A DNA stretch of 64,000 bases, taken from the sequence record PV577657. One strand, written 5' to 3'. The translations under genes were made by a program, and so were the position numbers. Of this stretch, positions 1-64,000 are shown one piece after another (within the stretch, counting starts at the first letter, position 1; each line of letters starts with the position of its first letter). The notes beneath the pieces were generated by a model. It was not told the DNA's origin. It saw only the letters and a list, made by a program, of their open reading frames with translations, and did not search any database. This DNA is from Escherichia phage vB_EcoS_MM-1.

Positions 1-98
1 CTTCGCCTAAGCCATTCAGCCAACGGTCGATTTATCTTGTTCTGTCATGTTGCTTCTCCAGTTCAATTTATGTAATTATTATACAGAACTTTTGGAAA

Positions 99-386
99 CT
101 AAGCAACTACATTTTTTAAAAATTTGATGCCTTTCTTTTTCTTCTTATATTTCCACGTTAAGGGATTCTGTCGATTATGAACGCTTGAGATCTTTGTCTC
201 GTCAAAGTTCTTCAATATCATGTAATCACAGGATAATTGTTCTAATGGAATGTGATCACCGTCAAAAGCGTATACATAAGGCTGTTGACTAGCACGATAA
301 TGATAGACTTTGTTAATTCTACGTTTCAGCAACTTATCCGCGCAGTAAATAAAGAAGTTTTCAGGATGCATCAGCAGCTCCCTCAA
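99..386 (-). CDS. hypothetical early protein
   Basis: 95-aa ORF; GGAG-type RBS before internal Met suggests alternative start near 371; no recognisable motif. Confidence 0.55.
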   Translation of the reverse strand: MRELLMHPENFFIYCADKLLKRRINKVYHYRASQQPYVYAFDGDHIPLEQLSCDYMILKNFDETKISSVHNRQNPLTWKYKKKKKGIKFLKNVVA

Positions 387-469
387 TTTGGTGCACCCTG
401 TTCGTATCGAACGAACCTCTCAAGCTCTTCAGGCAAGCGCTAATCCATCTCAGCTAAAGGTGCAAATTT

Positions 470-546
470 TGGCAAACCTACTAGGACTTGAACCTAGACC
501 GTACGGTTTTGGAGACCGACATGCTGTCCAGTAACACTCTAGGAAT
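470..546 (-). tRNA. tRNA-like gene, possibly anticodon CCA (Trp); degenerate acceptor stem
   Basis: Encoded CCA (TGG on + strand), perfect T-arm CTAGG/TTCAAGT/CCTAG, anticodon-like loop CTCCAAA; acceptor stem has 2 mismatches. Confidence 0.4.
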
Positions 547-553
547 GCAGGAT

Positions 554-630
554 TGGCGTCCTGTGCGGGGATCGAACCCACAAATCCTACCTTGAAAGGG
601 TAGTGACTTTACCAGTTTGTCTAACAGGAC
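554..630 (-). tRNA. tRNA-Glu (anticodon UUC)
   Basis: 7-bp acceptor GTCCTGT/ACAGGAC, T-loop TTCGATC, anticodon stem CTACC/GGTAG with loop CUUUCAA, encoded CCA. Confidence 0.7.
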
Positions 631-637
631 TTAAATT

Positions 638-728
638 TGGTGTTGGATGATGGAGTCGAACCACCCGAGACCCTTCCGAGTCGGCAGATTTACAGTCTGC
701 TTCGCTACCTCTACGATACTAATCCAAC
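638..728 (-). tRNA. tRNA-Tyr (anticodon GUA), long variable arm
   Basis: Acceptor GTTGGAT/ATCCAAC, anticodon arm GCAGA-CUGUAAA-UCUGC (same as the E. coli tRNA-Tyr anticodon arm as I recall it), 88 nt class II, encoded CCA. Confidence 0.7.
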
Positions 729-856
729 ATATTTAAAAGTATTCAAATACTAGTTTAAACACTTTTAGATATGTTTCCAAATTAGATAACTATTATATCA
801 AGTTTTATGGCACTGAGCAAGTCAAATTTTAAAGAACTTGCTCAGTGCTGTATTAG

Positions 857-1132
857 TTAGTCGAACTTAGGAGCGACAGTTAAGGAGAATGGAAGTTCGA
901 AAACTTCTTCGCCCTCATCACTAACAGTAATTACACGACCTTTAAGTTCAGACATTGAAATATCAATATCAGCTTTTGCATCTGGAGCCATGCCAGCTTC
1001 AATACATTTAGCTTTAACTTCCGGCAGAAGTTCTACATCGTAGAAATAAAGCCATTCAATCTCACCTTCCCAGCCTTCCCAGGATTTACAGATTGCACTT
1101 TCAATACCAGTTGCTATAACACGATTTTGCAT
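857..1132 (-). CDS. hypothetical early protein
   Basis: 91-aa ORF with AAGGAG RBS and upstream T5-type promoter. Confidence 0.65.
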   Translation of the reverse strand: MQNRVIATGIESAICKSWEGWEGEIEWLYFYDVELLPEVKAKCIEAGMAPDAKADIDISMSELKGRVITVSDEGEEVFELPFSLTVAPKFD

Positions 1133-1139
1133 TCGTTAA

Positions 1140-1200
1140 CTCCTTCATCAATTTATATAACTATTATACCAGAAATTTAAAGCAAAAGGCAAGTACATTT
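1140..1200 (-). promoter_or_regulatory. T5-type early sigma70 promoter
   Basis: Minus-strand TATAAT followed by conserved ATAAATTGATGAAGGAG initial transcribed region/RBS. Confidence 0.5.
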
Positions 1201-1222
1201 TTAAAAATTCTGTTTGGAGGAG

Positions 1223-1429
1223 CTAAACTCCAGATTCTTCAGCTAAGTCTAGGCTAATAAGAGATATAGCCATAATTGCTGCTCCGTGTTCTCTTTCTCC
1301 TGTCTCTTTAGCTAGGGTTATAATATCAAGAAATTGCTTATGAAAGTCTGCAACCTCTTGAGTCATACCTGCCTCAGCAATCATGCCTTTAAGCATGAAA
1401 CGTTGTGCGGTAATTTCGGGATTAGCCAT
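1223..1429 (-). CDS. hypothetical protein
   Basis: 68-aa ORF, GGAGAAA RBS. Confidence 0.6.
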   Translation of the reverse strand: MANPEITAQRFMLKGMIAEAGMTQEVADFHKQFLDIITLAKETGEREHGAAIMAISLISLDLAEESGV

Positions 1430-1589
1430 GTTGTTTCTCCAGTTTCATGTTTAATAGTCTACAAATAAAATCAATGTCTTCATCTGTGCCTAGATCTCTA
1501 TCTTCAAGAGTTGCCTTGAAGTTTTTCGTCAATTCCATGAGGATAACTTCTCTAGAACGACGTGTTGGCGGAGGTGGATGTCTATACAT
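1422..1589 (-). CDS. small hypothetical protein (55 aa, PPPP motif)
   Basis: Hand-translated ORF MYRHPPPPTRRS... with AAGGA RBS; stop overlaps next start (ATGGCTAA); below ORF-track cutoff. Confidence 0.35.
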   Translation of the reverse strand: MYRHPPPPTRRSREVILMELTKNFKATLEDRDLGTDEDIDFICRLLNMKLEKQHG

Positions 1590-1604
1590 CTTATTTCCTT
1601 AAGT

Positions 1605-1681
1605 TGGTAGGGGTGGTGGGATTCGAACCCACAAAACCTGAATTTTAAGTCCAGTACCTATGCCAATTCGATTACACCCCC
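1605..1681 (-). tRNA. tRNA, anticodon tentatively UAA (Leu-like) but class I length
   Basis: Perfect T-arm GTGGG/TTCGAAT/CCCAC, G1-U72 acceptor, anticodon loop CUUAAAA; D-arm does not fold cleanly by hand. Confidence 0.5.
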
Positions 1682-1782
1682 ATGTAATCAGTTTATTAGT
1701 TGATACATATTATAGCCTAGTGAAAATCCTACTACTAGTCCCACAAACCAACCAATATAATAATCTTTTAGTTTCACAGGTA

Positions 1783-1968
1783 TTATCCTCGTTCAATATC
1801 TAGGGAAACACCGCAGTTAGGATTAATACCTGTACCGTTGCAATTTGAACAAATCCAGATATTGCAAAAAGTATCTCCTGCTTCTGCATCAGAACTTTCA
1901 CCAATTCCCCTACACTCAGGGCAGGCACATTCTTCTAGCTCTTGCTTGAGTTCTTGAAACTTGGACAT
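1783..1968 (-). CDS. small Cys-rich protein, putative zinc ribbon
   Basis: 61 aa with CxCPxC...CxxxxCxxC...C spacing. Confidence 0.6.
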   Translation of the reverse strand: MSKFQELKQELEECACPECRGIGESSDAEAGDTFCNIWICSNCNGTGINPNCGVSLDIERG

Positions 1969-2186
1969 ATAGTCTCCTTAGTCAATTACTTTTGAGGCTT
2001 CAAGGGAGTCGATATAGTATACGTTTTCTACCATAATCATATAATCTGCCACTTTATCCATAGCTTGGGCCTCAGAGGTAGCTCTGGCTAACCTATATCC
2101 TTTTTTATATTCATCCGGGTATTCTCTATCTTGAATAAATACAACATAAACTATGTATAATTCCACTTGTAATCCCCTAATTAAGT

Positions 2187-2264
2187 TGGTGGCTCCCCGA
2201 GGATTCGAACCTACGTACCTTCCGGTTATGAGCCGGGTGCTCATACCATATGAGCTTGAGAACC
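2187..2264 (-). tRNA. tRNA with CAU anticodon (Met or Ile2)
   Basis: D-arm GCTC-ATATGGTAT-GAGC, anticodon arm CCGG-CUCAUAA-CCGG, T-loop TTCGAAT, acceptor with two G-U pairs, encoded CCA. Confidence 0.6.
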
Positions 2265-2270
2265 AGAATT

Positions 2271-2359
2271 TGGCGGAAGAAGTGGGAATCGAACCCACAA
2301 GGCTATATTTCAAACCGACAGATTAGCAATCTGCTGCAATACCGTTATGCTATTCTTCC
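2271..2359 (-). tRNA. tRNA-Ser (anticodon GCU), class II
   Basis: Acceptor GGAAGAA/TTCTTCC, anticodon arm GCAGA-UUGCUAA-UCUGU, long variable arm, T-arm GTGGG/TTCGATT/CCCAC. Confidence 0.6.
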
Positions 2360-2380
2360 GAATTTATAAGATATATTATA

Positions 2381-2902
2381 TTAGAAATTTAGCTTCATAG
2401 CAAGAAAATTTTTCAAGTTTTCGGTAGACATCTCATCCACATCTACGGGAGAAACAAAGCCGTTTAATTTTCTAGCAAATTTTTCACCCGCAGGATCGTT
2501 GTCTCCGACAGCTACCAATTTAAAAGGTAATAATTTCAGTTGCTTTAATAACGCTTTTCCTGGAGAAGAACCTAACATTGCCAGGGCTGGATAACCAGCG
2601 TTATGTAGCGCAACTGCCTTAAATACAGATTCAGCGATCAATACTACTTTTTCATCTCCATTGAGAGTTTCTAGTCCCCATACACACTGGGTAGTAGAAT
2701 AAGTAAAATATTTAGCTTCAAAGGGACACTTACCATGACCTTTTGGAGCAGAAGGATTATACGTCTGATAGCCTCGCAACATCCCGGAGAAGTCATACAA
2801 CGGGACTGTTAGCCATCCTTCCGGACTTAACCAGCAATGATATTTATCTGTATCAAATCCTCTGGATAAGAGGTGCTGTGTTAGCTCATCAACATTCATA
2901 TT
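2381..2902 (-). CDS. Toprim-domain protein (stand-alone primase-like/nuclease-like fold)
   Basis: Conserved Glu (IAES) and GDNDPAG DxD motif; likely start MNVDELTQ after GAGAGGAA RBS. Confidence 0.6.
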   Translation of the reverse strand, partial: NMNVDELTQHLLSRGFDTDKYHCWLSPEGWLTVPLYDFSGMLRGYQTYNPSAPKGHGKCPFEAKYFTYSTTQCVWGLETLNGDEKVVLIAESVFKAVALHNAGYPALAMLGSSPGKALLKQLKLLPFKLVAVGDNDPAGEKFARKLNGFVSPVDVDEMSTENLKNFLAMKLNF

Positions 2903-2904
2903 TG

Positions 2905-2990
2905 GTTCCTCTCTCAAATTTATAGATATATTATACAGAGAATTTAGCATTCAAGCAATCAAATTTTTTAACTTTTTAGAGGAAAATCAT
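2905..2990 (-). promoter_or_regulatory. T5-type early promoter
   Basis: Minus-strand TTGCTT -17- TATAAT, then conserved ATCTATAAATTTGAGAGAGGAA. Confidence 0.6.
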
Positions 2991-3069
2991 AGGGCACTTA
3001 AGGGTAGCAGATAAGTGGGGAGGACCAAAATTTGTGACCCCACTAAAAATCCGGGGGCAATTTTTAAAG

Positions 3070-3110
3070 ACCCCTTGACATTTTCGCTGGGGTAGTGTAA
3101 AGTATATGTT
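3070..3110 (+). promoter_or_regulatory. sigma70-like promoter of counter-oriented island
   Basis: TTGACA at 3075-3080; AT-rich -10 candidates 17-23 bp downstream. Confidence 0.4.
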
Positions 3111-3165
3111 ATGGATGAGTGATCAAAGAGACACACATTTTCTATATACTAGGAGGTGTCAAAAT

Positions 3166-4155
3166 ATGACAGAAGAAGTAGCTAAGAGTCCTGAGACCGT
3201 CGCTAGCGTTGCAGCAGAACTGCACCGTCACGAGGAATCAGATAAGAAAAAGTGGGAGAAGGTCAGAGCCTACGAAGAAAAACATCGTGAACACGATGAT
3301 GAAGAAGAAGATGACGATGATGAACATTGTCATAAATATGGAAAACATAAAATGCAAGAACCAGTAAACGTATTCACTAGTGGCTTCCCTGGCCTACTGG
3401 GTGGTTACCCAGCAAACGCAGGTGCTTTCGGTGGTGAAGGTATGGGACTATTCGGAGCTATCCTAATCGGTGCTCTATTAACCGGCGGATTCGGTGGTTT
3501 CGGTGGATTCGGTGGACGTGGTGTAGTTGGTGAAGGTACCGCAGTTGATGCAGTACTTCAGAACCAAGATACCGCTAGTATTCTAGCAGCTATCAACACT
3601 ACTCGTACAGAGGCTAACCAGGGTACTGGAGCTGTTTTAAGCGCAGTTAACAATGGTTTTAGCCAGACAACCCAAAACCAGAGCCGTGATACTCAGTCTG
3701 TACTAACTACGATCTACGGTACAGATGCTAATCTGTCTAATCAGATCTGCCAGGAAACTCGCAACGTTATTCAGGGTCAGTTCGATCTTTCTCGCCAGAT
3801 TGATCAATCTTTCGCAGCTAACCAGATAGCTCGTGCACAAGATAAGTTTGATTCTGCACAGATCGCTTTCCAGCAGACTTTACAAACTAATAACCAGTTT
3901 GCCGCTGTTCAGGCTCAGATGTGTGCTAACCAGAACTCTCTGGAACGTCAGATCGCTGAATGTTGCTGTGAACTTCAGACTGCGATCGCTGGTGTAACTA
4001 CTGCGCGTATCCAGGATGAGTTAGACGCATGTCGCCTACGTGAAGCAATCGCTGCGGGTAGCGGTGCTAACGGTCAGGTAATTAATCAAATCGCTTTAAG
4101 TCTTGGTGCTATCACTCAGACTCTGGCTGGTCTGCAGGCTAAACTGCCGGCTTAA
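3166..4155 (+). CDS. acidic N-terminus / Gly-zipper hydrophobic segment / Q,N,T-rich coiled-coil protein
   Basis: AGGAGG RBS before MTEEV; D/E-rich N-terminus with HCH motif; GGFGGFGGFGG segment; host-optimal codons. Confidence 0.7.
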   Translation: MTEEVAKSPETVASVAAELHRHEESDKKKWEKVRAYEEKHREHDDEEEDDDDEHCHKYGKHKMQEPVNVFTSGFPGLLGGYPANAGAFGGEGMGLFGAILIGALLTGGFGGFGGFGGRGVVGEGTAVDAVLQNQDTASILAAINTTRTEANQGTGAVLSAVNNGFSQTTQNQSRDTQSVLTTIYGTDANLSNQICQETRNVIQGQFDLSRQIDQSFAANQIARAQDKFDSAQIAFQQTLQTNNQFAAVQAQMCANQNSLERQIAECCCELQTAIAGVTTARIQDELDACRLREAIAAGSGANGQVINQIALSLGAITQTLAGLQAKLPA

Positions 4156-4176
4156 TATTAAGGGGAGGAGCCCATT

Positions 4177-4593
4177 ATGAGTAAATATGGTTTTGTAAAT
4201 AACGGACTTAATCAAAGTATGGGCTCCCAGCAGCCCATTCCGGGTCTGGATAACCCCTACTTACAACAGTTGCAACAGCGTTTAGCAGAAGCGCAACAGA
4301 TGCAGCAACAACTCCAGCAAAACCCTGGAAGTGTGAGTCCTATGCAAATGATGCAGCAAATGAGCGGGCAGTCGCAAATGCCTCAACAAATGCAGCAACA
4401 GGTGCCTCAGCAGCAAGTTCAGCAACAAACCCAACAACCGCAGGTTTCTGCGGAAGGACAGGCAGTACTAGCCCTTTTCGAAGACTTCGCAAAGACAGAG
4501 GATGGGAAACAGCTTGTATCACTTATGGGTAAGTTTAATAGCTTCTGCCAAAGCCAAGTTGCAAAAGCTCAAAATGGGGGTAGTAACTCCTAA
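4177..4593 (+). CDS. glutamine-rich low-complexity protein
   Basis: 138 aa, long Q-rich tracts (QQMQQQLQQ..., QQVPQQQVQQQTQQPQ); strong RBS GGGGAGGAG. Confidence 0.7.
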   Translation: MSKYGFVNNGLNQSMGSQQPIPGLDNPYLQQLQQRLAEAQQMQQQLQQNPGSVSPMQMMQQMSGQSQMPQQMQQQVPQQQVQQQTQQPQVSAEGQAVLALFEDFAKTEDGKQLVSLMGKFNSFCQSQVAKAQNGGSNS

Positions 4594-4602
4594 GGAGGAA
4601 AT

Positions 4603-4797
4603 ATGTGTTGCAGAAAATCTGTTTCGTGCTGCCCAGTGCCTGTAGCACGTTGTTGCTCTCCAGCAATGTTTACGCAAATACCGGCGTTCAATCCCTTTGC
4701 CTTTAAGCCTACTCTTATCCTGCCCCCTAGAGTAGATTTTCAGTCAAGATTGGCCTCCCGTATGGGTGGTTGCTGTACACCGAGAGTATGGTTCTAA
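4603..4797 (+). CDS. small Cys-doublet-rich protein
   Basis: 64 aa with four CC doublets; RBS TAAGGAGG; directly precedes terminator. Confidence 0.55.
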   Translation: MCCRKSVSCCPVPVARCCSPAMFTQIPAFNPFAFKPTLILPPRVDFQSRLASRMGGCCTPRVWF

Positions 4798-4810
4798 ACC
4801 AAAAACAAAA

Positions 4811-4843
4811 GCCCCTGCCGAAAGGTAAGGGGCTTTTTCTTTT
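4811..4843 (+). terminator. rho-independent terminator
   Basis: GCCCCTGCC..GGTAAGGGGC hairpin followed by TTTTTCTTTT. Confidence 0.7.
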
Positions 4844-4850
4844 GCCTTAA

Positions 4851-4888
4851 ATACAGAAAAGCCCGCGCTCTCGTAGGAAACGCGGGCT
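4851..4888 (-). terminator. rho-independent terminator for SPFH gene
   Basis: GCCCGCG...CGCGGGC hairpin; T-run on minus strand. Confidence 0.65.
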
Positions 4889-4912
4889 TGGTTCGAAGAT
4901 TACGTGTAACTA

Positions 4913-5860
4913 TTACTTGTTACGCATATCCATGATCATTTGACCATCGTAGCCAGTACCTACCACAGTCTGAGGTACACCACCTTGATACTTCTGAGCA
5001 CGGATCATTTCAACTTCCAGTTGTTTCCAACGAATCATTTCAGGAGTAATGGTACGTTGCAATGCGGCGTTAGCTTCAGCTTCTTTCTTAGCTGCGTACA
5101 GTTTAGCATCTGCGTCACGTTCATTAGCAATAGCTTGGTTGTTACGAGCTTCACGATCTGCTTCTGCTTGTTTAACTTTTTGCTGTGCTTCCTGTTCAAC
5201 GCGAGCAAGTTCAGCTTTCGCAGCATTAACTTGCTCTTCACGAACTTTGGTATTCTGTACCTGTTCCATGATTACTGGCGGCAAGGTAATATCCTGAAGG
5301 AATACCTGCTTAACTGTGTAACCATATGGGCGCGCATACTCTTCAACTTCCTGTTGAATTGCAGTTTGCAATTGAGCCTGAATTTTAGCATCAAATAAAT
5401 CTTGTGCTTTAGGTACAGACTTACCAAACTCACGAATAGTAGACAGTAATTTTTCAGTTACATACTTGTCTAGTGCCTGATCCTGAGTACCTGCGTTAAT
5501 ACGGTTAATCGGTGCTTTAGAACCATCAAACTGCAACATAACAGTCAGGTCAACAGTGGATTTAAACTTATCCTGGCTAGGAACCTGAAGTTTATCTAAT
5601 TTTACAGCAATATCTTTTGTACTAAAAGTATCGAAAGATGCAAACGGGTTTACAAGATGGAAGCCCGGCAATACTGGATTAGGGTCTACTTTACCCAGGA
5701 ATGTTTGGGTTTTAACCGTACCATCAGAAACAATAGTATATGAATTAAAAGCTAGGATTAAACCTGCTAAACCAACTACAGCACCAATACCCCAACGTTT
5801 AATAGTACGAATTACTTTCTGCTCAGAAGTCAGTTCTTTCATATTTTTAGTAGCAAACAT
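4913..5860 (-). CDS. SPFH/band-7 (prohibitin/HflC-like) membrane protein
   Basis: N-terminal TM segment (WGIGAVVGLAGLILAF), SPFH-like core, C-terminal A/E/K/Q-rich coiled coil. Confidence 0.75.
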   Translation of the reverse strand: MFATKNMKELTSEQKVIRTIKRWGIGAVVGLAGLILAFNSYTIVSDGTVKTQTFLGKVDPNPVLPGFHLVNPFASFDTFSTKDIAVKLDKLQVPSQDKFKSTVDLTVMLQFDGSKAPINRINAGTQDQALDKYVTEKLLSTIREFGKSVPKAQDLFDAKIQAQLQTAIQQEVEEYARPYGYTVKQVFLQDITLPPVIMEQVQNTKVREEQVNAAKAELARVEQEAQQKVKQAEADREARNNQAIANERDADAKLYAAKKEAEANAALQRTITPEMIRWKQLEVEMIRAQKYQGGVPQTVVGTGYDGQMIMDMRNK

Positions 5861-5894
5861 ATATTTCCTTTGTTTTAGTTACAGTTAATAAAAT

Positions 5895-5969
5895 TGGCCG
5901 AGGTGACAGGATTCGAACCTGCATAAAGGAATTTAGAAGACTCCTGCCTCTCCCTTAGACTACACCCCG
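5895..5969 (-). tRNA. tRNA-Arg (anticodon UCU)
   Basis: Acceptor CGGGGTG/CACCTCG (1 mismatch), anticodon arm GGAGU-CUUCUAA-AUUCC, T-loop TTCGAAT, encoded CCA. Confidence 0.55.
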
Positions 5970-6472
5970 TTTAAGTATTTTTAAGAACTCTCGTAAAAAC
6001 TCTTAAAAATACAGACGATACCGGGAGAGTCATAAGTCTCACTCATTAAGTATTTCAAGACAAAATACAGTAACGTCTATTATTTTCCAGTTTAAGTCAG
6101 GGTGACTTAGTGGTTATGTCCTGCGGTATATTGAGGACTCGGTTAGGCTTGGGGTCATGACTTCCCACCTTTTGCTGCTACTCAACAGGAGTTATCGCGA
6201 ATTACCTGTGCTATTGTGCACCATTAGTGACATCTCTCATGTCAGCATTTCCCACTTTGTGGATAGCTTGAAAAACTACTCCGATATGGAGAAAGAACTT
6301 CACTATCCTAGAATACCTTCTAAAGTTCTTCTTTAGCCTGGACATAGTTAAATCGTAATAAAACTATTCAGCAGACTGGTTGGTTAGTCTGGAACCAACT
6401 ACCGCGTGGTTTAGGCAGTGCGCAACTAACCTCGGAAGCTTTTATGTTAAAAGCATCAGTTATCCAGTTCTT

Positions 6473-6545
6473 ACCGACCGTAGGATTCGAACCTACATCT
6501 TCCACCAGTTACGGCTTGATAATACCAATTATACTAGGACGGCAG
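6473..6545 (-). tRNA. tRNA-like element (perfect T-arm, no clean anticodon arm)
   Basis: GTAGG/TTCGAAT/CCTAC T-arm with partial acceptor pairing; possibly degenerate. Confidence 0.35.
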
Positions 6546-6744
6546 TGTTACTACATAAGTGATTTCCACACCCCACTATTTATAAATCAGAGAAGAGTTT
6601 AGGGGAGAGGTTTCAGACGCCTCATTTTACACGTTCTAGCCACTAACCGGGATTGCCGCCCCCTGTGTACTAGTTTTACAACTAACCCACCGACTCTATT
6701 CAATGCGCTCCGGTTGGGATTCTGCACTCAGCGTAATCGGCTCG

Positions 6745-6800
6745 CTGTTCCCTAATTTATGAATATATTATACAGAATTTATAAGCATTTAGCAAATGAA
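6745..6800 (-). promoter_or_regulatory. T5-type early promoter driving leftward transcript into noncoding/tRNA region
   Basis: Minus strand TTGCTA -17- TATAAT then ATATTCATAAATTAG. Confidence 0.55.
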
Positions 6801-6803
6801 TTT

Positions 6804-7238
6804 TTAGAAAAATTCACTAGCAATCAAAGCAGTTGTTTTACCGTCATAACGTCCGGGAAATTCTGCCTTAATAGTTTTCATTAATAGAGCTTTGGTAATA
6901 CCTGGGTTTAATTTAACCAGTTCTGCAAAATACTCACGAATCTGAACCTCAGTCAGTTGACTTGGCTGATACTCTTGCAGCATGGAATAAAGCAGTTGCT
7001 CATAGTCTACATCAGTAGGAACTTCCATACCAACTTTAATAGCGCGTTGTTTTGCATTTTCTAGAGCCTTAATCTGAGCTTTCAGATAGGCTACGAACTC
7101 GGTTCGAGTAACAATGTCTTTATCAATACGTTGCAGATCACCAATCATGGTCTGAAGATTAAGTGCCCGTTCCTTATCACCGTGAGTACGTGCTAGACTA
7201 AGTAGTGCACGAAGGGTCATTAGAATATTTTCACCCAT
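6804..7238 (-). CDS. hypothetical protein
   Basis: 144-aa ORF, no recognised motif. Confidence 0.7.
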   Translation of the reverse strand: MGENILMTLRALLSLARTHGDKERALNLQTMIGDLQRIDKDIVTRTEFVAYLKAQIKALENAKQRAIKVGMEVPTDVDYEQLLYSMLQEYQPSQLTEVQIREYFAELVKLNPGITKALLMKTIKAEFPGRYDGKTTALIASEFF

Positions 7239-7408
7239 TATTTCATCCCCAATGCTTGGTTAAAAGATTGTTCTGTCATAACTGCTGAGACTTTGGCGAA
7301 ATCAAACTTTTTAGGGTTCGTAGTTATTTCAGCAACGTTAGAAGTTTTAACAGTTTTCGTAGTACGAATACCGCGAGTGTTAACACCAATAATTACAACT
7401 GATTTCAT
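7238..7408 (-). CDS. small hypothetical protein (56 aa)
   Basis: Hand-translated MKSVVIIGVNTRG...; GAGAGGAAG RBS; stop overlaps downstream start. Confidence 0.4.
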   Translation of the reverse strand: MKSVVIIGVNTRGIRTTKTVKTSNVAEITTNPKKFDFAKVSAVMTEQSFNQALGMK

Positions 7409-7419
7409 ATTTCGCTTCC

Positions 7420-7476
7420 TCTCATTAATTTATGAAAGTATTATACAGAAATTTAAGTAGCTAAGCAAGTAAATTT
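7420..7476 (-). promoter_or_regulatory. T5-type early promoter
   Basis: Shared motif TTGCTTAGCTACTTAAATTTCTGTATAATACTTTCATAAATTAATGAGAGG (minus strand). Confidence 0.55.
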
Positions 7477-7944
7477 TTAAGTTTTAGTGACAACAGGTTT
7501 ATAGAATGTATGTCCCTTAATCTTAGTTGTTTTCTTAAACTTCTTTGTCCAGTAAGGTTTATCTTTACCACTATGGAAGTATAGTGCTCCATATGTAGGA
7601 TCTTGTGGTAAATCAACGTAGTATATCACTCTAGCTAAATTCTTAGCGGTTTGCCAAGCCTCATCAGTTTTATCAACTTTTGGTCTCTTAGATACCCAAG
7701 AGAACTGGTTAGACTGATATACTACTTTACAGTAGGAATCTGGGAATTTACCGGAGTTTACACGGTTTTTAGTAACATGTGCAATCGCCGTCATTCCCTT
7801 TATGCCCTCACCACGACTTTCGAAATAGATATTTTTAGCAATGCAATCTATTTCTTTTGCATCGTGCGATGCCTGACTACTAAAGCTGAAGGTAAGGGCA
7901 GCTACTAAAAGCAAAGCTGCCTTCATTCTTTTTACTCCTGCCAA
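7477..7944 (-). CDS. secreted SleB/CwlJ-like cell-wall hydrolase
   Basis: Signal peptide MKAALLLVAALTFSFSSQA; SleB-like motifs (NIYFES, VTKNRV, QFSW). Confidence 0.7.
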   Translation of the reverse strand: MAGVKRMKAALLLVAALTFSFSSQASHDAKEIDCIAKNIYFESRGEGIKGMTAIAHVTKNRVNSGKFPDSYCKVVYQSNQFSWVSKRPKVDKTDEAWQTAKNLARVIYYVDLPQDPTYGALYFHSGKDKPYWTKKFKKTTKIKGHTFYKPVVTKT

Positions 7945-8249
7945 TCATATTCAACACGATTGGGATTTTCTTTATACCCTAAGTCAAGCAAATCATTACG
8001 CATATTTTGCTTAGCTACTGGGTTCGAGGTTACTAGTACCACTTTCTTTGGTCTCTGCCCAAATTCTAAGAGTAAACGAAGAATTTGATAACCTTCCATA
8101 CCATCTACAGCCAAGTCATTATCCATATAAACGAAATGGCCGGTGGTATCAGTTTTATTCAGAAACTCTACAGCGGCTTCTGGGGTTCGAATGATAATGT
8201 CCATTCCGTGAAGATTACGCACATCATCAATCAAAATATGAAAAGTCAT
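7932..8249 (-). CDS. receiver (REC/CheY-like) domain protein
   Basis: ILIDDV acidic pocket, central MDNDL Asp, VVLVTSNP; CheY-fold spacing. Confidence 0.55.
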   Translation of the reverse strand: MTFHILIDDVRNLHGMDIIIRTPEAAVEFLNKTDTTGHFVYMDNDLAVDGMEGYQILRLLLEFGQRPKKVVLVTSNPVAKQNMRNDLLDLGYKENPNRVEYDWQE

Positions 8250-8320
8250 AATAGCCTCGTTTCATCAATTTAAAAATATATTATACAGATAACTTAGTAA
8301 ATTAGCAAATACATTTTTAA
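8250..8320 (-). promoter_or_regulatory. T5-type early promoter
   Basis: Minus strand TTGCTAATTTACTAAGTTATCTGTATAATATATTTTTAAATTGATGAAACGAGG. Confidence 0.55.
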
Positions 8321-8691
8321 ATTGTGAAACTAGTAAACCGATAAACAGCCTAGAGGCGCCACAGGCCATATCTTATGAGCCATGTACCTTTGATCTAGGG
8401 TTTGAATCATCAACGAATACTTTGCATCTTTTAGCTTTAGAAGTTTAGAAGTTTGAGTTCTTTAAACTTTTCAGCTTTCATACTTAAATGTTGATCTTTG
8501 AAGTTGTGTCGGTAATATCAACGACGCTTTGTTCTTACGTGTCAGCTTAAAAGGCTGGTGTAATAAACATAATCTCCAATAGATTATACTTTATAGTATG
8601 GTCAGCGGTCTTATTTAACCTCGTATTTCAACCGCTGCTGCGAGGTAAGATGCTTGGGCTTTCGTCTACCGATTTACTAGCTTTTAAATTA

Positions 8692-9330
8692 TTACTCTAC
8701 TTCAATGAAGGTAGAGGCGTTAGACTCGGACAGAACAAAATCAACATTTGTTGCAAAGTCCTGGTATTCCTCGTCATGCTGCTTAATCAGCTTCTCCAGT
8801 TCCAGCGGATCAATCAAGAATGGAGTATTCTTGAGTTCCAGCAGGTTGAGCTGCATTTTAACTTCATCTTCGGAAGTTTTCTTATCGCGGGTAGCCATGC
8901 TATCCTGCAAACGCTCATATTTAGCATCAAACTGTGCTTTCTGCGTATTAAACTTAACCGTGGCGGCATGGAACTGCTTACGCATGTTAGCCAGCAGTTG
9001 GGCTTTAAGTTCCATAGAACGCTTAGCTTCAATTGCTTCCGCAACAGTCATTTTACGAGAGCCTATCTCAACGATCGTTTCTGCATTGCTCTTAATCAGA
9101 GCAGCTTTGATACGATCACGCTGGGACATCATATCCAGCAGGGACTGGAAATCTGTCTTAATACGCTCAGATAAATCATCTACTTCGATTGCAGCGCCAA
9201 CTACAACCTTATTTTTATCCTTACCTTCACCAACAGCGATCAGAAGCTGTTGTTCAGTAGCTTTACGGATTTTAGCTTCCAGAGATTTGATAGTTGCCAG
9301 AGCGCGAGTTTTAGAGATACGAGTAGTCAT
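8692..9330 (-). CDS. hypothetical coiled-coil protein
   Basis: 212-aa ORF with AAGGAAG RBS; antisense shadow ORFs overlap. Confidence 0.7.
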   Translation of the reverse strand: MTTRISKTRALATIKSLEAKIRKATEQQLLIAVGEGKDKNKVVVGAAIEVDDLSERIKTDFQSLLDMMSQRDRIKAALIKSNAETIVEIGSRKMTVAEAIEAKRSMELKAQLLANMRKQFHAATVKFNTQKAQFDAKYERLQDSMATRDKKTSEDEVKMQLNLLELKNTPFLIDPLELEKLIKQHDEEYQDFATNVDFVLSESNASTFIEVE

Positions 9331-9383
9331 TATTTGCTTCCTTATATGAAGTTTGAGATTTGAATTTGTTTAAAGTTGGTCTA

Positions 9384-9566
9384 TTACAGACCAATTGCCA
9401 GCAGAGTGCGCAGAACAGTATCGTTACTGTTATCAATTTTAGGATTAGCACGATTTAGCAGATCAAAGATTTTCTGGATACCTGATTGACGTTCAGCCAT
9501 ACGACGGATACCCAGATTACGAGTAGCTTTCTTACCATTTTTACGAACATTTTTAGATACTGGCAT
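9384..9566 (-). CDS. small basic protein
   Basis: 60 aa, K/R-rich N-terminus. Confidence 0.5.
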   Translation of the reverse strand: MPVSKNVRKNGKKATRNLGIRRMAERQSGIQKIFDLLNRANPKIDNSNDTVLRTLLAIGL

Positions 9567-9574
9567 ATTTGTTT

Positions 9575-9636
9575 TCCTTTTATTGTTTTCTCAAATTTAT
9601 GAATATATTATACAGAATTTTGGAGCCGGAAGCAAA
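9575..9636 (-). promoter_or_regulatory. T5-type early promoter
   Basis: Shared motif with TATAAT and CATAAATTTGAG (minus strand). Confidence 0.55.
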
Positions 9637-10338
9637 TCAAATTTTCATTTTTTCGATCATAGCTGCAACACAATAGCTCTCAACTAAGGCATCAAATGCT
9701 GGGTCGTGCTTAACCGGATAGATCCCATAACGAATGGTGTCCATCTTCTCCATTTTAGCTATTGCCCAGCTAATACCTTCGGTCTCTAGAGCTTTATAAC
9801 TGTATCCAGCTTGCATCCAGAGGTTACGAAGAGATCGAACATTACCCAAATTCCAGAATTTCCACGGAACTACCTCTTCATTGGTTCCAGCATGGAACGT
9901 GTTTGCAGAGTAGATAGTCATATCAAACTCTGGACCGTTTCCATAATACAAAGCATTTTCGCCTAAAGCCAACTCCATAATATTTTTAGCCATAGAGTAG
10001 GCAGCATAGTTAGAGCCGAGTTTATTAGTGCAATGATGTTTACCATTTTGGAAGGCAATCAGTTTTGGATTACGTTCCTTCATAGCTTCCATAATGTGGA
10101 TAGCAGACGGGCTATTTTTAGCTTGATCCATCCAGAATGCTAGAGTAGATGCTGTAACTTTGGCACCAGAATTAAGTTGATCTTGTACATCCAAAGTAAC
10201 AAATATTAGATCAGGGTCTTTATCAATTCCATGCATAGCCACAAAAGCGAAAGAAGGCATTGCGATATGAGTAGTACCACAATCTCCTGGAGTTCCCAGA
10301 GATTCAATATCTAGCATACCAAATGGTTTTACTTTCAT
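9637..10338 (-). CDS. DEDDh-family 3'-5' exonuclease (DexA-like)
   Basis: Exo I LDIESLG, Exo II NGPEFD, Exo III HDPAFD motifs. Confidence 0.65.
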   Translation of the reverse strand: MKVKPFGMLDIESLGTPGDCGTTHIAMPSFAFVAMHGIDKDPDLIFVTLDVQDQLNSGAKVTASTLAFWMDQAKNSPSAIHIMEAMKERNPKLIAFQNGKHHCTNKLGSNYAAYSMAKNIMELALGENALYYGNGPEFDMTIYSANTFHAGTNEEVVPWKFWNLGNVRSLRNLWMQAGYSYKALETEGISWAIAKMEKMDTIRYGIYPVKHDPAFDALVESYCVAAMIEKMKI

Positions 10339-10366
10339 AACTTATCCTTTATTGTGTAGAAAACTA

Positions 10367-10603
10367 TTAAAGAGACAGCTCTTTAATAGACTCCCACTTC
10401 TTGGGGTCTTTAAAACCAGGAAGCATATCCTCACTGACATCCCAGTTCTCTTCCATAGAGAAGTCGGGCCACTCATTCCAGCTACCTTCCAGCTCTTCAT
10501 AACAGGTATCCATTACCTCATGACTAGAAAGTCGTGTATAATCTCTAGCGGACTTATGAGTGCTAGCACGGTTAAAATCATTCTTTGCTACAAAATTACG
10601 CAT
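10367..10603 (-). CDS. small acidic Trp-rich protein
   Basis: 78 aa; D/E- and W-rich C-terminal half. Confidence 0.55.
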   Translation of the reverse strand: MRNFVAKNDFNRASTHKSARDYTRLSSHEVMDTCYEELEGSWNEWPDFSMEENWDVSEDMLPGFKDPKKWESIKELSL

Positions 10604-10617
10604 AGTTTCTCCAAATA

Positions 10618-10642
10618 AGAGGGGCTTTCGCCCCCTGATTTA
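10618..10642 (-). terminator. stem-loop terminator
   Basis: AGGGGC-TTTC-GCCCCT hairpin. Confidence 0.5.
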
Positions 10643-10644
10643 AA

Positions 10645-10860
10645 TCATTTGCCCAGCAGTTTAAGGATATTTTCCATAATAGTTTGGGCAGATTTTTCAC
10701 TCTTGTTGGTTTCAGTCAACTTTAAAGCGAGTTCTTCCTGCTGTTTCTGAATATCAGCAGCGATTTTTTGATCAGCCTCAATACGAGCTTGAAGCTCATC
10801 AGTGATAGTGGTAAAGGAAGCAACGATTTCAGTAACGGAACGTGGTTTCTTAGAGAACAT
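10645..10860 (-). CDS. hypothetical coiled-coil protein
   Basis: 71-aa ORF. Confidence 0.55.
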   Translation of the reverse strand: MFSKKPRSVTEIVASFTTITDELQARIEADQKIAADIQKQQEELALKLTETNKSEKSAQTIMENILKLLGK

Positions 10861-10894
10861 AAAAGTATCCTTGATTAGTTAGAGAATCAGTAGA

Positions 10895-10920
10895 TTGTAG
10901 GGGCTTCTGCCCCTATTTAT
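10895..10920 (-). terminator. stem-loop terminator
   Basis: AGGGGC-TTCT-GCCCCT hairpin after stop of 10924..11439. Confidence 0.5.
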
Positions 10921-10923
10921 CTA

Positions 10924-11439
10924 TTACTTCGCTTTACGTTTGCGAGCTGGTTTAGCAGATTTACGAGCGGAATCACCCGTGAACTTAATGCCTACGCCGT
11001 AACACAGAGCACGAACATTATCTTTACTATACTCTACGCCAAAGATATTTGGCTTAACAGAACCAAACTGTCCACGAGTATCACGCAATACATCTGCTGT
11101 TGGTTTACGCTTCTGGTTAACTGCCTTCTCATAGTCTTTCATAGACATACCATTACGAGAGAACAATTCAGCCCCAGCGTTGAAGCTCAGGGAAACTGGG
11201 ACAGATTTGTGGCCGTAATTTTCTACATACATAACCATTTTGTAGGATTTACGGGTGGCATTTTTAGCTTTAGGCTTCTGACGAATCGGAGCCGGATTAT
11301 TCAGTGCTTGCGCAGCCTGAGCATCAGTAGGATGCTTACGCAGGTGACGTTCCAGACGAGCTTTGCGATTAGCCTCAGTCTTCGGGAAAGTTTTAACTGC
11401 CGGAGCTGCTTGAGTTTTTGCGTTTTTCTGCTTAGCCAT
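10924..11439 (-). CDS. basic (K/R-rich termini) protein, possible nucleic-acid binding
   Basis: 171-aa ORF with Lys/Arg-rich N- and C-termini. Confidence 0.65.
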   Translation of the reverse strand: MAKQKNAKTQAAPAVKTFPKTEANRKARLERHLRKHPTDAQAAQALNNPAPIRQKPKAKNATRKSYKMVMYVENYGHKSVPVSLSFNAGAELFSRNGMSMKDYEKAVNQKRKPTADVLRDTRGQFGSVKPNIFGVEYSKDNVRALCYGVGIKFTGDSARKSAKPARKRKAK

Positions 11440-11444
11440 TATTT

Positions 11445-11514
11445 GTTTTCCTTTTTGTTTATCAATTTATGAAGTATATTATACGAGAATTTGAAGCGTT
11501 TAGCAAATGAATTT
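11445..11514 (-). promoter_or_regulatory. T5-type early promoter
   Basis: Minus strand TTGCTAAACGCTTCAAATTCTCGTATAATATACTTCATAAATTGAT. Confidence 0.55.
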
Positions 11515-11964
11515 TTAATTTATTAACTGTAAGCTTCTTTTAATTTCAGACCTTACTTGCATCAAAAGGACTCCTAAAGTATTATCCCCGATGCCTCGGC
11601 AAACACCCCAATATGTATCTCCCCAGGTATTTCCTTCGATCAAAGTTGCATTTTCTGTTGCTAACAGTTTATCTCTTAAATCAGGAATTGCAAACTTTAA
11701 TCGTAAAAGCTCTAGCATTACATCATCTTTTACTTTATCCCAGTCAGAGCGTAGGGTTAATTTACGTCCTATACGTTTAGCAACTCCTGCATTTAGGGAG
11801 CGAAGTACATGAGCTACATCATCTTTTTGGTCGGATTTCATAGCCTGAAAAGCATGTTCTACAGTATCAGCATGCCATATCTCATTTAGATATTCGAAAG
11901 TAATTGGTGATAAATAAAAGTTAGATAAGAAACTATAAGTACCTTTAAATTCAGTAATCTTCAT
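11515..11964 (-). CDS. NADAR (YbiA-like) domain protein
   Basis: Collinear YbiA/NADAR family motifs: FLSNFY, EHAFQAMK, DTYWG, LGVLLMQVR. Confidence 0.7.
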   Translation of the reverse strand: MKITEFKGTYSFLSNFYLSPITFEYLNEIWHADTVEHAFQAMKSDQKDDVAHVLRSLNAGVAKRIGRKLTLRSDWDKVKDDVMLELLRLKFAIPDLRDKLLATENATLIEGNTWGDTYWGVCRGIGDNTLGVLLMQVRSEIKRSLQLIN

Positions 11965-12245
11965 TTTTTACGCCCCGCATCTTTAGCCTCCTCGGCTGTA
12001 TAGATATACTGATAAGCCCCTTTGGAGTAGGCTGGAGCAGTACACATTTTCTTACGCTCAATCTCTTCTTGAGCTTTTCTTTCGCGTTCCGCTAATTCTT
12101 CGTCCAAATAAACTAAACGTTGTTCTGGAGGAGGTGGAAGACGTGTTTCTGGCTCGCCAATATTAGCCTTTCTTATTTGACGAGGTGATTGTGCACGTTT
12201 TCTCAATGGTTTAAATCCTAATGAATTTGAGTTATAGATCCGCAT
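11961..12245 (-). CDS. hypothetical protein
   Basis: 94-aa ORF, start overlaps upstream stop. Confidence 0.55.
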   Translation of the reverse strand: MRIYNSNSLGFKPLRKRAQSPRQIRKANIGEPETRLPPPPEQRLVYLDEELAERERKAQEEIERKKMCTAPAYSKGAYQYIYTAEEAKDAGRKK

Positions 12246-12322
12246 AAAGCCCTCCTCACTTTCAATACGAATATTATACTAAATTATAGGGCTTTAAGCA
12301 AGAGAATTTTTTAATTTATTTA

Positions 12323-12811
12323 TCACATCTCAGCCATTTCAGCTTCAGTAATAACTGTATTACATAAGGCGTCTACAGCTTCATTACCACTAATACCAGA
12401 GTGCCCTTTAACCTTAATAAAGGTAGGATTAGTATTATGAAAGTTGATATACTGTTGTGTTAATTTAAATGCTTCCTGCCAAAGTTCTAGATTAAGAGGA
12501 ACTTCACCATCTGCTTTCTTCCAGCCTTTCCTTTGCCAAGAAAACATCCAACTTTCCATGCCATTTTTGCAATAAGCAGAGTCAGTATAGATAGCAATTG
12601 GTCTATTATCTTTTTTAACAGACCAACGTAGAGCTTCTACAATAGCTGTGAGTTCCATCTCATTATTTGTAGTTTTAGGATTATAACCAGATTTAGAACC
12701 TAAACGATCGTCGTTATCATCATAGACAATAAAACCCCAAGCACCCGGACCTGGGTTAGACTTACAAGCACCATCTGTATAAATGTGGAAAACCGACATT
12801 ATACCTCCCAA
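12323..12811 (-). CDS. rnhA: RNase H (RNase HI-like)
   Basis: HIYTDGAC...GAWGF motif, conserved acidic residues; alternative start at MSVFHIY (about 12799). Confidence 0.8.
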   Translation of the reverse strand: MGGIMSVFHIYTDGACKSNPGPGAWGFIVYDDNDDRLGSKSGYNPKTTNNEMELTAIVEALRWSVKKDNRPIAIYTDSAYCKNGMESWMFSWQRKGWKKADGEVPLNLELWQEAFKLTQQYINFHNTNPTFIKVKGHSGISGNEAVDALCNTVITEAEMAEM

Positions 12812-13080
12812 CTAATTTTAAGACCCATGTCTACAAAGGCGGCTTCTCGGTAGTATTGTGAGAGATGATACCCCTTATCCGATAAGGTTTTTAGTACTGA
12901 TTTAGCTGCTCCTGGCATTTCTCTAGGATTATATAGCCACCTAGCGTAAGGATTATCTCGAATAATTACTTCTGTATTTCCAGACTTAGCAGCTTCTACA
13001 ATCTTTTCTTCTATAAACTTTAGAAATGCGGGTACTTCTGTTAATCCTGCAAGTTCTTGGGCTTCTTTGGCTGAAATCAT
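12799..13080 (-). CDS. hypothetical protein
   Basis: 93-aa ORF. Confidence 0.55.
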   Translation of the reverse strand: MISAKEAQELAGLTEVPAFLKFIEEKIVEAAKSGNTEVIIRDNPYARWLYNPREMPGAAKSVLKTLSDKGYHLSQYYREAAFVDMGLKISWEV

Positions 13081-13280
13081 GGCTTTTCACCTTCTGCTAC
13101 ACTTCTGGTTTTTGGTGGGATGGGAGGGTTAGGTTTTATAGCCGCTAATTCCCTATCTAAGAATTCCTCTATTGCTCTATCTACAAAGTAGTCATAGGGT
13201 AAATGATAATGTTCTGATAGAGTAAGAAGTTTGTGCTCTTGGCTTTCTGTTAAATAAACTTTCTTTCTAAAGAGTCCCAT
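13077..13280 (-). CDS. hypothetical protein
   Basis: 67-aa ORF. Confidence 0.5.
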   Translation of the reverse strand: MGLFRKKVYLTESQEHKLLTLSEHYHLPYDYFVDRAIEEFLDRELAAIKPNPPIPPKTRSVAEGEKP

Positions 13281-13349
13281 ATGTGTATCTCCAATTTATA
13301 AAATATATTATATTTAAATTTCACTAAATAAGCAAATGAAATTTAAATA

Positions 13350-13372
13350 TAATAGCCCCGAAGGGCTATTTA
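13350..13372 (-). terminator. stem-loop terminator after thyA
   Basis: TAGCCC-CGAA-GGGCTA hairpin. Confidence 0.5.
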
Positions 13373-13374
13373 AA

Positions 13375-14229
13375 TTACACAGTGAATGGATATGCAATAG
13401 CAGGATGGTGTTCGTAACCACGAACAGTAAAATCATCCTTATTTACCCAGGTCAATACATCCTCCAGAGTTCGGATATTTGGATTGATTTCTAGAGTAGG
13501 AGGTGCAAAGGGTTCACGATCAAATTGCTTATGCTCCATCAAAACATTATACTGATCCTCATAGATATGAAGATTGATAATCTTCTGGCGTGCAATCCCT
13601 GGTTTAAGGCCTGTAATCTGTGCCATTAATGCTAGAAGCGTATAGCACTGAACCATGTTAAATACTTGGCCTAACAGGAAGTCATTAGATCTCTGGAAAG
13701 AGTTCAGATATAATGTATCTCCCAAAATAGAGAACTGATGAGTATGCATACATGGACGTAAGCAACCCTTTGAGAACTCCCCCGGATTCCAGAAGGTTAG
13801 AATTTCCCCACGATCATCAATGCCCTTTTTCAGATTATGATAAATCTTGGCTAGTTGGTCAAACATAAGACCATCGGAATTAGTCCACTGACGTCCTTGA
13901 ACACCATAGACTCGTCCCATATCATCCTCACCTTTACGGTATGGATTGTCTAGCCAAGCTAAGTTTTCATTTGCATTAGCATTCCATGTGTTAACACCAA
14001 TAGCGCGGAATTGTGCTGCTGAATCATACCCACGTAGATACCCAATCATTTCCATTATTGCTTGTTTTGCAAACGCCTTACGAGTAGTAATAAGTGGGAA
14101 TTCACCTGCACCTACGTTAAAAGTAAAATCTGCATCAATAATGGTGAGGCAACGAACCCCTGTTCTGGGATTCGTTACCCACTGACCTTCTGATAGAATA
14201 CGTTTTCCAACTTCTATATACTGATCCAT
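13375..14229 (-). CDS. thyA: thymidylate synthase
   Basis: Active-site [10 protein letters not shown] motif; 284 aa. Confidence 0.9.
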
Positions 14230-14762
14230 TAATAAGTAACCAATTCCTGTACAAATCGCAGGCTGTTATCACTGTTTGCGCCAGTTGCGTAAACTAAACG
14301 AGTAGATTCATAGTTGTAATCTAGAATCGTATTATCCAGATATACATCTGCCTCTAGTTTTTGATTACTAAAGATTGTGGATACAAAAGCACTTTCAATA
14401 TGACCATATTGATACATTTCTAGAAGAAGGTTAGCACCACCTAGAACTACTGTCTGCTGATCTTTCAGAAATGTAGGTAAAGCATCCCCAATCTTAGAAA
14501 TTGGGGTGTAAATATCATGTGTAATATCATCTGGCAGTGGACGATCAGCACGAATAAATAGGTCAGAAGCTCCAATCATACGTTCTCTAACGGCGTATGG
14601 AAGAGCTAAATAAGTACCCGCACCAATGATGATGTTATCTGGATTCAACACGTCCAGTTGAGAATAGAAAGCATCTAGTTCTTCTTTGAAGGAACCCCAT
14701 GGAAGTTTACCGCGGAGGCCGAACTCCCCATTCGGCCCAACTGCATACATTGCTGTAATCAT
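14229..14762 (-). CDS. dihydrofolate reductase
   Basis: 177 aa, DHFR N-terminal signature (GKLPW). Confidence 0.8.
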
Positions 14763-15904
14763 AAGAAATCTCCAAATTCATTACCCAGATCTTTCAGAGT
14801 ATCAGTAGAGGTCTCAGTTACCTGACCTACACGGTAGGCTGCACCAATCTGGATTTCTTGTGGAGCAGGCTGTAGAGAAGTAGTATCCAACCAGTTCATA
14901 ATCCACGGAATAGGGTTTTTGGTGATTACTGGTAAATGACTAGGCCATTCTACACCGATGTGCATAAATGCATTACGTCCCACAAAATACAGATATTCTT
15001 CTAGAAGTTCTGCATTCAAGCCAATCAGACTACGACCTTTGAAAATGAAATGACCCCATTCAATTTCAGTTTTCAGAGTTTTCAGGAGCTGTGCTGGTGC
15101 TTTAGCCACTGCTTCATCTACCAGATCTTTGTCAAATTGCTGAAACATAATCTGGATGATTGCTTTGGACATCTGAGTGTGCAGAGCTTCATCTTTAGCG
15201 ATTAATTGCAGATTTTTAGCAATACCTTGCAGAATATCGTTCTCTGCTAATGCAAAGGTACATGCAAAGGATGCGTAAAACTGCATTGCTTCCAGACCAT
15301 AGATCGCAAAGTAAGCGTCTAATAGTTTAGCCTGAGTTTCACGTTTAACTTCAGGGAACTCAGTTTCTGGATATGTATTGTCGCCACGATGATCGCGTAC
15401 TGCGATGAAATACTGACCTAACTGGTACAGTTCATCGAATAGTTCAACAGAATCAGCGATGCGCGCGAATGCTTCTTGGTTTTTGGTTACAGAATCAATA
15501 AATTCTGCTGGATCAGTCAGCACATTACGAATAATATTGCTATAAGCACGACTATGCAGGTCTTCAAAATAGCTCCACTGTTTGAGCATACCTTCCAATT
15601 CTGGACGACTTACAAGCGGCATAATAGCTGCTTCAGGGGCACGACTGATAAAGGAATCAGTTTGAGTTTGCCATGCTAAGTTCAGGAGTGTAATTTCCTG
15701 AATTTCTCGTGGGAGATTAGGCCATTGTTTCTTATCTGCTTCCAGACTGATTTCAGTTTCAGTCCAAAATTGAGAGCGCTGCAGAAGTGCCAGACGTTCT
15801 AGTTCTGGATGTGCTACACGTACATAATCTGCGATACCGAGAGAATCTCCCAGGAAAAGGTCGGCGTTAGTATGATCCCAATTCAGGTTTAGTAAAGTAG
15901 TCAT
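14759..15904 (-). CDS. nrdB: ribonucleotide reductase class Ia beta subunit
   Basis: 381 aa, ferritin-like di-iron ligand pattern (EALHT); overlaps DHFR start. Confidence 0.85.
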   Translation of the reverse strand: MTTLLNLNWDHTNADLFLGDSLGIADYVRVAHPELERLALLQRSQFWTETEISLEADKKQWPNLPREIQEITLLNLAWQTQTDSFISRAPEAAIMPLVSRPELEGMLKQWSYFEDLHSRAYSNIIRNVLTDPAEFIDSVTKNQEAFARIADSVELFDELYQLGQYFIAVRDHRGDNTYPETEFPEVKRETQAKLLDAYFAIYGLEAMQFYASFACTFALAENDILQGIAKNLQLIAKDEALHTQMSKAIIQIMFQQFDKDLVDEAVAKAPAQLLKTLKTEIEWGHFIFKGRSLIGLNAELLEEYLYFVGRNAFMHIGVEWPSHLPVITKNPIPWIMNWLDTTSLQPAPQEIQIGAAYRVGQVTETSTDTLKDLGNEFGDFL

Positions 15905-16010
15905 TGATTTTCCTCTTTCTCACTATTTCAGGAATATTATAGCAAATCTGGTAGCGATTAGCAAGTAAAATTTCAAAGAAAAAGGAGACCCGAAGATCTC
16001 CTTGTTTTTA

Positions 16011-18341
16011 TTAAATAGTACAACCGCCTGATGCACAACCAGCTGCTTCTTCTCCAGCACCACCACCATTTGCGGTGTTGAAGTTAGCATAATACCAAGT
16101 TTTCCACCCGTATTTAACAGCAGTCATGAAATCACGAACTACTACTGGGCCAGGAATAATTTCATTCTCAAACTTGGTGTAGTCGTAGTACATATTAGTA
16201 CTAACAGACTGGCTGAAGAATTTCTGCATAGTTGCTACCCATTTGATCCACTCGATACGATCTACATCATAAGCCAATTTATAGCTCATTAACGTTTCCC
16301 AATCGGTTGCACCTGGAGCAATTGCAATTACTTTATTTACTGCACTACCCTTGATAGATACAATCTTACGAGGTGGTTCGATAGAGTTAGTAACACCTAA
16401 CAGAACAGAAGAACTTTCTCCCGGCATCTGAGCAGTCAGAACAGAGTTACGCATACCATATTTCAGAATATCTGCACGCAGAGACTCCCAGTCCATTTCT
16501 AGACCTACGGATACCAGCTCATCAACAGTTTTCTTGTACGTGTCGATTACCAGAATTCCTTTAGATGGTTTAGTACGATCAAACCACTCACATGCACCCT
16601 GTTCCTTAGCCAGGCGTACAGAGGCTTTATGCAGGAAGTAAGACAGTTTTTCAGCCTCACGGTGGATCCAGTTACGAGCTTCAATACCTTCGTAAGCCAG
16701 ACCTTCTGCTGCCATTGCACCTGCTGCGTTCATTAGGCCAATACCGACATTACGACGTTTCTTGGCCGTATATTCCATAGTTGGGAACGGATAATCCTGA
16801 ATTTCAATAATTGTATCAACAAACTTCAGAAGGATGTAGCAAGTTTTTTCCCACTCAGCCAGAGATTCCATGCGTCCAAGTACAACACCACCTAAGTTAC
16901 ACAGAGATACTTCACCAATATCCTCCGGCTTCATTTGATCAAGCTGCTCTTTTGTCTTATACAGCTCTGTGATATGATGGAACGGGCGAGTAGGCTGAGT
17001 AATTTCAACACAAAGGTTTGTCATACGGATCGGATCAAGGAAATTACCGTGACGATTAGATTCCCCGATGTGATGAGCATACATACGTCCTGTTTCCATT
17101 CGGATACGTAGCCAAGTATCTAGAATTTCTTTTGCAGAGACTTTAGGAGCTGCTGGAACTGTTTTTCCTTCATGGTCGATCTTTGTAAGAGATGCCACAC
17201 GTTTCTCCGCTGCCACGTAGATTTCTTCAAATTTAGCCTCGTCATCACTATAAAACGCTTCATGAACTTCTGGAGCATAGAAGTATGACATTAGCGTAAT
17301 ATCTTCATTTTTCAGATAACGTTTTAACAAAAGATTGTTGAAGCTCAGAGAATAATCCATCTTATCGATTTTATTCTCATCTGTAGCACGTTGTTGCTTA
17401 ACCTGCATCAATTGAATGATTTCAGGATCGAAATACGGATAAGACACTGTAGCAGAACCACCACGAGTTTGCTGAGTATTGGCCTTTACTGAGCGGTCAA
17501 TGTGTCGATAATATGGCAGTTTTCCGGAATGCGGGAATGCCCCATTTCGCACCGGATCAGCAATTGATCGGCTTTCAAGATGATACCCGATTCCCGCTCT
17601 GGCTGCGACCATTTTGAAGACGATGTGCTCGGCGGTGTCGATTGAATCCAACGTGTCAGTGGAATCCACGAGGCAGCAACTAGCAAATCCACGGTCACTA
17701 GAGCGCAGGCCAACCAGTGGCGGCGTAGGAACGTTGATTTTGTGGAGCGACATTGCGTTGTAGAGGTCGATTGCATCTAAAATTGTCCAATTAGGTTGAG
17801 ATAACATCGCCATTGCCATACCCATGTAGGCAAACTGCGGGGTTTCATAAATTTCACCAGTGGCTATATTACGACGGGAATACTTATCAAAGAACTGCTT
17901 CAGCCCACCACTAGTAAAAAGACGGTCACGATCATGGTCGATAACCTGATTCAGAGCTTCAAATTGCTCATCGGTAATCCATGCACTCATATCTTCCCAT
18001 GCACCTACACTAACCATGTGGTCATGGAAGAAGCGTAGAGAAGGTGGTTCGAAAGAATCATAAAGACGTTTACGCATTTGCGCAAGACGTAATTCCTTTG
18101 CTGGCACATCGTATGCTGGGTTATCTTTGATAAGACTTTCAGCAGCTTTAATTAATGCGTCCATCAGAGTGTCGGAATCTACAACCCCTTTAGGTAGAGT
18201 TTTTTGAGCAGCCATAGTAATGGCTGACCAGCTTACATCAACTGTTTTGCAACCATACTCTGCCCAACCATTGAGTTTTTCAGGAGCAAAGTCTTCTACA
18301 GTACCGTCACGTTTAATTACTTTTTCAATGCGATGGCTCAT
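16011..18341 (-). CDS. nrdA: ribonucleotide reductase class Ia alpha subunit
   Basis: Long ORF with C-terminal GCASGGC redox cysteines; start placed at MSHRIEK after AAAGGAAAG RBS (ORF-track start 18446 is probably upstream read-through). Confidence 0.9.
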   Translation of the reverse strand: MSHRIEKVIKRDGTVEDFAPEKLNGWAEYGCKTVDVSWSAITMAAQKTLPKGVVDSDTLMDALIKAAESLIKDNPAYDVPAKELRLAQMRKRLYDSFEPPSLRFFHDHMVSVGAWEDMSAWITDEQFEALNQVIDHDRDRLFTSGGLKQFFDKYSRRNIATGEIYETPQFAYMGMAMAMLSQPNWTILDAIDLYNAMSLHKINVPTPPLVGLRSSDRGFASCCLVDSTDTLDSIDTAEHIVFKMVAARAGIGYHLESRSIADPVRNGAFPHSGKLPYYRHIDRSVKANTQQTRGGSATVSYPYFDPEIIQLMQVKQQRATDENKIDKMDYSLSFNNLLLKRYLKNEDITLMSYFYAPEVHEAFYSDDEAKFEEIYVAAEKRVASLTKIDHEGKTVPAAPKVSAKEILDTWLRIRMETGRMYAHHIGESNRHGNFLDPIRMTNLCVEITQPTRPFHHITELYKTKEQLDQMKPEDIGEVSLCNLGGVVLGRMESLAEWEKTCYILLKFVDTIIEIQDYPFPTMEYTAKKRRNVGIGLMNAAGAMAAEGLAYEGIEARNWIHREAEKLSYFLHKASVRLAKEQGACEWFDRTKPSKGILVIDTYKKTVDELVSVGLEMDWESLRADILKYGMRNSVLTAQMPGESSSVLLGVTNSIEPPRKIVSIKGSAVNKVIAIAPGATDWETLMSYKLAYDVDRIEWIKWVATMQKFFSQSVSTNMYYDYTKFENEIIPGPVVVRDFMTAVKYGWKTWYYANFNTANGGGAGEEAAGCASGGCTI

Positions 18342-18344
18342 TTG

Positions 18345-18440
18345 GCTTTCCTTTTTATAGTTATCAGGATTTAAGGAATATTCTACTTTATTATCGGTCA
18401 TTAGGCAAATAAAATTTTCTGATAGAAAAGGCCCGAGTAT
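18345..18440 (-). promoter_or_regulatory. T5-type early promoter for nrdA
   Basis: Minus strand TTGCCT ... GATAAT ... then RBS. Confidence 0.5.
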
Positions 18441-18482
18441 TTTCATACCCAGGCCTGTATATTACCAGTCTAGCTTTTTAGC

Positions 18483-18704
18483 TTATTCAATTACTTTAGC
18501 TCTAGCTACTTCTTTTAATAGAATATCTATGGAGGTGCTCAGCTCGTTATAATTGAATGGTTTATTTGGATTTGAGGTTACAATTTTCCACGCTAGGGTT
18601 GTCTTAGGACTTTCTTCCCCTTCCTTACGTGTAATCATATTAGCAGCACTCAGTGAAGTACGATGTATTTTAGTTTTACGGCTCAGATGAACGACGTTTC
18701 CCAT
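18483..18704 (-). CDS. hypothetical protein
   Basis: 73-aa ORF from MGNVVHLSRK directly after phoH stop; ORF-track N-terminal extension overlaps phoH. Confidence 0.45.
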   Translation of the reverse strand: MGNVVHLSRKTKIHRTSLSAANMITRKEGEESPKTTLAWKIVTSNPNKPFNYNELSTSIDILLKEVARAKVIE

Positions 18705-18705
18705 A

Positions 18706-19467
18706 TTACACCTTCCCCATGTCTTTAAAAATATCATAGAATGCTTTAGACTCAACAGAACGAACGTTATCAATCAATTCGATCATTGAGAATGGGGCAT
18801 TTTCGTATCTCTCATAGACTTCCATAAGGAGTGCTAGACCTGAGTCACCTTTAATGTCTTTCTGAGCTATATCTCCGCAGATAATTAAACGGCAGTCTTG
18901 TCCTACACGAGTTAGGAGACAAATCATTGCCTCAACGGAAATATTCTGAGCTTCATCGACAATTACATAGGAGTTGTTGAAAGTTCTGCCACGAGCATGT
19001 TCGATAGCCAAAAATTTAATTTTCTGACGTTCGACATATCCCTTATAGGCATGTTCGCCGATGGCCCATTTCATACCATCAGCTATTGGCTCCAACCAAG
19101 GCTCTAGCTTTTCTGCTAGATCACCAGGAAGCATACCAAGAGACTTACCTAGAGGTTCATTAGGACGTACGAGAATCACTTGCTCAATATCTGAGTGAAT
19201 GTCTACGAGTTCCTGAGCTGCAAGAACGGACGGAATAAAGGTTTTACCAGTACCTGGCTCACCGATACCCACAGTCACTGTGTTGTTCTTGATCATATTG
19301 ATATATGATTTTTGCTCGCGGTTTTTACCTACTAGGGATTTAGCAACTGGGTTAGCGTAATCATTAGAAAAATCAGCCTGAATTACGTTATTCTCATATT
19401 TGTTGCCACGCTTTCTTGAACCATTGCGGTTCTCTCTTTTTTGACGTGCTTTTCCCATAAATAACAC
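18706..19467 (-). CDS. phoH: PhoH-like ATPase
   Basis: Walker A GEPGTGKTF, Walker B VIVDEAQN. Confidence 0.85.
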   Translation of the reverse strand: MLFMGKARQKRENRNGSRKRGNKYENNVIQADFSNDYANPVAKSLVGKNREQKSYINMIKNNTVTVGIGEPGTGKTFIPSVLAAQELVDIHSDIEQVILVRPNEPLGKSLGMLPGDLAEKLEPWLEPIADGMKWAIGEHAYKGYVERQKIKFLAIEHARGRTFNNSYVIVDEAQNISVEAMICLLTRVGQDCRLIICGDIAQKDIKGDSGLALLMEVYERYENAPFSMIELIDNVRSVESKAFYDIFKDMGKV

Positions 19468-19752
19468 TCCTATAGTGTACTTCGCTAACAGAGGATCAAC
19501 AAAAAGATCTTGTTTATCAACTTACAAATATATTATACCAATATATACAGTAAAAAGCAACTACAATTTTAAATAAGCCTATGATATTGCATTTAAATAA
19601 AAAATTTGCTTGCTTTTAACGTGAGATGTGTGATACTAGATAATCATTTTATATCGCGTGTACGAGTGCGTGATTATACAATTTTTAATAGAGATTGGCA
19701 AATAAAATTTTTTGACTCAGATCATGTTACAGAACTTTATAGTAAAATATTG

Positions 19753-19790
19753 TTGACATCCGCCCTCGAATGAGTTATAATAGTAGTCTT
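19753..19790 (+). promoter_or_regulatory. consensus sigma70 promoter upstream of nrdD
   Basis: TTGACA -17 bp- TATAAT exact; inside 300-bp divergent AT-rich promoter region 19500-19810. Confidence 0.7.
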
Positions 19791-19810
19791 AGTTAGAGAA
19801 GGAGAGTATA

Positions 19811-21685
19811 ATGAATCGCAATGAAGAACTAAAGTATAAAGAAATGCAGGCGTTAATTAGAAACTGCAAAGAGATTATCGAAGGGTCAGCAGATGAAGAG
19901 CTGCTGTTTAATAATGCCAATAAACCCTCAGAACGTTTCCCTACTCAGAGGGATATGCTTGCAGGTGAATTGAGTAAGTATCTGATTCTAGAAGAAATGC
20001 CAATTCAGATTCGAAATGCTCATATGATTGGGGATATTCATTTCCATGATGCTGATTATGCTGCATTAGGCATGACTAATTGTTGTCTGGTAGCTCTGGA
20101 AGATATGTTGAAGAATGGTATGAAGGTTGGTAATGCTGAAATTAGCCCTCCAAACTCTATCACTACTGCAGCGGCTATTACTGCTCAGATTATCACTCAA
20201 GTTAGCTCCCATCAGTATGGTGGCACTTCCGTGGATCGCCTTGATGAAGTATTAGCTCCTTATGTTCGTAAATCCTATGACAAAAATCATGCGTTTGCAA
20301 AACGTTGGACTAAGGATGAGGCCAAAGCATCAGTAATGGCTACGGAGATGACTGAAAAAGAAGTCTATGATGCTTGTCAGGGTCTAGAGTATGAAATCAA
20401 TACGATGTTCAACTCTAATGGTCAGAGTCCATTTATTACCTTTGGTTTTGGTCTAGGAACTTCTTGGGAAGCACGTCTAGTACAGAAAGCAATACTGAAA
20501 GTACGCATGGATGGTTTAGGTATCAATAAACGTACAGCTATCTTCCCGAAACTGGTATTTGTACTTCGTGATGGCGTAAATATGAAACCAGGAGATGTTA
20601 ATTATGACATCAAGAAGTTAGCTATGAAATGTACTGCTGAACGTATGTATCCAGATTATATCAGCTATGACAAGGTTGTAGAAGTTACTGGAGACTATAA
20701 AGTTTCTATGGGCTGTCGTTCATTCCTAGCTGCTACAGAAGATGGTGAAACTGCCGGTCGTAATAACTTAGGTGTTGTTTCTGTAAACTTGCCTAGAATT
20801 GCTATCGAAGCTGAAGGAAATATTGATCTATTCTTTGATTTGCTTGAGCTACGTGTGGATACAGCGTTAAAAGCATTGGAGTGGAGAGTTGATCGCTTAA
20901 AATACATCCAAGCTAAAGCTGCACCTATCCTCTATATGTCAGGAGCCTTTGGTTTACGCTTGGAGCCTGATGAATATGTATTCGATCATTTCTATAACCG
21001 TGCTTCTGTATCTCTAGGGTATATTGGTTGTCATGAAATGCTACAGTTCATGTTTGGCAAAGATGTAGACACAATGTCCGAGACCTGCATCAAGTTTGTT
21101 CAGCGTGTATTGCAGTATATGCGAGATAGAGTCGATCAAAAGAAGGAAGAGACTAAGTTAGGTTATAGCCTATATGCTACACCATCAGAATCCCTATGTG
21201 ACCGGTTTTGTCGTCTAGACCGTGAATATTTTCCAGAGCATGAAGATATTCTGTCCAAAGGATACTATACTAACTCTCACCACCTTGATGTGGAACGTAA
21301 AGTTGCTCCTAACGTGAAATTTGATTATGAATCTAACTTTACTCCGATTGCTTCTGGTGGGTGTATTTCCTATGTAGAACTACCGGATATGAAACGATTC
21401 CCAGATGCACTGGAATGGGTTATTAATTATGCTGCTAGTAAGGTTCACTACTTCGGTATTAATACTCCAGTAGATTCTTGTGGTAAATGTGGATTCTTAG
21501 GTGAAACAATAGCATCCGAAGATGGATTTAAGTGCCCTATCTGTGGCAACCATGACCCCGAAACTCTTGAAGTGACTCGTCGAGTTTGTGGGTATCTTGG
21601 AAATCCAGGTGCTCGTCCATTTAACCCAGGCAAACAGCATGAGGTTATGAGCAGGGTGAAACATCAGGATATTCGAGCTAAATAA
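19811..21685 (+). CDS. nrdD: anaerobic ribonucleoside-triphosphate reductase
   Basis: C-terminal Zn-ribbon CGKCG...CPICG and glycyl-radical motif RVCGYLG; 624 aa. Confidence 0.9.
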   Translation: MNRNEELKYKEMQALIRNCKEIIEGSADEELLFNNANKPSERFPTQRDMLAGELSKYLILEEMPIQIRNAHMIGDIHFHDADYAALGMTNCCLVALEDMLKNGMKVGNAEISPPNSITTAAAITAQIITQVSSHQYGGTSVDRLDEVLAPYVRKSYDKNHAFAKRWTKDEAKASVMATEMTEKEVYDACQGLEYEINTMFNSNGQSPFITFGFGLGTSWEARLVQKAILKVRMDGLGINKRTAIFPKLVFVLRDGVNMKPGDVNYDIKKLAMKCTAERMYPDYISYDKVVEVTGDYKVSMGCRSFLAATEDGETAGRNNLGVVSVNLPRIAIEAEGNIDLFFDLLELRVDTALKALEWRVDRLKYIQAKAAPILYMSGAFGLRLEPDEYVFDHFYNRASVSLGYIGCHEMLQFMFGKDVDTMSETCIKFVQRVLQYMRDRVDQKKEETKLGYSLYATPSESLCDRFCRLDREYFPEHEDILSKGYYTNSHHLDVERKVAPNVKFDYESNFTPIASGGCISYVELPDMKRFPDALEWVINYAASKVHYFGINTPVDSCGKCGFLGETIASEDGFKCPICGNHDPETLEVTRRVCGYLGNPGARPFNPGKQHEVMSRVKHQDIRAK

Positions 21686-21686
21686 G

Positions 21687-21722
21687 CTAATCAGCCGGGT
21701 TGCTAGTCGACCTGGCTTTTAT
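21687..21722 (+). terminator. putative terminator
   Basis: Imperfect hairpin AGCCGGGT...ACCTGGCT followed by TTTTATTTTATTT. Confidence 0.45.
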
Positions 21723-21727
21723 TTTAT

Positions 21728-21784
21728 TTGCTTTCAGCCAAAAATTTATATATAATAGATTTATAAATTTGAGAGGAGAAAGAT
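21728..21784 (+). promoter_or_regulatory. T5-type early promoter
   Basis: TTGCTT -17- TATAAT then AGATTTATAAATTTGAGAGGAG. Confidence 0.7.
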
Positions 21785-22165
21785 ATGGAATTAAAGCCCT
21801 ATATAGTTGAATCTACATGTGGTAGTTTCCATCTGGGTGTAGATGATATTGCTGAGGCTGTCTTTGCTGCCACAGGTGATTACTCGCATATAGAGGGTGT
21901 TGCATATCCTACTATTATTGGCGATTGGGTGGGAACAAATCTAGATGTATCACCTTATAATCCATATTGCTTGTTTGATGAAGACAGAGATGAAGTAAAA
22001 TGTAATCTTGAATTTGTGTATAATAGAGTGCTAAAAGTATACCAACGTAGCCCCCATGGGTACGAAGATATTACTTGGAGTATTAAACAATATCTTAAAG
22101 ATGTATACTCTAGTTTTTCTGATGAAGACCTAGAAACAGTTGCAGTGGAGTTTAATAATGACTAA
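21785..22165 (+). CDS. hypothetical acidic protein
   Basis: 126-aa ORF behind strong promoter/RBS. Confidence 0.7.
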   Translation: MELKPYIVESTCGSFHLGVDDIAEAVFAATGDYSHIEGVAYPTIIGDWVGTNLDVSPYNPYCLFDEDRDEVKCNLEFVYNRVLKVYQRSPHGYEDITWSIKQYLKDVYSSFSDEDLETVAVEFNND

Positions 22166-22364
22166 GAATGTGAAACACCTTAAATATCGCTTAATTTACA
22201 ACGGACGTATGGAAACGGAAGACCTGGCCAAATTAGCTATTAACTCTAATGAGGTTACAGTGCGTGCGCTGGCAATTGAAAAGTTGCGTGCCTCTTATGA
22301 AAATCGTGTTATGGAACTAGAGGAGAAACTTTATGGCATTCTCGAAGCCGATGCTACCAGATAA
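22158..22364 (+). CDS. hypothetical protein
   Basis: ORF-track 22140..22364; start ambiguous (MTKNVKHL). Confidence 0.5.
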   Translation: MTKNVKHLKYRLIYNGRMETEDLAKLAINSNEVTVRALAIEKLRASYENRVMELEEKLYGILEADATR

Positions 22365-22554
22365 GGGTTTAAACGCCGCTTTGGAAAACGCATTAATGCA
22401 GCACTGGGAAACTGGCTATAAGGATGGTGTTGAATCCTGCGCTACTATGCTAGAAGTTATTGCTAATACCTTAATGGAGAAAGGCAATAAAGAATTAGCT
22501 GAGCTATTAGACAGTATTGGGCAAAACTTCAGAGAACAGGTGAAAAATGCGTAG
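22333..22554 (+). CDS. hypothetical protein
   Basis: 73-aa ORF. Confidence 0.5.
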   Translation: MAFSKPMLPDKGLNAALENALMQHWETGYKDGVESCATMLEVIANTLMEKGNKELAELLDSIGQNFREQVKNA

Positions 22555-23383
22555 ATTAATTATTATTAGCGGTGCAGGTTTGAGTGTTGAAAGTGGTGTA
22601 CGAGCTTTTCGTACTGATACTGCTAGTGGTAAAGCATTGTGGGATGACTATGATCTAGAAGAAGTATGTAATATTCATGCCTTTCGTGGTAATTTTTATC
22701 ATAAAACCCACATGTTTTACAACAAGCGTCGTGAAGAGCTAAAAACTGTTGAACCCAATCTTGCGCATTTGCGTATTGGTGAATGGTATAAACAATATCC
22801 AGGTCAAGTAGTAAACTTGACTACCAACGTTGATGACCTTATTGAGCGTGCTGGCGTCCCACATAGTGACATTCTGCACATTCACGGATATTTAAAAGAG
22901 GTTGTTGTAGCTGATAGCTACAATAGTAGCAATAAACGGATTATTGATGTAGGATACAATTCTATTGATCCAGATGATTATAAATGGGTTAAACCTAATG
23001 TAATCTTCTTTGGAGAGCATGCTCCTGCATACGCAGAAATGTATAATGTTTTTGATGGTATTACCAGTCAAGATATGATCATTGTGGTTGGTTGCTCTAA
23101 CCAAGTAATTAACTTCTACTGGGAATTATTTCCTGTTCTTAATTTGACTGCTGCGAAACTTATGGTTGTTAACTACTATGATAGTGCCCTCGCAGCGGAA
23201 CCGGTCTATCAAGGTATGACTCGTAGTGAGATGTACCAGCTGGAGGAACGCGGTATCCCTTACTGGAGTAAAGGTGCGGTAGATGCTTTCAGTGACCCTG
23301 ATTTTATTGCTCGTGTAGAAGCTCATTTAGAGGGTAGACCTTATGTGTCGAGAAGCAAGAGAAACAGGTATGTCCATAGTTAA
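22547..23383 (+). CDS. Sir2-family (sirtuin-like) NAD-dependent protein
   Basis: GAGLSVESGVRAFR NAD-binding motif, NVDDLIERAG, HIHG catalytic His; no obvious Zn-Cys module. Confidence 0.75.
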   Translation: MRRLIIISGAGLSVESGVRAFRTDTASGKALWDDYDLEEVCNIHAFRGNFYHKTHMFYNKRREELKTVEPNLAHLRIGEWYKQYPGQVVNLTTNVDDLIERAGVPHSDILHIHGYLKEVVVADSYNSSNKRIIDVGYNSIDPDDYKWVKPNVIFFGEHAPAYAEMYNVFDGITSQDMIIVVGCSNQVINFYWELFPVLNLTAAKLMVVNYYDSALAAEPVYQGMTRSEMYQLEERGIPYWSKGAVDAFSDPDFIARVEAHLEGRPYVSRSKRNRYVHS

Positions 23384-23552
23384 ATCTGTATATACACATC
23401 CCGACGATATATTTGTATGGGCAGATGGTAGTTGGTGCTATCGCTGTGAGCTGTGGGAGATGGACTATAAATCCGATGACTATGGTGTTATATATGTTGA
23501 TACGGTTGAGTATGATACGTTCTTAGAAAGGAACAAAAATGGAAATAAGTAA
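23370..23552 (+). CDS. small hypothetical protein
   Basis: ORF-track 23343..23552; probable start MSIVKSVY. Confidence 0.45.
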   Translation: MSIVKSVYTHPDDIFVWADGSWCYRCELWEMDYKSDDYGVIYVDTVEYDTFLERNKNGNK

Positions 23553-24045
23553 TACTCCAATTATTTTTCTAGATATTGATGGGGTGCTCAATTCGAGCAT
23601 CTCCCACCATCATGCACCTGATGACGAAAAGATTTTCTTTGGAAGTGACTGGGTTTTCAAGCCGCTTCTCAAGGCTTTTCAGGACTTTATTCGTCCTTCT
23701 CCAATAATGATTGTTGGAGTATCATCTTGGTTCTCTGTCAGAAATGAGATGGAGAACGTTCAGATTATGACCGGATTAGGTCTTATCGATCGTTTTCTTG
23801 GTACAACGGATTTTACTGGGGGTGGGTTATCTAGGGGTAATTCTGTCCTTCGCTTCGTTGAAAAGCATAAGCTCAAACATTGGTGTGTTCTGGATGACGC
23901 TGGTGCTATGATGTATCAGTATCCAACGGTTATAGTCAACGGTAGAACTGGAATAAATCTTCAAGATTTAATGGCTGTTAGCTATATGTTAGAGTTTAGT
24001 CCAGATCTTGAAATGTGTAAATCCTTACAACAATTTAAGGTGTAA
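23539..24045 (+). CDS. HAD-superfamily hydrolase-like protein
   Basis: N-terminal FLDIDGVLN motif (HAD motif I); 168 aa. Confidence 0.65.
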   Translation: MEISNTPIIFLDIDGVLNSSISHHHAPDDEKIFFGSDWVFKPLLKAFQDFIRPSPIMIVGVSSWFSVRNEMENVQIMTGLGLIDRFLGTTDFTGGGLSRGNSVLRFVEKHKLKHWCVLDDAGAMMYQYPTVIVNGRTGINLQDLMAVSYMLEFSPDLEMCKSLQQFKV

Positions 24046-24047
24046 AT

Positions 24048-24476
24048 ATGTTCAATAATGTATTCTCTAAAGAAGCTAACCCAATTTTGGTTAACTTTTG
24101 GCGTACTCTCCCAGCTAGCCTGTATAATGAGGCTATTAACTCCTTGAAAATATGGTGTGAGAATAACGAAATCTCCTTTGCTTTTAAAGATGATATTGAT
24201 GAGGCCCCCTGTATTGGTTTAATTGTGCAGGTAGAGGATGGTCTTGAAGAGATTGTCGGCTGGAAAGAGTTAGATGAAATGGGCTTAATTTTTGCGTTAA
24301 ACTATAAGCTGTTTATGCCTGCTAAGCATCGCCTAGTTGTTAACTATAAAACTAGTGAATCTCCTGGTTTTCAGGTTAATGAACGTTATGGTTGGTCTTA
24401 CTCACCGGAAGAAGTAAATGAGGGGATTCAGAAACTTCGACGTTTCGGGTATATGATCCCAGGTTTAACTGCTTAA
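24048..24476 (+). CDS. hypothetical protein (paralog 1 of tandem pair)
   Basis: 142 aa; clear similarity to the disrupted downstream copy. Confidence 0.7.
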   Translation: MFNNVFSKEANPILVNFWRTLPASLYNEAINSLKIWCENNEISFAFKDDIDEAPCIGLIVQVEDGLEEIVGWKELDEMGLIFALNYKLFMPAKHRLVVNYKTSESPGFQVNERYGWSYSPEEVNEGIQKLRRFGYMIPGLTA

Positions 24477-24485
24477 GGAGGCAGA

Positions 24486-24877
24486 ATGGAACAAGTATAT
24501 TGGCGTCAGATTGACCCTAGTTTGGTGAAACGTGCGGAGAAGCTGCTACAACGTTGGTTGTGGGTAAGACAAGCCTCCTTCACTTTTCCGAGCAGCAAAC
24601 AGATGATCCCTGTATTGGTGTTTTCCTATCCGGCTACGCCGGGGAATGGGAATTGGATTGGAATGAATTGTCTGCTATGGGTTTAATTGTTGCCCTAAAT
24701 TTCTCTTTGTTCCATCCACGTGGGTTGGCCATACGTCGTGTGCCGGGTGATGGTTGTTCGCCCCATTTTTTACAGGTGGAAGATGATATTTGGGAGTACA
24801 CTCCAGATATTCTCGCAGAAGCTAAAGAACAATTAAATCGTGTTGGGATTTATGTTCCAGGCCTAAATGATGAATGA
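24486..24877 (+). pseudogene. frameshifted paralog 2 (or -1 frameshift gene)
   Basis: N-terminal homology to paralog 1 in frame of 24486, C-terminal homology in frame of 24554; frames join at CTTTTC run near 24584-24587. Confidence 0.55.
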
Positions 24878-25016
24878 TTTTTATTAGCTGAAATTTGTAA
24901 TCCGGGCTATTAGTGCTCGGATTATTACATAATCTTTTCAGTCGATTGACAGTCAAAATAAATTGTCGTTGACAATTTGGATGGATTATGTAATAATATA
25001 TGTATTGGAGGTGAGG

Positions 25017-25469
25017 ATGTCATTCACACAGCAAGAACTTTTAGATAACTTCCGATATGAAGATGGTAAGTTATTTAGAACTACAGGAAGAAATGCAGGG
25101 AAAGAATGTTGTGTTTCTACAGGTAACGGATATTATCGTATATCTCTAGGGAATAGGACTATGCTTCGGCATAGAGCAATATTTTTAATGCATCATGGAT
25201 ACTTACCTGATTTAGTAGATCATGTGAATACTATAAAAGGTGATGATCGTATTGAAAATCTTAGAGAGCAGACAGTATCCGGTAATCTAAGAAATATCAA
25301 ATATAAGAAAGGAATGCATGTTTACCCTTCTGGTAGTAAGAACTGGCAAGTGGTATTTACTATTAACCGTAAACGTATAGTTAAAGGAACATATGACAAC
25401 TATGAGGTTGCATGTTCTATGGCCAAGATGTTTAGAGGTCAATTATACGGTAGGGAATCAATCCAGTAA
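25017..25469 (+). CDS. HNH homing endonuclease (HNH + AP2-like DNA-binding)
   Basis: VDHVNTIKGDDRIENLR HNH motif; GGAGGTGAGG RBS before MSFTQQ. Confidence 0.8.
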   Translation: MSFTQQELLDNFRYEDGKLFRTTGRNAGKECCVSTGNGYYRISLGNRTMLRHRAIFLMHHGYLPDLVDHVNTIKGDDRIENLREQTVSGNLRNIKYKKGMHVYPSGSKNWQVVFTINRKRIVKGTYDNYEVACSMAKMFRGQLYGRESIQ

Positions 25470-25481
25470 AATTTCATTTGC

Positions 25482-25520
25482 AAGGGAGTATTATTTTATA
25501 GTATAATATTCCCATAAATG
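25482..25520 (+). promoter_or_regulatory. T5-type early promoter reading into untranslated leader
   Basis: TTGCAA -18- TATAAT then ATTCCCATAAATGAGAG; no start codon follows. Confidence 0.6.
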
Positions 25521-26004
25521 AGAGACATTAGTAAAAATTGATTTTGCTAATTTTTCTTGTTTACAATCCGCGATACGGAACAGTTAGGCTGCCCCATTAA
25601 GGGTTGTTTTAACTGTTACGTGTTAGTTTTTAAACAAATAGTTAATAGAATACTTAGCGATCTACATCCCGTAGGAACCCTGGTAAGGCCTCGAAGCAAC
25701 CTAGTGTGAGGTGGTTGTGAAGTGAGACGGGAAGAGTGAAAAACTCTGAGAAGTGATGACGTAAGGTATACTGCATCTAGTATGAGCTAGTACATGAAGC
25801 ATTAGGTGAGCAAATCTGGCTTAGCGGCCATCCTCAAGGATTTGTGCGGTATAGTGAAGCGGCAGTGTAGCGTGAAAGGGGAAGTTGCCACCCCCCTTCA
25901 GTATTTGCGATTAATTTGTTGAGAAATTGACAGTAACAGTTGTTCTATTCTTTCTGAATAGTCCTAAAGAAAACTTATTTCATTTCCAACACAGGAGTAT
26001 TGTT

Positions 26005-28791
26005 GTGTTCTCAATCCTACAAGGTCATGCAGGATTTCATCGCGATTTAGCCACAGGCATTTGGCGAGAAGTTAAAGCAGAAGACTATCTTTTTGCTAAA
26101 AGATTTTCCTCAAAGCATCCTGAAGGTAAACCAGCTTCAATGCCCTTCAAGTTTGATGTAATTGATGAAGTTGATCCTCAAACCCTAGTAGAAATGCTCC
26201 CTCTTATGAGACGTTTAACGTCTGACCCTCATATCGTTGCGGTACGAGGTCGATGTCTTGCACCCAAAAATAATGTGCGGCGTAAGAAGGGCAACTTTAA
26301 TGTATCTAACCCAAGTCATATAATTGCAATGGACGTGGATGGTATTGTAGATACAGGTGGTTGTAACAAGTTTGATCTTGTTGGCATGGCTCGACATATT
26401 ATTAGAATGTTAAATAGTATTAGTGAGGATATGTTTCCTCTTGATGCAGGGTTTATTGCTCATGCATCGTCTTCGGCTGGGCTAAAACCAGGTATCCGAA
26501 TGCACTTAATACTAGAATCTAATGTTAAAGTAACTCAGGGTCAAATCAAATTCTTATTTACATCTATCAATGAAAGTAGTAGACAAAAGTATGGCTTTGA
26601 TATTGCCGACTTAGCTTATTACTCTTCCGTACAGCTCCATTATTTTGCAGATCCGTTATTTACCGATGGTATAGTAGATCCGTTTAAGGCGGAGGGTGCT
26701 TCACGTCTGGTATTTGTTAAGGGTTCTAAAGTAAACTTACCTAATAATCTGGTTGACTATGAAACAACTAGAGGTGAGTTTAAGGAGGAGTTTTACTCTT
26801 TACTCGATCAAATTAAAGGTAAAAAAGCTGCCTCCGATAAAGTAGAGGAAACTATCAGCGAACTAGAAGAAGCTGAGGATGGAGTGTATCTACGTATCAT
26901 ACCTAAACTCTATCACAGAGCTTTAGAGGATGGTGTTGATTTTGCATGGCTAGAAAAAGAAATCCGTCCAGCCTTATCAGAATATATTGCAACCAAAGAT
27001 AATAGTCGTAATATTCAAGATTACTTTAATAACGGTCGTAAACAGGCTCTGAAAGCATTTGTTAATAATTCTAAACGCGATATACCTGATGTTTTAAAAG
27101 GTATTCCACTTAAAAAGCTAGAAACTAACTCTCTAGAAACTGATAACTTCTTGAAATTAAATACTGTACCACCAGAAGGTTATATGACTTTTGTAAAAGC
27201 AAGTCTAGGTACAGGTAAAACTACGGCGGTTGTGCGTTGGTTAGATTCAGGAGTTATTAAAGGTAATTTCTTAGCAATTACCAATACTCGAGCACTGGTA
27301 TCTTCAAATGCTAAGAAATTTAGTGCAGGACAATATGATAAGTCTGTAGATATGCTTAATTTTAAGCGTGGTGCTATTGACCGTATGTCCACAACTATTC
27401 ACTCTTTGCATAAGTTCAAGAGTTTTATTGGTCAAATCGATGCAATCTTTATAGATGAATGTGATGCTGTAATGAATGACCTATTATTCGCCCCGGTTGT
27501 TAAACAACGTCGTGAATGTATTCAGGTTCTTCGGGATATTCTTGCAACTGCAAAAATCATTATATTATCTGATGGGGATATTAGTGCAGAAACAATTGAA
27601 GCATATGGTTCTTTAATTGAGTTTGATAAACCGGTTGCATTTTATAATCATCACCGAAAAATGCTATCAAAAGCTCATGCCTACGAGTTCCCTGATGAAT
27701 CCAGTATTTGGGTTGCACTTCAGACTTCTCTAGAGATGGGTGAGAAATCTATCCTAGTATCTGACTGTGGGCCGGATGAACTGAATGAGAAGGGCATGGC
27801 GTTGCGTCGTAATACGGGTGCGTTAGTTAAGGAAATCCACTCAAACTCTACGTCTGATGTAGATATTCGACGTATTCTGGATTACACAACTAATGAGTTA
27901 ATTGACCAACAAATTGATTGCTTATTATGTAGTCCATCCGTAACGAGTGGTGTTGACTTCAACTATTTTGATAACGTATTCGTTATTACTAGAACCAGTA
28001 ACCAAGCGCCAAACATGCGTTTTCAAGCAATCAGGCGCGACCGTGGTGCTCAGAACATTTATTATTTTATTGATAAATCTACGAGTGGATTCTCCGCAGG
28101 CTCTGAACAATATAATATTGATGAAGGTTGGCTGGAGTTAGCACAGCAATTATACGCACGTCGTAGGGAGCTGGAGTCTAGGAACTATACTAGTACTTTA
28201 CGTTATTACTTGCTTGATCAGGGTGCAACTATTGATATTTTCAGTGAAAGCTGGGGAACTATCGAAGGTGCAGGTAAAGAGTATACAGAAGAGCGAATCA
28301 AAGCCATTTTGTATTCAACTCCTGATTATTGTGCTCCACGCCATGCAGATGCATATGAAGCTAAACTACTTCTTGTTCGCTATTATCATCTTGAGTCTAT
28401 TAAAGATGTAACAGTTGAGCATGTTGAGCAATACATTAAGGATAAACCGAATGATCGAGCGGCATTCTTCCATAAAATGCACGAGATGTTCTGGGAAGAT
28501 ATTAAGAAGTGTTCAAATGTCACTATCAAACCATTCATAGAAGCTCTGAAAGGCAAGAAGAAAGATTTCTTCCTTAAAACAGGTCAGAGTGCTAACCCAA
28601 AATATGCCAGAATGTATCTTGGTATGATGGGTATTGGCAAGGATATGAACACGGAGAATATTGTAGACTGGTACAGAACTTATTGTAAAATCGAGTGTAT
28701 GCCAATTCCTTTCAAATTCATGACAGAGGAAGAGAAGGCTATGGCAGAAGAAGTACTGTCCGAACTTGGAGCAACTAATGAAGACGCATAA
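26005..28791 (+). CDS. putative replication initiator: AEP/PrimPol-like N-terminal domain fused to P-loop NTPase (helicase-like)
   Basis: N-terminal IAMDVDG and GIRMHLIL (AEP motifs I/II-like); C-terminal Walker A SLGTGKTT and Walker B FIDECD; start at GTG 26005 after AGGAG (ORF-track 25927). Confidence 0.6.
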   Translation: MFSILQGHAGFHRDLATGIWREVKAEDYLFAKRFSSKHPEGKPASMPFKFDVIDEVDPQTLVEMLPLMRRLTSDPHIVAVRGRCLAPKNNVRRKKGNFNVSNPSHIIAMDVDGIVDTGGCNKFDLVGMARHIIRMLNSISEDMFPLDAGFIAHASSSAGLKPGIRMHLILESNVKVTQGQIKFLFTSINESSRQKYGFDIADLAYYSSVQLHYFADPLFTDGIVDPFKAEGASRLVFVKGSKVNLPNNLVDYETTRGEFKEEFYSLLDQIKGKKAASDKVEETISELEEAEDGVYLRIIPKLYHRALEDGVDFAWLEKEIRPALSEYIATKDNSRNIQDYFNNGRKQALKAFVNNSKRDIPDVLKGIPLKKLETNSLETDNFLKLNTVPPEGYMTFVKASLGTGKTTAVVRWLDSGVIKGNFLAITNTRALVSSNAKKFSAGQYDKSVDMLNFKRGAIDRMSTTIHSLHKFKSFIGQIDAIFIDECDAVMNDLLFAPVVKQRRECIQVLRDILATAKIIILSDGDISAETIEAYGSLIEFDKPVAFYNHHRKMLSKAHAYEFPDESSIWVALQTSLEMGEKSILVSDCGPDELNEKGMALRRNTGALVKEIHSNSTSDVDIRRILDYTTNELIDQQIDCLLCSPSVTSGVDFNYFDNVFVITRTSNQAPNMRFQAIRRDRGAQNIYYFIDKSTSGFSAGSEQYNIDEGWLELAQQLYARRRELESRNYTSTLRYYLLDQGATIDIFSESWGTIEGAGKEYTEERIKAILYSTPDYCAPRHADAYEAKLLLVRYYHLESIKDVTVEHVEQYIKDKPNDRAAFFHKMHEMFWEDIKKCSNVTIKPFIEALKGKKKDFFLKTGQSANPKYARMYLGMMGIGKDMNTENIVDWYRTYCKIECMPIPFKFMTEEEKAMAEEVLSELGATNEDA

Positions 28792-29296
28792 ACCAATGCC
28801 TCCTATGGCATTTATCCTAGAAAAGCTTAGGTATGACGAAAGTACTGGGGACTTAATTTGGTTATCTGGCCCAAGGAAGGGAAAGGTAGCGGGCTCCAAA
28901 ATGAAAACTGGGAGACAGCTAGAGTTTATGATAAATGGGGGGCGGACAGCTTACTTAGCCCATAGAATAATCTGGTTTATAAAGACAGGTGAAGATCCTG
29001 GAGATAAAACTATTGACCATAAAGACGGTGATAGTTTAAACAACTTGTGGGATAATTTACGTAAGGCTACCTATTCCGAAAATGGAAAGAATAAGAAGTG
29101 TTCTACTAATTCTACCGGATTCACTGGAGTTGTAAAACGAGGTAATAGGTATATGGCCTACGCTTACTGCGATGGAAAGCAACATATTTTTGGTAGACGA
29201 GATACCCCGGAAGAAGCCCATCAGCTATACCTTAGGGGAGTTAAAGAGCTGTTTGGTGAATTTAATCCCTCGGAGAGATATGACAGTGAAGAATAA
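28778..29296 (+). CDS. HNH homing endonuclease
   Basis: IDHKDGDSLNNLWDNLR HNH motif; overlaps 3' end of upstream gene. Confidence 0.8.
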   Translation: MKTHKPMPPMAFILEKLRYDESTGDLIWLSGPRKGKVAGSKMKTGRQLEFMINGGRTAYLAHRIIWFIKTGEDPGDKTIDHKDGDSLNNLWDNLRKATYSENGKNKKCSTNSTGFTGVVKRGNRYMAYAYCDGKQHIFGRRDTPEEAHQLYLRGVKELFGEFNPSERYDSEE

Positions 29297-29513
29297 AAAA
29301 TGGGAAACAAGGAAGTTTCCAGTAAAAGAACGTAAAGTTCCTGTTTATGATACTTCGGAGAAGCTATGTAGGGTGGTACCGCACAGATTAGCTGGCATCC
29401 CTAACATATCCGAGTGGTTACTTAAACAACGGAGGACTAGCGTATCCCTTCGCATAGGGTTTGAGTTAGATAAAGTATATGCTGAACTTTCTTCTTTGCT
29501 CAAGGAATCGTAA
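29280..29513 (+). CDS. small hypothetical protein
   Basis: ORF-track 29172..29513; probable start MTVKNKKW after GGAGAG. Confidence 0.4.
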   Translation: MTVKNKKWETRKFPVKERKVPVYDTSEKLCRVVPHRLAGIPNISEWLLKQRRTSVSLRIGFELDKVYAELSSLLKES

Positions 29514-29580
29514 AAATTTATTTGCATAGTGCAAAAAATTTCTGTATAATAGATTCATAAATTTGAGAGAGGAGTTTAAA
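29511..29580 (+). promoter_or_regulatory. PN25-like T5 early promoter
   Basis: AAAAATTTATTTGCAT...TTCTGTATAATAGATTCATAAATTTGAGAGAGGAG; near copy of classical T5 PN25 promoter as recalled. Confidence 0.8.
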
Positions 29581-29581
29581 T

Positions 29582-30286
29582 ATGGCTGGTTCTCGTAGAA
29601 AGAAACATATCCATGAAATCCCGGATGAAGTCTTTAAAAAGGTTATAGAGCATCTGGAGAACGGTGGTACTAAGAAAGCAGCATGTGAAATGCTCGGCGT
29701 ATCATCCAATCCAACTATGGAAAGGATGATTGAAGAATGGCAAGACCGCCAGATTCAAGTTGCCGAAATGAAGAAAAAGAAACGTGGCACACTCATTGAA
29801 GGCATTGAGTTAGCTAACGTTATTGAGCAGTATTTATCTGGTGATTCTTTTGAAGAAATTGCCGATCGTAATTACCGCTCTGTAGCAATGGTTAAATCTG
29901 TTCTGGAACGATATGGTGCTCTACTTCGTTTGAACGATATTGTAGATCCATTGAATCCTCCAATTATTCCTGATGATGCTGTAGCAGAAGAATTTGCAGT
30001 TGGTGAGCTTGTTTGGGTTCCTGGATACCAGTGTATCGGTGAAATCAAAAAAGCAATGGATAATCCTGTTGGTTGCTACCGTGTATGGCTTCTATCCGAA
30101 GGCAAACAACAGAACGTTCATTATATGAATTACGAGCTGGCTTCTGTTAAACATCTGGAAAAGTTAGGGGTAGACGTAAAATCTCTAGGGTATAAGTGGA
30201 CTCGTGAAGAAATTATTACGTTGATTAACGAAGCTGTTAAGGCTGCTCTGAAACTTGATAAAGAAAAAGGAAAACGCCGTGAGTAA
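29582..30286 (+). CDS. hypothetical early protein with N-terminal HTH-like segment
   Basis: 234-aa ORF immediately after PN25-like promoter. Confidence 0.75.
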   Translation: MAGSRRKKHIHEIPDEVFKKVIEHLENGGTKKAACEMLGVSSNPTMERMIEEWQDRQIQVAEMKKKKRGTLIEGIELANVIEQYLSGDSFEEIADRNYRSVAMVKSVLERYGALLRLNDIVDPLNPPIIPDDAVAEEFAVGELVWVPGYQCIGEIKKAMDNPVGCYRVWLLSEGKQQNVHYMNYELASVKHLEKLGVDVKSLGYKWTREEIITLINEAVKAALKLDKEKGKRRE

Positions 30287-30530
30287 GCTAACAGATTTGC
30301 TTAAGGATGGTGAAACAAAAACCGTGTATCGTAGAAGCTGGGATAATGACAATAATGGCTTAGTGTTACTAACTTTAGACGCTGACTCAGATGTAGCTAC
30401 CCAACATACCTGGGTAGCTGGTAATTATCCCTATAGTGAGGTTGTTACGTTAACAGTATGCGAAGCTATTGCCGACGATTGGGAGATTGCCAGCATTGAT
30501 GATATGCTTGCTGTTGGCCTGGTGGAGTAA
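30276..30530 (+). CDS. hypothetical protein
   Basis: ORF-track 30255..30530; GTG start after AAAGGAAAA plausible. Confidence 0.5.
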   Translation, partial: AVSKLTDLLKDGETKTVYRRSWDNDNNGLVLLTLDADSDVATQHTWVAGNYPYSEVVTLTVCEAIADDWEIASIDDMLAVGLVE

Positions 30531-30547
30531 CTACTGAAAAATTTCAG

Positions 30548-30592
30548 TTGCTTAATCCTATAATTCTTGATATAATATTCTCATAGTTTGAA
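30548..30592 (+). promoter_or_regulatory. T5-type early promoter
   Basis: TTGCTT -17- TATAAT; preceded by hairpin CTGAAAAATTTCAG. Confidence 0.55.
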
Positions 30593-30633
30593 AGAACTAT
30601 TCTGTTTAATTCTTAATTAAGGAAATATAAAAT

Positions 30634-31044
30634 ATGACTACTCCAACTCAGTGGACTGATGAACTGTTCGAAAAAATGTCTTCCGAATACGTTGCTCGTA
30701 TGGAGCAATTCCCAGAGGATGAACGTCCGGGTGTTAGCATGGAAATTGTTAGCGAAATTGCCCAGGAAAATGGTGTAACTCCGAACGGTTTTCGTATGAA
30801 GCTGACTAAAGCAGGTTTGTATATCAAGAAAGCTGCTGGCTCTGCTTCTAAATCTAGCGCATCTACTGGAGAAAAGGCTTCTGGTGGTTCTCGTACCTCC
30901 AAAGCTCAAGCTCATGCCGATCTTCGTTCAGCATTCTCTGATGCTGGCTTAGCACCGGATTTTCTGGATGATGCAATTATCGATAAACTGACCGGTAAAG
31001 CGGCTGCTCATCTGGCAGAAGCAATCCGAGCTATCACTAAGTAA
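30634..31044 (+). CDS. hypothetical protein, host-optimal codon usage
   Basis: 136-aa ORF; AAGGA RBS. Confidence 0.7.
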   Translation: MTTPTQWTDELFEKMSSEYVARMEQFPEDERPGVSMEIVSEIAQENGVTPNGFRMKLTKAGLYIKKAAGSASKSSASTGEKASGGSRTSKAQAHADLRSAFSDAGLAPDFLDDAIIDKLTGKAAAHLAEAIRAITK

Positions 31045-31080
31045 TTTTTAGATAAATCCACCAACAAAAGGAACACAGTT

Positions 31081-31377
31081 ATGACCAAAGCTGAAATTAT
31101 CGCACAATGTGAAAAATTTGGTGAGTTTTATCTTCATTACGAGAAACTTCGTCAGAAAGGAACCACGTATCTTCAGGGTACGATGGAATTTGATCCAGCC
31201 CAAGATAAATATCTAGCTGAGCGTATTAAACGTGAACGTATTCGTAAAGCGAAAGATGATGAGATCCTTGTCTTCTCTCGTACTAATGATAGCTTCCGTT
31301 TTATTCCTGTCGAAAAAGTCCGTCGTGTGACTAGCCTCCAATCAGAGTTAGATCGTGCTTCTCCAGTAGGCCGATAA
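31081..31377 (+). CDS. hypothetical protein
   Basis: 98-aa ORF followed by terminator. Confidence 0.65.
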   Translation: MTKAEIIAQCEKFGEFYLHYEKLRQKGTTYLQGTMEFDPAQDKYLAERIKRERIRKAKDDEILVFSRTNDSFRFIPVEKVRRVTSLQSELDRASPVGR

Positions 31378-31387
31378 GAAACCAATT

Positions 31388-31412
31388 AGCCCCTATATGG
31401 GGCTTTTTGTGT
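31388..31412 (+). terminator. rho-independent terminator
   Basis: AGCCCC-TATAT-GGGGCT + TTTTTG. Confidence 0.7.
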
Positions 31413-31427
31413 ATTTGGGATATGTAA

Positions 31428-31736
31428 ATGAGCGAACAGGTAAATCAAAACTATGAAGGACACGTTGATGACCAGTCCATCATACTTTGGGAGAAGGAGG
31501 GAGAACAAGTAAGATTAACAGTATCTGAATTTCGTGGGAATCTATACATGGGTATTCGTTACTGGCTTCTTGATATTAATGATGAGTGGTTTCCAACGAA
31601 ATCTGGCTTCTCTTTTCCTTACACCCTAGAAACAACATCACAGCTTTTCTATGCGTTTACACAGATTCTTAGCGAATCTGAGGTTTTACATGAAGTACAG
31701 AAACGAGCTGAAGAACTCAAAGCCAAGAATGCCTAG
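31428..31736 (+). CDS. hypothetical protein
   Basis: 102-aa ORF. Confidence 0.65.
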   Translation: MSEQVNQNYEGHVDDQSIILWEKEGEQVRLTVSEFRGNLYMGIRYWLLDINDEWFPTKSGFSFPYTLETTSQLFYAFTQILSESEVLHEVQKRAEELKAKNA

Positions 31737-31745
31737 TTCTTGGCT
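31711..31745 (+). terminator. rho-independent terminator overlapping stop codon
   Basis: AGCCAAGAA-TGCCTAG-TTCTTGGCT + TTTTTC. Confidence 0.6.
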
Positions 31746-31763
31746 TTTTCTTTATAAATGTAC

Positions 31764-31810
31764 TTGCTTTCAACTCAGTTTTGTTATATAATATTTATAT
31801 AAATTAATGA
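31764..31810 (+). promoter_or_regulatory. T5-type early promoter
   Basis: TTGCTT -17- TATAAT then TTTATATAAATTAATGAGAGGG. Confidence 0.65.
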
Positions 31811-31822
31811 GAGGGTTGCAAA

Positions 31823-32095
31823 GTGAAAAAGATAAGTATAAGTACACTTAAACCTTTCCCGTACATCGGACAGCCTCTTATACTTATGTGGGAGGAGAAG
31901 ATTAATGGGGAAAAGTATACTAAAACTAGAAGTGGGTATAAGCTGACTTCACTTCATTACGAAAAAGAAGTATTAGTAGCTGAAATATACTCTCCGTTGT
32001 CAGATAGGCTAGTAAAAACTACATATTTGCATCGTTGCAAAAATTATACATGGCACGGATCCACTAGACAACCCTCATACTGTGAGGCAGAATAA
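31823..32095 (+). CDS. hypothetical protein
   Basis: 90-aa ORF, GTG start after GAGGG. Confidence 0.6.
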   Translation: MKKISISTLKPFPYIGQPLILMWEEKINGEKYTKTRSGYKLTSLHYEKEVLVAEIYSPLSDRLVKTTYLHRCKNYTWHGSTRQPSYCEAE

Positions 32096-33067
32096 ATGAC
32101 CAATGTAAAAGACTTTATTAAACGCTGTCAAGAAGCATATTATCAAGGTATGTCTTTAATCTCTGACGAAGAATATGATCGTCTGATTAAAAGATTTCCG
32201 TTAGAAGAAGAGATCGGGCCTAAGGGCGATATTCCACATCTGTATCGTATGTATTCTTTACAGAAAGTTTATTATAATCGTGGAGATAAACCCCCGTTTA
32301 ACCCATTAGGTCAGGTAGAAACTGATAAGTTAGATGGTTGTGCAATTTCTCTGTTATATATTAATGGCGAATTTGTTCAAGCACTAACTCGTGGTAACGG
32401 TATTCTAGGGAATGATGTCACAAGCAACGTAAGATTGCTGAACATCCCTAAAAAGATTTCCCAAAAAGTACCTACTCAAATCACTGGTGAAGTTCTAATT
32501 ACAAAAGAAGTAGAAAATAAACGTAACTTTGCCTCTGGTGCTATTAACCTCAAAGATAGTGATGATTTTGTACAACGTATCGGAGAAGGTGGTTTAATCT
32601 TCGTTGCATATGGTATCCAGTGTTCTGCTGAATCTGTAGGTATTACAGAAGCATATTTAAAAGATATGCTTTGGCTGGAGAATGAGAACTTCTTAACAGT
32701 TGTTAATGTGCGTTCTTTCTTTAAATGGATTCCGACGGACGGTAAAGTTGTTCGTATTAATGATAACAACAAATTCTTCCGTGAAGGCTGGACTAATAAA
32801 TTCCCTCGTGGAGCATTCGCTATTAAAGAGGATGAAGAAGGCGAGATTACAACTCTTACTAAAGTTGAATGGCAGGTAGGAGCTTCTGGTAAAGTAACTC
32901 CAGTTGGTTATTTCGAACCGGTAATTATTGATGATGCTACAATTGTTAAAGCGACTCTTAATAACGTTGATTATATTAACTCTCTTGATCTAGAGATCGG
33001 TTGCCAGATTCGAGTGATTCGTGCTGGTGGTGTAATCCCGTGCATAGTAGAGCGAGTATATGATTAA
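32096..33067 (+). CDS. NAD-dependent DNA ligase, N-terminal fragment (adenylation + OB domains)
   Basis: KxDG adenylation motif (DKLDGCAISLLY); ends after OB-fold region; 323 aa. Confidence 0.85.
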   Translation: MTNVKDFIKRCQEAYYQGMSLISDEEYDRLIKRFPLEEEIGPKGDIPHLYRMYSLQKVYYNRGDKPPFNPLGQVETDKLDGCAISLLYINGEFVQALTRGNGILGNDVTSNVRLLNIPKKISQKVPTQITGEVLITKEVENKRNFASGAINLKDSDDFVQRIGEGGLIFVAYGIQCSAESVGITEAYLKDMLWLENENFLTVVNVRSFFKWIPTDGKVVRINDNNKFFREGWTNKFPRGAFAIKEDEEGEITTLTKVEWQVGASGKVTPVGYFEPVIIDDATIVKATLNNVDYINSLDLEIGCQIRVIRAGGVIPCIVERVYD

Positions 33068-33210
33068 TACATAGCCCTTTGCTACCCATCTACCATATCG
33101 GAATTATAAAGTGGTTATTGACATTTTCGCCGCTTAGGTATATACTATTATCATTCAGTTGAGGGATAGAAAGTTATGGCGAGGGTAAGCAAAGTTAGTT
33201 AAAATTGTAG

Positions 33211-33266
33211 TTGCTAAATGCTTAAATACTTGTTATAATATTTATATAAATTGATAAGGAAGAAAT
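33211..33266 (+). promoter_or_regulatory. T5-type promoter inside ligase split
   Basis: TTGCTA -17- TATAAT then ATTTATATAAATTGATAAGGAAG; second TTGACA-17-TATACT at 33116-33145. Confidence 0.6.
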
Positions 33267-34049
33267 TTGATGAAAATCGAAATTCCAACACAATGTCCCT
33301 CTTGTGGTTCTAAGCTAGATCTTGTCAACGGACAATTATTTTGTCGGAATAAGTCCAACTGTCCAGCGCAATCAAGTAAGTTAATTGAGAACTTCTGTAC
33401 AAAAATGAAGTTAAAGGGCTTTGGTCCAAAAACTATTGAAAAGCTGGAGCTGACGAAGATCTCAGAACTATTTTACCTAACCGAAGAAGATTTGGTTAGA
33501 GCCGTGGGTAGCAAGGTTGCCGCTAAGTTAATTAGCGAATTAAATACTAAAGTTCGCGGAGACATTGACTTTGGTTCAGTTCTCGGTTCTTTAGGAATCC
33601 CTCTAATTGGAGAGGTTGCAGCAAAGAAATTATCCCAAAATTGCACTAGCTTCCACGATGTGAAGGCTGACGGCAAGGCTGGAGAAAACTACAAAGCCTG
33701 GCTAAATTCCCCGCAAGGCAAGGATGTTATCGAACTACCGTGGAAATTCTCAACTGGTATTAAGGGCACTAAAGCTGACGTCATCATTACAGATGAATTA
33801 GTTGCCCAGCCAAATGGAATCGCGGTATGTATTACCGGATCTTTGCAAGATTTTGCAAATCGAACGGATGCAACAAACTATTTAGAAAGTCTAGGGTATA
33901 CGGTTAAGAAATCCGTTACCAAAGACGTAAAATACCTGATCTGTGAGGATGAATCAAAACGTTCTTCCTCATCTTATAAGAAAGCCGAAACGAATGGGAT
34001 AGAAATCCTGTCGATTAAAGAACTATTGGAGAAAAATAATAATGTCTAA
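33267..34049 (+). CDS. NAD-dependent DNA ligase, C-terminal fragment (Zn-finger, HhH, BRCT)
   Basis: Starts at LigA-type Zn finger CPSCGS...C..C; HhH-like GIPLIGEVAAKKL; 260 aa. Confidence 0.85.
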   Translation: MMKIEIPTQCPSCGSKLDLVNGQLFCRNKSNCPAQSSKLIENFCTKMKLKGFGPKTIEKLELTKISELFYLTEEDLVRAVGSKVAAKLISELNTKVRGDIDFGSVLGSLGIPLIGEVAAKKLSQNCTSFHDVKADGKAGENYKAWLNSPQGKDVIELPWKFSTGIKGTKADVIITDELVAQPNGIAVCITGSLQDFANRTDATNYLESLGYTVKKSVTKDVKYLICEDESKRSSSSYKKAETNGIEILSIKELLEKNNNV

Positions 34050-34809
34050 ACTGAACTGGAACGTAGAAGGTGTAACCGAGTCTCTGAAAGCAAAAGCCAC
34101 TGCTCTGGGTGTTTCTGTAATCTCTCAAGAACAAGTAGCTGCTATCGCTGCTGAACTGGCTGCTGAAACTGGCAAAGATGTTACTGCTCGCTCTGTTGGC
34201 TCTAAACTGCGTAAAGAAGGTTTTGAAGTACAGAAAGCTAACGAAGTACAGAAATCCCCGTGGACTCCTGAGCAGGAAGCTGAACTGGTTGATTTCCTGA
34301 ACGCTCATGCTGGTCAGTATACCTATGCTGAAATCGCTGCTGCTGTAGCTGGTGGTCAGTTCGGTGCTAAACAGGTACAGGGTAAGATCCTGAGTCTGGA
34401 AATGACCGCTTCTGTTAAACCAACTGAAAAAGCTGCTGCTGTTCGTTCCTTTACTCCGGATGAAGAAACTGATTTTGTTAATCAGGTTGTTGCTGGTGCT
34501 ACTATTGAAGCTATCGCTGCTCACTTCGGTCGTAATATCAAGCAGATCCGTGGTAAAGCTCTGAGCCTGCTTCGTGAAGGTCGTATCGCTGCTATGCCGG
34601 TACAGGAAACTTCCAGTGCTAAAACTCGTGAAGATCTGTTAGAAGGTCTGGATCTGGTTAACATGACTGTTGCTGAGATCGCTGAGAAAACTGGTAAGTC
34701 TGAGCGCGGTGTTAAATCTATGCTGTCTCGTCGTGGTCTGGTTGCTAAGGACTATGATGGTGCCGCTAAGCGTGCTAAACTGGATGCAAAAGCTGCGGCT
34801 GCTGAATAA
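34042..34809 (+). CDS. DNA-binding protein with four tandem HTH-like repeats (D5-like)
   Basis: Four internal repeats of about 40 aa; Ala-rich; host-optimal codons. Confidence 0.65.
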   Translation: MSKLNWNVEGVTESLKAKATALGVSVISQEQVAAIAAELAAETGKDVTARSVGSKLRKEGFEVQKANEVQKSPWTPEQEAELVDFLNAHAGQYTYAEIAAAVAGGQFGAKQVQGKILSLEMTASVKPTEKAAAVRSFTPDEETDFVNQVVAGATIEAIAAHFGRNIKQIRGKALSLLREGRIAAMPVQETSSAKTREDLLEGLDLVNMTVAEIAEKTGKSERGVKSMLSRRGLVAKDYDGAAKRAKLDAKAAAAE

Positions 34810-34825
34810 TCTGGTAAATTAAACC

Positions 34826-34860
34826 TAAGGGGAGGGGGCTATGCTCCTTCCCCTTTTTGC
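34826..34860 (+). terminator. rho-independent terminator
   Basis: AAGGGGAGGGGG...CTCCTTCCCCTT hairpin + TTTT. Confidence 0.65.
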
Positions 34861-34891
34861 ATTTAGAAGGCACGAAAGCGTGCAAAGGAGA

Positions 34892-36364
34892 ATGACCTTG
34901 TTTAACGTGCAAGCTGTAGTGTTGAAGATGCTTCTAGCTTCTGAACAGAAGCAAATAGCATTGGAAACATTCTCAAAACTGCATAAAGATCATTTTAATG
35001 ACGCTTTCTCCTCAATTTACCAAGCCGTCCAGAATTATTATAAAAAATATAACACAATGCCGTCCATTGACGCACTGATGCTTGAGGCTAATAGGAACGC
35101 CCGCCTTTCTCAAGCTCTAGTCGTTTTAGCTAACACTCAAATTCCAGAAGTGAGCATGGAACAGGCACTTGAAGTCCTAGAGGCCGAATATACACAGGAT
35201 TTATTCCTAAAGCTTCTAGAAACAGACGTGCTTCAAGATTTAACAATGCTGGATCAGGGAGAAATTCTCAACCGAGTTGCCTCCCTTCACTTAAAATTAG
35301 AAGAGAAAGTAACGAATACTGGAAAAGTATTCAACGCAGATAACATGCGTATTTTCCAGAGAGAAGAAGATACCAAACTGAACCTAATCGCTCTTGGTAT
35401 TTGTAATGAGTTCGACGCTCAAATTGGTTTAGCTCGCACAGAAACGTTACTGCTTGGTGGTTGGCGTGGTACTGGTAAATCCATTATCTGTTCAAACATA
35501 CAGGTTCAGCAATATTTGAATGGAGATATTGCTCCATACTTCTCAATTGAGATGAAAGAACATGAAGTATTTAGACGTAATCTAGCCATGCTAGCTGGTG
35601 TATCAGCACTAGCAATGCGTAATAATACTCTAGAAGGTGCAGCTCTGTTGAGACTAGCCAGAACTAGAGCTAGGATGTTCAACGGTGGTGAAGAGCTTTT
35701 CGATAACTTCGTTAAACAGTATACAATGGCTAAGATGAGTGATTTCTACGATATGGAGAGTAAGCTAATAGAAGGGTATGAGCTACATACTCCTATGATT
35801 ATTGTTTATGACCCTGAGTTGTCTATTACAACAGTTGACGTAGAATTAAATAAATTAGTTGCTAGATATGGTGATAAAGTTACAGTAGCTCTACTTGACT
35901 ATATTAACCAAACCCGACTTCCAGACTCTAAAACCATTGATATGTATGACTGGAAAGAACAGATGGTTGTTAGCTCGTCTTTCAAATCTATCTGCCAGAA
36001 ACATAACGTGGCTGGCGTAGCTCCTTACCAGATCGATCAAGACGGTAGAACACGTATGTCAAAGGGGATTCTTGATTCCGCAGACATGGCTGCTAATCTT
36101 AATGCTGCAAAAGCTGATAATGGTCAAGGTGCTATTATGTTTGACTTCGTTAAGACTCGTTCTTCTGATAGCGTGAAGTTTATGCCTAAAATGAACTGGG
36201 AAACTCTGCGAATGGATAACACTACCAACCTAGCAATGGAAGATATATCTCAAATGGAAGCTGAGTTCGTTATCCCTATTGAGAAGGATAAGCCGGCTCA
36301 ACCTAAACGTGCTAAGAAAGACAAAGCTGAAAATTCAACAGGTGAACAGGCCAGCGATATATGA
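34892..36364 (+). CDS. replicative helicase (DnaB/RecA-fold ATPase-like)
   Basis: Walker A GGWRGTGKS; start at MTLFNV after AAAGGAG (ORF-track 34841 overlaps terminator). Confidence 0.65.
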   Translation: MTLFNVQAVVLKMLLASEQKQIALETFSKLHKDHFNDAFSSIYQAVQNYYKKYNTMPSIDALMLEANRNARLSQALVVLANTQIPEVSMEQALEVLEAEYTQDLFLKLLETDVLQDLTMLDQGEILNRVASLHLKLEEKVTNTGKVFNADNMRIFQREEDTKLNLIALGICNEFDAQIGLARTETLLLGGWRGTGKSIICSNIQVQQYLNGDIAPYFSIEMKEHEVFRRNLAMLAGVSALAMRNNTLEGAALLRLARTRARMFNGGEELFDNFVKQYTMAKMSDFYDMESKLIEGYELHTPMIIVYDPELSITTVDVELNKLVARYGDKVTVALLDYINQTRLPDSKTIDMYDWKEQMVVSSSFKSICQKHNVAGVAPYQIDQDGRTRMSKGILDSADMAANLNAAKADNGQGAIMFDFVKTRSSDSVKFMPKMNWETLRMDNTTNLAMEDISQMEAEFVIPIEKDKPAQPKRAKKDKAENSTGEQASDI

Positions 36365-36894
36365 TAACACAGGAAAGGCTAAAAGAGTTATTTGATTACT
36401 CCCCAGGAACTGGGGAGTTTACTAGAAAAGTATCTAGAGGTAATCAGAAAGCTGGTAGTATAGCTGGTTCTTTAAGAAAAGATGATTATATATGTATATG
36501 GGTAGATGGAAAGCCTTACTATGCGCATCAACTAGCTTTTCTCTATATGGAAGGTTATTTACCTGAAGAAGTAGACCATATAAACCGTATACGAAGTGAT
36601 AATCGTTGGGTTAACCTTAAAGATTCTTCTCACCAAGAGAATAGCAGGAATAAAGCAGCTAAAAGTAAATCAGGGTATATAGGAGTTAGTTGGAATAAAC
36701 AAAGGCAAAAATGGCAAGTTCAACTAAGAGATACCAATAAAAAGAAAATATTCGGTGGATATTTTGAGTACCAGAATTTAGAATCAGCAGTAGATAAGAT
36801 TAATAATCTACGATTACAATTTCATGGGGAAAATGCTATTCAAGAAATATTCGACCCGTCTAATTATCCTGCATTAGAGGAGATAAATTCATGA
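36361..36894 (+). CDS. HNH homing endonuclease
   Basis: VDHINRIRSDNRWVNL HNH motif; overlaps helicase stop and primase start. Confidence 0.8.
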   Translation: MITQERLKELFDYSPGTGEFTRKVSRGNQKAGSIAGSLRKDDYICIWVDGKPYYAHQLAFLYMEGYLPEEVDHINRIRSDNRWVNLKDSSHQENSRNKAAKSKSGYIGVSWNKQRQKWQVQLRDTNKKKIFGGYFEYQNLESAVDKINNLRLQFHGENAIQEIFDPSNYPALEEINS

Positions 36895-37781
36895 GTAGAA
36901 TAACAGAATTACTTGATCTTAAGGGAATTGAGTATAAAGATACTGGTGGAGATATTTTAATCTGTTGCTTAAATCCATATCATGATGATAAACACCCAAG
37001 TTTGCGTATTGATCCTGAAACCGGGATTATGCACTGCTTGAGTTGCGGTTTTGGCAAAGGTATACCTAGTATTTATCATTATTTTAATGAGACTCAATAT
37101 AGACAATCTCCAAGACTATCCCAAGTACGTAAAAAGATTTCAGAGATTAGAAATGGATCTACGAATCTTGCAATCCCAGAATCTGCCTGCCTTTTCGAAG
37201 GTGATTTCCGAGGTATAAGTTCTAAGACCTTGAAGAAATATTTTGCTTTCCAACACCAAGAGAACTGGGAAGGCAGAATTGTATTCCCAATCACAGATGC
37301 TGTTGGACGCAATATCCTATTTTTGGGTCGTTCTATAAACAGTTCTGCCCCTCCTAAATACTTAGTAAAACCAAAACAGGTTTCACCACCAATTTTCCCT
37401 GTACGATATAATACTCCAGTTCTTATTCTAGTTGAAGGTATCTTTGATATGCTGAACCTAGAGGATAGTGGTATAGACTATGCTTCTTGCTGCTTTGGTA
37501 CACATCAGTTTACTTCAGACAACATTGCAGATAAGTTCAGTCCGTACATTATTGCTGGTGTTAAAGTTGTTGTTATCTTACTAGATAATGATGCTTCTGG
37601 TAATAAAGCTGCACAAGCACTGGCCAAGCTAATTCGTACAAAAACGCGTTTAACACCTGTAGTTGCTAACTTTCTTCTGCCTGAAGGTAAAGACCCAGGT
37701 GACTTAAATAAAGAAGAAATTGATATGTTAGCAAAACGTATTGAAATTTTAGTTGCTGAATCGCTTAAAGATTTGGTATAA
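36891..37781 (+). CDS. DnaG-type DNA primase (CHC2 Zn finger + Toprim)
   Basis: C-x2-H...C-x2-C zinc finger; Toprim EGIFD and LLDNDASG. Confidence 0.85.
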   Translation: MSRITELLDLKGIEYKDTGGDILICCLNPYHDDKHPSLRIDPETGIMHCLSCGFGKGIPSIYHYFNETQYRQSPRLSQVRKKISEIRNGSTNLAIPESACLFEGDFRGISSKTLKKYFAFQHQENWEGRIVFPITDAVGRNILFLGRSINSSAPPKYLVKPKQVSPPIFPVRYNTPVLILVEGIFDMLNLEDSGIDYASCCFGTHQFTSDNIADKFSPYIIAGVKVVVILLDNDASGNKAAQALAKLIRTKTRLTPVVANFLLPEGKDPGDLNKEEIDMLAKRIEILVAESLKDLV

Positions 37782-37807
37782 TAGTCCTAAATAACTGAGG
37801 AGTTACT

Positions 37808-38137
37808 ATGGAATATGTATATATTTATGCGGATGTTCCAGTGTATGATAGTATAACACACAAAGAGGTTAAACTAGAGCGGTTTACAACACTGGAGTCC
37901 CTTAACAAACGAAAGAATTTCCATTTATTTGGTGATCCTAAATTACCTGCATCTTATATTTACTTTAAAGTAAAAGATACAGGTCAAGAGGTATACCTAA
38001 CATATGATTGGGCTGTTGTAGAAAATACTGAGCAATCTATGAAAGCGCTAGATGCTTTTCTGCGCATAGATGAAGAATTTCGGGTACTAGAAAAGCAGCG
38101 CAATGAAATGCGTAAATTACTTCACACATATAAATAG
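37808..38137 (+). CDS. hypothetical protein
   Basis: 109-aa ORF. Confidence 0.6.
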   Translation: MEYVYIYADVPVYDSITHKEVKLERFTTLESLNKRKNFHLFGDPKLPASYIYFKVKDTGQEVYLTYDWAVVENTEQSMKALDAFLRIDEEFRVLEKQRNEMRKLLHTYK

Positions 38138-38140
38138 TAT

Positions 38141-38200
38141 TTGCTATTATCCCAATATTTTGATATAATATATTGGTAAGTTAGAGAAGAAACACTGAAG
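38141..38200 (+). promoter_or_regulatory. T5-type promoter upstream of DNA polymerase
   Basis: TTGCTA -17- TATAAT. Confidence 0.6.
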
Positions 38201-38230
38201 TTATACTTACTTACCAAGAGGAGATTAAAT

Positions 38231-40798
38231 TTGAAAATCGCAGTAGTTGATAAAGCTCTAAATAACACTCGTTACGATAAACATTTCCAGCTATATGGCG
38301 AGGAAGTTGATGTATTTCATATGTGTAACGAGAAGTTATCTGGTCGTTTGCTTAAAAAGCACATTACTATTGGAACACCAGAAAACCCATTTGATCCGAA
38401 TGATTACGATTTTGTTATACTAGTAGGTGCTGAACCTTTCCTGTATTTCGCAGGTAAGAAAGGCATTGGTGACTATACTGGTAAACGTGTAGAGTATAAT
38501 GGATATGCTAACTGGATTGCGAGTATCAGCCCAGCCCAGTTACACTTTAAACCTGAAATGAAACCAGTTTTCGATGCAACAGTAGAAAATATCCACGATA
38601 TTATCAATGGTCGTGAGAAGGTTGCAAAAGCTGGTGATTACCGTCCTATTACTGACCCTGACGAGGCGGAAGAATATATCAAGATGGTGTATAATATGGT
38701 TATCGGACCTGTCGCATTCGACTCCGAAACCTCAGCACTATACTGTCGAGATGGTTATCTGCTTGGTGTTTCTATGTCTCACCAAGAGTATCAGGGTGTA
38801 TATATCGATTCTGATTGTCTCACCGAGGTTGCAGTATATTATCTCCAGAAAATTCTGGATAGTGAAAACCACACTATTGTTTTTCACAACCTGAAGTTTG
38901 ATATGCACTTTTATAAGTACCATCTGGGACTTACTTTTGATAAAGCGCATAAAGAACGCAGGCTCCATGATACTATGTTGCAGCATTATGTTCTAGATGA
39001 ACGTCGTGGTACTCATGGCTTGAAATCTCTAGCAATGAAGTATACCGATATGGGTGACTATGACTTCGAACTAGATAAGTTCAAAGAGGATTACTGCAAA
39101 GCACATAAAATCAAGAAAGAAGATTTCACCTATGATTTAATTCCGTTTGATATTATGTGGCCTTACGCTGCGAAAGATACCGATGCTACCATACGTTTGC
39201 ACAACTTCTTCTTACCAAAAATTGAGAAGAATGAAAAACTTTGTAGTCTGTATTATGATGTCCTAATGCCTGGTTGTGTATTTCTCCAGCGTGTTGAGGA
39301 TCGTGGTGTACCTATTTCTATTGATCGTTTAAAAGAAGCTCAGTACCAGTTAACCCATAATCTGAATAAAGCTCGTGAAAAACTGTATACTTATCCAGAA
39401 GTCGTTCAGCTAGAGAAAGATCAGAACGAAGCGTTTAACCCAAACTCTGTTAAACAACTCCGTGTTCTTCTGTTTGATTATGTTGGCTTAACTCCAACAG
39501 GTAAATTGACGGATACTGGAGCAGATTCTACAGATGCAGAAGCTCTGAACGAATTGTCTACGCAGCATCCAATTGCTAAGACTCTACTAGAGATTCGTAA
39601 GCTAACTAAGCTGATCTCTACTTATGTTGAGAAGATTCTTCTGAGTATTGATGCAGATGGTTGCATTCGTACTGGTTTCCACGAACATATGACTACTTCT
39701 GGTCGTCTGAGTTCTTCCGGTAAACTGAACTTGCAACAGTTACCTCGTGATGAATCTATTATCAAGGGTTGTGTAGTAGCTCCTCCTGGGTATCGTGTAA
39801 TCGCATGGGACTTAACAACTGCGGAAGTTTATTATGCTGCTGTTCTATCTGGTGATAGAAATATGCAACAAGTATTTATCAACATGAGAAATGAACCAGA
39901 TAAATACCCCGACTTCCACTCTAACATCGCACACATGGTATTTAAGCTCCAATGCGAGCCTCGTGATGTTAAAAAGTTATTCCCAGCTCTGCGTCAAGCA
40001 GCTAAAGCAATCACCTTTGGTATTCTGTATGGTTCTGGCCCAGCTAAAGTAGCTCATTCTGTTAACGAAGCTCTTCTGGAACAGGCTGCTAAGACAGGCG
40101 AACCGTTTGTAGAGTGTACGGTTGCAGATGCTAAAGAGTATATAGAAACTTACTTCGGTCAGTTCCCGCAGCTTAAGCGTTGGATTGATAAGTGCCATGA
40201 TCAGATCAAGAATCATGGATTTATCTATAGTCACTTTGGTCGTAAACGTCGTCTGCATAATATCCACTCCGAAGACCGTGGTGTTCAAGGTGAAGAAATC
40301 CGTTCTGGATTTAACGCAATCATTCAGTCTGCTTCTTCTGATAGTCTCCTTTTAGGTGCTGTAGATGCAGATAATGAGATCATTTCTCTTGGCCTAGAAC
40401 AAGAGATGAAGATTGTTATGCTGGTTCACGACTCCGTAGTTGCTATTGTTCGTGAGGATTTGATCGACCAATACAATGAAATCCTAATTCGTAATATTCA
40501 GAAAGACCGCGGTATTAGTATTCCTGGCTGTCCGATTGGTATTGATTCAGATTCTGAAGCTGGAGGTTCTCGCGACTACTCTTGTGGTAAGATGAAGAAA
40601 CAGCACCCATCAATCGCTTGTATTGATGATGATGAATATACTCGTTATGTCAAGGGTGTATTACTTGATGCAGAATTCGAGTATAAGAAACTAGCTGCAA
40701 TGGATAAAGAGCATCCAGATCATAGCAAATACAAGGATGATAAGTTTATTGCTGTATGTAAAGATTTGGATAACGTGAGAAGGATTCTCGGTGCTTGA
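38231..40798 (+). CDS. family A DNA polymerase with 3'-5' exonuclease domain
   Basis: TTG start after AAGAGGAGA; exo and Pol A motifs; 855 aa, matching my recollection of T5 DNA polymerase. Confidence 0.9.
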   Translation: MKIAVVDKALNNTRYDKHFQLYGEEVDVFHMCNEKLSGRLLKKHITIGTPENPFDPNDYDFVILVGAEPFLYFAGKKGIGDYTGKRVEYNGYANWIASISPAQLHFKPEMKPVFDATVENIHDIINGREKVAKAGDYRPITDPDEAEEYIKMVYNMVIGPVAFDSETSALYCRDGYLLGVSMSHQEYQGVYIDSDCLTEVAVYYLQKILDSENHTIVFHNLKFDMHFYKYHLGLTFDKAHKERRLHDTMLQHYVLDERRGTHGLKSLAMKYTDMGDYDFELDKFKEDYCKAHKIKKEDFTYDLIPFDIMWPYAAKDTDATIRLHNFFLPKIEKNEKLCSLYYDVLMPGCVFLQRVEDRGVPISIDRLKEAQYQLTHNLNKAREKLYTYPEVVQLEKDQNEAFNPNSVKQLRVLLFDYVGLTPTGKLTDTGADSTDAEALNELSTQHPIAKTLLEIRKLTKLISTYVEKILLSIDADGCIRTGFHEHMTTSGRLSSSGKLNLQQLPRDESIIKGCVVAPPGYRVIAWDLTTAEVYYAAVLSGDRNMQQVFINMRNEPDKYPDFHSNIAHMVFKLQCEPRDVKKLFPALRQAAKAITFGILYGSGPAKVAHSVNEALLEQAAKTGEPFVECTVADAKEYIETYFGQFPQLKRWIDKCHDQIKNHGFIYSHFGRKRRLHNIHSEDRGVQGEEIRSGFNAIIQSASSDSLLLGAVDADNEIISLGLEQEMKIVMLVHDSVVAIVREDLIDQYNEILIRNIQKDRGISIPGCPIGIDSDSEAGGSRDYSCGKMKKQHPSIACIDDDEYTRYVKGVLLDAEFEYKKLAAMDKEHPDHSKYKDDKFIAVCKDLDNVRRILGA

Positions 40799-41288
40799 TT
40801 TCAAATTGCCCGTATATGCTTTACGGGCTTTTGTATCAATTGAGCAAGAAGGTGATTATTCCGTAATTACAACAAGATATAATAAATATGTACTAGATAA
40901 CAGGAAGTTGCCTGGCACTTTTTCTCAACGTAGGCTTATTCTATTTGAGAAACGGAAAGAATTACCATATAAGCTCTATCCTATTAGGGGCAGAATATCC
41001 ATGTTGTCTCAATTAGTTGGGTCAAAGCGTAGCCAATTTATAGATTCTGATGGAAATCTTATTAACTGGAAGAAAACTACGTTTTATGATGTTGTCACCT
41101 CTAAAGTTTTGCATTCAGCTAGAATTTACAACGGAAAATACCAATGCTATGTAGCTAAAGTTCCATATCCATTTGTATTATCCTATGTTCCAGCTTATAT
41201 AAGCTATATTCTGGTAAATAATAGCCCTGTTATTTACCAAGTCCATCAAGAGGAGCCTGAAATTCCTAGACTTAGAATAAAATTATGA
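40791..41288 (+). CDS. hypothetical protein
   Basis: 165-aa ORF between polymerase and helicase. Confidence 0.65.
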   Translation: MLDFKLPVYALRAFVSIEQEGDYSVITTRYNKYVLDNRKLPGTFSQRRLILFEKRKELPYKLYPIRGRISMLSQLVGSKRSQFIDSDGNLINWKKTTFYDVVTSKVLHSARIYNGKYQCYVAKVPYPFVLSYVPAYISYILVNNSPVIYQVHQEEPEIPRLRIKL

Positions 41289-42637
41289 AGGTTGTTATAT
41301 CTAATAAAGCCTATTTCAAGCCCGATGATGAACTTTGGGATTATTGTAGTAAACAAACCACTTATCACATTGAGACAATGACTAGTAAATACCCTATTAT
41401 GTATAAGAATAGTGGTGTTGTTGCCAAAGAGATTAAGTGGATTCCTATCACGCGTCTGGATTTACTAGATGCTAAAGGAGTAAAATACGAATTAGTCGAT
41501 AAACGCACATTAGCTCCAGTAGATATACCAAGACCTAAGTTCAAGCTGCGTGAAGAAGACCAGCTCCCAATATATGAAGAGTGCGATGATACCTGTATTA
41601 TTAATGGTAAGCCTGGATTTGGCAAAACTATCCTAGCCCTGGCACTTGCGTATAAATTTGGCCAGAAAACTTTGGTAATTTGTACCAACACATCTATTCG
41701 TGAAATGTGGGCGGCAGAAGTTCGTAAATGGTTTGGGTTTGAACCAGGTATCATAGGTTCTGGAAAATACAATATTGATCCACCAATTGTGGTCAGTAAT
41801 ATTCAAACAGTGAATAAACATGCGAATAATCTTTCTAAAGTATTCGGTACTGTTATAGTTGATGAAGTTCACCATTGTGTGGCTACAACTTTCACTAACT
41901 TCCTAGAAATATCATGTGCTCGCTATAAGATTGGGCTATCTGGAACATTAAAACGTAAAGATGGTCTACAAGTTATGTTCAAAGATTTCTTTGGATATAA
42001 GATCTTTAGCCCACCGGTTAATAATACTGTTGCACCTACAATCCATAGGTATTCCGTACCTGTTGAGTTATCAGGAAATCAGAATGTGCCATGGGCATTA
42101 CGTGCTAACGATGTATACAACCATCCTGAGTATCGAGAGACTATTATAAATCTAGCACATTTATACGTGAATATGGGACATAAAGTACTCATTGTAAGTG
42201 ATAGAACAGAGCTAATCCAAACAGTACTAGAAGCTCTTACACAACGTGGTGTTACAACGTATGAAATTATAGGGGCAACCCACTTGGATGACCGATTAAA
42301 AATTCAGGAAGATATAGCAAAAGGTGGACCTTGTGTACTTGCAGCCGCTCAAAGTATCTTCTCTGAAGGTATTTCTCTTAATGAGTTGTCTTGTTTAATA
42401 ATGGGAAGTCTTATTAATAATGAGTCTCTCATTGAACAGCTTGCAGGTCGTGTTCAACGTATTGTTGATGGTAAACTCGACCCGATTGTTGTAGATCTAA
42501 TTATGAAAGGTGGCACTGGGCTAAGGCAGGCTTCTGGACGTATGGCAGTATATCGTAACAACGGGTGGAAAACTATTACTATGACTCCAGAGAAAGCAGT
42601 TCAATTAGCTAAAATTGCATTTGGCAACAGCTCATAA
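41285..42637 (+). CDS. SF2 DEAD/DEAH-box helicase
   Basis: Walker A GKPGFGKT, DExH box VIVDEVHH. Confidence 0.85.
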   Translation: MKVVISNKAYFKPDDELWDYCSKQTTYHIETMTSKYPIMYKNSGVVAKEIKWIPITRLDLLDAKGVKYELVDKRTLAPVDIPRPKFKLREEDQLPIYEECDDTCIINGKPGFGKTILALALAYKFGQKTLVICTNTSIREMWAAEVRKWFGFEPGIIGSGKYNIDPPIVVSNIQTVNKHANNLSKVFGTVIVDEVHHCVATTFTNFLEISCARYKIGLSGTLKRKDGLQVMFKDFFGYKIFSPPVNNTVAPTIHRYSVPVELSGNQNVPWALRANDVYNHPEYRETIINLAHLYVNMGHKVLIVSDRTELIQTVLEALTQRGVTTYEIIGATHLDDRLKIQEDIAKGGPCVLAAAQSIFSEGISLNELSCLIMGSLINNESLIEQLAGRVQRIVDGKLDPIVVDLIMKGGTGLRQASGRMAVYRNNGWKTITMTPEKAVQLAKIAFGNSS

Positions 42638-42660
42638 ATGATGTATAATATATACATAAA
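42621..42660 (+). promoter_or_regulatory. T5-type promoter (first of tandem pair)
   Basis: TTGGCA -17- TATAAT then ATATACATAAATTTGAGAGAG. Confidence 0.55.
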
Positions 42661-42720
42661 TTTGAGAGAGAAAGTTTCGGATTGATAAGAAAGTCCGAAG
42701 CAGAAAAATAAAAATTTTAG

Positions 42721-42770
42721 TTGCTAAATTCTCTCGAAATCTAGTATAATATATACATAAATTCGAGGAG
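42721..42770 (+). promoter_or_regulatory. T5-type promoter (second of tandem pair)
   Basis: TTGCTA -18- TATAAT then ATATACATAAATTCGAGGAG. Confidence 0.55.
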
Positions 42771-42857
42771 AAAACAAAAATTAAATTCTTCGATTATGAA
42801 AAGCTATACTTACTAGCTAGAGGAAATTCCGACCTAATTATTAAGTTATTCAAAAGA

Positions 42858-43142
42858 ATGCTTACAGAGCCTGATGCTCACCAATTGTTGGTCGGTTCCT
42901 CATTCATTTTGAATGAATCAACTATTGTTGATAATCCAAATAAATTGTCTAATAGACAACTGGCAGAATATCTAGGAATTTTAAGTCTACGAAATTATGC
43001 CGAATACAAGTTTACAAACGATCCTAGTTTGGACATGCAATATGTTCCAGTATGGATACCACGTTTAGTAATCGACACTAACCCATTAATCGCAATTAAC
43101 AAATCAAAATTAATCTTTAAAGAGGAAATAAAATATGGCTAA
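42858..43142 (+). CDS. hypothetical protein
   Basis: 94-aa ORF. Confidence 0.55.
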   Translation: MLTEPDAHQLLVGSSFILNESTIVDNPNKLSNRQLAEYLGILSLRNYAEYKFTNDPSLDMQYVPVWIPRLVIDTNPLIAINKSKLIFKEEIKYG

Positions 43143-43908
43143 GTCTTGGGGCGAAACTACTGGCGGTTCTAACGATAAAATCGAATTCCTGAAGTTCAAC
43201 AACGGTATCACTCGTGTTCGTATCGTTTCTGGTGTTCTTCCACGTTATGTCTATTGGCTGACTAATAAAGAGGGTAACGTAGCTCCTTTCGAATGTCTCC
43301 GTTTTAATCGTGACAAAGAGAGCTTCGTTCGCGGTAAAGCTGATCCGGTTCATGAGATGGGCTTCTTCGAGAAAGAGCTGGATAAAGATGGTAATCGTGT
43401 TCCGCTGAAACCGAAGAAAAACTATATCGCTTTTGTTATCGATCGCTCTGATAACAAACTGAAAGTAATGGAAGTCAAGGCTACTATTCTGAAAGGCATC
43501 CAGTCTATCATGAAGCAGTTGAGTCTGGCAACTCCGTTTGATATTGATATTTCTATCGAGAAAAAAGGTAAAGGTTTCGATACTGAGTATGATGTACAGC
43601 AGATTGCTGCTATGCAGTTCCAGATTAAGCTGCAAGATCCTAACAGTGCAGAATCTAAGCAATATGCTGCAGATGTAGATCTGATCGGTGAAGCTATGTG
43701 TGATGAAGATGGCGACATCATTAAGTTCGAAAAAGTTCCTTCTCTGGAACAAACCTATCCGGTTCCTACCTATGAAGAGCAGAAAGAAGCAATTCTAGCC
43801 TTCATGGAGGGTCGTGAGAATAAAGATGATGATGCCAAATCTGGTAATAGCAATGCAGGCTCCCAGAAAGGTATTGACACAGAAGCTGCAAGCGATCTGG
43901 ACGACTAA
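43135..43908 (+). CDS. abundant early protein, possible ssDNA/DNA-binding
   Basis: 257 aa, host-optimal codons, acidic C-terminal tail (SSB-like feature). Confidence 0.6.
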   Translation: MAKSWGETTGGSNDKIEFLKFNNGITRVRIVSGVLPRYVYWLTNKEGNVAPFECLRFNRDKESFVRGKADPVHEMGFFEKELDKDGNRVPLKPKKNYIAFVIDRSDNKLKVMEVKATILKGIQSIMKQLSLATPFDIDISIEKKGKGFDTEYDVQQIAAMQFQIKLQDPNSAESKQYAADVDLIGEAMCDEDGDIIKFEKVPSLEQTYPVPTYEEQKEAILAFMEGRENKDDDAKSGNSNAGSQKGIDTEAASDLDD

Positions 43909-43915
43909 TAAATAG

Positions 43916-43942
43916 AGGGGCTTCGGCCCCTTTCTTTTTAAC
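43916..43942 (+). terminator. rho-independent terminator
   Basis: AGGGGC-TTCG-GCCCCT + TTCTTTTT. Confidence 0.75.
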
Positions 43943-43944
43943 CA

Positions 43945-44922
43945 ATGAGAATATTATTTAGTGCTGATCATCATATCAAACTAGGACAAGATAAAGTTCC
44001 AAAGGAATGGCAGAAGCGTCGCTTCCTGATGCTAGGAGAACGGTTAAATGATATATTCCATAATCATAACTGTGATCTTCATATTGCTGGTGGTGATATA
44101 CTTGATGTTGCCGACCCGTCATCAGAAGAAGTAGAACTGCTTGAACAGTTCATGTCAAGACTTGACCATCCAGGCAAAATCTTTACTGGAAATCATGAAA
44201 TGTTAACGAAAACCATTTCATGCCTATATCATTATGCAGGAGTTATTAATAAAGTAACGAGTGGTAAGTGGGAAGTAATTACCAAACCATATCGTTCCCC
44301 TGAATTTGATATTGTTCCGTATGACGAAATCCATAAATCTAAGTGGAAACCATCTGAATCAAAACTATGTTTCACGCATGTTCGCGGTGAAATCCCTCCG
44401 CATGTAAAACCAGAAATTAATCTAACTAAGTACAACTGTTATGATACTGTAATTGCTGGTGATTTACATTCTTATACTAATAGCCAGACTATCGGGTCTA
44501 CTAGACTCCTCTACCCAGGGTCTCCATTAACTACATCGTTCCATAGAGAACGCACAAAAGGTACAAATGGTTGCTTTATAGTTGATACCGACACATTAAA
44601 AGTAGAATGGATTGAACTCGGTGATTTACCACAACTGATTCGTAAAACAATCGGAGCTGGTGAAGAGATGGAACCTAGTGATTATGATCGTGTAGTCTAT
44701 GAAGTTACTGGTGACGTTGTTCAATTAAAGTCTATCAAAGACTCTGATTTATTAGATAAGAAGATTAACCATCGAGTTACTAAAGACGCTAAGTTAAATC
44801 TTGTTGATCTTGATATGTTAGGCGAACTTGAACTTTACTTCCGTGAAGTTGAGAAGCTATCTCAAGGTGACATTGATAGAATCTTGGCTAGAGCTGCGAA
44901 ATATGTCAAAGATTACAATTAA
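43945..44922 (+). CDS. SbcD/Mre11-like nuclease
   Basis: Calcineurin-like phosphoesterase motifs DHH and GNHE; 325 aa. Confidence 0.8.
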   Translation: MRILFSADHHIKLGQDKVPKEWQKRRFLMLGERLNDIFHNHNCDLHIAGGDILDVADPSSEEVELLEQFMSRLDHPGKIFTGNHEMLTKTISCLYHYAGVINKVTSGKWEVITKPYRSPEFDIVPYDEIHKSKWKPSESKLCFTHVRGEIPPHVKPEINLTKYNCYDTVIAGDLHSYTNSQTIGSTRLLYPGSPLTTSFHRERTKGTNGCFIVDTDTLKVEWIELGDLPQLIRKTIGAGEEMEPSDYDRVVYEVTGDVVQLKSIKDSDLLDKKINHRVTKDAKLNLVDLDMLGELELYFREVEKLSQGDIDRILARAAKYVKDYN

Positions 44923-46741
44923 GACACTAAAATTTAGTAACGTTATGTCTTACGGTAAGGACATCGTAATTCATTTCGACAAGAATCCAGTTACTCAACT
45001 AATTGGTGGCAATGGGCTAGGGAAATCCACCATCGCTACGGTTATCGAGGAATTGTTTTATAACAAGAACTCACGGGGTATTAAGAAGGATGCTCTGTTC
45101 TCTTGGTCTTCTCCGAAAAAAGAGTATGATATGCACGCTTACTTCTCAAAAGATGAAGATGAGTATGAATTGCATAAAGTAGTTAAATCAACTGCTAAAG
45201 TAACCCTTATTAAGAATGGAGAAGATATTAGTGGACACACGGCGACCCAAACATACAAGATGATTGAAGAAATTATGGGTGGTGACTTCCAAACATTCAC
45301 CAAACTTATTTATCAATCAGTGGGTTCTAATCTAGACTTTCTAAAAGCAACAGATGCAACACGTAAGGCTTTTCTTGTCAACTTGTTCAATCAAGAACAG
45401 TACAAAGAAATGTCAGAAACTATTAAGGCTGACCGTAAAGAAATAGCAAATACCTTAAATAATTTGCAGGGCCAAATGGCTGTAATTACGAAAATTCTTA
45501 ATGGAAAGAATAACTTGGGAACTTTGCAGGAACCTGTAGAAGTACCGGAGTTTGATGAAGAGCCGTTAGCACAAGAACTTACTGAATCGAAAATTAAGGC
45601 GGCATTAGCCAAGTCTCAAGAGGCTAATATTACTAAATTGCGTAATTTGGACAAAGCTGTACAAGTTGCCGAACAATCTTTCGAGCCTTTCAAAAATTTA
45701 CCCGCGCCCACTGACCAAAATGAAGAGATCTCGAGTGTTACGCGTGACCTAACGATTGTGACCTCACGTGCGAGCGAAGTTAAGAAACGTTATCAGAAGT
45801 TCAAGCAAGAGGCTTCAAATACTGAATGTCCTACCTGTGGTACTCATCTGGATACAACTGCTGCGCAAAAAGCAATGGATATGGCTAGAACAGAATATGA
45901 TCCTCTGTTCAAAGAGAAGCAATCTCTTGAAGCTAAGCTAGAACAGTTGAAGAAGGAACAACTTGAGTACGTTGCGTATACTAGAGCAAAGGATGCTTTG
46001 GATAAGGCAGTGGTAGCTAGAGACGAGTTCAAAAATTCAATGAGTGATGCTTCTTTTGAAGAACTCAATGTGCAAATCCTACAGGTGCAAATCCGACAAT
46101 TAGAACAGGAAATAGCTGATGGACGTTCTAAGGTTGCAATTGCTAAAGAACATAATGCAAATATTGAGTTAGCCAATGCAAAATATAAGGCGAAACTAGA
46201 ACAGATTGAGAAAGCTGAGGCAGAAATGTCTGAGATTACATCCAAACTGGATGGAGTATCAGAAGCTGTTGCTGATCTCGATATTCTGATTGCTGCATTA
46301 AAGAATCTAGTAGGATATAAGCTAGAGCATAGTGTGAAAGTATTTGAAGAACTTATCAATAAATACCTTTCTATTATGACTGGCGGTAAGTTCGCACTTG
46401 GATTTGAACTTGATGAAACGAAATTGCAAGTAGTAATCTTCAATGATGGAAACCGTACCAGTATGGAGAATTGCTCTACTGGTCAGCAAAGTCGAATCAA
46501 CCTAGCAACTCTGTTAGCTATTCGAATGCTACTAACATCTATTAGTAAAGTTAATATTAATCTTCTATTCCTTGATGAAGTAATTAGCTTTATTGATACT
46601 AAAGGACTTGACACCCTTGTTGAATTATTAAATGAGGAAGAAAGTCTAAATTCTATCATTGTTTCTCATGGGCATACGCATCCATTAGCCCATAAGATTA
46701 CTGTCAAAAAAGATGCAGAAGGATTTTCCTACTTAGAATAA
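44903..46741 (+). CDS. SbcC/Rad50-like ATPase
   Basis: N-terminal Walker A GGNGLGKST, long coiled coil, C-terminal signature region; start MSKITIK overlaps SbcD end. Confidence 0.8.
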   Translation: MSKITIKTLKFSNVMSYGKDIVIHFDKNPVTQLIGGNGLGKSTIATVIEELFYNKNSRGIKKDALFSWSSPKKEYDMHAYFSKDEDEYELHKVVKSTAKVTLIKNGEDISGHTATQTYKMIEEIMGGDFQTFTKLIYQSVGSNLDFLKATDATRKAFLVNLFNQEQYKEMSETIKADRKEIANTLNNLQGQMAVITKILNGKNNLGTLQEPVEVPEFDEEPLAQELTESKIKAALAKSQEANITKLRNLDKAVQVAEQSFEPFKNLPAPTDQNEEISSVTRDLTIVTSRASEVKKRYQKFKQEASNTECPTCGTHLDTTAAQKAMDMARTEYDPLFKEKQSLEAKLEQLKKEQLEYVAYTRAKDALDKAVVARDEFKNSMSDASFEELNVQILQVQIRQLEQEIADGRSKVAIAKEHNANIELANAKYKAKLEQIEKAEAEMSEITSKLDGVSEAVADLDILIAALKNLVGYKLEHSVKVFEELINKYLSIMTGGKFALGFELDETKLQVVIFNDGNRTSMENCSTGQQSRINLATLLAIRMLLTSISKVNINLLFLDEVISFIDTKGLDTLVELLNEEESLNSIIVSHGHTHPLAHKITVKKDAEGFSYLE

Positions 46742-46744
46742 AAC

Positions 46745-47227
46745 ATGGCTGTAGATAGTAGAGAGAAAGGTAAACGTGGTGAATATCAGGTAAGAGATAT
46801 TCTACGTGAGCGTACAGGTCTTGAGTGGGAACGTGTTCCTGGCTCTGGTGCTTTTGGCCAGAGCCACGGACTGAAGGGTGACATCTACCTTCCACCACAA
46901 AGTGGACACATTAGTAAATACTGCTTCGAAGTTAAGTGGTATAAAGATGATAATATCTCAAGTAATTTATTTAATGTTGGTGAATCCACTCTAGAGAAGT
47001 GGTGGCAGCAGTGCTCACGTGAAGGTGAGCAGATGAACTCCAAACCTGCATTAATATTCAAAAAAGACAGAGGACAGTGGTTAATAGCTTTGGATAGCTC
47101 AGACCCGATGGTTGACAACTTAATGAGTCGTACCCATATGGTGTTAAATAAAAAAGACATGGAAATCGTAATTGGTTTATTTGAGCCGTGGCTACATCAT
47201 GCATCTGTTGAGGACTTAATTAAATAA
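46745..47227 (+). CDS. Holliday-junction resolvase-like nuclease (Hjc/PD-(D/E)xK fold)
   Basis: GKRGEYQVRDIL...PGSG...D...EVK pattern resembling archaeal Hjc. Confidence 0.55.
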   Translation: MAVDSREKGKRGEYQVRDILRERTGLEWERVPGSGAFGQSHGLKGDIYLPPQSGHISKYCFEVKWYKDDNISSNLFNVGESTLEKWWQQCSREGEQMNSKPALIFKKDRGQWLIALDSSDPMVDNLMSRTHMVLNKKDMEIVIGLFEPWLHHASVEDLIK

Positions 47228-48102
47228 TGAGTAAATCCTGGGGAAAATTTATTGAAGAAGAGGAAGCTGAAATGGCTTCCCGTCGTAACCTAATGATTGT
47301 CGATGGAACTAACTTAGGCTTTCGCTTCAAACATAACAATAGTAAAAAACCATTTGCCTCAAGTTATGTTTCCACTATTCAGTCTCTAGCAAAATCTTAT
47401 TCTGCTAGAACTACAATAGTTTTAGGAGATAAGGGGAAGTCTGCATTCCGCTTAGAGCATTTACCTGAGTATAAGGGTAATCGAGATGAGAAATACTCTC
47501 AGCGTACGGAAGAGGAGAAAGCGTTAGATGAGCAGTTCTTCGAGTATTTGAAAGATGCTTTCGAGTTATGTGAAACTACATTCCCAACTTTCACTATTCG
47601 GGGTGTAGAAGCAGATGATATGGCAGCTTATATTGTTAAACTGATCGGGCATCTATATGATCACGTTTGGCTGATTTCTACTGACGGTGACTGGGATACT
47701 TTATTAACTGATAAAGTATCTCGCTTCTCTTTCACAACACGTCGTGAATACCATCTTCGTGATATGTATGAGCATCATAATGTTGACGATGTAGAGCAGT
47801 TTATCTCCCTGAAAGCAATTATGGGTGATTTAGGGGATAATATCCGAGGTGTTGAAGGTATTGGGGCAAAGCGCGGGTATAATATTATTCGTGAATTTGG
47901 TAACGTTCTGGATATTATTGATCAGCTTCCACTGCCTGGAAAACAGAAATATATACAGAATTTAAATGCTTCGGAAGAATTGCTTTATCGAAACCTAATT
48001 CTGGTTGATTTACCTACCTACTGTGTGGATGCTATTGCTGCTGTAGGTCAAGATGTATTAGATAAATTTACAAAAGATATTTTGGAGATTGCAGAACAAT
48101 GA
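47227..48102 (+). CDS. 5'-3' flap endonuclease/exonuclease
   Basis: FEN/5'-nuclease fold; 291 aa; N-terminus matches my recollection of T5 D15 exonuclease. Confidence 0.9.
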   Translation: MSKSWGKFIEEEEAEMASRRNLMIVDGTNLGFRFKHNNSKKPFASSYVSTIQSLAKSYSARTTIVLGDKGKSAFRLEHLPEYKGNRDEKYSQRTEEEKALDEQFFEYLKDAFELCETTFPTFTIRGVEADDMAAYIVKLIGHLYDHVWLISTDGDWDTLLTDKVSRFSFTTRREYHLRDMYEHHNVDDVEQFISLKAIMGDLGDNIRGVEGIGAKRGYNIIREFGNVLDIIDQLPLPGKQKYIQNLNASEELLYRNLILVDLPTYCVDAIAAVGQDVLDKFTKDILEIAEQ

Positions 48103-48545
48103 TTAAAATTAAATTAACTCATCCAGATTGTATGCCTAAGATTGGTTCCGAAGATGCCGCAGGTATGGATCTGCGAGCATTCTTTGGTACTAATCCTGCC
48201 GCAGACTTACGCGCTATTGCACCAGGCAAATCTCTTATGATTGACACCGGTGTCGCGGTAGAAATTCCGCGAGGTTGGTTCGGTTTGGTAGTTCCGCGTA
48301 GTTCTTTAGGTAAACGCCATTTGATGATTGCAAATACCGCAGGAGTGATTGACTCAGACTATCGTGGAACTATTAAGATGAATCTGTTTAACTACGGTTC
48401 TGAAATTCAAACTCTGGAGAATTTTGAAAGACTTTGTCAGCTAGTAGTAGTACCACACTACTCAACTCATAATTTTGAAATCGTTGACGAACTAGGGGAG
48501 ACTGATCGTGGGGAAGACGGATTTGGAAGTTCAGGAAGCAAATAA
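48099..48545 (+). CDS. dut: dUTPase
   Basis: dUTPase motifs (AAGMDL, DSDYRGTI); 148 aa. Confidence 0.85.
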   Translation: MIKIKLTHPDCMPKIGSEDAAGMDLRAFFGTNPAADLRAIAPGKSLMIDTGVAVEIPRGWFGLVVPRSSLGKRHLMIANTAGVIDSDYRGTIKMNLFNYGSEIQTLENFERLCQLVVVPHYSTHNFEIVDELGETDRGEDGFGSSGSK

Positions 48546-48771
48546 TTTTACTGATCCTAATATGATAGGTATTGATACTAATATGTCAACTTATCAGATT
48601 AAAACTGCTGAACCAGAAACGTTTGTGCTAAAAACAGATAAAGAAGGTAATGTTACTTTCTGGGACCCTGAAGGTTTTGTAGAGCTTTGTACTAATACGG
48701 ATAATGAGCATTTAAAACTACTATTAGCTATTTATAATCTTGGTATTATAGAAGGTTGTAGAAGCAAGTAA
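48508..48771 (+). CDS. hypothetical protein
   Basis: 87-aa ORF; start ambiguous. Confidence 0.45.
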   Translation: MGKTDLEVQEANNFTDPNMIGIDTNMSTYQIKTAEPETFVLKTDKEGNVTFWDPEGFVELCTNTDNEHLKLLLAIYNLGIIEGCRSK

Positions 48772-48779
48772 TAGAAAAA

Positions 48780-48815
48780 CCCCGGTGGATTTTGTCCACC
48801 GGGGTTTCTTTGTAC
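48780..48815. terminator. bidirectional terminator at early/late boundary
   Basis: CCCCGGTGGA-TTTT-GTCCACCGGGG hairpin with T-runs on both strands. Confidence 0.75.
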
Positions 48816-48827
48816 TATGTATATGTA

Positions 48828-51596
48828 CTATGAGTTATCTGGCTTAATAAGCTCGCTAACAAGTTTCTTCAGTTCGGTTAATTCTTGCTCAAGTTTGTTA
48901 ACTTTATCAGCTTGATAACGAAATGCGCAAGCTAGGTCTGCCATAATGACGTTGTTATCAAGCGCTAATGTGTCATCTGCTTTGTCAACAACAATTTGAC
49001 GATCTACATATTCTTCACCTTCATCGTTAACACCTACAACATCTGCAAAAATATCACCTCCCGGGATTAATTTTACGTATTCGGGATCTATTTTTAGCAG
49101 GTCTTGGGCTATTAAGCCGAATCGTTGGATATCGCTACCGTTGTATTTAAACATCGTTGGCAACCACTGCATAACTCGGTCATAGCTTTCTTTTCCATCT
49201 GTATAAATTATATCGTGCTTTAAATCTCTGTCAGAGTTAGCGGCCTTTTGAAAAATGAAATTTCCACTTGATGACCATGTGGTTATATCGTTTGAGGCTG
49301 GCTGAAACTGGAAGTTACAGAAAAAATTACCATCACCACGAAGTCTTAGCGAGCAAAAAGGCCAAGCATTATTTCCCTGTGGGATAAGTCCCCAAGTTGC
49401 GCGAATTGGATAACCACCAGTGGATTGTGTACCCCATGAAAGGCCAGGTGCCCATCCACCATCATTGTTAGCAATAGTCTCACCCCAAACAAGAGCATTA
49501 CCCCAATAGTTAGGAGCATCCCATCCCATTTGTTGGGTTTTGCCAGTGTATTGAGCAGAATGCGTTCTGCCGTCAGGGTAAAACTTGTGCATATAGGACC
49601 GTATCCCTGCTTGATACAACTCTATTCCAAAAGATTCAACGTGTGTGTCGCCTCTTCTGATTAAACCAGCGATAGCGTAATCGTCATACCAGTTGTAACG
49701 ACTTACACCAGTCCATGTGTTTATTGGTGGATTCATGATTGAAAATAGTTGTGACGCATTGCGTTCATTCCCATCTGCATAAATACCAGCCCCAGGAGCT
49801 AAGGAAATACTTTTCGCTCCTGAAAAAGTACCATTTTCATTAAACTGATAATACTGTGATGCCCCATTATGAAATACGCCTATTGTATGCTTTCCTACGC
49901 CTACTTGAGTCTCAAAATAAGACTGAGAAGAACCAATATCTTCGCCTTGTGTATTCTTTAATTTTGAATGATATATACCTGCATTTGCAGTAGTTGCATT
50001 TTCCGTTTCGTTTTCAACATTAAGACTTAGGAACTTTGGTGCATGTTTCTCACCAAGCCCTATATTATTTCTGATACCATTCGCATCCTTAGCACCTGTA
50101 CCACCAAATTGAATACCTAGTGGTAGCCATTGATTGGTTGTAGCATCATAAACGCCCCAATGATCCCCACCATCTGGAATGGTTAGATACTTGTTTTTAT
50201 TTGGAGAATATAAAATTGTTTCACCAGAATTCTGAAACAGCCTATCAACTCCTAAATTATATCTAGCACCTTCAGGAGTATCTGCTCCTGTACCACCAGC
50301 CGCAGTTGATAATGGAAGAGTTTCCCATGATATTCCATCACCTTTTGTATCTCTCTGAAGTACAATAAGACCATCATCTCTAATAACAAATCTATATAAT
50401 CTATTATGTGAATATAGAAAAGTATGAACCCCATCTTGTACAAGTGAGTCTATAAGGAGTGTCTGACGAGAAGCATTGATATTTGACAGATCTGAGAGAT
50501 TATTTTCTTTTAGTAACGATTTACTAATGATACCTTCAGCTTTTCCAGCAGCTACTTCCGCACGCCCAGCGTCTGTAGATGCACTTTGTGCGCTACCAGC
50601 AGCATTGCTAGCTTGTTGTCCTGCTTCGGTAGCGCTATTACTTGCTTGTGCAGCCGAGGCTGCAGCAGCATCTTTTAGCACTGTAGTTTCCGTTACCGCA
50701 CTATCCTTAATACCTTGTGTGTCTGTTTTTAATTGCTCAACATCAGATTTTAAAGCCGTTGTTTCACCTATAGTGCTGTCTTTAATTAGTTGAGTATCTG
50801 TTTTTAATTGCTCAACATCTGATTTTAAGCCTTGAATAGTAGTTACTGATTGGTTAGCTGAGGCTGCGGAATGGGCTGCATTAGTCTCACTAGTTTTTGC
50901 ATTGGTTTCACTAGTTTTTGCATTGGCTTCACTAGCTTTTGCATTAGTTTCCGAGGTTTTTGCAGCGGATGCTGATGCGGCGGCTTGTGCAGAGAATATT
51001 TCTGCCCCATCTCTATAGCCTTTAGAATCCGAAGCAGAAGCAGCAGCATTAGTTTCACTAGCCTTTGCCTTATCTTCACTAGTCTTTGCTGCAATAGCAG
51101 AAGCAGCAGCATTAGTTTCACTAGCCTTTGCCTTATCTTCGCTAGCCTTTGCATTAGTCTCACTAGTTTTTGCGTTAGTCTCACTAGTTTTTGCATTAGT
51201 TTCACTAGCCTTTGCCTTATCTTCGCTAGTTTTAGCATTAGTCTCAGATATTTTAGCTGCAGCTGCTGATTCCTCCGATTTAGTAGCTGATGCAGCAGAT
51301 TGAGTAGCAGATGTAGCGGACTGAGTGGCAGAGGCTTCAGAAGCTCCAGCAGAAATAGCAGCTTCCTGTTCAGAGTTCTTAGCATTAAGCTCCGAAGTTT
51401 TAGCCGCTATCTCAGAATCTTTTGCAGCTGCAGCAGACTTAGCTGCAGCCTCAATAGAAGATACTAACTCACTTGCAGTAATAGAGCTAATAGAATTACC
51501 TAGAGTTACTGTATATCTAGGAAACTTACTAGCAGTAGCTTTAGTATCATCAATATTTAATATTTGTTGTACAATAATTTTAGTAGTTACTGCCAT
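48828..51596 (-). CDS. L-shaped tail fibre protein with phage-fibre repeats and C-terminal chaperone-like domain
   Basis: SETNAKT heptad repeats; C-terminus resembles intramolecular chaperone/S74 auto-cleaving domain; 922 aa. Confidence 0.8.
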   Translation of the reverse strand: MAVTTKIIVQQILNIDDTKATASKFPRYTVTLGNSISSITASELVSSIEAAAKSAAAAKDSEIAAKTSELNAKNSEQEAAISAGASEASATQSATSATQSAASATKSEESAAAAKISETNAKTSEDKAKASETNAKTSETNAKTSETNAKASEDKAKASETNAAASAIAAKTSEDKAKASETNAAASASDSKGYRDGAEIFSAQAAASASAAKTSETNAKASEANAKTSETNAKTSETNAAHSAASANQSVTTIQGLKSDVEQLKTDTQLIKDSTIGETTALKSDVEQLKTDTQGIKDSAVTETTVLKDAAAASAAQASNSATEAGQQASNAAGSAQSASTDAGRAEVAAGKAEGIISKSLLKENNLSDLSNINASRQTLLIDSLVQDGVHTFLYSHNRLYRFVIRDDGLIVLQRDTKGDGISWETLPLSTAAGGTGADTPEGARYNLGVDRLFQNSGETILYSPNKNKYLTIPDGGDHWGVYDATTNQWLPLGIQFGGTGAKDANGIRNNIGLGEKHAPKFLSLNVENETENATTANAGIYHSKLKNTQGEDIGSSQSYFETQVGVGKHTIGVFHNGASQYYQFNENGTFSGAKSISLAPGAGIYADGNERNASQLFSIMNPPINTWTGVSRYNWYDDYAIAGLIRRGDTHVESFGIELYQAGIRSYMHKFYPDGRTHSAQYTGKTQQMGWDAPNYWGNALVWGETIANNDGGWAPGLSWGTQSTGGYPIRATWGLIPQGNNAWPFCSLRLRGDGNFFCNFQFQPASNDITTWSSSGNFIFQKAANSDRDLKHDIIYTDGKESYDRVMQWLPTMFKYNGSDIQRFGLIAQDLLKIDPEYVKLIPGGDIFADVVGVNDEGEEYVDRQIVVDKADDTLALDNNVIMADLACAFRYQADKVNKLEQELTELKKLVSELIKPDNS
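50870..51300 (-). repeat. tandem ~21-bp repeat array inside tail-fibre gene
   Basis: Reiterated TTTTGCATTAGT(C/T)TCACTAG units on + strand. Confidence 0.8.
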
Positions 51597-52018
51597 TATT
51601 TAGTTACCCCATCACTGATAAATACTTTACCCTCCATTATACGAAAGGAGCTAATTGCAGATCCTATAACATCTCTAGTCATAATTATATCATAGTATCC
51701 TGCGAATCGCTGACGAGGGTTATATTTATCTCTATCTTTAGATGCTCTAGCCCCTATATTTTCCACAGATTCTACTGGCAAACTTATAGCTACAGCCCCT
51801 TGAGCAGCATCAATAATATTAGTAGTAAAGGATGCTAATATCTCCGCATTCTCATCTAGGCTATTTTTTATAGTACCCCTTAGAGAATACCCGGTTAAGT
51901 TAACGGGGGTATTTGTAGGTGGATAAGTACTATCATCAACATCTAAGAACCGCATCATTAAACCATATGGTACTTTCTCATCTATTACTAAATCTATAAC
52001 TCTATTTTCAGTACTCAT
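51596..52018 (-). CDS. tail collar-like protein (p132-like)
   Basis: 140-aa ORF between fibre and baseplate genes. Confidence 0.6.
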
Positions 52019-52021
52019 TAT

Positions 52022-54094
52022 TTACCTTATATGGATGTACCCGTTTTGCAGGTCTATCTTCATTCTGTAATAGGCTTCCGGATTATCAGATAATGCAGCG
52101 TTTCTATCATAAATAACGTTAACACCGATCTGAGATAAGAAGGCATTATTTGCTACAATCTTACTGGCGGTTACCGTACCATTAACTATCATATCGCCAT
52201 GCAGTACCATTGCTGGGTTAACCCAACCGGAACCATTCCATTGACGAGTAAATGCAGATTGCGGAGCATTACTATTAAACTCTGTCAATACATCATATCT
52301 AACTGGAGGACTACCAAAGTTATTCTGGAAGAAGGCATTAGCCTGCCCATCATCCCAACCACCAAGACCAGGAATACCTAAGGAATACATTCCAGGACCA
52401 CGTTGTCCATCATGTCCTATAGTACCTTCAGTACCACTCCACTGAACTACATCAGACCAGCTAGTACCTGCAAGTAGCTTATTAGTAACTGGGTCAAGTG
52501 TACCCGTAGTCGCATAGATATTTTGTGTCATATCTGTACGATTAGGTGGAGTTTTTGACCAACCAGGAGGCGGATAATCTTGTTCTAGTGGCTTTGCTGG
52601 AAGTGCAGTTGATATCTTATAAACAAATACTGTTTGCTTGCCCTGTATACCTGTTTGGATATCTACATCGCCATTTGGTGTTCCAATTACTACTCCACTA
52701 GAAATACGTAGTACATCACCATCATAACGAATCCACTGTGTGGCATTACCAATGTCTAACTTAGCTTTGGCAGAGGTATTATCCATGCCCATCCAAATAC
52801 CGGAGTTATTATCCCCCCAAGATTTACCTTGAGTGTAAATTGCTGGATTATCCTTACCGGATAAGTTAGTCATGATAAAATTCGCAGCATTAATATCTCT
52901 AGTAATTACTTTACCATCAACGTTAACAACACGGTTTATAGGATCAAAAGAAATAGGTGCTTTTCCCTCTTCATCTAGCAGACCAATGTTAATAGCACCA
53001 GTAGCTGCATCGATTAAGAATGTCTGTCTCCAGATTTCTCCATCTTTCATGCTGCCCTTAATAAAGGCATAGTTAACATCAATACCAGTCTCATTGACAA
53101 AGCTGTTATCTAGAGGAGTATCTTCATTCAATATAAATGTTACAGGAGCTGATTCTGTTATATCTTGTTTATTTGGTCCCCAGGCAATTGATGATACCTT
53201 AAAGGTATGTTCAACTTTCCATGGGAATGATATAATTGTTGCAGCTCTGGCAGCACCAACGTTTATCTTTTGAGCTTTAGCCCAGCCAGTCTTAGCGTAT
53301 TCTTCAGAATTTATATATGTAACCAAGAACTCACGAACATTAGCACCACCACCGCGTTCCCAATCCCACTCAATTCTAACATCATATCGTTCTTTACCAT
53401 CAGCAATTCGTGCAGCTTTAAAAACAATATTGATAGGTGCAGTAGGAGGAACAAAATTATAAGCTACTGTTAAAATATTAGGGAATTCATAGTACCCAGA
53501 AGAATCAACTGTAACACCATCAGGCATAGTTACTTGACCAGATATTCTGATCTTATAATCTCCGATAGGAACTCCACCAAATTTAATAGTAGAACCTAAA
53601 GCCCCAATGTAATACTTAGTCCAAGGACTGTCTTCAGTAGCTGTACTTTTTAACTCAATAGTACAGTAGCTTGCTTCACCAGTTGTTTCTACGACAACTA
53701 TCGGTGCACCTACCCCAACATCCACAGGTTCTGATTCAGATCTTGCTGCAACAATTATTGGCTTCTCTTTTGTCCTAAAGTTAGTCTCATTAGAGAGATT
53801 GATACCAATCTTAGCCTCTAGCAGTTCAGAATCAATAATAGAGTCGTAGAAAGCCCCTTGAATCTCGTAAGAGGTTGAAGGGGTCAGGTTATTAATCATT
53901 ATGAAGAAAGTATCTATACCAGTATAATCACGTCTATCTATACTTTCTCCTGTCTTTAACCAAAAAGATCTACCAATAACGTCATAGTCAGTATATATAG
54001 AGTGCTGGACATATGCCATTGTATATCCAGTCATTATACTATTTAAAACCATTTTGGCTGGTGCATTATTCGAAATCATTAAATGGATGCCCAC
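52022..54094 (-). CDS. baseplate/tail tip protein (pb4-like)
   Basis: 690-aa ORF; position and size match T5 tail module as recalled. Confidence 0.7.
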   Translation of the reverse strand: MGIHLMISNNAPAKMVLNSIMTGYTMAYVQHSIYTDYDVIGRSFWLKTGESIDRRDYTGIDTFFIMINNLTPSTSYEIQGAFYDSIIDSELLEAKIGINLSNETNFRTKEKPIIVAARSESEPVDVGVGAPIVVVETTGEASYCTIELKSTATEDSPWTKYYIGALGSTIKFGGVPIGDYKIRISGQVTMPDGVTVDSSGYYEFPNILTVAYNFVPPTAPINIVFKAARIADGKERYDVRIEWDWERGGGANVREFLVTYINSEEYAKTGWAKAQKINVGAARAATIISFPWKVEHTFKVSSIAWGPNKQDITESAPVTFILNEDTPLDNSFVNETGIDVNYAFIKGSMKDGEIWRQTFLIDAATGAINIGLLDEEGKAPISFDPINRVVNVDGKVITRDINAANFIMTNLSGKDNPAIYTQGKSWGDNNSGIWMGMDNTSAKAKLDIGNATQWIRYDGDVLRISSGVVIGTPNGDVDIQTGIQGKQTVFVYKISTALPAKPLEQDYPPPGWSKTPPNRTDMTQNIYATTGTLDPVTNKLLAGTSWSDVVQWSGTEGTIGHDGQRGPGMYSLGIPGLGGWDDGQANAFFQNNFGSPPVRYDVLTEFNSNAPQSAFTRQWNGSGWVNPAMVLHGDMIVNGTVTASKIVANNAFLSQIGVNVIYDRNAALSDNPEAYYRMKIDLQNGYIHIR

Positions 54095-56928
54095 TCCACA
54101 GACTGTTCTCCATCATCTCCTTCTGCTCTAATACGAAAATATAGTTTTCTATTTATTCCTAGAGCATCACTGTTATGAAGAGCAAAATCTGCCTTATTAT
54201 ACATTAATAAATAGTCATAAGTATACTGATTTTCAATACGTACACTTCTTAGCATTCTATTCTGGGAGTCATAGATTTCCAGAGTATAGAATATACTTTC
54301 TATTATATCTTCTTCTGGTATCCTATCCCAAGCTAGTTTTACATCTGGGCCTACAAATTCAGTTACATCCCCAGAAGCCGTATTAGTTACCCTAAAATTA
54401 GATACTATACTTAGGTTTTTAGCAGAGTTAAGTTCTATAGATAAGGTTACTGGAGAACTTCTTCTACCATTTATATCCACAGCCCTTATTTCAAATATCG
54501 CTAAGCCTGCAGGCTCTCCAATTATCTCTTGGATCATGCGTTCATTGGGATTTGTTTCTAGTTGCTGCACAATATAAGGCTCAGCATGCCCGGAATGCAC
54601 GATAGAGTAATAAACTACGTTATTAGTTAAGCTTGGAAGCCAAGATAACTCACCATTTTTTCCTATAGAACCAACTAAACCACCGGGTGTAGGAGTATAT
54701 TTAAAATCTCTAGGAGGAAGAACGTTGTTACTAATATCTGGTATATCATTACCACTATTATCTACTTGATCAGAGTTGATAAATACATCTTCCCCATACT
54801 CCTGTAGAGTAACATTTATCTTTCCTTCTCTAGAGTTTTCGACTTCATCTACTAAAAAGTACTTCTTATCCCATCCGTAACGGTCGTATGTAAATGCAAT
54901 AGCATCGTTAGGCTCAATACCAATGAATTGATATGGTAAAGAAAATGAGAGGGTTCTAGAATACCTAGATTTCTTAAGTTCTCTGTCTGCAAAACTTCTA
55001 GCAGTATAGTAGTTAGTTATATTTGCAAAAGATAATTGTAATTTTTTATCTAAATTTTTATCCTGCTCTTTATATTTAGAGTTATAAAAGGTAATAGAGT
55101 TAGTTTTCCAGCTAAGAGCTGGGTCTACTATGGATGCTTGAACTGAGTTGAATTTATTTCTACCAGTAGTATCTGATAGCTCTAAATCACCATAAGTATC
55201 CAGAAAATTAATCTCTAATGGAGTATTAGAATATTTTTCTACAGTAATCCTATATTGACCAGATAAGTTGTTAATAGCCCCACCGTAGGATTCTAGTAAA
55301 CCTTGCACATTTTTAAATACTGATTCAGATGTATCTAGAATAGTATTCATTTGTACTATTTGTCTATTTTCTGCTAATGGATCAGTCCACCCAACATATC
55401 TCCAGTATGGCTGCCAGGATACTTGGTAAGATTCATCTATAATATCTAAGATAGCAGCTTCTTGTACCAATTGTTGTAGGGGGAACTGATCAATAGCAAT
55501 GTTTGCACCATACCTATCTGAAGTTAAGTAGTCAAGTGTTTGCCAAATACCATTTAAACTAGTACTATTAGCAGTTACTCTACCATCAGGATGATAGATT
55601 TTTATCTTCTTACCCTGAATCTCAGCACTAACTTCTGGAATCTCAGTTCTATTTTCATTAATAGTAAAGCGTACTACCGCGTATGCAGTATCTAATAGTT
55701 TATATCTAGCATCCCAGTACTCAGGCCCATTACCGTTCATATTTTGGAGATAGAACCCACGTTCCTTCGCTATATTTACTAATACTTCAGAAGCCGTTTG
55801 ATCAGCTTTTCCATGATAAGTCCAAATCCTTATATCACCATTACCATCATTATATTTATATTCCTGACCGTGCACAGAAGGACTACTAGAAGATATTCCT
55901 GATGCTATTCTTTGCATGGTGTCTCCTGCTACTTTTTTAACACCGAAACAGGTTCTAGCAGAGCTATCATTAGAGTCCATACAAATCATAGGGTTATCCC
56001 CAAAGGAAAAGTCAAGAAAACCGTCTATCTCTCCTTCAGCAAAAGCGTATACTACGTAAACTATATTAGGATTGTGTAATTCCGTATCCGCAAAAATAGG
56101 TATTCCCGGTATTTTCTGTACACCATAAACTACTGGTATATACTTAGCAGCAAGGTTAAAATCTATATCTACTTCTTTAGTAACAGTCTCATAATACTTT
56201 TTAAGACTATAACTTCTAGATAGTCCAAATAGCTTTTTCTTAGACTTTAGCTTGTATCTTTCTTCCTGTACCTGATACTTTGCTAGAATAGAGATACTTT
56301 TATTGGCATGAAAGAACCCATAATCTTCCTGGTACTCAAGTCTTTTAGCCCCGTTAGATGGAACTAATTGTCCTGCTACAACCTCAAGCCCTCTATGAGA
56401 AGCATCATCAGTAAACCTACCGTTAACCCTATCAAAATCATAGAATTGGTTAGAACAATTCCAAGTAATTGTAGAGGTTCCAACCCCAGAAGTACTAATG
56501 TTGTCCTTAATACCTCCACCAGTAATTCTCCCTCTAAAGTATAATAAAGGGCCATTTGTGTCTGGGTCTACAGGTAAAATAGAACCATCCTCTGTAATAA
56601 TTGCTTGATGAATTGATACTAGTCTATCTAAAAAGGACACACCATTCTGCACTAATTTCAGTACTTCATCCTGCGCTGTACCTGTAATAGTAAAGGATAG
56701 GCTGCCAATAGATAAATCTCTATTTTGTTTATGTGTGCTAATAGACTTAACTTTACCGGCCTGGTACAAAATACCATTATATAGTACATCTCTAAAATAG
56801 TCAGTTAAGTAAATAAAAGCAGTACTAGTACCAGTAGAGCCGGGTAATTCTAGAGAAATTAGACTAGCAGTTTTTATTCTGCTATTATTTTTTAAGTAGT
56901 TTCTAGCACTATCTAATATTTTTTTCAT
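54079..56928 (-). CDS. baseplate hub protein (pb3-like)
   Basis: 949-aa ORF downstream of distal tail protein gene. Confidence 0.7.
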   Translation of the reverse strand: MKKILDSARNYLKNNSRIKTASLISLELPGSTGTSTAFIYLTDYFRDVLYNGILYQAGKVKSISTHKQNRDLSIGSLSFTITGTAQDEVLKLVQNGVSFLDRLVSIHQAIITEDGSILPVDPDTNGPLLYFRGRITGGGIKDNISTSGVGTSTITWNCSNQFYDFDRVNGRFTDDASHRGLEVVAGQLVPSNGAKRLEYQEDYGFFHANKSISILAKYQVQEERYKLKSKKKLFGLSRSYSLKKYYETVTKEVDIDFNLAAKYIPVVYGVQKIPGIPIFADTELHNPNIVYVVYAFAEGEIDGFLDFSFGDNPMICMDSNDSSARTCFGVKKVAGDTMQRIASGISSSSPSVHGQEYKYNDGNGDIRIWTYHGKADQTASEVLVNIAKERGFYLQNMNGNGPEYWDARYKLLDTAYAVVRFTINENRTEIPEVSAEIQGKKIKIYHPDGRVTANSTSLNGIWQTLDYLTSDRYGANIAIDQFPLQQLVQEAAILDIIDESYQVSWQPYWRYVGWTDPLAENRQIVQMNTILDTSESVFKNVQGLLESYGGAINNLSGQYRITVEKYSNTPLEINFLDTYGDLELSDTTGRNKFNSVQASIVDPALSWKTNSITFYNSKYKEQDKNLDKKLQLSFANITNYYTARSFADRELKKSRYSRTLSFSLPYQFIGIEPNDAIAFTYDRYGWDKKYFLVDEVENSREGKINVTLQEYGEDVFINSDQVDNSGNDIPDISNNVLPPRDFKYTPTPGGLVGSIGKNGELSWLPSLTNNVVYYSIVHSGHAEPYIVQQLETNPNERMIQEIIGEPAGLAIFEIRAVDINGRRSSPVTLSIELNSAKNLSIVSNFRVTNTASGDVTEFVGPDVKLAWDRIPEEDIIESIFYTLEIYDSQNRMLRSVRIENQYTYDYLLMYNKADFALHNSDALGINRKLYFRIRAEGDDGEQSVEWASI

Positions 56929-57539
56929 AGACTTTCCCGTAAATTTAATGAGATGTTGGAGTATGTTCCGTTATTATTTAGTGTAGATCCAAAAGCATCA
57001 CCATTCATGAGTTTTGTTCTAAATAGTATTCCATTAAATACTGGCTTCTCCGCTCCAGTAGTAGTTATAAATAAATCAGGGTATAAGTTTATGGACCATG
57101 TATTACCTGATTTGTTAAATGATGTTATTTTATATACTTTTGGGTGGTTAGACAGCTTAAACAGATCTCCCGGTTTTGGAGTACCTGTAAGAAGTCCTTT
57201 TGTATCCATAGTTATATTAGAACCTTTCTGTCCAGCAGGTATATTTACTAGACTAGTATTACCTCTAACTCTAAAAGCTTCGTATTGGGGTAATATAACA
57301 TCTATATAACCACCAGTCCTTTTGTATTCTAGAATAAAAGCATCTAGAACACTATATTCATCTGGAAATAATTCTGGATAAGAAATATTTATACCCCAGT
57401 ATTGAGCAGATACCTTAACTTCGTTAACTTTACCATTTGGTAACTCATCACGAATTACTGGGTCATTATCAATCAGGTTAACACTTTCGAATCCTAAGCC
57501 TGAAAGTTCTGGATTCGTGTATGGGTCTGGTAATCTCAT
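56925..57539 (-). CDS. distal tail protein (Dit, pb9-like)
   Basis: 204-aa ORF immediately downstream of tape measure gene. Confidence 0.7.
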   Translation of the reverse strand: MRLPDPYTNPELSGLGFESVNLIDNDPVIRDELPNGKVNEVKVSAQYWGINISYPELFPDEYSVLDAFILEYKRTGGYIDVILPQYEAFRVRGNTSLVNIPAGQKGSNITMDTKGLLTGTPKPGDLFKLSNHPKVYKITSFNKSGNTWSINLYPDLFITTTGAEKPVFNGILFRTKLMNGDAFGSTLNNNGTYSNISLNLRESL

Positions 57540-57619
57540 AGTTAATTTCTCCTCTTTAATAACAATATTATAATAGTATTAGAAAATTTTATCAAGAAAT
57601 TTTTATTTTTCCATAAAGA

Positions 57620-57645
57620 AAAGGAGGACTCAAAGTCCTCCTCCA
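57620..57645. terminator. stem-loop after tape measure gene
   Basis: AGGAGGACT-CAAAG-AGTCCTCCT hairpin. Confidence 0.55.
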
Positions 57646-57648
57646 GTT

Positions 57649-60600
57649 TTAAGAGTTTCCTAATGTTTTCAGACTAGCACCGTTCTCATTCAGAGCTAAT
57701 TCTACTGCGTCTCTTAGAGCACTACTATTACTAGAAGCAAACTCTCTGAAACTTGCGGCATCCATAGCACTAATATTCAAGATGATAGGTCTTCCTGAAG
57801 TTGAGTTAGATGAGGCTTTTAGCTCATCATTAGGTGTAGCTTTCATAGGAACCATAGGGGTAACTACTTCTGTACCATGTTCACCCATTTGGTAACTAAC
57901 CCCTGGGTACATATTACCACCTTCAGCACGAGGAACGAAAGAGTTGGCACTACCTATACCTTGATCGCCACGAATATAAGATAGTTCACCTGCATTAGCA
58001 GACATGGACACATCTATATTCTTTTGACGCTCTCCTAAGGTTAAGTAACTAGTTGTATCAGCTCCCGAATCAGCAATACTCGACATACTCGATGCAGAGG
58101 ATGCTTGGGCGAGGGCCAGAGCACCTGCCAAACCTGCCGCTACCATCAGAGGGATAGAGAACGGGTATGGAACAGCTGTTGCCGCCTGCATTACAGCTAC
58201 TGCAGTTTGGATGATAATCTGCTTCTTAGCTGCGTCTTGTTGAATCTTCAGCTTTTCAGCTTCTAACTTTTTCAGTTTAGCTTTAGATGCCTCAGATTTA
58301 CCATCTCGTTTCTGCTCTGCTGCAATAGCCTGATCAATTGCACTAACCTGTTGACTAGTACTATATTGAATCATAGAGGCCACAGTCTGCATACCTGAAG
58401 CAATCATAGATGTAGTATCTAAAGATCCCTGGGAGAATTGAATCATAGCATTGGTTAGGTTACCCATGCTTTGAGCTACAGCGGTTGCTTCAGAGTTTAG
58501 CTCAGATAGTTTAGAGATTGCCTGATCATAAGAAGCCATTCTATTTTGCATATCAGCAAAATCTTTATCTTCTCCAGATAATCCAGTTGTAGGGGTATAC
58601 ACAGCACCTACAGAAGACCCTACCTGTTGCTGCATCTGGCTATCTCTCTGTTTTCTAAGCTGTTCTAAGGCTGCTGAAGTTTTATAAATCTCATTACGAT
58701 ATTTAATTTCTTCTTCAGTATTACCTTTAGACAGCTCCAGCTGCTGCTGCAGAATAGATAACCTTTCAGTGAGAATCTGGGACTGACCAGTGACATTTCT
58801 CTGCGTTTGGCTAACCTCTAAGGCATCCATAAGGGCGGATACATGAGTAGCAGTAGCTTGTTTCTCTGCTTCCCATAACTCTCTACTTATCTGTGCTTGA
58901 GCACGTCTAGACTGTTCTGCCTCTTTTTGTTTATCCGCTTGTTTTAAGTACCACTCATATTTTTCTTCCTCTATAGTTAGTTCTAGCTTTAACTGTGCTA
59001 ATCTATACTGAGTGCTAGTCATAGTACGGTCATTCAGAAGAGCTATCTCACGATCTACACCCAGAATTTTATCTGTGTAATCCTTGACCTTTTTCTGGGC
59101 TTCCATACCCTGATTAGTAAGCTTAAGTTTCTCCAGCTGAATTTTTTCAATTTCTTTCTCAACAGCTTTATTTCCCTGGTTTGTTTGAAGAACACGGCGT
59201 AAAGCAGCTTCTTGCTCTTCTAACTGTTGGAGTTCTAAATGCCTACCAGCTTCCTGTGCTTTTTCTTTATCCTTAGTTTGGTTATATACATCAGCTATCT
59301 TCTGTTGAACTGCTAACTGATTTTTAGTTTCATTACCAGTTAGTTTAACATACTCAGATAGAGCCTGAGATGCAGTTTTCATTTCAGATAGGGTGTTAAA
59401 CCCTAAGTTGAGACTTTTAACGTACTCATCAGCACTCTTACCAGTTCCTGCGGATAGAGACGATACGTTTTTAATTACTTCTTCAAAAGTTGCACTGGTT
59501 TTAGCGGCAGTATCTGTGCTAGTAGCTATATTTTGAAAGTCATTAGCTAAATCACTAGACGTTTTCTTAGTTTGGTTATATGCTTTTTGTTGCTCTGTCA
59601 GACCCTTTAGAGCAGCAGAATTAAAGTCATATACAGCATCTGGGTCATATACATCTTTCTGTAGATTAATCTGTTTCTGGAACTCCGGATTAGCCTTTGC
59701 AGCAGCAGCTCCTGCAGTTTGGAAGGCCGATTTCCAAGCAGTAAGGTTTTCAGTAGAATCTTCTACTTCTTTATCTAACCTACTTACTTGTAGACCCATA
59801 GCGGCGGTTTCTGCTACAAATTGCTTATTGGCCTCCGAAGCACCTGCTGCTGCAAGACCAACAGGAATACCTTCACCAACTTGACGTATAGCTAGTTTTG
59901 TATAGAAATCTGCTTGTTCCATTCGTTTATCGAACTCAGATTTTAGCTTATTACGCTTATCAAGAGATTCCTTATACATATCTAGAGCTTTATTATAGCC
60001 TTCTTCAGAAGCAGCTAAACTTAAAGCAACAGCACCAACGTTGGTAGGGTCTATCTGTCTATTAGTTTTTTCTTGGGCCCTAGCTGCCTCAGCAGATATA
60101 GAAGCCTGAGATGTATAAAATACTGTGTTGATAGCATCAATTACTGGCCCTAAATACTTAGCAGCAGCTTGTTGTATTTTTCTTAGTGCAGCATCTGCAT
60201 TAGCAGCAAATTGCTCCCATGGGGTTGCACGTAGTACTTCATCTAGGTAGCCAAACCGCTTAGTAGATTCAGCAATTACCGCGTTAGCATATGCTTGTTG
60301 TTTCTGGAAAGTGGTAAGACTATTAACATTATATGTTATACCTGTGTTTGCAGCATTTAACTGTTTAACATAATCAGCGTATGCGTCATTAAGACGGATG
60401 GTGACACCAAGTTCATCCAGAAGTTCAATTTCTTGTTTAGATACGCCCTTAATTACACGGTTAAGTGCATCAGTCATATCAACGCCAAGAACAGCAGCAG
60501 CACGACGAGCTACTAAACCAAATTTATTAAGTTGTTCAGCATCAAATCCATAAGCAGATGCTGAAGATGCCTGTCTCATTGCTTCCTCAAAAGAAATAGC

Positions 60601-61329
60601 ATATCCAGCAGCTTCTTGTAGTGATCTAGCAAGGGTCTGAACAGGAGTACCTGTCTGAGTACCTACTATAACACCAAATTTTTCTAGACGATTTAGCTGA
60701 TCACCTAGTTTAAGTTGTTCAAATGCTGATTGCAAAACGAAGATGTTGGAAGCAAGAGCTGCGTACATAATAGGTAAACTACCACCTATCTTAGCCATTG
60801 CCGCAAAATCACGAGTTGCACCACGTGCTGAACCAGAAGTATTACCAATAGCTCTAGAAGCTCTACCAGCGGCACCAGCAGTGTCGTTAAAACCTCTAGC
60901 TGTACCACCTAATGCTCTATTAGTATCGTATAATCTATCCTGGACTTTTTCTGTTGCAGCTGCAACATCATTACCCATTGTTTTAACAGATCTAGAAACT
61001 CCATCAAATCCGACTTCTAATTTATCTGCTACTTCAATCATTGTAATAGCGAGGTCGTCTAACTTAGCCCCTATATCATTAATAGATTTAGTAACACTAA
61101 GCATACCCCTACTAGCTTGCATTTTAGTAAGACTTTTCGCTGCTCTGTCTGCTGCCCTCTCAATGGAATAAAGAGTTCTGGGCATTTTACCTAACTGCTC
61201 ATTTGTCAGTTCGGAAGCAGCAGCAGCATTTTCCAACGCATCAGATACGTTTTCAATAGACTTTGCAGTACGAGTTGCCCCCTTCTGTTTAACGTCTATT
61301 AGTAATTCTCGTATTAGCTTATCAGTCAT
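57649..61329 (-). CDS. tail tape measure protein
   Basis: 1226 aa, long coiled coil, hydrophobic C-terminal region. Confidence 0.85.
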   Translation of the reverse strand: MTDKLIRELLIDVKQKGATRTAKSIENVSDALENAAAASELTNEQLGKMPRTLYSIERAADRAAKSLTKMQASRGMLSVTKSINDIGAKLDDLAITMIEVADKLEVGFDGVSRSVKTMGNDVAAATEKVQDRLYDTNRALGGTARGFNDTAGAAGRASRAIGNTSGSARGATRDFAAMAKIGGSLPIMYAALASNIFVLQSAFEQLKLGDQLNRLEKFGVIVGTQTGTPVQTLARSLQEAAGYAISFEEAMRQASSASAYGFDAEQLNKFGLVARRAAAVLGVDMTDALNRVIKGVSKQEIELLDELGVTIRLNDAYADYVKQLNAANTGITYNVNSLTTFQKQQAYANAVIAESTKRFGYLDEVLRATPWEQFAANADAALRKIQQAAAKYLGPVIDAINTVFYTSQASISAEAARAQEKTNRQIDPTNVGAVALSLAASEEGYNKALDMYKESLDKRNKLKSEFDKRMEQADFYTKLAIRQVGEGIPVGLAAAGASEANKQFVAETAAMGLQVSRLDKEVEDSTENLTAWKSAFQTAGAAAAKANPEFQKQINLQKDVYDPDAVYDFNSAALKGLTEQQKAYNQTKKTSSDLANDFQNIATSTDTAAKTSATFEEVIKNVSSLSAGTGKSADEYVKSLNLGFNTLSEMKTASQALSEYVKLTGNETKNQLAVQQKIADVYNQTKDKEKAQEAGRHLELQQLEEQEAALRRVLQTNQGNKAVEKEIEKIQLEKLKLTNQGMEAQKKVKDYTDKILGVDREIALLNDRTMTSTQYRLAQLKLELTIEEEKYEWYLKQADKQKEAEQSRRAQAQISRELWEAEKQATATHVSALMDALEVSQTQRNVTGQSQILTERLSILQQQLELSKGNTEEEIKYRNEIYKTSAALEQLRKQRDSQMQQQVGSSVGAVYTPTTGLSGEDKDFADMQNRMASYDQAISKLSELNSEATAVAQSMGNLTNAMIQFSQGSLDTTSMIASGMQTVASMIQYSTSQQVSAIDQAIAAEQKRDGKSEASKAKLKKLEAEKLKIQQDAAKKQIIIQTAVAVMQAATAVPYPFSIPLMVAAGLAGALALAQASSASSMSSIADSGADTTSYLTLGERQKNIDVSMSANAGELSYIRGDQGIGSANSFVPRAEGGNMYPGVSYQMGEHGTEVVTPMVPMKATPNDELKASSNSTSGRPIILNISAMDAASFREFASSNSSALRDAVELALNENGASLKTLGNS

Positions 61330-61339
61330 GTTTTATTTT

Positions 61340-61380
61340 TCCCAATAAAAAAGGCTCTGGGCAAATCACCCAGAGCCAAG
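61340..61380 (-). terminator. intra-operon stem-loop upstream of tape measure gene
   Basis: GGCTCTGGG-CAAATCAC-CCAGAGCC hairpin, T-run on minus strand. Confidence 0.55.
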
Positions 61381-61412
61381 CCTCATCGTGGAACGCCCAT
61401 TGGAGGAAACTT

Positions 61413-61781
61413 TTACCGTGCACGAGATCTAGCATGTGGCTTAACGTTAGGAATCCTTCCGTTTTGCGGTTTATGCTTCTCAGCACGTTTACGTGCAGCA
61501 TCTACAGCTTTAGCATCAAATATATTGATAATGTGTAGAACAAATTCTTTTTCTATAGGATCAGTAATCCCATAAATATCAAATAAAACACCTAGTGCAG
61601 CCTTATCCTTACCTATAAAAATAGGAAAGTCACCCGGTATGAAACAGTCAATCAGACTGTTATAAATATTCATACTAATAGATACAATAGGTGGAAAATC
61701 TTCGAGTTCAACGGGCATAGCCTTAGGATCAGGCTCTATACCCATTGACTCGCAAAGTATTAAATATTGTTGTTTAGTCAT
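61413..61781 (-). CDS. tail assembly chaperone-like protein (distal)
   Basis: 122-aa ORF with basic C-terminus, directly upstream of tape measure gene. Confidence 0.55.
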   Translation of the reverse strand: MTKQQYLILCESMGIEPDPKAMPVELEDFPPIVSISMNIYNSLIDCFIPGDFPIFIGKDKAALGVLFDIYGITDPIEKEFVLHIINIFDAKAVDAARKRAEKHKPQNGRIPNVKPHARSRAR

Positions 61782-61842
61782 TTTAGATGCTGAGCTTTTA
61801 ATACATTTGTCTGCAAAATCAGCAACAGCATCTAGAAGTTCT

Positions 61843-62247
61843 TTACGCTTTTGAGCTACGAAAAGTGTCTAAGTGGAACACTGTCTGGTTGATCCAAGAA
61901 TCAAACGCAGCAGAGTTCTGCATGAGCATTACAGCATTATCGCGGCTAAAAGGAACTTCAGTAGCAGGATCAGCATCTGTTTCAATCAGCATCAGTTTTT
62001 CAACGTCACCTACAGTCAAACCAGTCCAACCTTTAATAGCTGCGTCAACAAAGGCTTCAATGAACTTATCATCATCCTGTACCTGAACCAAAGTACCATT
62101 AACCCATTCATCGCGTTTAGCAGAAGAAATAACACGTTTAGAGGTAGCACGAGACATATAGTTAAGTTCTAGTTTAAAGTTCGGCATACCTGGGTAGGAA
62201 AGAGTAATAGTACGAGTATCAAGAGTAATATCTTTTAAATTAATCAT
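61843..62247 (-). CDS. tail assembly chaperone-like protein (proximal)
   Basis: 134-aa ORF between tail tube-side genes and tape measure. Confidence 0.55.
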   Translation of the reverse strand: MINLKDITLDTRTITLSYPGMPNFKLELNYMSRATSKRVISSAKRDEWVNGTLVQVQDDDKFIEAFVDAAIKGWTGLTVGDVEKLMLIETDADPATEVPFSRDNAVMLMQNSAAFDSWINQTVFHLDTFRSSKA

Positions 62248-63143
62248 TTTTTAATTTCTCCAAAGAAATCTATTCTCACTGGGTCTGAAGAAGCAGTAGG
62301 TATAATGTCCCACTCAACTCTATACACATCTGAGAACTCTAGGCGTTTTGTAATACGTGCTGAAGGAAAATCTATAGAAATATTATTATTTCTTATCGTT
62401 AAAGGTAGATCTGTCTCCGGTTCGATAGTGTAAACCATATCTCCTGCAAAACGTTTTAAGTAATATAGAGAAATGGTTGCCGAAGCATTCATTTCATTTA
62501 CATAAGCTCTTTTATTATTATAAATTTTATTTATATCAAAAACACTCTTATCTTCTCTCCAAGAGCACTGCTGTTGGAAAGATAAAGAGGCAGAAATAAG
62601 ACCGGGTAAGATGCTGCCATTAGTAGAAGCTATTACTGGGCTGTAAGACATTACTTCACCCTGTATAATAGAAGCTGCTTCTCTATACGTAGATACTTCG
62701 GAAAATTTTCCCGATTCAATACCAACATTAAGAATTGGTATGTTCTTATCTAAAGAAAAATCTACCGTAGATACATAACAGTTTTCAAAATATACACAGT
62801 TATTATCTTTATTTACTATATAGATATTGAACATAATAGGTTCAATATTACTACTATATAGTGGGAGTAAGAAAGTATTACCTTTTCTATCAAAACCTAA
62901 CCATTCAAAGAAGTTAGCCTCAGTAAGAGTATTACTGAAATTTACTGCTAGAGAGATAGAAGAGGGGGTTTGAGCATTTATAATAGAGTCTGCATAGTTA
63001 GTTCTACGATGAACAGTCCTACGAAGAGTCTTGAATTCCTCGTAGGAAGTCTGTATATCATAGTTTGATAGGGCATCAAAATGAAATGCCCTACCATCAT
63101 ACTCAACTATAACTTTTGACTCTCTCATTAGAGAGTAGTACAT
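62244..63143 (-). CDS. tail protein (p140-like)
   Basis: 299-aa ORF adjacent to major tail tube gene. Confidence 0.6.
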   Translation of the reverse strand: MYYSLMRESKVIVEYDGRAFHFDALSNYDIQTSYEEFKTLRRTVHRRTNYADSIINAQTPSSISLAVNFSNTLTEANFFEWLGFDRKGNTFLLPLYSSNIEPIMFNIYIVNKDNNCVYFENCYVSTVDFSLDKNIPILNVGIESGKFSEVSTYREAASIIQGEVMSYSPVIASTNGSILPGLISASLSFQQQCSWREDKSVFDINKIYNNKRAYVNEMNASATISLYYLKRFAGDMVYTIEPETDLPLTIRNNNISIDFPSARITKRLEFSDVYRVEWDIIPTASSDPVRIDFFGEIKK

Positions 63144-63147
63144 TTAA

Positions 63148-64000
63148 TTAGCCACCTGCTGTTACAGTAATCTGTTTAGTACCTTTAACTCCAGAACCAT
63201 CTTTAGCAGTAGCTTCTACAGTAACTGCACCAGTTTTACTAGCATCTGCTGTTAACAGTCCGGTCGCACTGATAGTAGCTGCATCGCCGGCAGTGATAGC
63301 CCAAGTAACTTCCTTATTCTTTGCGGAAGAAGGAGTAACTTCAACACTCATTTGAAGAGTAGCCGAGTTGTTTACTGTAGTAGCATCACCAGCAGATTTA
63401 ACAGTAATTGCGGTTACAGCATTAGTAGCACCATCACCATTAACAATCAAGTTATTAATAGTTGTTTTGGTATATTTACTAGAGAAGCCTAAGTAACCTT
63501 CATCACCAGCATCCAGATCAGATGGAATAGCTTTAAACTCTACTGAAGTACCAAGTACATCATCAGTTTCAATAGTAGGAATATTAACGTGTGCTTGTTT
63601 AGCTACCAAAATAGCCGCAGGACGTTCTTCATCGTATTCGCCACCAAGTACTAGAGCAATTTCGAAGCGGTTAACTACCTTCAGAGTTTTGATAAGATCT
63701 TTATACAGCTCCATAGAACCAAGAGATTTATCATTCAGATAAGCAGTTAATGAACCAGTTAGTTCAAATGCGCCAGTAAATGAACCGATCGGAATATTTA
63801 CACGGGACATAATATTTGGGGTTAGATACGTGATATTATTATTAATGGTGAAAGTACCACCAGTAATAGGTATGTCATAAGACTTATTGGTATCCATATC
63901 CTTAATTTTCAAGATAGTCAGTTTGTTCTTAATATAAGAACCCTGGATAGTCATATAAGTTTCATCATCAATACCTACCTCATCTGGATCAAATGGTTGC
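63148..64000 (-). CDS. major tail tube protein, C-terminal part with Ig-like domain (5' end beyond window)
   Basis: C-terminal Big_2-like Ig domain (TAITVKSAGD...VTVEATAKDGSG); ORF open to window edge. Confidence 0.75.
   Translation of the reverse strand, partial: QPFDPDEVGIDDETYMTIQGSYIKNKLTILKIKDMDTNKSYDIPITGGTFTINNNITYLTPNIMSRVNIPIGSFTGAFELTGSLTAYLNDKSLGSMELYKDLIKTLKVVNRFEIALVLGGEYDEERPAAILVAKQAHVNIPTIETDDVLGTSVEFKAIPSDLDAGDEGYLGFSSKYTKTTINNLIVNGDGATNAVTAITVKSAGDATTVNNSATLQMSVEVTPSSAKNKEVTWAITAGDAATISATGLLTADASKTGAVTVEATAKDGSGVKGTKQITVTAGG

Follow-up and report, generated by a model that had tools for sequence, protein, structure and literature searches.

A T5-like coliphage tRNA gene region with an overlooked tRNA-Leu(UAA) variant that lacks the long variable arm

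Introduction

The tRNA gene region of coliphage T5 (AY543070) extends over about 28-41 kb of the genome and holds 24 tRNA genes together with stable RNAs. The T5 Tyr, Ser3 and Ile2 species can be converted to amber suppressors (AY543070), T5 tRNA-Phe is described as a substrate of PheRS, and tRNA-Phe and tRNA-Ile(CAU) are both present in published RNA end-mapping of T5-infected cells. A second function is documented in this phage group: the tRNA-Tyr of SP15 rescues the phage from the PtuAB nuclease of retron-Eco7 (Azam et al. 2024, PMC11555353), and the tRNA-Lys, tRNA-Thr and tRNA-Asn of T5 counter PARIS (PMC12409363).

The E. coli leucyl-tRNA synthetase (LeuRS) needs A73, the A15-U48 pair, G18G19 and A20a, the variable arm and the anticodon being dispensable (PMC9976931). 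It is described as charging type II tRNA-Leu only, and it failed to charge the type-I tRNA-Leu(CAA) of S. coelicolor, the only bacterial one tested (PMC6614811).

Here we analyse a stretch of 64,000 nucleotides of Escherichia phage vB_EcoS_MM-1 (PV577657), referred to as the window, to which all coordinates refer unless T5 is named. The tRNA cluster near its left end is known T5 biology and is already in GenBank; the exception is one overlooked variant, an armless tRNA-Leu(UAA).

Results

Over positions 1-7000 the window shows 100% identity to the genome of Escherichia phage vB_EcoS_MM-2, which is a Tequintavirus of the T5 type. Three segments, 31-737, 764-1611 and 2177-6107, align to T5 34738-35436, 35524-36371 and 37076-40985, respectively, with 87-92% identity, and the collinearity with the T5 map includes the promoters and the flanking ORFs, as is characteristic of a T5-type tRNA gene region. 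Very probably, these genes make up the right-hand portion of a Tequintavirus (T5-like coliphage) tRNA gene region, arranged in two mixed tRNA/ORF operons that serve phage translation. What could be established here directly is the identity of the genes, their structure, conservation and synteny, and the codon bias. The leftward transcription claimed by the first-pass annotation, which had been made from the sequence alone, agrees with the minus-strand position of all seven tRNA genes, with the identity to a T5-like phage and with an order of genes and promoters collinear with the annotated tRNA region of T5 (Table 1).

Table 1 Features of the tRNA/ORF region, in window coordinates
Feature	Position	Strand	Properties
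tRNA-Phe(GAA)	389..463	-	75 nt, CCA encoded; ARAGORN; Rfam 42.4 bits
tRNA-Trp(CCA)-like	470..546	-	77 nt, CCA encoded; ARAGORN; Rfam 36.3 bits; weakest member
tRNA-Glu(UUC)	554..630	-	77 nt, CCA encoded; regular cloverleaf, 3-bp D stem; ARAGORN; Rfam 58.4 bits
tRNA-Tyr(GUA)	638..728	-	class II, 91 nt, CCA encoded; SP15-type allele; ARAGORN
Promoter of the Tyr-Glu-Trp-Phe operon	792..820	-	TTGCTC, 17 nt, TATAAT; TG upstream of -10; = T5 P14a
Small ORF, 91 aa, function unknown	857..1132	-	T5.072 homologue; phrog_4551
Promoter	1163..1192	-	TTGCCT, 18 nt, TATAAT; = T5 P15c
Two overlapping small ORFs, 68 aa and 55 aa	1223..1589	-	T5.073 and T5.074 homologues; phrog_5153, phrog_7716
Type-I tRNA-Leu(UAA)	1605..1681	-	77 nt, CCA encoded; ARAGORN; Rfam 57.4 bits
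orf29	1688-1777	-	part of module replacing T5 hegA
61-aa Cys-rich ORF (orf61)	1783-1968	-	phrog_6060, named 'anti-termination protein Q-like'
62-aa gene (orf62)	1978..2166	-	GTG start behind AGGGGA; phrog_10617; core of the 1978-2313 reading frame
CAU-anticodon tRNA	2187..2264	-	78 nt with CCA; homologue of T5 'tRNAI2 (CAU)'; Rfam 40.3 bits
tRNA-Ser(GCU)	2271..2359	-	class II, 89 nt, CCA encoded; identical to T5 tRNA-Ser3; ARAGORN; Rfam 60.5 bits
Promoter	2375..2403	-	TTGCTA, 17 nt, TATAAT; 16 nt upstream of tRNA-Ser; = T5 P15b

Seven tRNA genes are located in 389-2359, all on the minus strand. ARAGORN predicted six minus-strand tRNAs in or touching 420-2360 (Phe, Trp, Glu, Tyr, Leu and Ser), while Rfam RF00005 (gathering score 29 bits) gave seven matches of 32.6-60.5 bits in 389-2359, each spanning model positions 1-71. 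The additional Rfam match is the CAU tRNA (2190-2264, 40.3 bits), which ARAGORN misses because of its irregular T stem. The six species listed by the first-pass annotation are real, five of them being found by ARAGORN and all of them by Rfam, and all seven loci lie above the gathering score. The inventory was nevertheless incomplete, since the seventh gene, tRNA-Phe(GAA), which straddles the left edge of 420-2360, had been missed. The encoded CCA, also claimed from the outset, can be read in all seven sequences, and all share U33, a D-loop GG and a T loop starting with UUC; position 8 deviates from U8 in the Trp species (G8) and in the CAU tRNA (A8). The discriminator bases and anticodons are those of the E. 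coli isoacceptors in spite of an overall identity of only 54-67%.

The stems are non-canonical, as the annotation had it: per tRNA there are on average 2.4 G-U pairs, compared with 0.9 in 23 tRNAs of E. coli K-12, and 1.3 unpaired positions in the stems, compared with 0.1 (one spurious 72-nt call excluded). Weak T-stems, which had been listed for several members as an alternative to G-U-rich acceptor stems, occur in the CAU tRNA only. The G-U pairs and mismatches are conserved in relatives, and near-identical copies of the tRNAs are present in 14-25 of 27 T5-like loci, with compensatory or wobble-preserving changes in the stems of CAU, Glu and Trp. Informative changes for a covariation analysis are few, because 26 of the T5-like loci are too alike (94-100% identity at the anchor protein).

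Each of the two mixed operons would be driven by an early sigma-70 promoter on the minus strand. In the left-hand one, transcription is expected to run from the P14a-type promoter, situated within a promoter repeat (779-839, repeat family D1), through tRNA-Tyr, tRNA-Glu, tRNA-Trp and tRNA-Phe, separated by 6-7-nt spacers, into a small ORF. The acceptor stem of tRNA-Tyr is a perfect 7 bp in the register of ARAGORN, its low Rfam score being due to a shifted alignment, and its 17-nt anticodon arm is identical to that of E. coli tyrT. tRNA-Phe shows U28.U42 and U29.U41 in the anticodon stem, mismatches that are identical in T5 tRNA-Phe, and has the anticodon loop CUGAAGA (G37), the host loop being UUGAAAA.

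The P15b-type promoter would drive tRNA-Ser, the CAU tRNA, orf62, orf61, orf29, tRNA-Leu(UAA), orf55 and orf68. In addition to its irregular T stem, the CAU tRNA contains a C27.A43 mismatch, and two pairs of its acceptor stem are G-U. With G1-C72, A73 and the anticodon stem CCCGG/CCGGA it has the features of a non-initiator CAU tRNA expected of tRNA-Ile2, and it is 97% identical to T5 tRNA-Ile2, from which it differs by the compensatory replacement of one G-C pair of the anticodon stem by A-U. The reading frame 1978-2313 had been described as overlapping two tRNAs and as probably non-coding. This is correct for 2167-2313, where indels occur in 7 of 19 distinct alignments and codon periodicity is missing, but not for 1978-2166: orf62 matches phrog_10617 over its full length (E 1e-42), and in this part 35 of 71 variable sites fall on codon position 3 without any indel. 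Three existing annotations need correction: the pseudogene flag on tRNA-Tyr is wrong, the CAU tRNA is entered as Met, and one CDS is drawn across a tRNA.

The UAA-anticodon tRNA does have class I architecture, as noticed by the first-pass annotation, which had not recognised its genuine tRNA-Leu D-arm and identity set or its membership of a large family. It consists of 77 nt with a variable region of 5 nt (GUUUU), in place of the hairpin arm of more than 10 nt that is canonical for type II, and so combines a Leu anticodon with a 5-nt variable loop in the manner of the S. coelicolor tRNA. A 3-bp D stem closes an 11-nt D loop (GAAUUGGCAUA), and A14, A15, G18G19, A20a, U48 and A73 are all present; the full E. 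coli LeuRS identity set (PMC9976931) is found, i.e. A73, U8-A14, A15-U48, G18G19, A20a, U54, U55, C56 and A58. The gene is 100% identical in about 290 phage records. A blastn search of 5,426 E. coli genomes for a host origin returned only 23-nt T-arm matches on plasmids; the gene is not a recent capture from the host.

At least 127 distinct 77-nt relatives of this tRNA were found in viral contigs and bacterial tRNA arrays. U8, A20a, U48 and A73 are invariant across the 127, at columns that the search pattern had left free, and five Leu anticodon types (UAA, CAA, UAG, CAG and GAG) are represented. In the family alignment 99.2% of the cells pair and double changes are seen in 18 of the 20 pairs, the covariation score being 0.943 compared with 0.226 for shuffles. 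The minimum-energy folds of tRNA-Leu(UAA) and of the Trp species are not cloverleaves; as a test we give this no weight, because the cloverleaf of tRNA-Leu(UAA) is strongly backed by covariation. Many of the genomic loci of the family are arrays with 8-37 tRNAs per 8 kb. Among near-identical T5-like phages, the allele at the Leu-UAG position is type I in some and type II in others.

Judged by its nucleotides, tRNA-Leu(UAA) is most probably a genuine leucine tRNA from which the long variable arm has been lost and in which all known E. coli LeuRS elements are kept; as such, it would be charged by the host LeuRS and would decode UUA and UUG. The family is large, occurs in many phages and mobile tRNA arrays, and is apparently undescribed: the openly accessible literature, searched for type-I tRNA-Leu in phages and tRNA arrays, yielded only the S. 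coelicolor paper (PMC6614811), and a description of a type-I phage or array tRNA-Leu was not found in PMC10264068, PMC12482277, PMC4758250 or PMC8421152. We tentatively propose that these are type-I Leu tRNAs of many unrelated phages and horizontally spread arrays, which kept the nucleotides read by LeuRS and shed the long arm.

Codon usage was compared between phage ORFs sampled from the window and an E. coli sample. The shares are 28% versus 12% for UUA, 21% versus 4% for CUA, 19% versus 9% for AUA and 25% versus 5% for AGA, so that UUA, AUA and AGA are used 2 to 5 times more in the phage; the codons of Phe, Trp and Glu are not enriched relative to the same sample. Codon compensation, suggested by the first-pass annotation, is supported for the species reading UUA, AUA and AGA and does not account for the Phe, Trp and Glu tRNAs. 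Its further suggestion, the replacement of host tRNAs hit by nucleases, is backed by the literature on this phage group (PMC11555353, PMC12409363) and by the published 26-nt probe for SP15 tRNA-Tyr, which matches window positions 659-684 exactly. By sequence, the SP15-type allele behind a P14a-type promoter qualifies as a candidate anti-defence tRNA-Tyr.

Discussion

Expression and anti-defence roles of the T5-family tRNAs are known from the literature, and would apply to this phage as well. Host RNase P and 3' processing enzymes would presumably mature the precursors, CCA addition being unnecessary since CCA is encoded. Charging would presumably fall to the synthetases of the host, as the tRNAs have retained discriminator bases and anticodons of the host type. 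They would then act as extra decoders for codons that are overused in the AT-rich phage and poorly served by the host (UUA, AUA and AGA), to which a second Leu tRNA, located immediately upstream of the window, would add the decoding of CUA. They would also provide diverged or over-expressed copies when defence nucleases destroy host tRNAs. For tRNA-Tyr, the host-identical anticodon arm fits the over-supply model (PMC11555353) better than resistance to cleavage. At least six tRNA-Tyr alleles exist among near-identical T5-like phages, and such alternation, seen also in the type-I and type-II alleles of Leu-UAG, would fit an arms race with this region at its centre.

That the matches resemble cloverleaves merely by chance, in phage DNA rich in AT, has practically no probability. 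Only two low scores, that of Trp and that of Tyr (32.6 bits, in this case an alignment artefact), would suit such an origin, which is already refuted by the nine matches above the Rfam gathering score (E down to 1e-11), all on one strand and within 6.5 kb of the 64-kb window, and by the synteny with the experimentally studied tRNA genes of T5. It is more conceivable, though unlikely, that some members, above all the Trp-like species and perhaps the CAU tRNA, are decaying pseudogenes or tRNA-like decoys, which could be transcribed without decoding and act, for example, only as a nuclease soak or a processing signal. ARAGORN misses the CAU gene, one relative has CUA at the Trp position, and T5 has several tRNA-like stable RNAs without known function (AY543070), one such lying nearby at 6472-6543. 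The Trp species itself combines the U2.U71 and U3.U70 mismatches with a score of only 36.3 bits and a minimum-energy fold that is not a cloverleaf; yet these mismatches are invariant in 15 T5-like loci, and the Trp and CAU genes persist with hardly any change, encoded CCA and host-type identity bases included, in 15 and 23 of 27 T5-like loci, respectively. The CAU anticodon stem bears a compensatory change, and its T5 homologue suppresses after anticodon change (AY543070) and is among the RNAs end-mapped in infected cells. The Trp species has A1-U72 and G73, and its anticodon arm agrees with that of E. coli trpT at 15 of 17 positions. TrpRS reads the anticodon, so failure of a Trp gene to yield an amber suppressor is expected. 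The T5 Trp gene could indeed not be converted, and the T5 record gives the same failure for Phe, Glu and Arg (AY543070). We infer that the Trp species is active.

A further question is the identity of the CAU tRNA. The MM-2 and EC148 records label it Met (a tRNAscan-type annotation), and similarity does not discriminate, its identity being 67% to E. coli ileX and 65% to metT. Its pair 4:69 is U-A, which we take to be the tRNA-Met state at a TilS determinant, whereas 5:68 is C-G as in ileX. Against an elongator methionine tRNA stand also the name of the 97%-identical gene in the curated T5 record, tRNAI2 (CAU), next to separate Met and fMet genes in T5, and the share of AUA among Ile codons in the phage, about double that in the host sample. 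The methionine identity is thus rather unlikely, and the CAU tRNA would be lysidine-modified and read AUA. We regard it as quite improbable that the 77-nt UAA tRNA is not a leucine acceptor, being either uncharged (a decoy or regulator) or charged by another synthetase and so recoding UUA/UUG. The cellular tRNA-Leu of bacteria are all type II save the Streptomyces case, and the E. coli enzyme did not charge that exception; but the S. coelicolor tRNA has C48 instead of U48, while A73, A15-U48, A20a and U8-A14 are invariant in the 127 relatives, which have a tRNA-Leu-type D-arm and carry all five Leu anticodon types and no other. Type-I and type-II alleles of Leu-UAG moreover swap in sister phages, and recoding would affect nearly every protein, since UUA outnumbers every other Leu codon in the phage ORFs that were sampled from the window.

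If the proposal of an armless leucine tRNA family is true, ordinary bacterial LeuRS, including that of E. coli, charges armless tRNA-Leu in vivo, in conflict with the published statement that the E. coli enzyme charges type II only (PMC6614811), and enterobacterial LeuRS is predicted to accept type-I substrates. Armless tRNA-Leu would be a natural experiment on the dispensable parts of tRNA-Leu, and a tRNA lineage specific to mobile elements could help to spot phage- or array-derived tRNA genes. Mobile tRNAs may in that case have lost the arm as an adaptation, for example to escape from factors that recognise class II, which raises the question whether this loss helps phage tRNAs to evade host defences that target tRNAs. 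Bacterial Schlafen was considered as a class-II-specific enemy; the Schlafen studied cuts the anticodon arms of type-I tRNAs (Lys, Ala and Met) and thus lends no support to the idea of a class-II-specific nuclease.

Among known systems, the T5 region (AY543070) is the closest. It shares the order Phe-Trp-Glu-Tyr, P14a, T5.072, P15c, T5.073/074, Ile2(CAU)-Ser3(GCU), P15b, as well as the strand and the promoter repeats; Ser3 and Arg tRNAs are identical, and Phe, Glu and Ile2 are 96-97% identical, whereas Tyr and Trp are represented by different alleles. The place of a 565-bp module of the present phage, with tRNA-Leu(UAA) and three small ORFs (orf29, orf61 and orf62), is taken in T5 by the HNH endonuclease gene hegA. 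T5 lacks a Leu-UAA gene, and its sole Leu tRNA (UAG) is type II with 85 nt. SP15 shares the exact probe sequence of tRNA-Tyr and a strong T5-type promoter; rescue from retron-Eco7 was shown there (PMC11555353).

The type II tRNA-Leu(UAA) of E. coli, leuZ (87 nt), aligns with the phage tRNA without gaps in the D-arm (3-bp stem, GAAUYGG..A.A loop), shares A73, G1.U72, U48 and the anticodon, and differs in the anticodon loop only at position 32; overall identity is 54%, and the 10-nt variable-arm hairpin of leuZ is missing from the phage tRNA. S. coelicolor tRNA-Leu(CAA) (PMC6614811) and human mitochondrial tRNA-Leu(UUR) likewise have a 5-nt variable loop for the long arm, and U8-A14. The S. coelicolor tRNA differs in C48, in that A73 is no identity element for its synthetase, and in not being charged by E. 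coli LeuRS, whereas the phage type-I family keeps A73, A15-U48 and A20a and is mobile, being found in phages and spread tRNA arrays. Finally, the L-arrays, horizontally transferred bacterial tRNA arrays such as the trn operon of Anabaena (PMC8421152, PMC4758250), resemble the present region in their dense same-strand tRNA genes linked to homing endonucleases; they are chromosomal or plasmid-borne and mostly silent, while here the genes belong to a virulent phage and stand behind strong early promoters.

Gene content and transcription units

tRNA genes were called with ARAGORN and the Rfam tRNA model (gathering score 29 bits), the latter giving nine hits in the whole 64-kb window and no others, namely eight tRNAs and one tRNA-like element (see table). 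The six species named in the first-pass annotation are real according to ARAGORN and to Rfam scores above 29 bits, but its list was incomplete, tRNA-Phe-GAA having been overlooked at the left edge. That these tRNAs carry their own CCA can be read from the sequence of all seven genes within 389-2359.

Features of the tRNA region and their alignment with phage T5
Feature	Window position	Strand	Evidence or content	T5 position
tRNA-Phe-GAA	389-463	minus	ARAGORN; Rfam above gathering score	
tRNA-Trp-CCA	470-546	minus	ARAGORN; Rfam above gathering score	
tRNA-Glu-UUC	554-630	minus	ARAGORN; Rfam above gathering score	
tRNA-Tyr-GUA	638-728	minus	ARAGORN; Rfam 32.6 bits	
tRNA-Leu-UAA	1605-1681	minus	ARAGORN; Rfam above gathering score	
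CAU tRNA	2190-2264		Rfam 40.3 bits, added to ARAGORN set	
tRNA-Ser-GCU	2271-2359	minus	ARAGORN; Rfam above gathering score	
tRNA-Arg-UCU	5895-5969	minus	ARAGORN and Rfam; outside region of first-pass annotation	
tRNA-like element	6472-6543	minus	Rfam 35.5 bits; 'tRNA-OTHER' in GenBank records	
Promoter	2375-2403	minus	drives Ser, CAU, orf62, orf61, orf29, Leu-UAA, orf55, orf68	
Promoter	792-820	minus	drives Tyr, Glu, Trp, Phe (6-7-nt spacers), then ORF 99-371	
61-nt AT-rich repeat copies	65-125, 779-839, 1150-1210, 2369-2421, 2917-2977, 6754-6814		promoter motifs on minus strand	
T5 alignment segment	31-737			34738-35436
T5 alignment segment	764-1611			35524-36371
T5 alignment segment	2177-6107			37076-40985

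Each copy of the 61-nt repeat reads, on the minus strand, as an A-rich upstream tract followed by TTGCTx, 17-18 nt and TATAAT, and the copies match the annotated early promoters of T5; two tRNA-containing transcription units follow from their positions. A perfect 13-bp inverted repeat at 810-848 (GCACTGAGCAAGT ... ACTTGCTCAGTGC, 13-nt loop) lies directly downstream of a 91-aa minus-strand ORF and overlaps the -35 of the tRNA-Tyr promoter. Since no U-run follows, it is no standard intrinsic terminator, and it may serve in processing or stability. Between convergent genes at 4795-4849 there is a G+C-rich inverted repeat with A and T runs at its flanks (AAAAGCCCCT / AGGGGCTTTT); the T5 annotation gives its counterpart as an efficient rho-independent terminator acting in both directions. 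The Rfam hits that it gave (anti-hemB, ctRNA) were weak and meaningless. The acceptor, D and T arms of the tRNA-like element are good, but a proper anticodon stem and CCA are lacking. It sits in an ORF-poor leader of ~800 nt between the T5-type promoter at 6754-6814 and tRNA-Arg(UCU), in a non-coding stretch (about 5970-6750) that is the counterpart of the stable RNA 'RNAX' of T5.

The ORF at 1978-2313 (111 aa), at first held to be probably non-coding, is composite. Its 62-aa part (1978-2166), in which AGGGGA stands ahead of a GTG start, corresponds to the gene as modelled in phage EC148, and its product matches phrog_10617 over the entire 62-position profile (E 1e-42). Among T5-like loci this part is free of indels, and of its 71 variable sites 35 fall on the third codon position, exceeding one third by about 2.8 standard deviations. 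The extension (2167-2313) lacks codon periodicity, and 7 of its 19 distinct alignments contain indels. Only the tRNA-overlapping part is therefore spurious. In PV577658.1, the record of phage MM-2, CDS0098 (window 1978-2244) is 78 nt too long and runs across the CAU tRNA.

Non-canonical stems

The stems are indeed non-canonical: the seven ARAGORN tRNAs of the window hold 17 G-U pairs and 9 unpaired stem positions (2.4 and 1.3 per tRNA), as against about 0.9 and 0.1 per tRNA in the 23 E. coli K-12 tRNAs fetched. tRNA-Trp has the mismatches U2.U71, U3.U70 and U27.U43, and tRNA-Phe U28.U42 and U29.U41. In the CAU tRNA two G-U pairs stand in the acceptor stem, C27.A43 is mismatched, and the T stem can be drawn as 3 bp with two mismatches or as 4 bp with a bulge and a U.U pair. 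The irregularities are more than noise: the anticodon-stem mismatches of tRNA-Phe recur in T5 tRNA-Phe, itself examined in earlier work as a substrate of E. coli PheRS (PMC9976931); those of tRNA-Trp are invariant across 15 T5-like loci; and, relative to its T5 homologue, the anticodon stem of the CAU tRNA carries a compensatory G-C to A-U change. The acceptor stem of tRNA-Tyr is a perfect 7 bp in the ARAGORN register, and the low Rfam score of this gene is an alignment artefact. PV577658.1 carries, in error, a truncated tRNA-Tyr (window 644-718) flagged as a pseudogene, a flag which the perfect stem shows to be wrong. According to the T5 record, Tyr, Ser3 and Ile2 become amber suppressors upon anticodon change and Phe, Trp, Glu and Arg do not; this failure is expected, as the synthetases for the latter four read the anticodon.

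A tRNA-Leu(UAA) without a long variable arm

The UAA tRNA has, as the first-pass annotation perceived, class I architecture (77 nt with a 5-nt variable loop). Its D-arm is unlike that of a generic class-I tRNA and aligns without gaps to leuZ, the stem being 3 bp and the loop 11 nt long (G13 A14 A15 U16 U17 G18 G19 C20 A20a U21 A22); U48, A73 and G1.U72 are also present. About 290 phage records carry the gene with 100% identity, those of the BASEL T5-like phages GreteKellenberger and TrudiRoth among them, and blastn against 5,426 E. coli genomes returned no chromosomal relative. MM-2 has another type-I gene for Leu (77 nt, UAG) immediately upstream of the window, at the position occupied in T5 by an 85-nt type-II Leu-UAG. 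Among T5-like phages Leu-UAA is type I in all 18 loci that have it, and the Leu-UAG position holds a type-I allele in 15 loci and a type-II allele in 8, T5 among the latter. Finding both alleles at one position suggests that type-I and type-II Leu-UAG are interchangeable within the same hosts.

A scan pattern that joins a D loop of the Leu type to a Leu or Phe anticodon, with the T loop at class-I spacing (GAATTGG, 12-14 nt, YTBAR, 15 nt, GGTTCRANTCC), matched viral contigs in IMG/VR and loci in GTDB species genomes, at least 120 of each. The matches listed from IMG/VR include at least 125 ARAGORN tRNA-Leu of 74-78 nt (at least 117 unique) with anticodons UAG, UAA, CAA, CAG and GAG, and many of those listed from GTDB lie within dense tRNA arrays (8-37 tRNAs per 8 kb). 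In the 127 distinct 77-nt members among the matches listed, U8, A20a, U48 and A73, columns left unfixed by the pattern, are invariant, and 99.2% of cells pair on a class-I cloverleaf with a 3-bp D stem. The same members show changes on both sides in 18 of 20 pairs and a covariation score of 0.943, where shuffles reach 0.226 and slid partners no more than 0.174. Judged by these sequences, the type-I tRNA-Leu relatives are a functional, selected tRNA family. In their alignment (columns 37-38), most members with NAG anticodons have A37 (loop CUUAGAA) in place of G37; E. coli leuW has G37 (loop UUUAGGU). In host CUN-reading tRNA-Leu, G37 is methylated to m1G37. A37 would thus set mobile tRNAs apart from those of the host in yet another systematic feature of the anticodon loop.

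The elements found in Leu-UAA are those reported to specify leucine for E. coli LeuRS, which reportedly needs neither the long arm nor the anticodon (PMC9976931); the phage tRNA is presumably charged by the host enzyme. The main evidence against this charging is that E. coli LeuRS, described as type II only, could not charge the Streptomyces tRNA-Leu (PMC6614811). Type-I tRNA-Leu has been documented in animal mitochondria and as S. coelicolor tRNA-Leu(CAA). The latter has C48 in place of U48, however, and A73 is no identity element for its synthetase (PMC6614811); the Streptomyces tRNA thus belongs to another lineage than the phage family. We found no mention of type-I tRNA-Leu in phages or tRNA arrays in the open-access literature.

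Identity of the CAU tRNA and roles of the set

The CAU tRNA could be read as Met or as Ile2. Similarity is indecisive (67% identity to ileX, 65% to metT). The Ile2 role is favored by 97% identity to T5 'tRNAI2 (CAU)', by the Met and fMet genes that T5-like phages have separately, and by AUA enrichment in the phage; we consider it likely that this tRNA serves as Ile2 (lysidine). The public MM-2 and EC148 records label it Met, the curated T5 record Ile2.

The phage tRNAs are 54-67% identical to their E. coli K-12 isoacceptors (leuZ, tyrT, pheV, gltU, trpT, serV, ileX, argU, metT), with discriminator base and anticodon unchanged. The anticodon arm of tRNA-Tyr is as in the host at 17 of 17 nt, and the anticodon loops of Trp, CAU and Arg are identical to the host's; the arms differ at positions 32 and 37 in Phe (G37 for A37), at 38 in Glu, and at 32 in Leu and Ser.

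Codon compensation and replacement of host tRNAs, both proposed from the first, are the accepted roles of T5-family tRNAs, and the present data bear them out in part. For each amino acid, codon shares were compared between 62 long window ORFs and 27 E. coli ORFs; they are raised in the phage for UUA (28% versus 12%), CUA (21% versus 4%), AUA (19% versus 9%), AGA (25% versus 5%) and AGU (20% versus 13%), those of Phe and Glu codons are unchanged, and UGG is no commoner in the phage. Compensation consequently fits Leu-UAA, Arg-UCU and, if it is Ile2, the CAU tRNA, but not Phe, Trp and Glu, for which replacement of depleted host tRNAs is the better model. Replacement has experimental support within the phage group: tRNA-Tyr of SP15, whose expression is driven by a very strong promoter, rescues phage from retron-Eco7 PtuAB (PMC11555353), and PARIS is neutralized by T5 tRNA-Lys, Thr and Asn (PMC12409363). 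The published 26-nt SP15 tRNA-Tyr probe matches exactly at window 659-684. RNA end-mapping of infected cells shows T5 tRNA-Phe and tRNA-Ile(CAU) (PMC13056530).

Allele turnover and comparison with T5

Among the T5-like loci compared, at least six tRNA-Tyr alleles (81, 84, 87, two of 88, and 91 nt) occupy the same position in phages otherwise 94-100% similar, and tRNA-Trp has two unrelated alleles. The region appears from these alleles to be a hot spot of allele replacement; in T5 it adjoins HNH homing endonuclease genes. In one T5-like contig (IMGVR_UViG_2974654585_000001, L259:12080-12156), the gene at the Trp position has CUA for the CCA anticodon by a single C-to-T change and is labeled 'tRNA-Pyl' by ARAGORN; this may be a sequencing error or else a natural variant of the amber-suppressor type. 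The plus-strand ORF 3106-4155 (349 aa), a T5.077 homologue, has an acidic, His-rich N-terminal part and a Gln-rich C-terminal half, together with a Gly/Phe-rich repeat (GGFGGFGGFGG, at the DNA level repeat family D5, 3422-3538); Gln is extremely abundant in the ORF that follows (4177-4593).

Over positions 1-7000 the window shows 100% identity with Escherichia phage vB_EcoS_MM-2 (PV577658.1, Tequintavirus; window 1 = record 31893), and many other E. coli and Salmonella phages of the T5-like group match it at 96-99.9% identity. The points of continuing interest are the armless tRNA-Leu with its family, and the allelic turnover in the region (Tyr, Trp, Leu-UAG). T5 lacks Leu-UAA, and the position of its HNH endonuclease gene hegA is held in the window by a 565-bp module (1612-2176) with Leu-UAA, orf29 (1688-1777), orf61 (1783-1968) and orf62. 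As to the tRNA cluster, its finding is a correct reading of an already known system; the T5 tRNA region is collinear with the window at 87-92% identity in aligned segments, and the curated T5 record gives, in matching order and strand, tRNA-Phe, Trp, Glu, Tyr, P14a, T5.072, P15c, T5.073, T5.074, hegA, tRNA-Ile2(CAU), tRNA-Ser3(GCU) and P15b.

Follow-up and report, generated by a model that had tools for sequence, protein, structure and literature searches.

Why does a phage that encodes a complete DnaG-type primase carry a second protein with a primase-type Toprim domain? The question is raised by an open reading frame in the window, by which we mean the whole stretch of 64,000 nucleotides analyzed from Escherichia phage vB_EcoS_MM-1 (PV577657). 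This is a Tequintavirus, the first 8 kb of the window matching Escherichia phage vB_EcoS_MM-2 at 100% identity and many Tequintaviruses at 97-99.9%. The initial annotation took the product for a stand-alone Toprim protein, perhaps an early nuclease attacking nucleic acid of the host or of a competitor. The gene is almost certainly rad (retron anti-defence; SP15 ORF75, T5.076), and it is thus an already published counter-defence gene and not a new nuclease candidate. Given this identity there is no discovery to claim: the window itself offers no new biology and leads to the rediscovery of a published anti-retron gene. The suggested role was right in its direction, since Rad counters host retrons and is reported to lower their ncRNA and msDNA, though the gene was already known. 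The residual interest lies in the mechanism of Rad, in the mis-annotation of its family as 'DNA primase', and in the patterns of fusion and tRNA context among its relatives.

The window protein is identical to SP15 ORF75 (AP019559.1, E0157_075) at 188 of 189 positions and to T5.076 (YP_006904.1) at 167 of 172 (97%), the latter being labelled 'DNA primase' purely from its Toprim signature. SP15 ORF75 is a 570-nt gene immediately upstream of tRNA-Ser and the window gene is syntenic with it; an identical tRNA-Tyr and homologues of SP15 ORF71-73 are also present beside it. All five positions at which substitutions lower the activity of Rad (R13, P33, I88, D135, and E156 in the 172-aa numbering) are kept in the window protein. 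The protein of phage Privateer is among its closest structural matches (44% identity), and the homologue of a related Privateervirus has the ESVFK motif in common with it.

ORF75 was shown experimentally to be the determinant of the evasion of Retron-Eco2 and Retron-Eco7 by T5-like phages (Nat Commun 2024, PMC11555353). The name Rad comes from a 2023 preprint (Azam et al., 10.1101/2023.03.15.532788), where ORF75 falls within an ~8-kb region deleted in viable SP15 mutants and where it rescues SP15 deletion mutants from retrons Ec67, Ec78, and Ec83, and lambda-vir from Ec48 and Se72. According to the same preprint, Rad reduces the levels of msDNA and msr-msd RNA with no drop in the RT or effector transcripts, and is weakened by R13E, P33T, I88T, D135H, and E156H, with the figure legend describing the activity of single mutants, D135H included, as only 'slightly' reduced; the homologues of T5 and of Proteus phage Privateer are also active (10.1101/2023.03.15.532788). 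In the work of others, expression of Rad enabled T5-like phages, lambda-vir, and an engineered T7 to evade several retrons, and T5 gained no protection from ORF75 against the FORC 82 type I-A retron. In the BF23 paper, the 'Toprim primase' ORF of T5 is identified as Rad. The rad region is deleted in the viable phages T5n, SP15m, and BF23, and phages with this deletion grow normally on naive hosts. The authors of the 2024 paper stated that the mechanism of ORF75 could not be determined, and the mechanism given in the preprint was dropped there (PMC11555353).

The rad ORF lies on the minus strand, with its stop codon at 2381-2383, and is the one minus-strand ORF of the region 2381-2950. It offers two in-frame starts: ATG 2950 gives a product of 189 aa, the form recorded for MM-2 and SP15, and ATG 2899 gives one of 172 aa, the form recorded for T5 and T5_ev212. 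The 173-aa gene at 2381-2902 of the initial annotation, given without its strand, is longer than the 172-aa form by one codon (3 nt), and 2900-2902 reads AAT (Asn), which is not a start. The features at the locus are as follows.

2381..2899, minus strand: rad coding sequence, 172-aa form, equal to T5.076 and to residues 18-189 of SP15 ORF75
2900..2950, minus strand: 17-codon in-frame upstream extension of rad, coding in some records (189-aa form)
2908..2915, minus strand: Shine-Dalgarno sequence GAGAGAGG, 8 nt upstream of ATG 2899, by sequence reading
2930..2958, minus strand: sigma-70-type early promoter, TTGCTT-N17-TATAAT, by sequence reading, corresponding to T5 P15a
2375..2403, minus strand: second promoter, TTGCTA-N17-TATAAT, by promoter scan and T5 annotation (P15b)
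2271-2359, minus strand: tRNA-Ser(GCU), directly downstream of rad, by ARAGORN and record annotation
2190-2264, minus strand: tRNA(CAU), downstream of rad, by ARAGORN and record annotation

The native product is likely the 172-aa form and the 17-codon extension is probably untranslated, because the long ATG (2950-2948) sits within the promoter spacer and upstream of the transcript start, which is expected near 2923. The short start is also favoured because family members have nothing equivalent to the 17-residue extension, because the mutant numbering of the preprint fits the short form only (5/5), and because the T5 reference record has promoter P15a exactly there together with the 172-aa CDS T5.076. 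The hexamers of this promoter are TTGCTT at 2958-2953 and TATAAT at 2935-2930, with an A/T-rich tract upstream, and P15a is placed directly upstream of T5.076 in the T5 record, equivalent to ~2904-2978 of the window. A consensus promoter scan missed it because the -35 hexamer fits at 3/6 positions only. The single difference from ORF75, a conservative R/K exchange, falls inside the extension and has no apparent functional consequence.

The gene sits in a tRNA-rich, anti-defence region, with a divergent operon upstream and tRNA genes downstream. The second promoter (T5 P15b) overlaps its 3' end and leads into the tRNA-Ser and tRNA-Met/Ile(CAU) genes, and T5.076 likewise heads a transcription unit that runs on into tRNA genes in T5. 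No helicase or ATPase gene adjoins rad in the window annotation on either flank, which bears out the initial annotation on the absence of such a partner. Its report of a complete DnaG-type primase at 36891..37781 was equally sound: Zn_ribbon_DnaG (CHC2 zinc ribbon), DNAG_N, and Toprim domains are all found there, and this primase is flanked by a DnaB-like helicase on its upstream side and by a DNA polymerase on its downstream side. The distance from rad to this helicase-primase-polymerase module is ~32 kb.

The domain content of Rad was first read from sequence profiles. The match to Pfam Toprim_2 exceeds the gathering score (24.9 vs 22.1 bits, E 2.6e-5), and the conserved glutamate and DxD motif of the initial annotation are present as E90 and, within GDNDPAG, residues 132-138 of the 172-aa form. 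The acidic positions and their codons are listed here.

2630..2632, minus strand: codon of E90, the Toprim Glu, matching E265 of E. coli DnaG, by family-profile alignment to DnaG
2618-2620, minus strand: codon of K94, at the position of DnaG D269, by family-profile alignment to DnaG
2495..2503, minus strand: codons of the DxD motif D133-N134-D135, corresponding to DnaG D309/D311, by family-profile alignment to DnaG
2441..2443, minus strand: codon of D153, the motif VI Asp, aligned with the first Asp in 'GKDPGD' or its equivalent

D153 is invariant in the direct alignment (A3). A zinc finger, also said by the initial annotation to be missing, was not found: the three cysteines (22, 58, and 72) form no CxxC, and the Pfam scan gave no match to Zn_ribbon_DnaG. 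The description as a stand-alone Toprim protein is borne out by the Toprim_2 match and fails insofar as it implies a bare domain, since residues 1-80 correspond to the N-terminal subdomain of the primase RNA-polymerase domain (RPD). The match to PHROG 849 'DNA primase' (E 1e-62) spans residues 16-184 of the 189-aa form. The BLASTP alignment of Rad with the phage's own primase is weak yet colinear, with motifs II-VI matched up, and direct alignment places the start of Rad at the RPD start of the T5-type primase and its end one helix past the Toprim domain. A PDB search with the single Rad sequence gave chance matches only, DnaG being reached by profile search, and the primase-like matches of an NCBIfam scan were all sub-threshold. 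A split or fragmented primase gene was considered since PHROG 849 is aligned at profile positions 141-337 of 435 only; it was rejected because there is no N-terminal fragment upstream, because the relatives are mostly stand-alone proteins of 160-200 aa, and because the phage has an intact primase.

A very confident AlphaFold2 model of Rad built with 118 family sequences (pLDDT 95.3, pTM 0.90) gave the following scores and numbers of matched residues in a fold search.

Aquifex DnaG: score 13.6, within 145-164 residues
B. subtilis DnaG RPD: score 13.4, within 145-164 residues
Twinkle: score 13.0, within 145-164 residues
T7 gp4 primase fragment: score 13.0, within 145-164 residues
RNase M5 and a small Toprim protein: score ~10, 87-89 residues

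Topoisomerase Toprim domains score below the DnaG-type matches, and no OLD-family structure is among the significant fold matches of the model. The initial annotation had pointed to OLD-family and RNase M5 Toprim domains for comparison; the predicted fold leads elsewhere, the match to DnaG and T7 gp4 being whole-length. As modelled, Rad amounts to an entire, if minimal, RNA-polymerase domain of the DnaG/T7 type, with neither the zinc-binding nor the C-terminal domain.

An exhaustive HMMER search combined with a profile search was used to collect relatives, an earlier word-indexed search having given 6 proteins. The family comprises 441 clusters at 50% identity (HMMER, E <= 1e-3), 245 of them at E <= 1e-10. 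It is a large family, mostly unannotated and mislabelled 'DNA primase' in databases, and most of its members stand alone at 160-200 aa. The members are very divergent, with a mean column identity of ~34%. In the 172-aa numbering, G43, Y64, and G75 are invariant in 121/121 members, and nearly so are E90 (120/121), R13 and K/R63 (119/121 each), Y47 (118/121), D135 (116/121), D153 (111/121), and D133 (108/121). At position 94, 67 of the 121 members have D and 40 have K; K94 is found in T5.076, which is reported to be active, and in the Privateervirus and Kagunavirus homologues aligned. A near-invariant metal-binding acidic set across so divergent a family, ~440 clusters in all, argues for Rad being an enzyme.

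Longer family members are fusions. Pfam identified GNAT together with an Arr-like ADP-ribosyltransferase (ART), Mom-like, ParB-N, and DUF3268 zinc-finger partners, and motif reading suggests a HAD phosphatase, a CCA-adding-enzyme head (P0098, a protein absent from the set scanned with Pfam), and a KxDG ligase-like region (P0082). A constant gene partner of the relatives, such as a helicase or ATPase, was sought around them and none was found, as the contexts vary. The relative overlaps the end of an SNF2 helicase gene in Kagunavirus and follows a ClpX-HSP20-ClpS-ClpP cluster in jumbo phages; others adjoin UvrD or sit in a T4-type genome with gp45, gp44, and gp32. Phages with a Rad relative also have their own complete primase or a T4-type replisome. 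The idea that the small protein is the sole primase of Kagunavirus-type phages found no support, a 753-aa AAA_25 protein, possibly a primase-helicase, being also encoded. A tRNA gene lies within 10 kb of the relative in 25/80 IMG/VR loci and within 1 kb in 9/80, which is an observation and not a background-corrected statistic; the other 55/80 have none in the retrieved flanks, which extend up to 10 kb and are in many cases shorter. One lineage has its relative embedded in an array of ~20 tRNAs. CCA-adding enzymes occur <=2.5 kb from the relative in five loci and RNA ligases within ~2 kb in three, and the Kagunavirus, ClpP/ClpX, and UvrD contexts have no tRNA link. Since tRNA-rich regions are themselves counter-defence islands, co-location with tRNAs may reflect a shared purpose and not a substrate.

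How would such a protein act on retrons? With moderate confidence, we propose that rad encodes a primase core without zinc finger that binds retron RNA or RNA-DNA in its groove and cleaves it. Rad is the product of a dispensable early gene and combines an N-terminal nucleic-acid-binding subdomain with a Toprim metal center. The primase-like groove (R13, Y47, K63-Y64) would accommodate either the non-coding RNA of the retron or its RNA-DNA product as this is being made, and the acidic cluster of E90, D133, D135, and D153 would then cut the bound retron nucleic acid, so that functional RT-msDNA-effector complexes would not be made or not be maintained. Toprim RNases have precedents in RNase M5 and AriB. 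A nuclease step is the most likely mechanism, if an unproven one, and several points count against it. The mild effect of D135H is weak for a strictly metal-dependent catalysis, the predicted fold is as a whole that of a polymerase domain and unlike any known Toprim nuclease, Lys stands in place of DnaG D269 in T5.076 and the other aligned K94-clade homologues, and ORF75 is ineffective against the FORC 82 type I-A retron. Furthermore, msDNA is the antitoxin in several retrons, and its destruction might trigger the toxin rather than silence it.

Among the rival explanations, the likelihood order begins with a stoichiometric blocker of RT priming, continues with a tRNA or structured-RNA enzyme and then with a primase-like transferase, and ends with an auxiliary replication primase. 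The blocker is unlikely in our judgment. As a non-catalytic or stoichiometric inhibitor, Rad would use its groove to bind the RT itself, the priming site at the branching G, or the msr-msd RNA and so stop the 2'-OH-primed reverse transcription, after which host RNases would degrade the unprotected ncRNA. The slight effect of D135H suits this reading, with R13, P33, and I88, all far from the metal site, mattering about equally, and so does the loss of ncRNA and msDNA while the RT mRNA stays, which fits lost RT protection of the RNA. Non-catalytic DnaG-like domains without zinc finger do exist, e.g., the primase-like domain of metazoan Twinkle, a top match in the fold search, but the near-invariant acidic cluster in a divergent family is hard to explain without catalysis or metal-dependent binding. 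It is improbable that Rad instead keeps a primase-like nucleotidyl transfer and corrupts the retron sensor nucleic acid by adding ribonucleotides to msDNA or ncRNA. Pfam Toprim_2/3/4 are regarded as catalytically active primase Toprims of mobile elements (Iyer et al., 2017). K/R63-Y64 of Rad stands at the place of the DnaG motif III 'KY', and the E/DxD/D set is kept. DnaG/T7-type primases such as T7 gp4 and DnaG need their zinc-binding domain for template-directed synthesis, however, and Rad has none; the equivalent of D269 is Lys in T5.076 and in the other aligned homologues of the K94 clade, and the reported loss of ncRNA and msDNA is not what primer synthesis would give.

The tRNA contexts raise the further idea that the main job of the family is the processing or repair of phage tRNA or other structured RNA, with retron ncRNA as a collateral or secondary substrate, to which we assign a low probability. 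It draws on the location of relatives within or next to tRNA arrays in several non-T5 lineages, on the T5 gene heading a transcription unit that runs into tRNA genes, and on the neighbouring CCA-adding enzymes and RNA ligases, one relative (P0098) appearing by its motifs to be fused to a CCA-adding-like domain and another (P0082) having the ligase-like KxDG motif. Against it, the shared counter-defence purpose of tRNA-rich regions may explain the co-location, 55/80 loci have no tRNA in flanks of up to 10 kb (many shorter), the Kagunavirus, ClpP/ClpX, and UvrD contexts are without a tRNA link, and phages deleted for the region grow normally on naive hosts. Finally, Rad might be an auxiliary catalytic subunit of the replication primase that uses the zinc finger of the main primase in trans, as the 'DNA primase' label in PHROG and record annotations, the colinearity with the phage's own primase across motifs II-VI, and the overlap of the Kagunavirus relative with the end of an SNF2 helicase gene would suggest. 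This reading is very improbable and largely refuted: Rad is dispensable for growth (deleted in T5n, SP15m, and BF23), its gene is far from the replication module, it has no helicase-binding C-terminal domain, its relatives co-occur with complete primases in unrelated phages, and plasmid-expressed Rad alone, with no phage primase present, produces the specific anti-retron phenotype.

Returning to groove binding and cleavage as the preferred reading, the analysis narrows the options for Rad to a primase core without zinc finger, with a near-invariant metal cluster and a likely 172-aa start. A wider claim, which we regard as speculative and rather unlikely, is that Rad is the founding member of a phage family of ~440 clusters of zinc-finger-less, primase-derived enzymes acting on structured small nucleic acids. 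Such enzymes may handle targets such as msr-msd/msDNA and tRNA-like RNAs through a primase-like groove, by cleavage or by nucleotidyl transfer. If this were true, the placement by tRNA arrays, CCA enzymes, and RNA ligases and the fusions to ART, GNAT, Mom, and ParB would mark a modular, RNA-centred counter-defence toolkit that is general to large virulent phages. In practical terms, Rad could serve as a broad retron off-switch in retron-based genome editing.

Among known systems, Rad has its RPD fold in common with the DnaG-type primases (E. coli, Aquifex, and B. subtilis DnaG, T7 gp4 1NUI, T4 gp61, and Twinkle). It differs from them in being without the CHC2 zinc-binding domain and the C-terminal helicase-interaction domain, in being about half the size of the DnaG core, and in being dispensable for replication. 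It also has Lys for DnaG D269 and 'GYQxY' for the 'GFGGR' stretch, whereas the other acidic residues, E90, D133, D135, and D153, are present. RNase M5 and small stand-alone Toprims (6TG6, 6Z2B, 2I5R) match Rad over 87-105 residues only; the primase N-terminal subdomain takes the place of the C-terminal RNA-binding domain of RNase M5, and Rad has no known ribosomal-protein cofactor.

The OLD-family and defence Toprims (P2 Old, GajA, AriB of PARIS, and the Retron-Eco2 Toprim) provide cases of Toprim-based cleavage in phage-host conflict, tRNA and RNA targets included. They are host or prophage defence effectors, whereas Rad is a phage counter-defence protein, and the Toprims of OLD, Gabija, and PARIS are coupled to ABC-ATPase sensors, whereas Rad has no N-terminal ABC-type ATPase domain. 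The polyvalent proteins and the proteins of conjugative plasmids (TraC1, Sog) have a Toprim_2-type domain in common with Rad, and some relatives of Rad resemble polyvalent proteins in being joined to modules of the ART, GNAT, Mom, ParB, and zinc-finger types. The Toprim primase modules of polyvalent proteins were described in conjugative elements and never in phages (Iyer et al., 2017); in contrast to those modules of conjugative elements, the Rad family is a phage family, with a single-domain protein in T5.

Several genes near the anti-retron gene rad have counterparts in SP15, the T5-like phage of the retron studies, and the following features are all located on the minus strand of the window:

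638..728 (-), tRNA-Tyr(GUA), with the same sequence as its SP15 counterpart
857..1132 (-), homologue of SP15 ORF71
1223..1429 (-), homologue of SP15 ORF72
1422..1589 (-), homologue of SP15 ORF73
2190..2264 (-), tRNA-Met/Ile2(CAU), as annotated in GenBank
6472..6543 (-), 'tRNA-OTHER', as annotated in GenBank
2355..2410 and 2916..2960 (-), two copies of a near-identical promoter block of ~45 nt

The depletion of tRNA-Tyr by PtuAB of Retron-Eco7 (Ec78) is cancelled by the SP15 tRNA-Tyr (PMC11555353). The ORF71 and ORF72 homologues show identities of 85/91 and 49/68, respectively, and the ORF73 homologue has a longer annotated N-terminus in the window than in SP15. A pair among these small ORFs (ORF71-73) was reported to neutralise retron Ec83, although the preprint is inconsistent as to which, its text giving ORF71 and ORF72 and its legend ORF72 and ORF73 (10.1101/2023.03.15.532788).

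ARAGORN, run on the window, made no call for either of the tRNA-like genes tRNA-Met/Ile2(CAU) and 'tRNA-OTHER', both of which are annotated in the GenBank records that match the window. The former (2190..2264) is overlapped by an ORF from the mechanical list (1978..2313), which is probably spurious beyond its annotated extent, 1978..2244 in the related phage MM-2 or 1978..2166 in the T5_ev212 equivalent. The promoter block is common to the T5 promoters P15a, upstream of rad, and P15b, overlapping its 3' end, and reads TTGCT..GCTAAATT..TATAATATATCT.ATAAATT; it appears to be a T5 early-promoter cassette in repeated form.

Beyond T5, Rad-like genes lie repeatedly within or adjoining tRNA arrays, with CCA-adding enzymes and RNA ligases as recurrent neighbours, in unrelated lineages (IMG/VR loci L014-L093; L004, L013, L018, L022 and L092). 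By raw counts over L014-L093, a tRNA occurs at <=10 kb from the Rad-like gene in 25/80 loci and at <=1 kb in 9/80. Multidomain proteins with a Rad-like domain also carry at least one copy of a conserved short motif, NPxTGNxIxVxTALxY..HPA, usually close to a terminus (P0066, P0074, P0082, P0095, P0103 and others). Whether the Rad-like protein is the sole primase-like gene product of Kagunavirus NC_073324.1 (L006) is a question on which one further protein bears:

38894..41155 (-), protein of 753 aa containing an AAA_25 (RepA/DnaB-like) domain

This domain spans residues 334-510, preceded by an unassigned N-terminus of 330 aa, and the protein may be the primase-helicase of that phage.

Three further ORFs lie on the plus strand of the window:

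32096..33067 and 33267..34049 (+), two consecutive ORFs ~200 nt apart
36361..36894 (+), 177-aa ORF between the DnaB-like helicase and the primase

The 177-aa ORF overlaps the helicase (34841..36364) and the primase (36891..37781) by 4 nt each, and by eye it looks like a putative HNH/AP2-type homing endonuclease. Judged likewise by eye, the first of the consecutive ORFs resembles the adenylation/OB part of an NAD-dependent DNA ligase and the second its zinc-finger/HhH/BRCT part; a two-subunit ligase is annotated in T5-like phages.

Follow-up and report, generated by a model that had tools for sequence, protein, structure and literature searches.

The window, a stretch of 64,000 nucleotides from Escherichia phage vB_EcoS_MM-1 (PV577657), belongs to a T5-like phage. 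Its + strand carries at 3075-4846 a self-contained unit, consisting of a sigma-70 promoter, three genes (A, B and C) and a strong terminator, which is the T5.077-079 operon of phage T5. This island is accessory and dispensable. Its main product, the A protein, is probably a membrane-anchored helical rod bearing a conserved triple cysteine, as judged from hydropathy and structure models.

Organization of the T5.077-079 operon

The preliminary description, made from the sequence alone, had seen a self-contained rightward three-gene island in a leftward block. The promoter, the Shine-Dalgarno sequences, the terminator and the - strand neighbours agree with this, and the tRNA genes around the island are likewise on the - strand. 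The following features were located (coordinates of the window).

2381-2950, - strand: neighbouring Toprim gene
3075-3103, + strand: sigma-70 promoter TTGACA-17-TAAAGT (consensus scan, 10/12 matches)
3166-4155, + strand: gene A, T5.077 homologue, 329 aa (ORF, annotated start, Shine-Dalgarno sequence, PHROG 8119)
4177-4593, + strand: gene B, T5.078 homologue, 138 aa (Shine-Dalgarno sequence, PHROG 7894)
4603-4797, + strand: gene C, T5.079 homologue, 64 aa (Shine-Dalgarno sequence, conservation in T5-like loci)
about 4798-4850, + strand: rho-independent terminator, hairpin and U-run (-22.8 kcal/mol, z = -4.52)
4859-4889, - strand: convergent terminator of the SPFH gene (terminator scan, 12-pair stem)
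4913-5860, - strand: neighbouring SPFH/Band 7 gene

The first ATG of the gene A reading frame (3106) was rejected as start; the annotated start is the ATG at 3166, giving the 329 aa. All three genes have strong Shine-Dalgarno sequences (AGGAGG at 3151-3156 for A, GGAGGA 3' of 4164 for B and AAGGAGG at 4592-4598 for C). By position the promoter matches P12 of the T5 record, in which T5.077-079 are all three annotated as hypothetical and are followed by an 'efficient bidirectional rho-independent transcription terminator'. The same record places a 'major DNA single-chain interruption' directly past this terminator, and the SPFH terminator includes a GCGC (4865-4868) that is the counterpart of the T5 major nick-site consensus. 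This region is the right border of the island and has no part in its function. Rfam searches on 2300-7000 returned only tRNAs and sub-threshold terminator-like matches, which indicates that the island carries no structured RNA.

The higher GC content noticed before is real, with 0.47-0.48 for the island genes versus 0.39 for the whole window; amino-acid composition accounts for part of this excess, and GC3 is 0.35-0.45. Codon usage had been called host-optimal. That holds for gene A (GGT 24/34, CGT 9/13, CAG 24/31) except for CTG, which is used for only 7 of 23 codons, and it fails for gene B, where CAA (21) is more frequent than CAG (17), and for gene C, where AGA encodes four of the six Arg. 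The suggestion that the products are abundant leans on a codon bias seen in A alone and is not retained here. With its own promoter and terminator, its presence/absence polymorphism and its deviating composition the island has the characters of a phage moron.

The three products and the family of protein A

The compositions first noted for A, B and C were confirmed by residue counts. Protein A matches phrog_8119 over the full length of 329 residues (1-329, E = 1.1e-203). It begins with an acidic and His-rich N-domain (residues 1-85, net charge -10 over 85 aa, 7 His), followed by a glycine-zipper hydrophobic segment at about 87-113 and a C-domain rich in Q/N/T; the motifs HCH and GGFGGFGGFGG are both present. 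The glycine zipper is the single TM-grade segment in the hydropathy profile (KD19 1.72), and as a prediction the earlier view of a membrane-embedded protein is reasonable. Seven Cys are found in total, those of the rod at positions 195, 253, 266-268 (CCC) and 289. The AF2 model of A, built from a 14-sequence alignment, has helices at 134-170 and 176-324, corresponding to a low-confidence helical rod of about 190 residues, with a pLDDT of 46.6 that is too low to use. For a homologous short form the model is a single unbroken helix of about 170 residues (83-251) with a pLDDT of 85-95. Among the relatives of A the Gly-rich hydrophobic segment and the CCC are conserved, while the HCH motif and the acidic tract are variable.

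Protein B (phrog_7894, E = 1.1e-79) consists to 27.5% of Gln (38 of 138 residues). In an alignment of four divergent orthologues it is composed of a conserved N-terminal helix, a variable Q/P-rich linker and, at the C-terminus, a conserved domain of about 40 aa, within which Cys124 is invariant. The length of the Q tract is not constant; in two of the loci (L004/L005) most of it is gone and the sequence is Pro-rich. The B homologues form 127 clusters, every one within the same phage group.

The 64-aa peptide C begins with MCCRKS, is basic (net +7) and contains 9 Pro and 8 Cys (12.5%), with four CC doublets at positions 2-3, 9-10, 17-18 and 57-58. Neither a TM segment nor a hydrophobic signal peptide or lipobox was detected in it (maximum KD19 0.97), and a profile search gave no PHROG match. 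Gene C is a genuine gene; the possibility of a spurious ORF was rejected due to its conservation across lineages, its strong Shine-Dalgarno sequence and its codon-position pattern. It is intact, with 64 aa, in 22 T5-like loci, its variable sites are distributed 6/7/12 over the codon positions, and the Cys codons vary synonymously only. Among 134 comparable ORFs of the window the only C-like one is gene C itself. The idea of a Cys-doublet partner peptide is thereby strengthened, C being conserved 3' of A-B, whereas the lipidation considered for it finds no support, a signal peptide and a lipobox being absent. Cys-rich peptides with an MC start (MCC/CC) are encoded 3' of A-B in L004, L005, L008, L032 and L034; such C-like peptides contain CC/CXC motifs and about 7-13% Cys, the number of Cys being 4 to 8 depending on the lineage. 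The association of A and C is imperfect, since Seurat phage keeps a C-like peptide without any A-like gene, and a C-like ORF is absent from the majority of the short-form loci. A Seuratvirus-like peptide match was also found in KurtStettler (MZ501091, a 58.5 kb phage).

A profile search with A among 1.84 billion proteins revealed 193 representatives at E < 1e-3, and 27 matches at E < 1e-10. This wider family maps onto PHROGs 8119, 9288 and 16490, and the unity of these three groups, based on shared CCC, rod fold and fibre- or lysis-proximal synteny, is new here. Members of this 'CCC-rod' family are recognised by a hydrophobic segment rich in Gly, by a long helical domain and by a CCC with the motif (D/A)G..T(R/A).(L/I) after it, all of which are present in A. 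Of 80 aligned members 74 contain the CCC, and its median distance to the C-terminus is 66 residues. Short forms were found in 182 cultured phage records. Bacterial and archaeal genomes are nearly devoid of the family (one MAG contig among 185,579 species genomes, searched with a tighter alignment), and a scan of viral contigs with A returned T5-like loci only. The Gly-rich segment of the 9288-type short forms is only weakly hydrophobic, so that anchoring in the membrane may not extend to all members.

Five divergent lineages retain the order A-B-C, among them a non-T5 phage with different GC content. In Tlsvirus, Seuratvirus, eiAU and Epseptimavirus the lateral tail-fibre gene has a short form directly on its 3' side. 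Individual phages in which a short form comes first after this gene are DanielBernoulli, CAjan, STP-SP5, eiAU and polluks, and in Epseptimavirus this copy is a pseudogene. Short or long forms adjoin lysis genes in four loci, namely VanY (L006), GH19 and a holin-like gene (L040), Amidase_3 (L041), and an Rz-like spanin/endolysin/Rz-like spanin arrangement immediately upstream of A-B-C (L032). Both the end of the tail module and the lysis-adjacent site are generic locations of accessory cargo.

None of the three products matches a characterised family, in line with the first impression that no characterised phage function can be assigned. Pfam, NCBIfam and PADLOC gave zero matches for A, B, C and the short-form partners. 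Sequence searches of the PDB, with single sequences and with profiles, yielded only insignificant coiled-coil or compositional matches (FBXO4, HA2, Cry6Aa, vimentin), and no homology of the trio to a known structural or lysis family was found in Pfam, NCBIfam or PDB. We also looked for holin families in Pfam, PHROG and NCBIfam, and for exclusion or defence profiles in Pfam, PHROG and PADLOC, again without a match. The confident rod of the short form gave 0 matches in a Foldseek search of the PDB, which is expected because this rod is a single long helix. PHROGs 8119, 9288, 16490 and 7894 carry no function annotation. Since homology to any characterised protein is lacking, function is deduced below solely from architecture and neighbourhood.

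Loss of the island and its possible role

The question raised earlier, whether the island is accessory, is answered by T5-like genomes. The island is missing from about half of 441 T5-like records, in which its flanks are still adjacent. Deletion scars, of at least two kinds and with differing endpoints, mark the empty sites. In Shivani the -10 element of an orphan promoter and the leader remain, while in Gostya9 and S114 fragments of gene C are joined at a GTAGCA microhomology. In T5Mos, a viable laboratory variant, the deletion 30661-38625 takes out, by the coordinates of the T5 record, P12 and the 5' part of T5.077; this variant is also devoid of 16 tRNA genes (PMC11464382). These natural and laboratory deletions indicate that the operon is dispensable, and therefore isogenic pairs are on hand (T5 versus T5Mos, and island-plus versus island-minus Tequintaviruses).

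We tentatively propose, as a possibility that falls short of being probable, that A, B and C form an early, dispensable, membrane-anchored coiled-coil complex, which acts on the cell envelope and is neither canonical lysis machinery nor an amyloid. T5.077-079 is an autonomous, dispensable cassette under an early promoter. Protein A would be a single-pass or membrane-inserted protein which probably oligomerises via its glycine-zipper segment, the remainder being a putative coiled-coil rod of 25-28 nm with the CCC about 66 residues from the distal end. B may serve as a soluble adaptor with one invariant Cys, and C as a small, basic, Pro-rich peptide presenting an N-terminal Cys-Cys and more CC doublets. 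Each member of the trio contains conserved Cys (CCC in A, Cys124 in B, MCC and CC in C), and together they might form a thiol-dependent complex, metal- or disulfide-bridged, at the inner membrane; that B and C assemble with A is suggested by their co-evolution with it. The activity would be an accessory one exerted early on the envelope, for example conditioning against superinfection or modulation of lysis, whereas canonical holin, endolysin or spanin function and virion function are both excluded from the proposed role.

The architecture of A could also be read as that of a lysis accessory protein, inserted N-in/C-out with a rod of 25-28 nm across the periplasm in the manner of an enlarged i-spanin or of an antiholin, and with C as an o-spanin-like partner, the unit tuning envelope disruption or lysis timing. 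The periplasm is about 21-25 nm wide, which is roughly the rod length. As in the two-component spanins (lambda Rz/Rz1) a larger N-anchored helical Cys protein is encoded near a small Pro- and Cys-rich one, and some family members sit beside peptidoglycan hydrolase or other lysis genes in the four loci given above. However, C possesses neither the signal peptide nor the lipobox of an o-spanin, B is located between A and C, and the A rod is about twice the length of Rz and has no sequence similarity to it. An i-spanin is defined by an N-terminal TMD with N-in/C-out topology and a periplasmic coiled coil; A does have a TM-grade segment and a long helix, but it also has the 85-aa N-domain, and the charge bias among family members points to C-in, the positive-inside rule placing the rod in the cytoplasm in 48 versus 3 cases. 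This bias, together with B and C lacking export signals, weakens any envelope-spanning picture. In addition, the unit is in T5 remote from the late lysis cassette and is driven by an early sigma-70 promoter, lysis does not require it as T5Mos and the island-less relatives are viable, and canonical spanins are encoded by eiAU and L032 as well as by the T5-like phages themselves (PMC4342426). The T5 holin is a gpt homologue encoded elsewhere in the genome. A role as canonical spanin was rejected (no lipobox, other spanins present, island dispensable), and the broader role in lysis appears quite improbable. Superinfection exclusion or self-protection, by which an early membrane complex would block the entry of DNA, or steps linked to adsorption, of competing or own-progeny phages as a functional analogue of T4 Imm/Sp or T5 Llp, is in our estimation unlikely. 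It fits the early promoter, the predicted membrane anchor, and the patchy occurrence with repeated loss among close relatives. Tail-fibre host-range loci are typical sites of exclusion genes such as cor, and in at least four lineages of siphophages the short forms show synteny with such a locus, the hypervariable one of the lateral tail fibres. This neighbourhood evidence is generic, though; similarity to known exclusion proteins or PADLOC models was not found, and the need for B, C and the conserved cysteines would be left without explanation. T4 Imm/Sp, the T4 antiholins RI/RIII and T5 Llp resemble the island in being early, patchy, nonessential in the laboratory, predicted to be located in the envelope and equipped with their own signals. 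They differ from it as single small proteins with no homology, and none has a coiled coil of 25-28 nm or vicinal-Cys motifs. The same synteny could point to a tail-fibre accessory, be it an assembly factor or a virion-associated component, since the short form directly follows the lateral tail-fibre gene in the five named phages and one short form was annotated as 'putative sugar-binding protein' by BASEL. This is very improbable: the long form of T5-like phages has an early promoter and a place in the early region, remote from the tail genes, plaque-forming phages do without it, and one of the fibre-linked copies is the Epseptimavirus pseudogene. Fibres with S74-type intramolecular chaperone ends should need no separate chaperone, and such ends are present on STP-SP5 ORF2 and polluks_39.

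The cysteines would find a direct use if the trio bound or handled a soft metal (Zn/Cu/Ni-type) at the membrane via CCC, CC/CXC, the B Cys and the N-domain of A, with the glycine-zipper oligomer as a possible conduit. Conserved Cys motifs, described here as vicinal, occur in all three proteins, B and C carry no export signal, and the charge bias sets the Cys-bearing rod in the reducing cytoplasm. His-rich acidic tracts also recur in the family (HHYHHHHHEH in P0013/P0015, the N-domains of P0163 and P0172, and the phrog_9157 partner proteins of short forms), but these tracts are poorly conserved and missing from some long forms. Compared with metallothionein-like or vicinal-Cys binders the CC/CXC and CCC motifs are similar, yet Cys content reaches only the range given above and its number is not constant between lineages; a metal-binding family was not matched, and the benefit to a virulent phage is not obvious. 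This explanation is quite improbable. The condensate- or amyloid-forming module suggested in the preliminary description is extremely improbable. The Gln content of B, the Q/N/T-rich C-domain of A and the likeness of GGFGGFGG to low-complexity FG/glycine-rich tracts would suit it. However, the poly-Q of B is a variable linker that is largely lost in L004/L005 while the flanking helices are conserved, and the Q/N/T region of A is predicted to be a regular long helix, at high confidence in the homologue. Alignments show that this region keeps the positional motifs NFTTLSSINGLGRD, CCCE.K and TRALIN, which prion-like domains driven by composition would not be expected to have, and a conserved, biased and disordered tract serving as functional element was found in neither A nor B.

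Class I fusion proteins such as influenza HA2 share with A a Gly-rich hydrophobic segment (GLFGAILIGALL in A, GLFGAIAGFIE in HA2) followed by a long helix. In phmmer searches HA2 chains were weak and not significant matches of A (E 0.76-1), and such values indicate that the matches reflect composition. Unlike HA2, A has an extra domain of 85 aa before the segment, and nothing points to a trimer, a hairpin or fusion in its case.

Meaning for T5 and its relatives

Phage T5 is a classic model phage, and its operon has been annotated since the genome was sequenced, but in the literature we met no mention of T5.077-079 or of the PHROG identifiers. The operon represents a large protein family restricted to phages, whose signature is simple: a predicted anchor in the membrane, a helical rod about 25 nm long and a conserved triple cysteine. 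Members occur in hundreds of cultured coliphages and phages of Salmonella, Yersinia and Klebsiella from therapy collections, and also in crAss-like contigs.

Going further than the early envelope complex proposed above, A-B-C might be the elaborated early version of a widespread, unrecognised device, a Cys-bridged coiled-coil 'ruler' of 25-28 nm, anchored in the inner membrane, with a novel envelope function. We put this forward as a speculation that is more probably wrong than right by a wide measure. A ring formed by the three invariant Cys of each chain and the N-terminal Cys-Cys peptides would make up a metal- or disulfide-bridged assembly, which would span the periplasm or project equally far into the cytoplasm, and whose function would lie outside holins, spanins, disruptins and known exclusion proteins. 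Such a function would explain why the family travels with tail-fibre and lysis loci in siphophages, T5-like and crAss-like phages. If the function is not directed to the envelope, the operon is an ordinary accessory cassette; if it is, the family would add a new component to the way virulent phages handle the Gram-negative envelope.

The operon and its flanks

The island lies on the plus strand and all of its neighbours, including the tRNAs, lie on the minus strand. The coordinates of the three genes are due to the ORF listing and the raw sequence.

2381-2950, minus strand: Toprim gene, left neighbour of the island
3075-3103, plus strand: near-consensus sigma-70 promoter (TTGACA, 17 nt, TAAAGT)
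3166-4155, plus strand: gene A, 329 aa
4177-4593, plus strand: gene B, 138 aa
4603-4797, plus strand: gene C, 64 aa
4913-5860, minus strand: SPFH/Band 7 gene, right neighbour of the island

The open reading frame of A opens at 3106, yet the start in every depositor's record is the ATG after AGGAGG. Directly 3' of gene C there is a hairpin (-22.8 kcal/mol, z = -4.5) with a U-run after it. The preliminary description of three plus-strand genes with their own promoter and terminator among minus-strand neighbours is thus real, and it is already contained in the T5 record, which annotates for the equivalent of the island promoter P12, T5.077, T5.078 and T5.079, each as 'hypothetical protein', and at its end an 'efficient bidirectional rho-independent transcription terminator'. 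A literature search found no paper that mentions T5.077-079, and no structured RNA family matched the island. The region matches Escherichia phage vB_EcoS_MM-2 completely (100% identity) and many Tequintavirus genomes at 97-99.9% identity, which identifies the window as a T5-like phage.

The GC content of the island is 0.47-0.48 in comparison to 0.39 for the window, in agreement with the excess noticed earlier. The low-complexity features are also borne out by the composition: A has an N-terminal domain with a net charge of -10 and 7 His, a GGFGGFGGFGG tract, a triple cysteine (CCC) at 266-268 and 7 Cys in total, B contains 38 Gln among its 138 residues, and C has four CC doublets, 9 Pro and a net charge of +7. 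The host-optimal codon usage proposed for the island is clear in A only (GGT, CGT, CAG, GCT, ACT), whereas B favours CAA and C uses AGA for 4 of its 6 Arg.

The left neighbour is annotated as 'DNA primase' and is a 189-aa Toprim-domain protein only (Pfam Toprim_2, E = 2.6e-5). Epseptimaviruses carry a NadR-type NMN adenylyltransferase gene in its place, so the junction on the left side of the island varies as well. The right neighbour (Pfam E = 2e-17; 'lipoprotein' in many records) is T5.080, whose homologue is retained in all island-less relatives and is therefore independent of the island. Directly after the island terminator the T5 record reports a 'major DNA single-chain interruption' with the nick consensus Pu-pGCGC. 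The equivalent GCGC at 4865-4868 sits in the terminator hairpin of the SPFH gene (4859-4889, minus strand), so that the right edge of the island coincides with a T5 genomic nick site. A second tRNA-like element (6472-6543, minus strand) with 35.5 bits in Rfam is absent from the ARAGORN output and named 'tRNA-OTHER' in MM-2; it falls in the region ~5970-6700, the T5 record's 'RNAX, stable RNA with unknown functions'. A 49-aa GTG ORF (2987-3136, minus strand), which overlaps the island promoter, is a CDS in MM-2 and PS3-1, is absent from the T5/BB1 annotation and looks spurious.

Conservation and loss of the trio

None of the three proteins has a match in Pfam, NCBIfam or PADLOC, and the earlier statement that they could not be assigned to a characterised function still holds. 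A belongs to PHROG 8119 and B to PHROG 7894, both of them without assigned function. The homologues of A form 26 clusters with identities down to 35%, mostly on T5-like contigs of ~110 kb. The others are found on L008, a far more GC-rich contig from a different type of phage, on which A lies beside terminase, and as one short form, which is a relative lacking the acidic N-domain. In every divergent locus of the long form, which has this domain, the gene order A-B-C is retained.

B has a conserved N-terminal helix (YLQQLQQRL.EAQ..QQQL) and a conserved C-terminal domain of ~40 residues (EGQAVLALFEEFAKTEDGKQLVS.MGKFNSFCQS) that contains an invariant Cys; between them lies a Q-rich linker, which varies in length and is short and Pro-rich in relatives. 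Several public records (e.g. ESCO40, EH3, UTK0010, HMD-P5) label B as 'cAMP-dependent protein kinase catalytic subunit'. Since a domain search revealed no kinase domain in B, this label is most probably an annotation error caused by the poly-Q tract.

The sequence of C is poorly conserved, basic and Pro-rich, with a constant start MCC (or MCGC), a second CC and often an NPF(L/A)F motif. In 22 T5-like loci C is intact and has a length of exactly 64 aa, and it is better conserved than A: the phage locus L027 shows only 3 differences in C, while its A is 73% identical. The variable sites are distributed over codon positions 1/2/3 as 6/7/12, and Cys codons change only synonymously. Among the 134 ATG-ORFs of 35-100 aa in the 64-kb window a single one, C itself, combines an MC start with at least 4 Cys. 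Judged by its intactness, the codon-position pattern and the rarity of such ORFs, C is a real gene.

Searches with the island plus both flanking genes matched 441 phage records, of which only about 213-217 contain the whole stretch. The flanks are adjacent and the island is absent in many Tequintaviruses (Shivani, SA001, Gostya9, JLBYU43) and in Epseptimaviruses (S114, RA40, polluks and others). These empty sites are deletion scars, and the island is accessory, as the check across T5-like genomes had been meant to decide. In Shivani the -10 element and the leader are retained up to window position 3136 and then joined to the terminator region at 4845. In Gostya9 and S114 a GTAGCA microhomology marks the junction between ~3009 and the middle of gene C, of which two fragments remain. 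As the scars differ in their endpoints, the island was ancestral and was lost several times in independent events. The viable laboratory variant T5Mos carries the deletion 30661-38625 (PMC11464382). Mapped on the T5 record, this deletion takes out promoter P12 (37954-38028) together with ~560 nt at the 5' end of T5.077 (38064-39029), therefore the operon is dispensable for growth on E. coli K-12.

The family of A and its neighbourhoods

A profile of A was searched against 1.84 billion representative proteins and gave 193 matches at E < 1e-3 and 27 at E < 1e-10. Most of them are 240-290 aa long, lack the acidic N-domain and open with a Gly-rich hydrophobic segment. The positional motifs NFTTLSSINGLGRD, LNSFN and CCCE(I/L)K...DG.ATRALIN, the latter being CCCELQTAIAGVTTARIQDEL in A, are common to the family, and 74 of 80 aligned members have CCC, which lies a median of 66 residues before the C-terminus. 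The three PHROGs to which the family maps, 8119, 9288 and 16490, carry no annotation, and a literature search found these ids cited in no paper. One 2-kb MAG contig is the sole match in 185,579 bacterial and archaeal species (one genome each); the family is practically restricted to phage genomes. The 9288-type short forms (L048 4309-5019, L049 3842-4549 and L037 3068-3640, all phage loci) have a Pro/Thr linker and terminal cysteines, PTPPTPPTGCC or GCCGC, so that the predicted rod bears a further vicinal-Cys motif at its distal tip.

The short form was found by tblastn in 182 cultured phage records, comprising Seuratvirus, Nonagvirus, T1-like Drexlerviridae, Yersinia/Klebsiella/Enterobacter phages, eiAU and T5-like Epseptimaviruses. 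The BASEL supporting text (PMC8594841) names KurtStettler 'Bas33', while its record MZ501091 is a 58.5-kb phage with a Seuratvirus-like peptide match and Bas33 is a Tequintavirus in PMC13250531; the number is probably a typo.

In DanielBernoulli, CAjan, STP-SP5, eiAU and polluks the short form directly follows the lateral tail-fibre gene, where the tail module ends; the fibre identity was confirmed in CAjan and polluks. A conserved cassette begins with the short form and further contains phrog_9157, 8329 and 7239, none with assigned function; in CAjan and STP-SP5 it ends in a C-like peptide of 67-69 aa (MCGN..CC...). The second gene of the cassette, phrog_9157 (L035 5541-5906, L037 3710-4075, L048 5051-5398), encodes proteins with a His-rich N-terminus and a final E..E...EL.DLAAA motif. 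This motif may resemble MazG-like all-alpha NTP pyrophosphohydrolases; a Pfam search of these proteins gave no match. In Salmonella phage polluks (L047, 4794-5400) the short form is a pseudogene with an in-frame stop after residue 109, CCC changed to YCC and further stops, and the Epseptimaviruses with this decayed paralogue also lack the A-B-C island. In phage Seurat (L046, 910-3204) the C-terminus of the tail-fibre protein gp21 is of the same kind as that of the phrog_8329 protein of STP-SP5 and CAjan. A fibre swap/deletion made one gene of the fibre gene and the 3' end of 8329 and removed the A-like and phrog_9157 genes, with gp22 (phrog_7239) and gp23 (the C-like, Cys-rich peptide) retained. 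The association of A and C is therefore not absolute.

Predicted structure and possible role

The AF2 model of A (14 sequences) is poor, with a pLDDT of 46.6 and long helices. For the short form P0300 (56-sequence alignment) the pLDDT is 74 overall and 85-95 at residues 83-251, which are predicted to form a single alpha-helix without a break; the model leaves out the Gly-rich N-terminus. Approximately 170 helix residues correspond to ~25 nm, and ~28 nm is expected for A. A single, exposed helix of such length would almost certainly form an oligomeric coiled coil. Foldseek found 0 matches of the P0300 helix in the PDB, and PDB sequence profile searches gave insignificant coiled-coil matches only.

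By hydropathy A has one TM-grade segment, GLFGAILIGALLTGGFGGF (KD19 = 1.72), and B and C have none. In the 80 members the N-flank of this hydrophobic core is acidic and nearly devoid of Lys/Arg, and conserved Arg/Lys follows the core; the K+R excess is on the C side in 48 members and on the N side in 3. Under the positive-inside rule this distribution speaks modestly for N-out/C-in, with rod and thiols in the cytoplasm, and a cytoplasmic rod would fit B and C, which lack export signals. Two points count against N-out/C-in: the A protein of T5 would need to translocate its 85-residue acidic N-domain, and the width of the periplasm is close to the rod length, which would fit N-in/C-out.

We regard it as established that the operon is autonomous, dispensable and conserved, that A is, as modelled, a long helical rod with a hydrophobic anchor and an invariant triple Cys, and that B and C each keep conserved Cys. 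The lateral-fibre and lysis neighbourhoods, the early T5 promoter and the patchy distribution tentatively suggest an accessory role at the cell envelope. Three specific versions of that role lead, each of low probability. Superinfection exclusion, the first of them, is rather unlikely. A lysis-modulating or spanin-like device is somewhat less likely still: family members are close to a VanY peptidase (L006) and Amidase_3 (L041) on metagenomic contigs and to a GH19 lysin and a holin-like gene on a crAss-like contig (L040), and on the metagenomic contig L032 the full long-form trio lies directly 3' of Rz-like spanin/endolysin/Rz-like spanin genes, but the complete lysis cassette of eiAU is 19 kb distant from its family member, and T5-like phages have their own holin (a T4 gpt homologue), endolysin and spanins (PMC4342426). 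The third version, a soft-metal/thiol complex, is about as unlikely as the lysis device. A canonical spanin was rejected, as there is no lipobox, other spanins are present, and the operon is dispensable and has an early promoter.

The condensate- or amyloid-forming module of the preliminary description finds no support, because the Q tract of B is a linker that varies between relatives, and the rod of A, although Q/N-rich, is predicted as a regular helix and has positional motifs. A role in the virion or in fibre assembly is unlikely for the long form of T5, since it is early and apart from the tail genes.

As genes, T5.077-079 were already known. New here are the recognition of the A family as one broad family with its own signature, the reality and conservation of the C-type peptide, and the evidence from deletion scars. 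That the island is a genuinely new envelope device is rather unlikely; we consider it a phage accessory membrane cassette.
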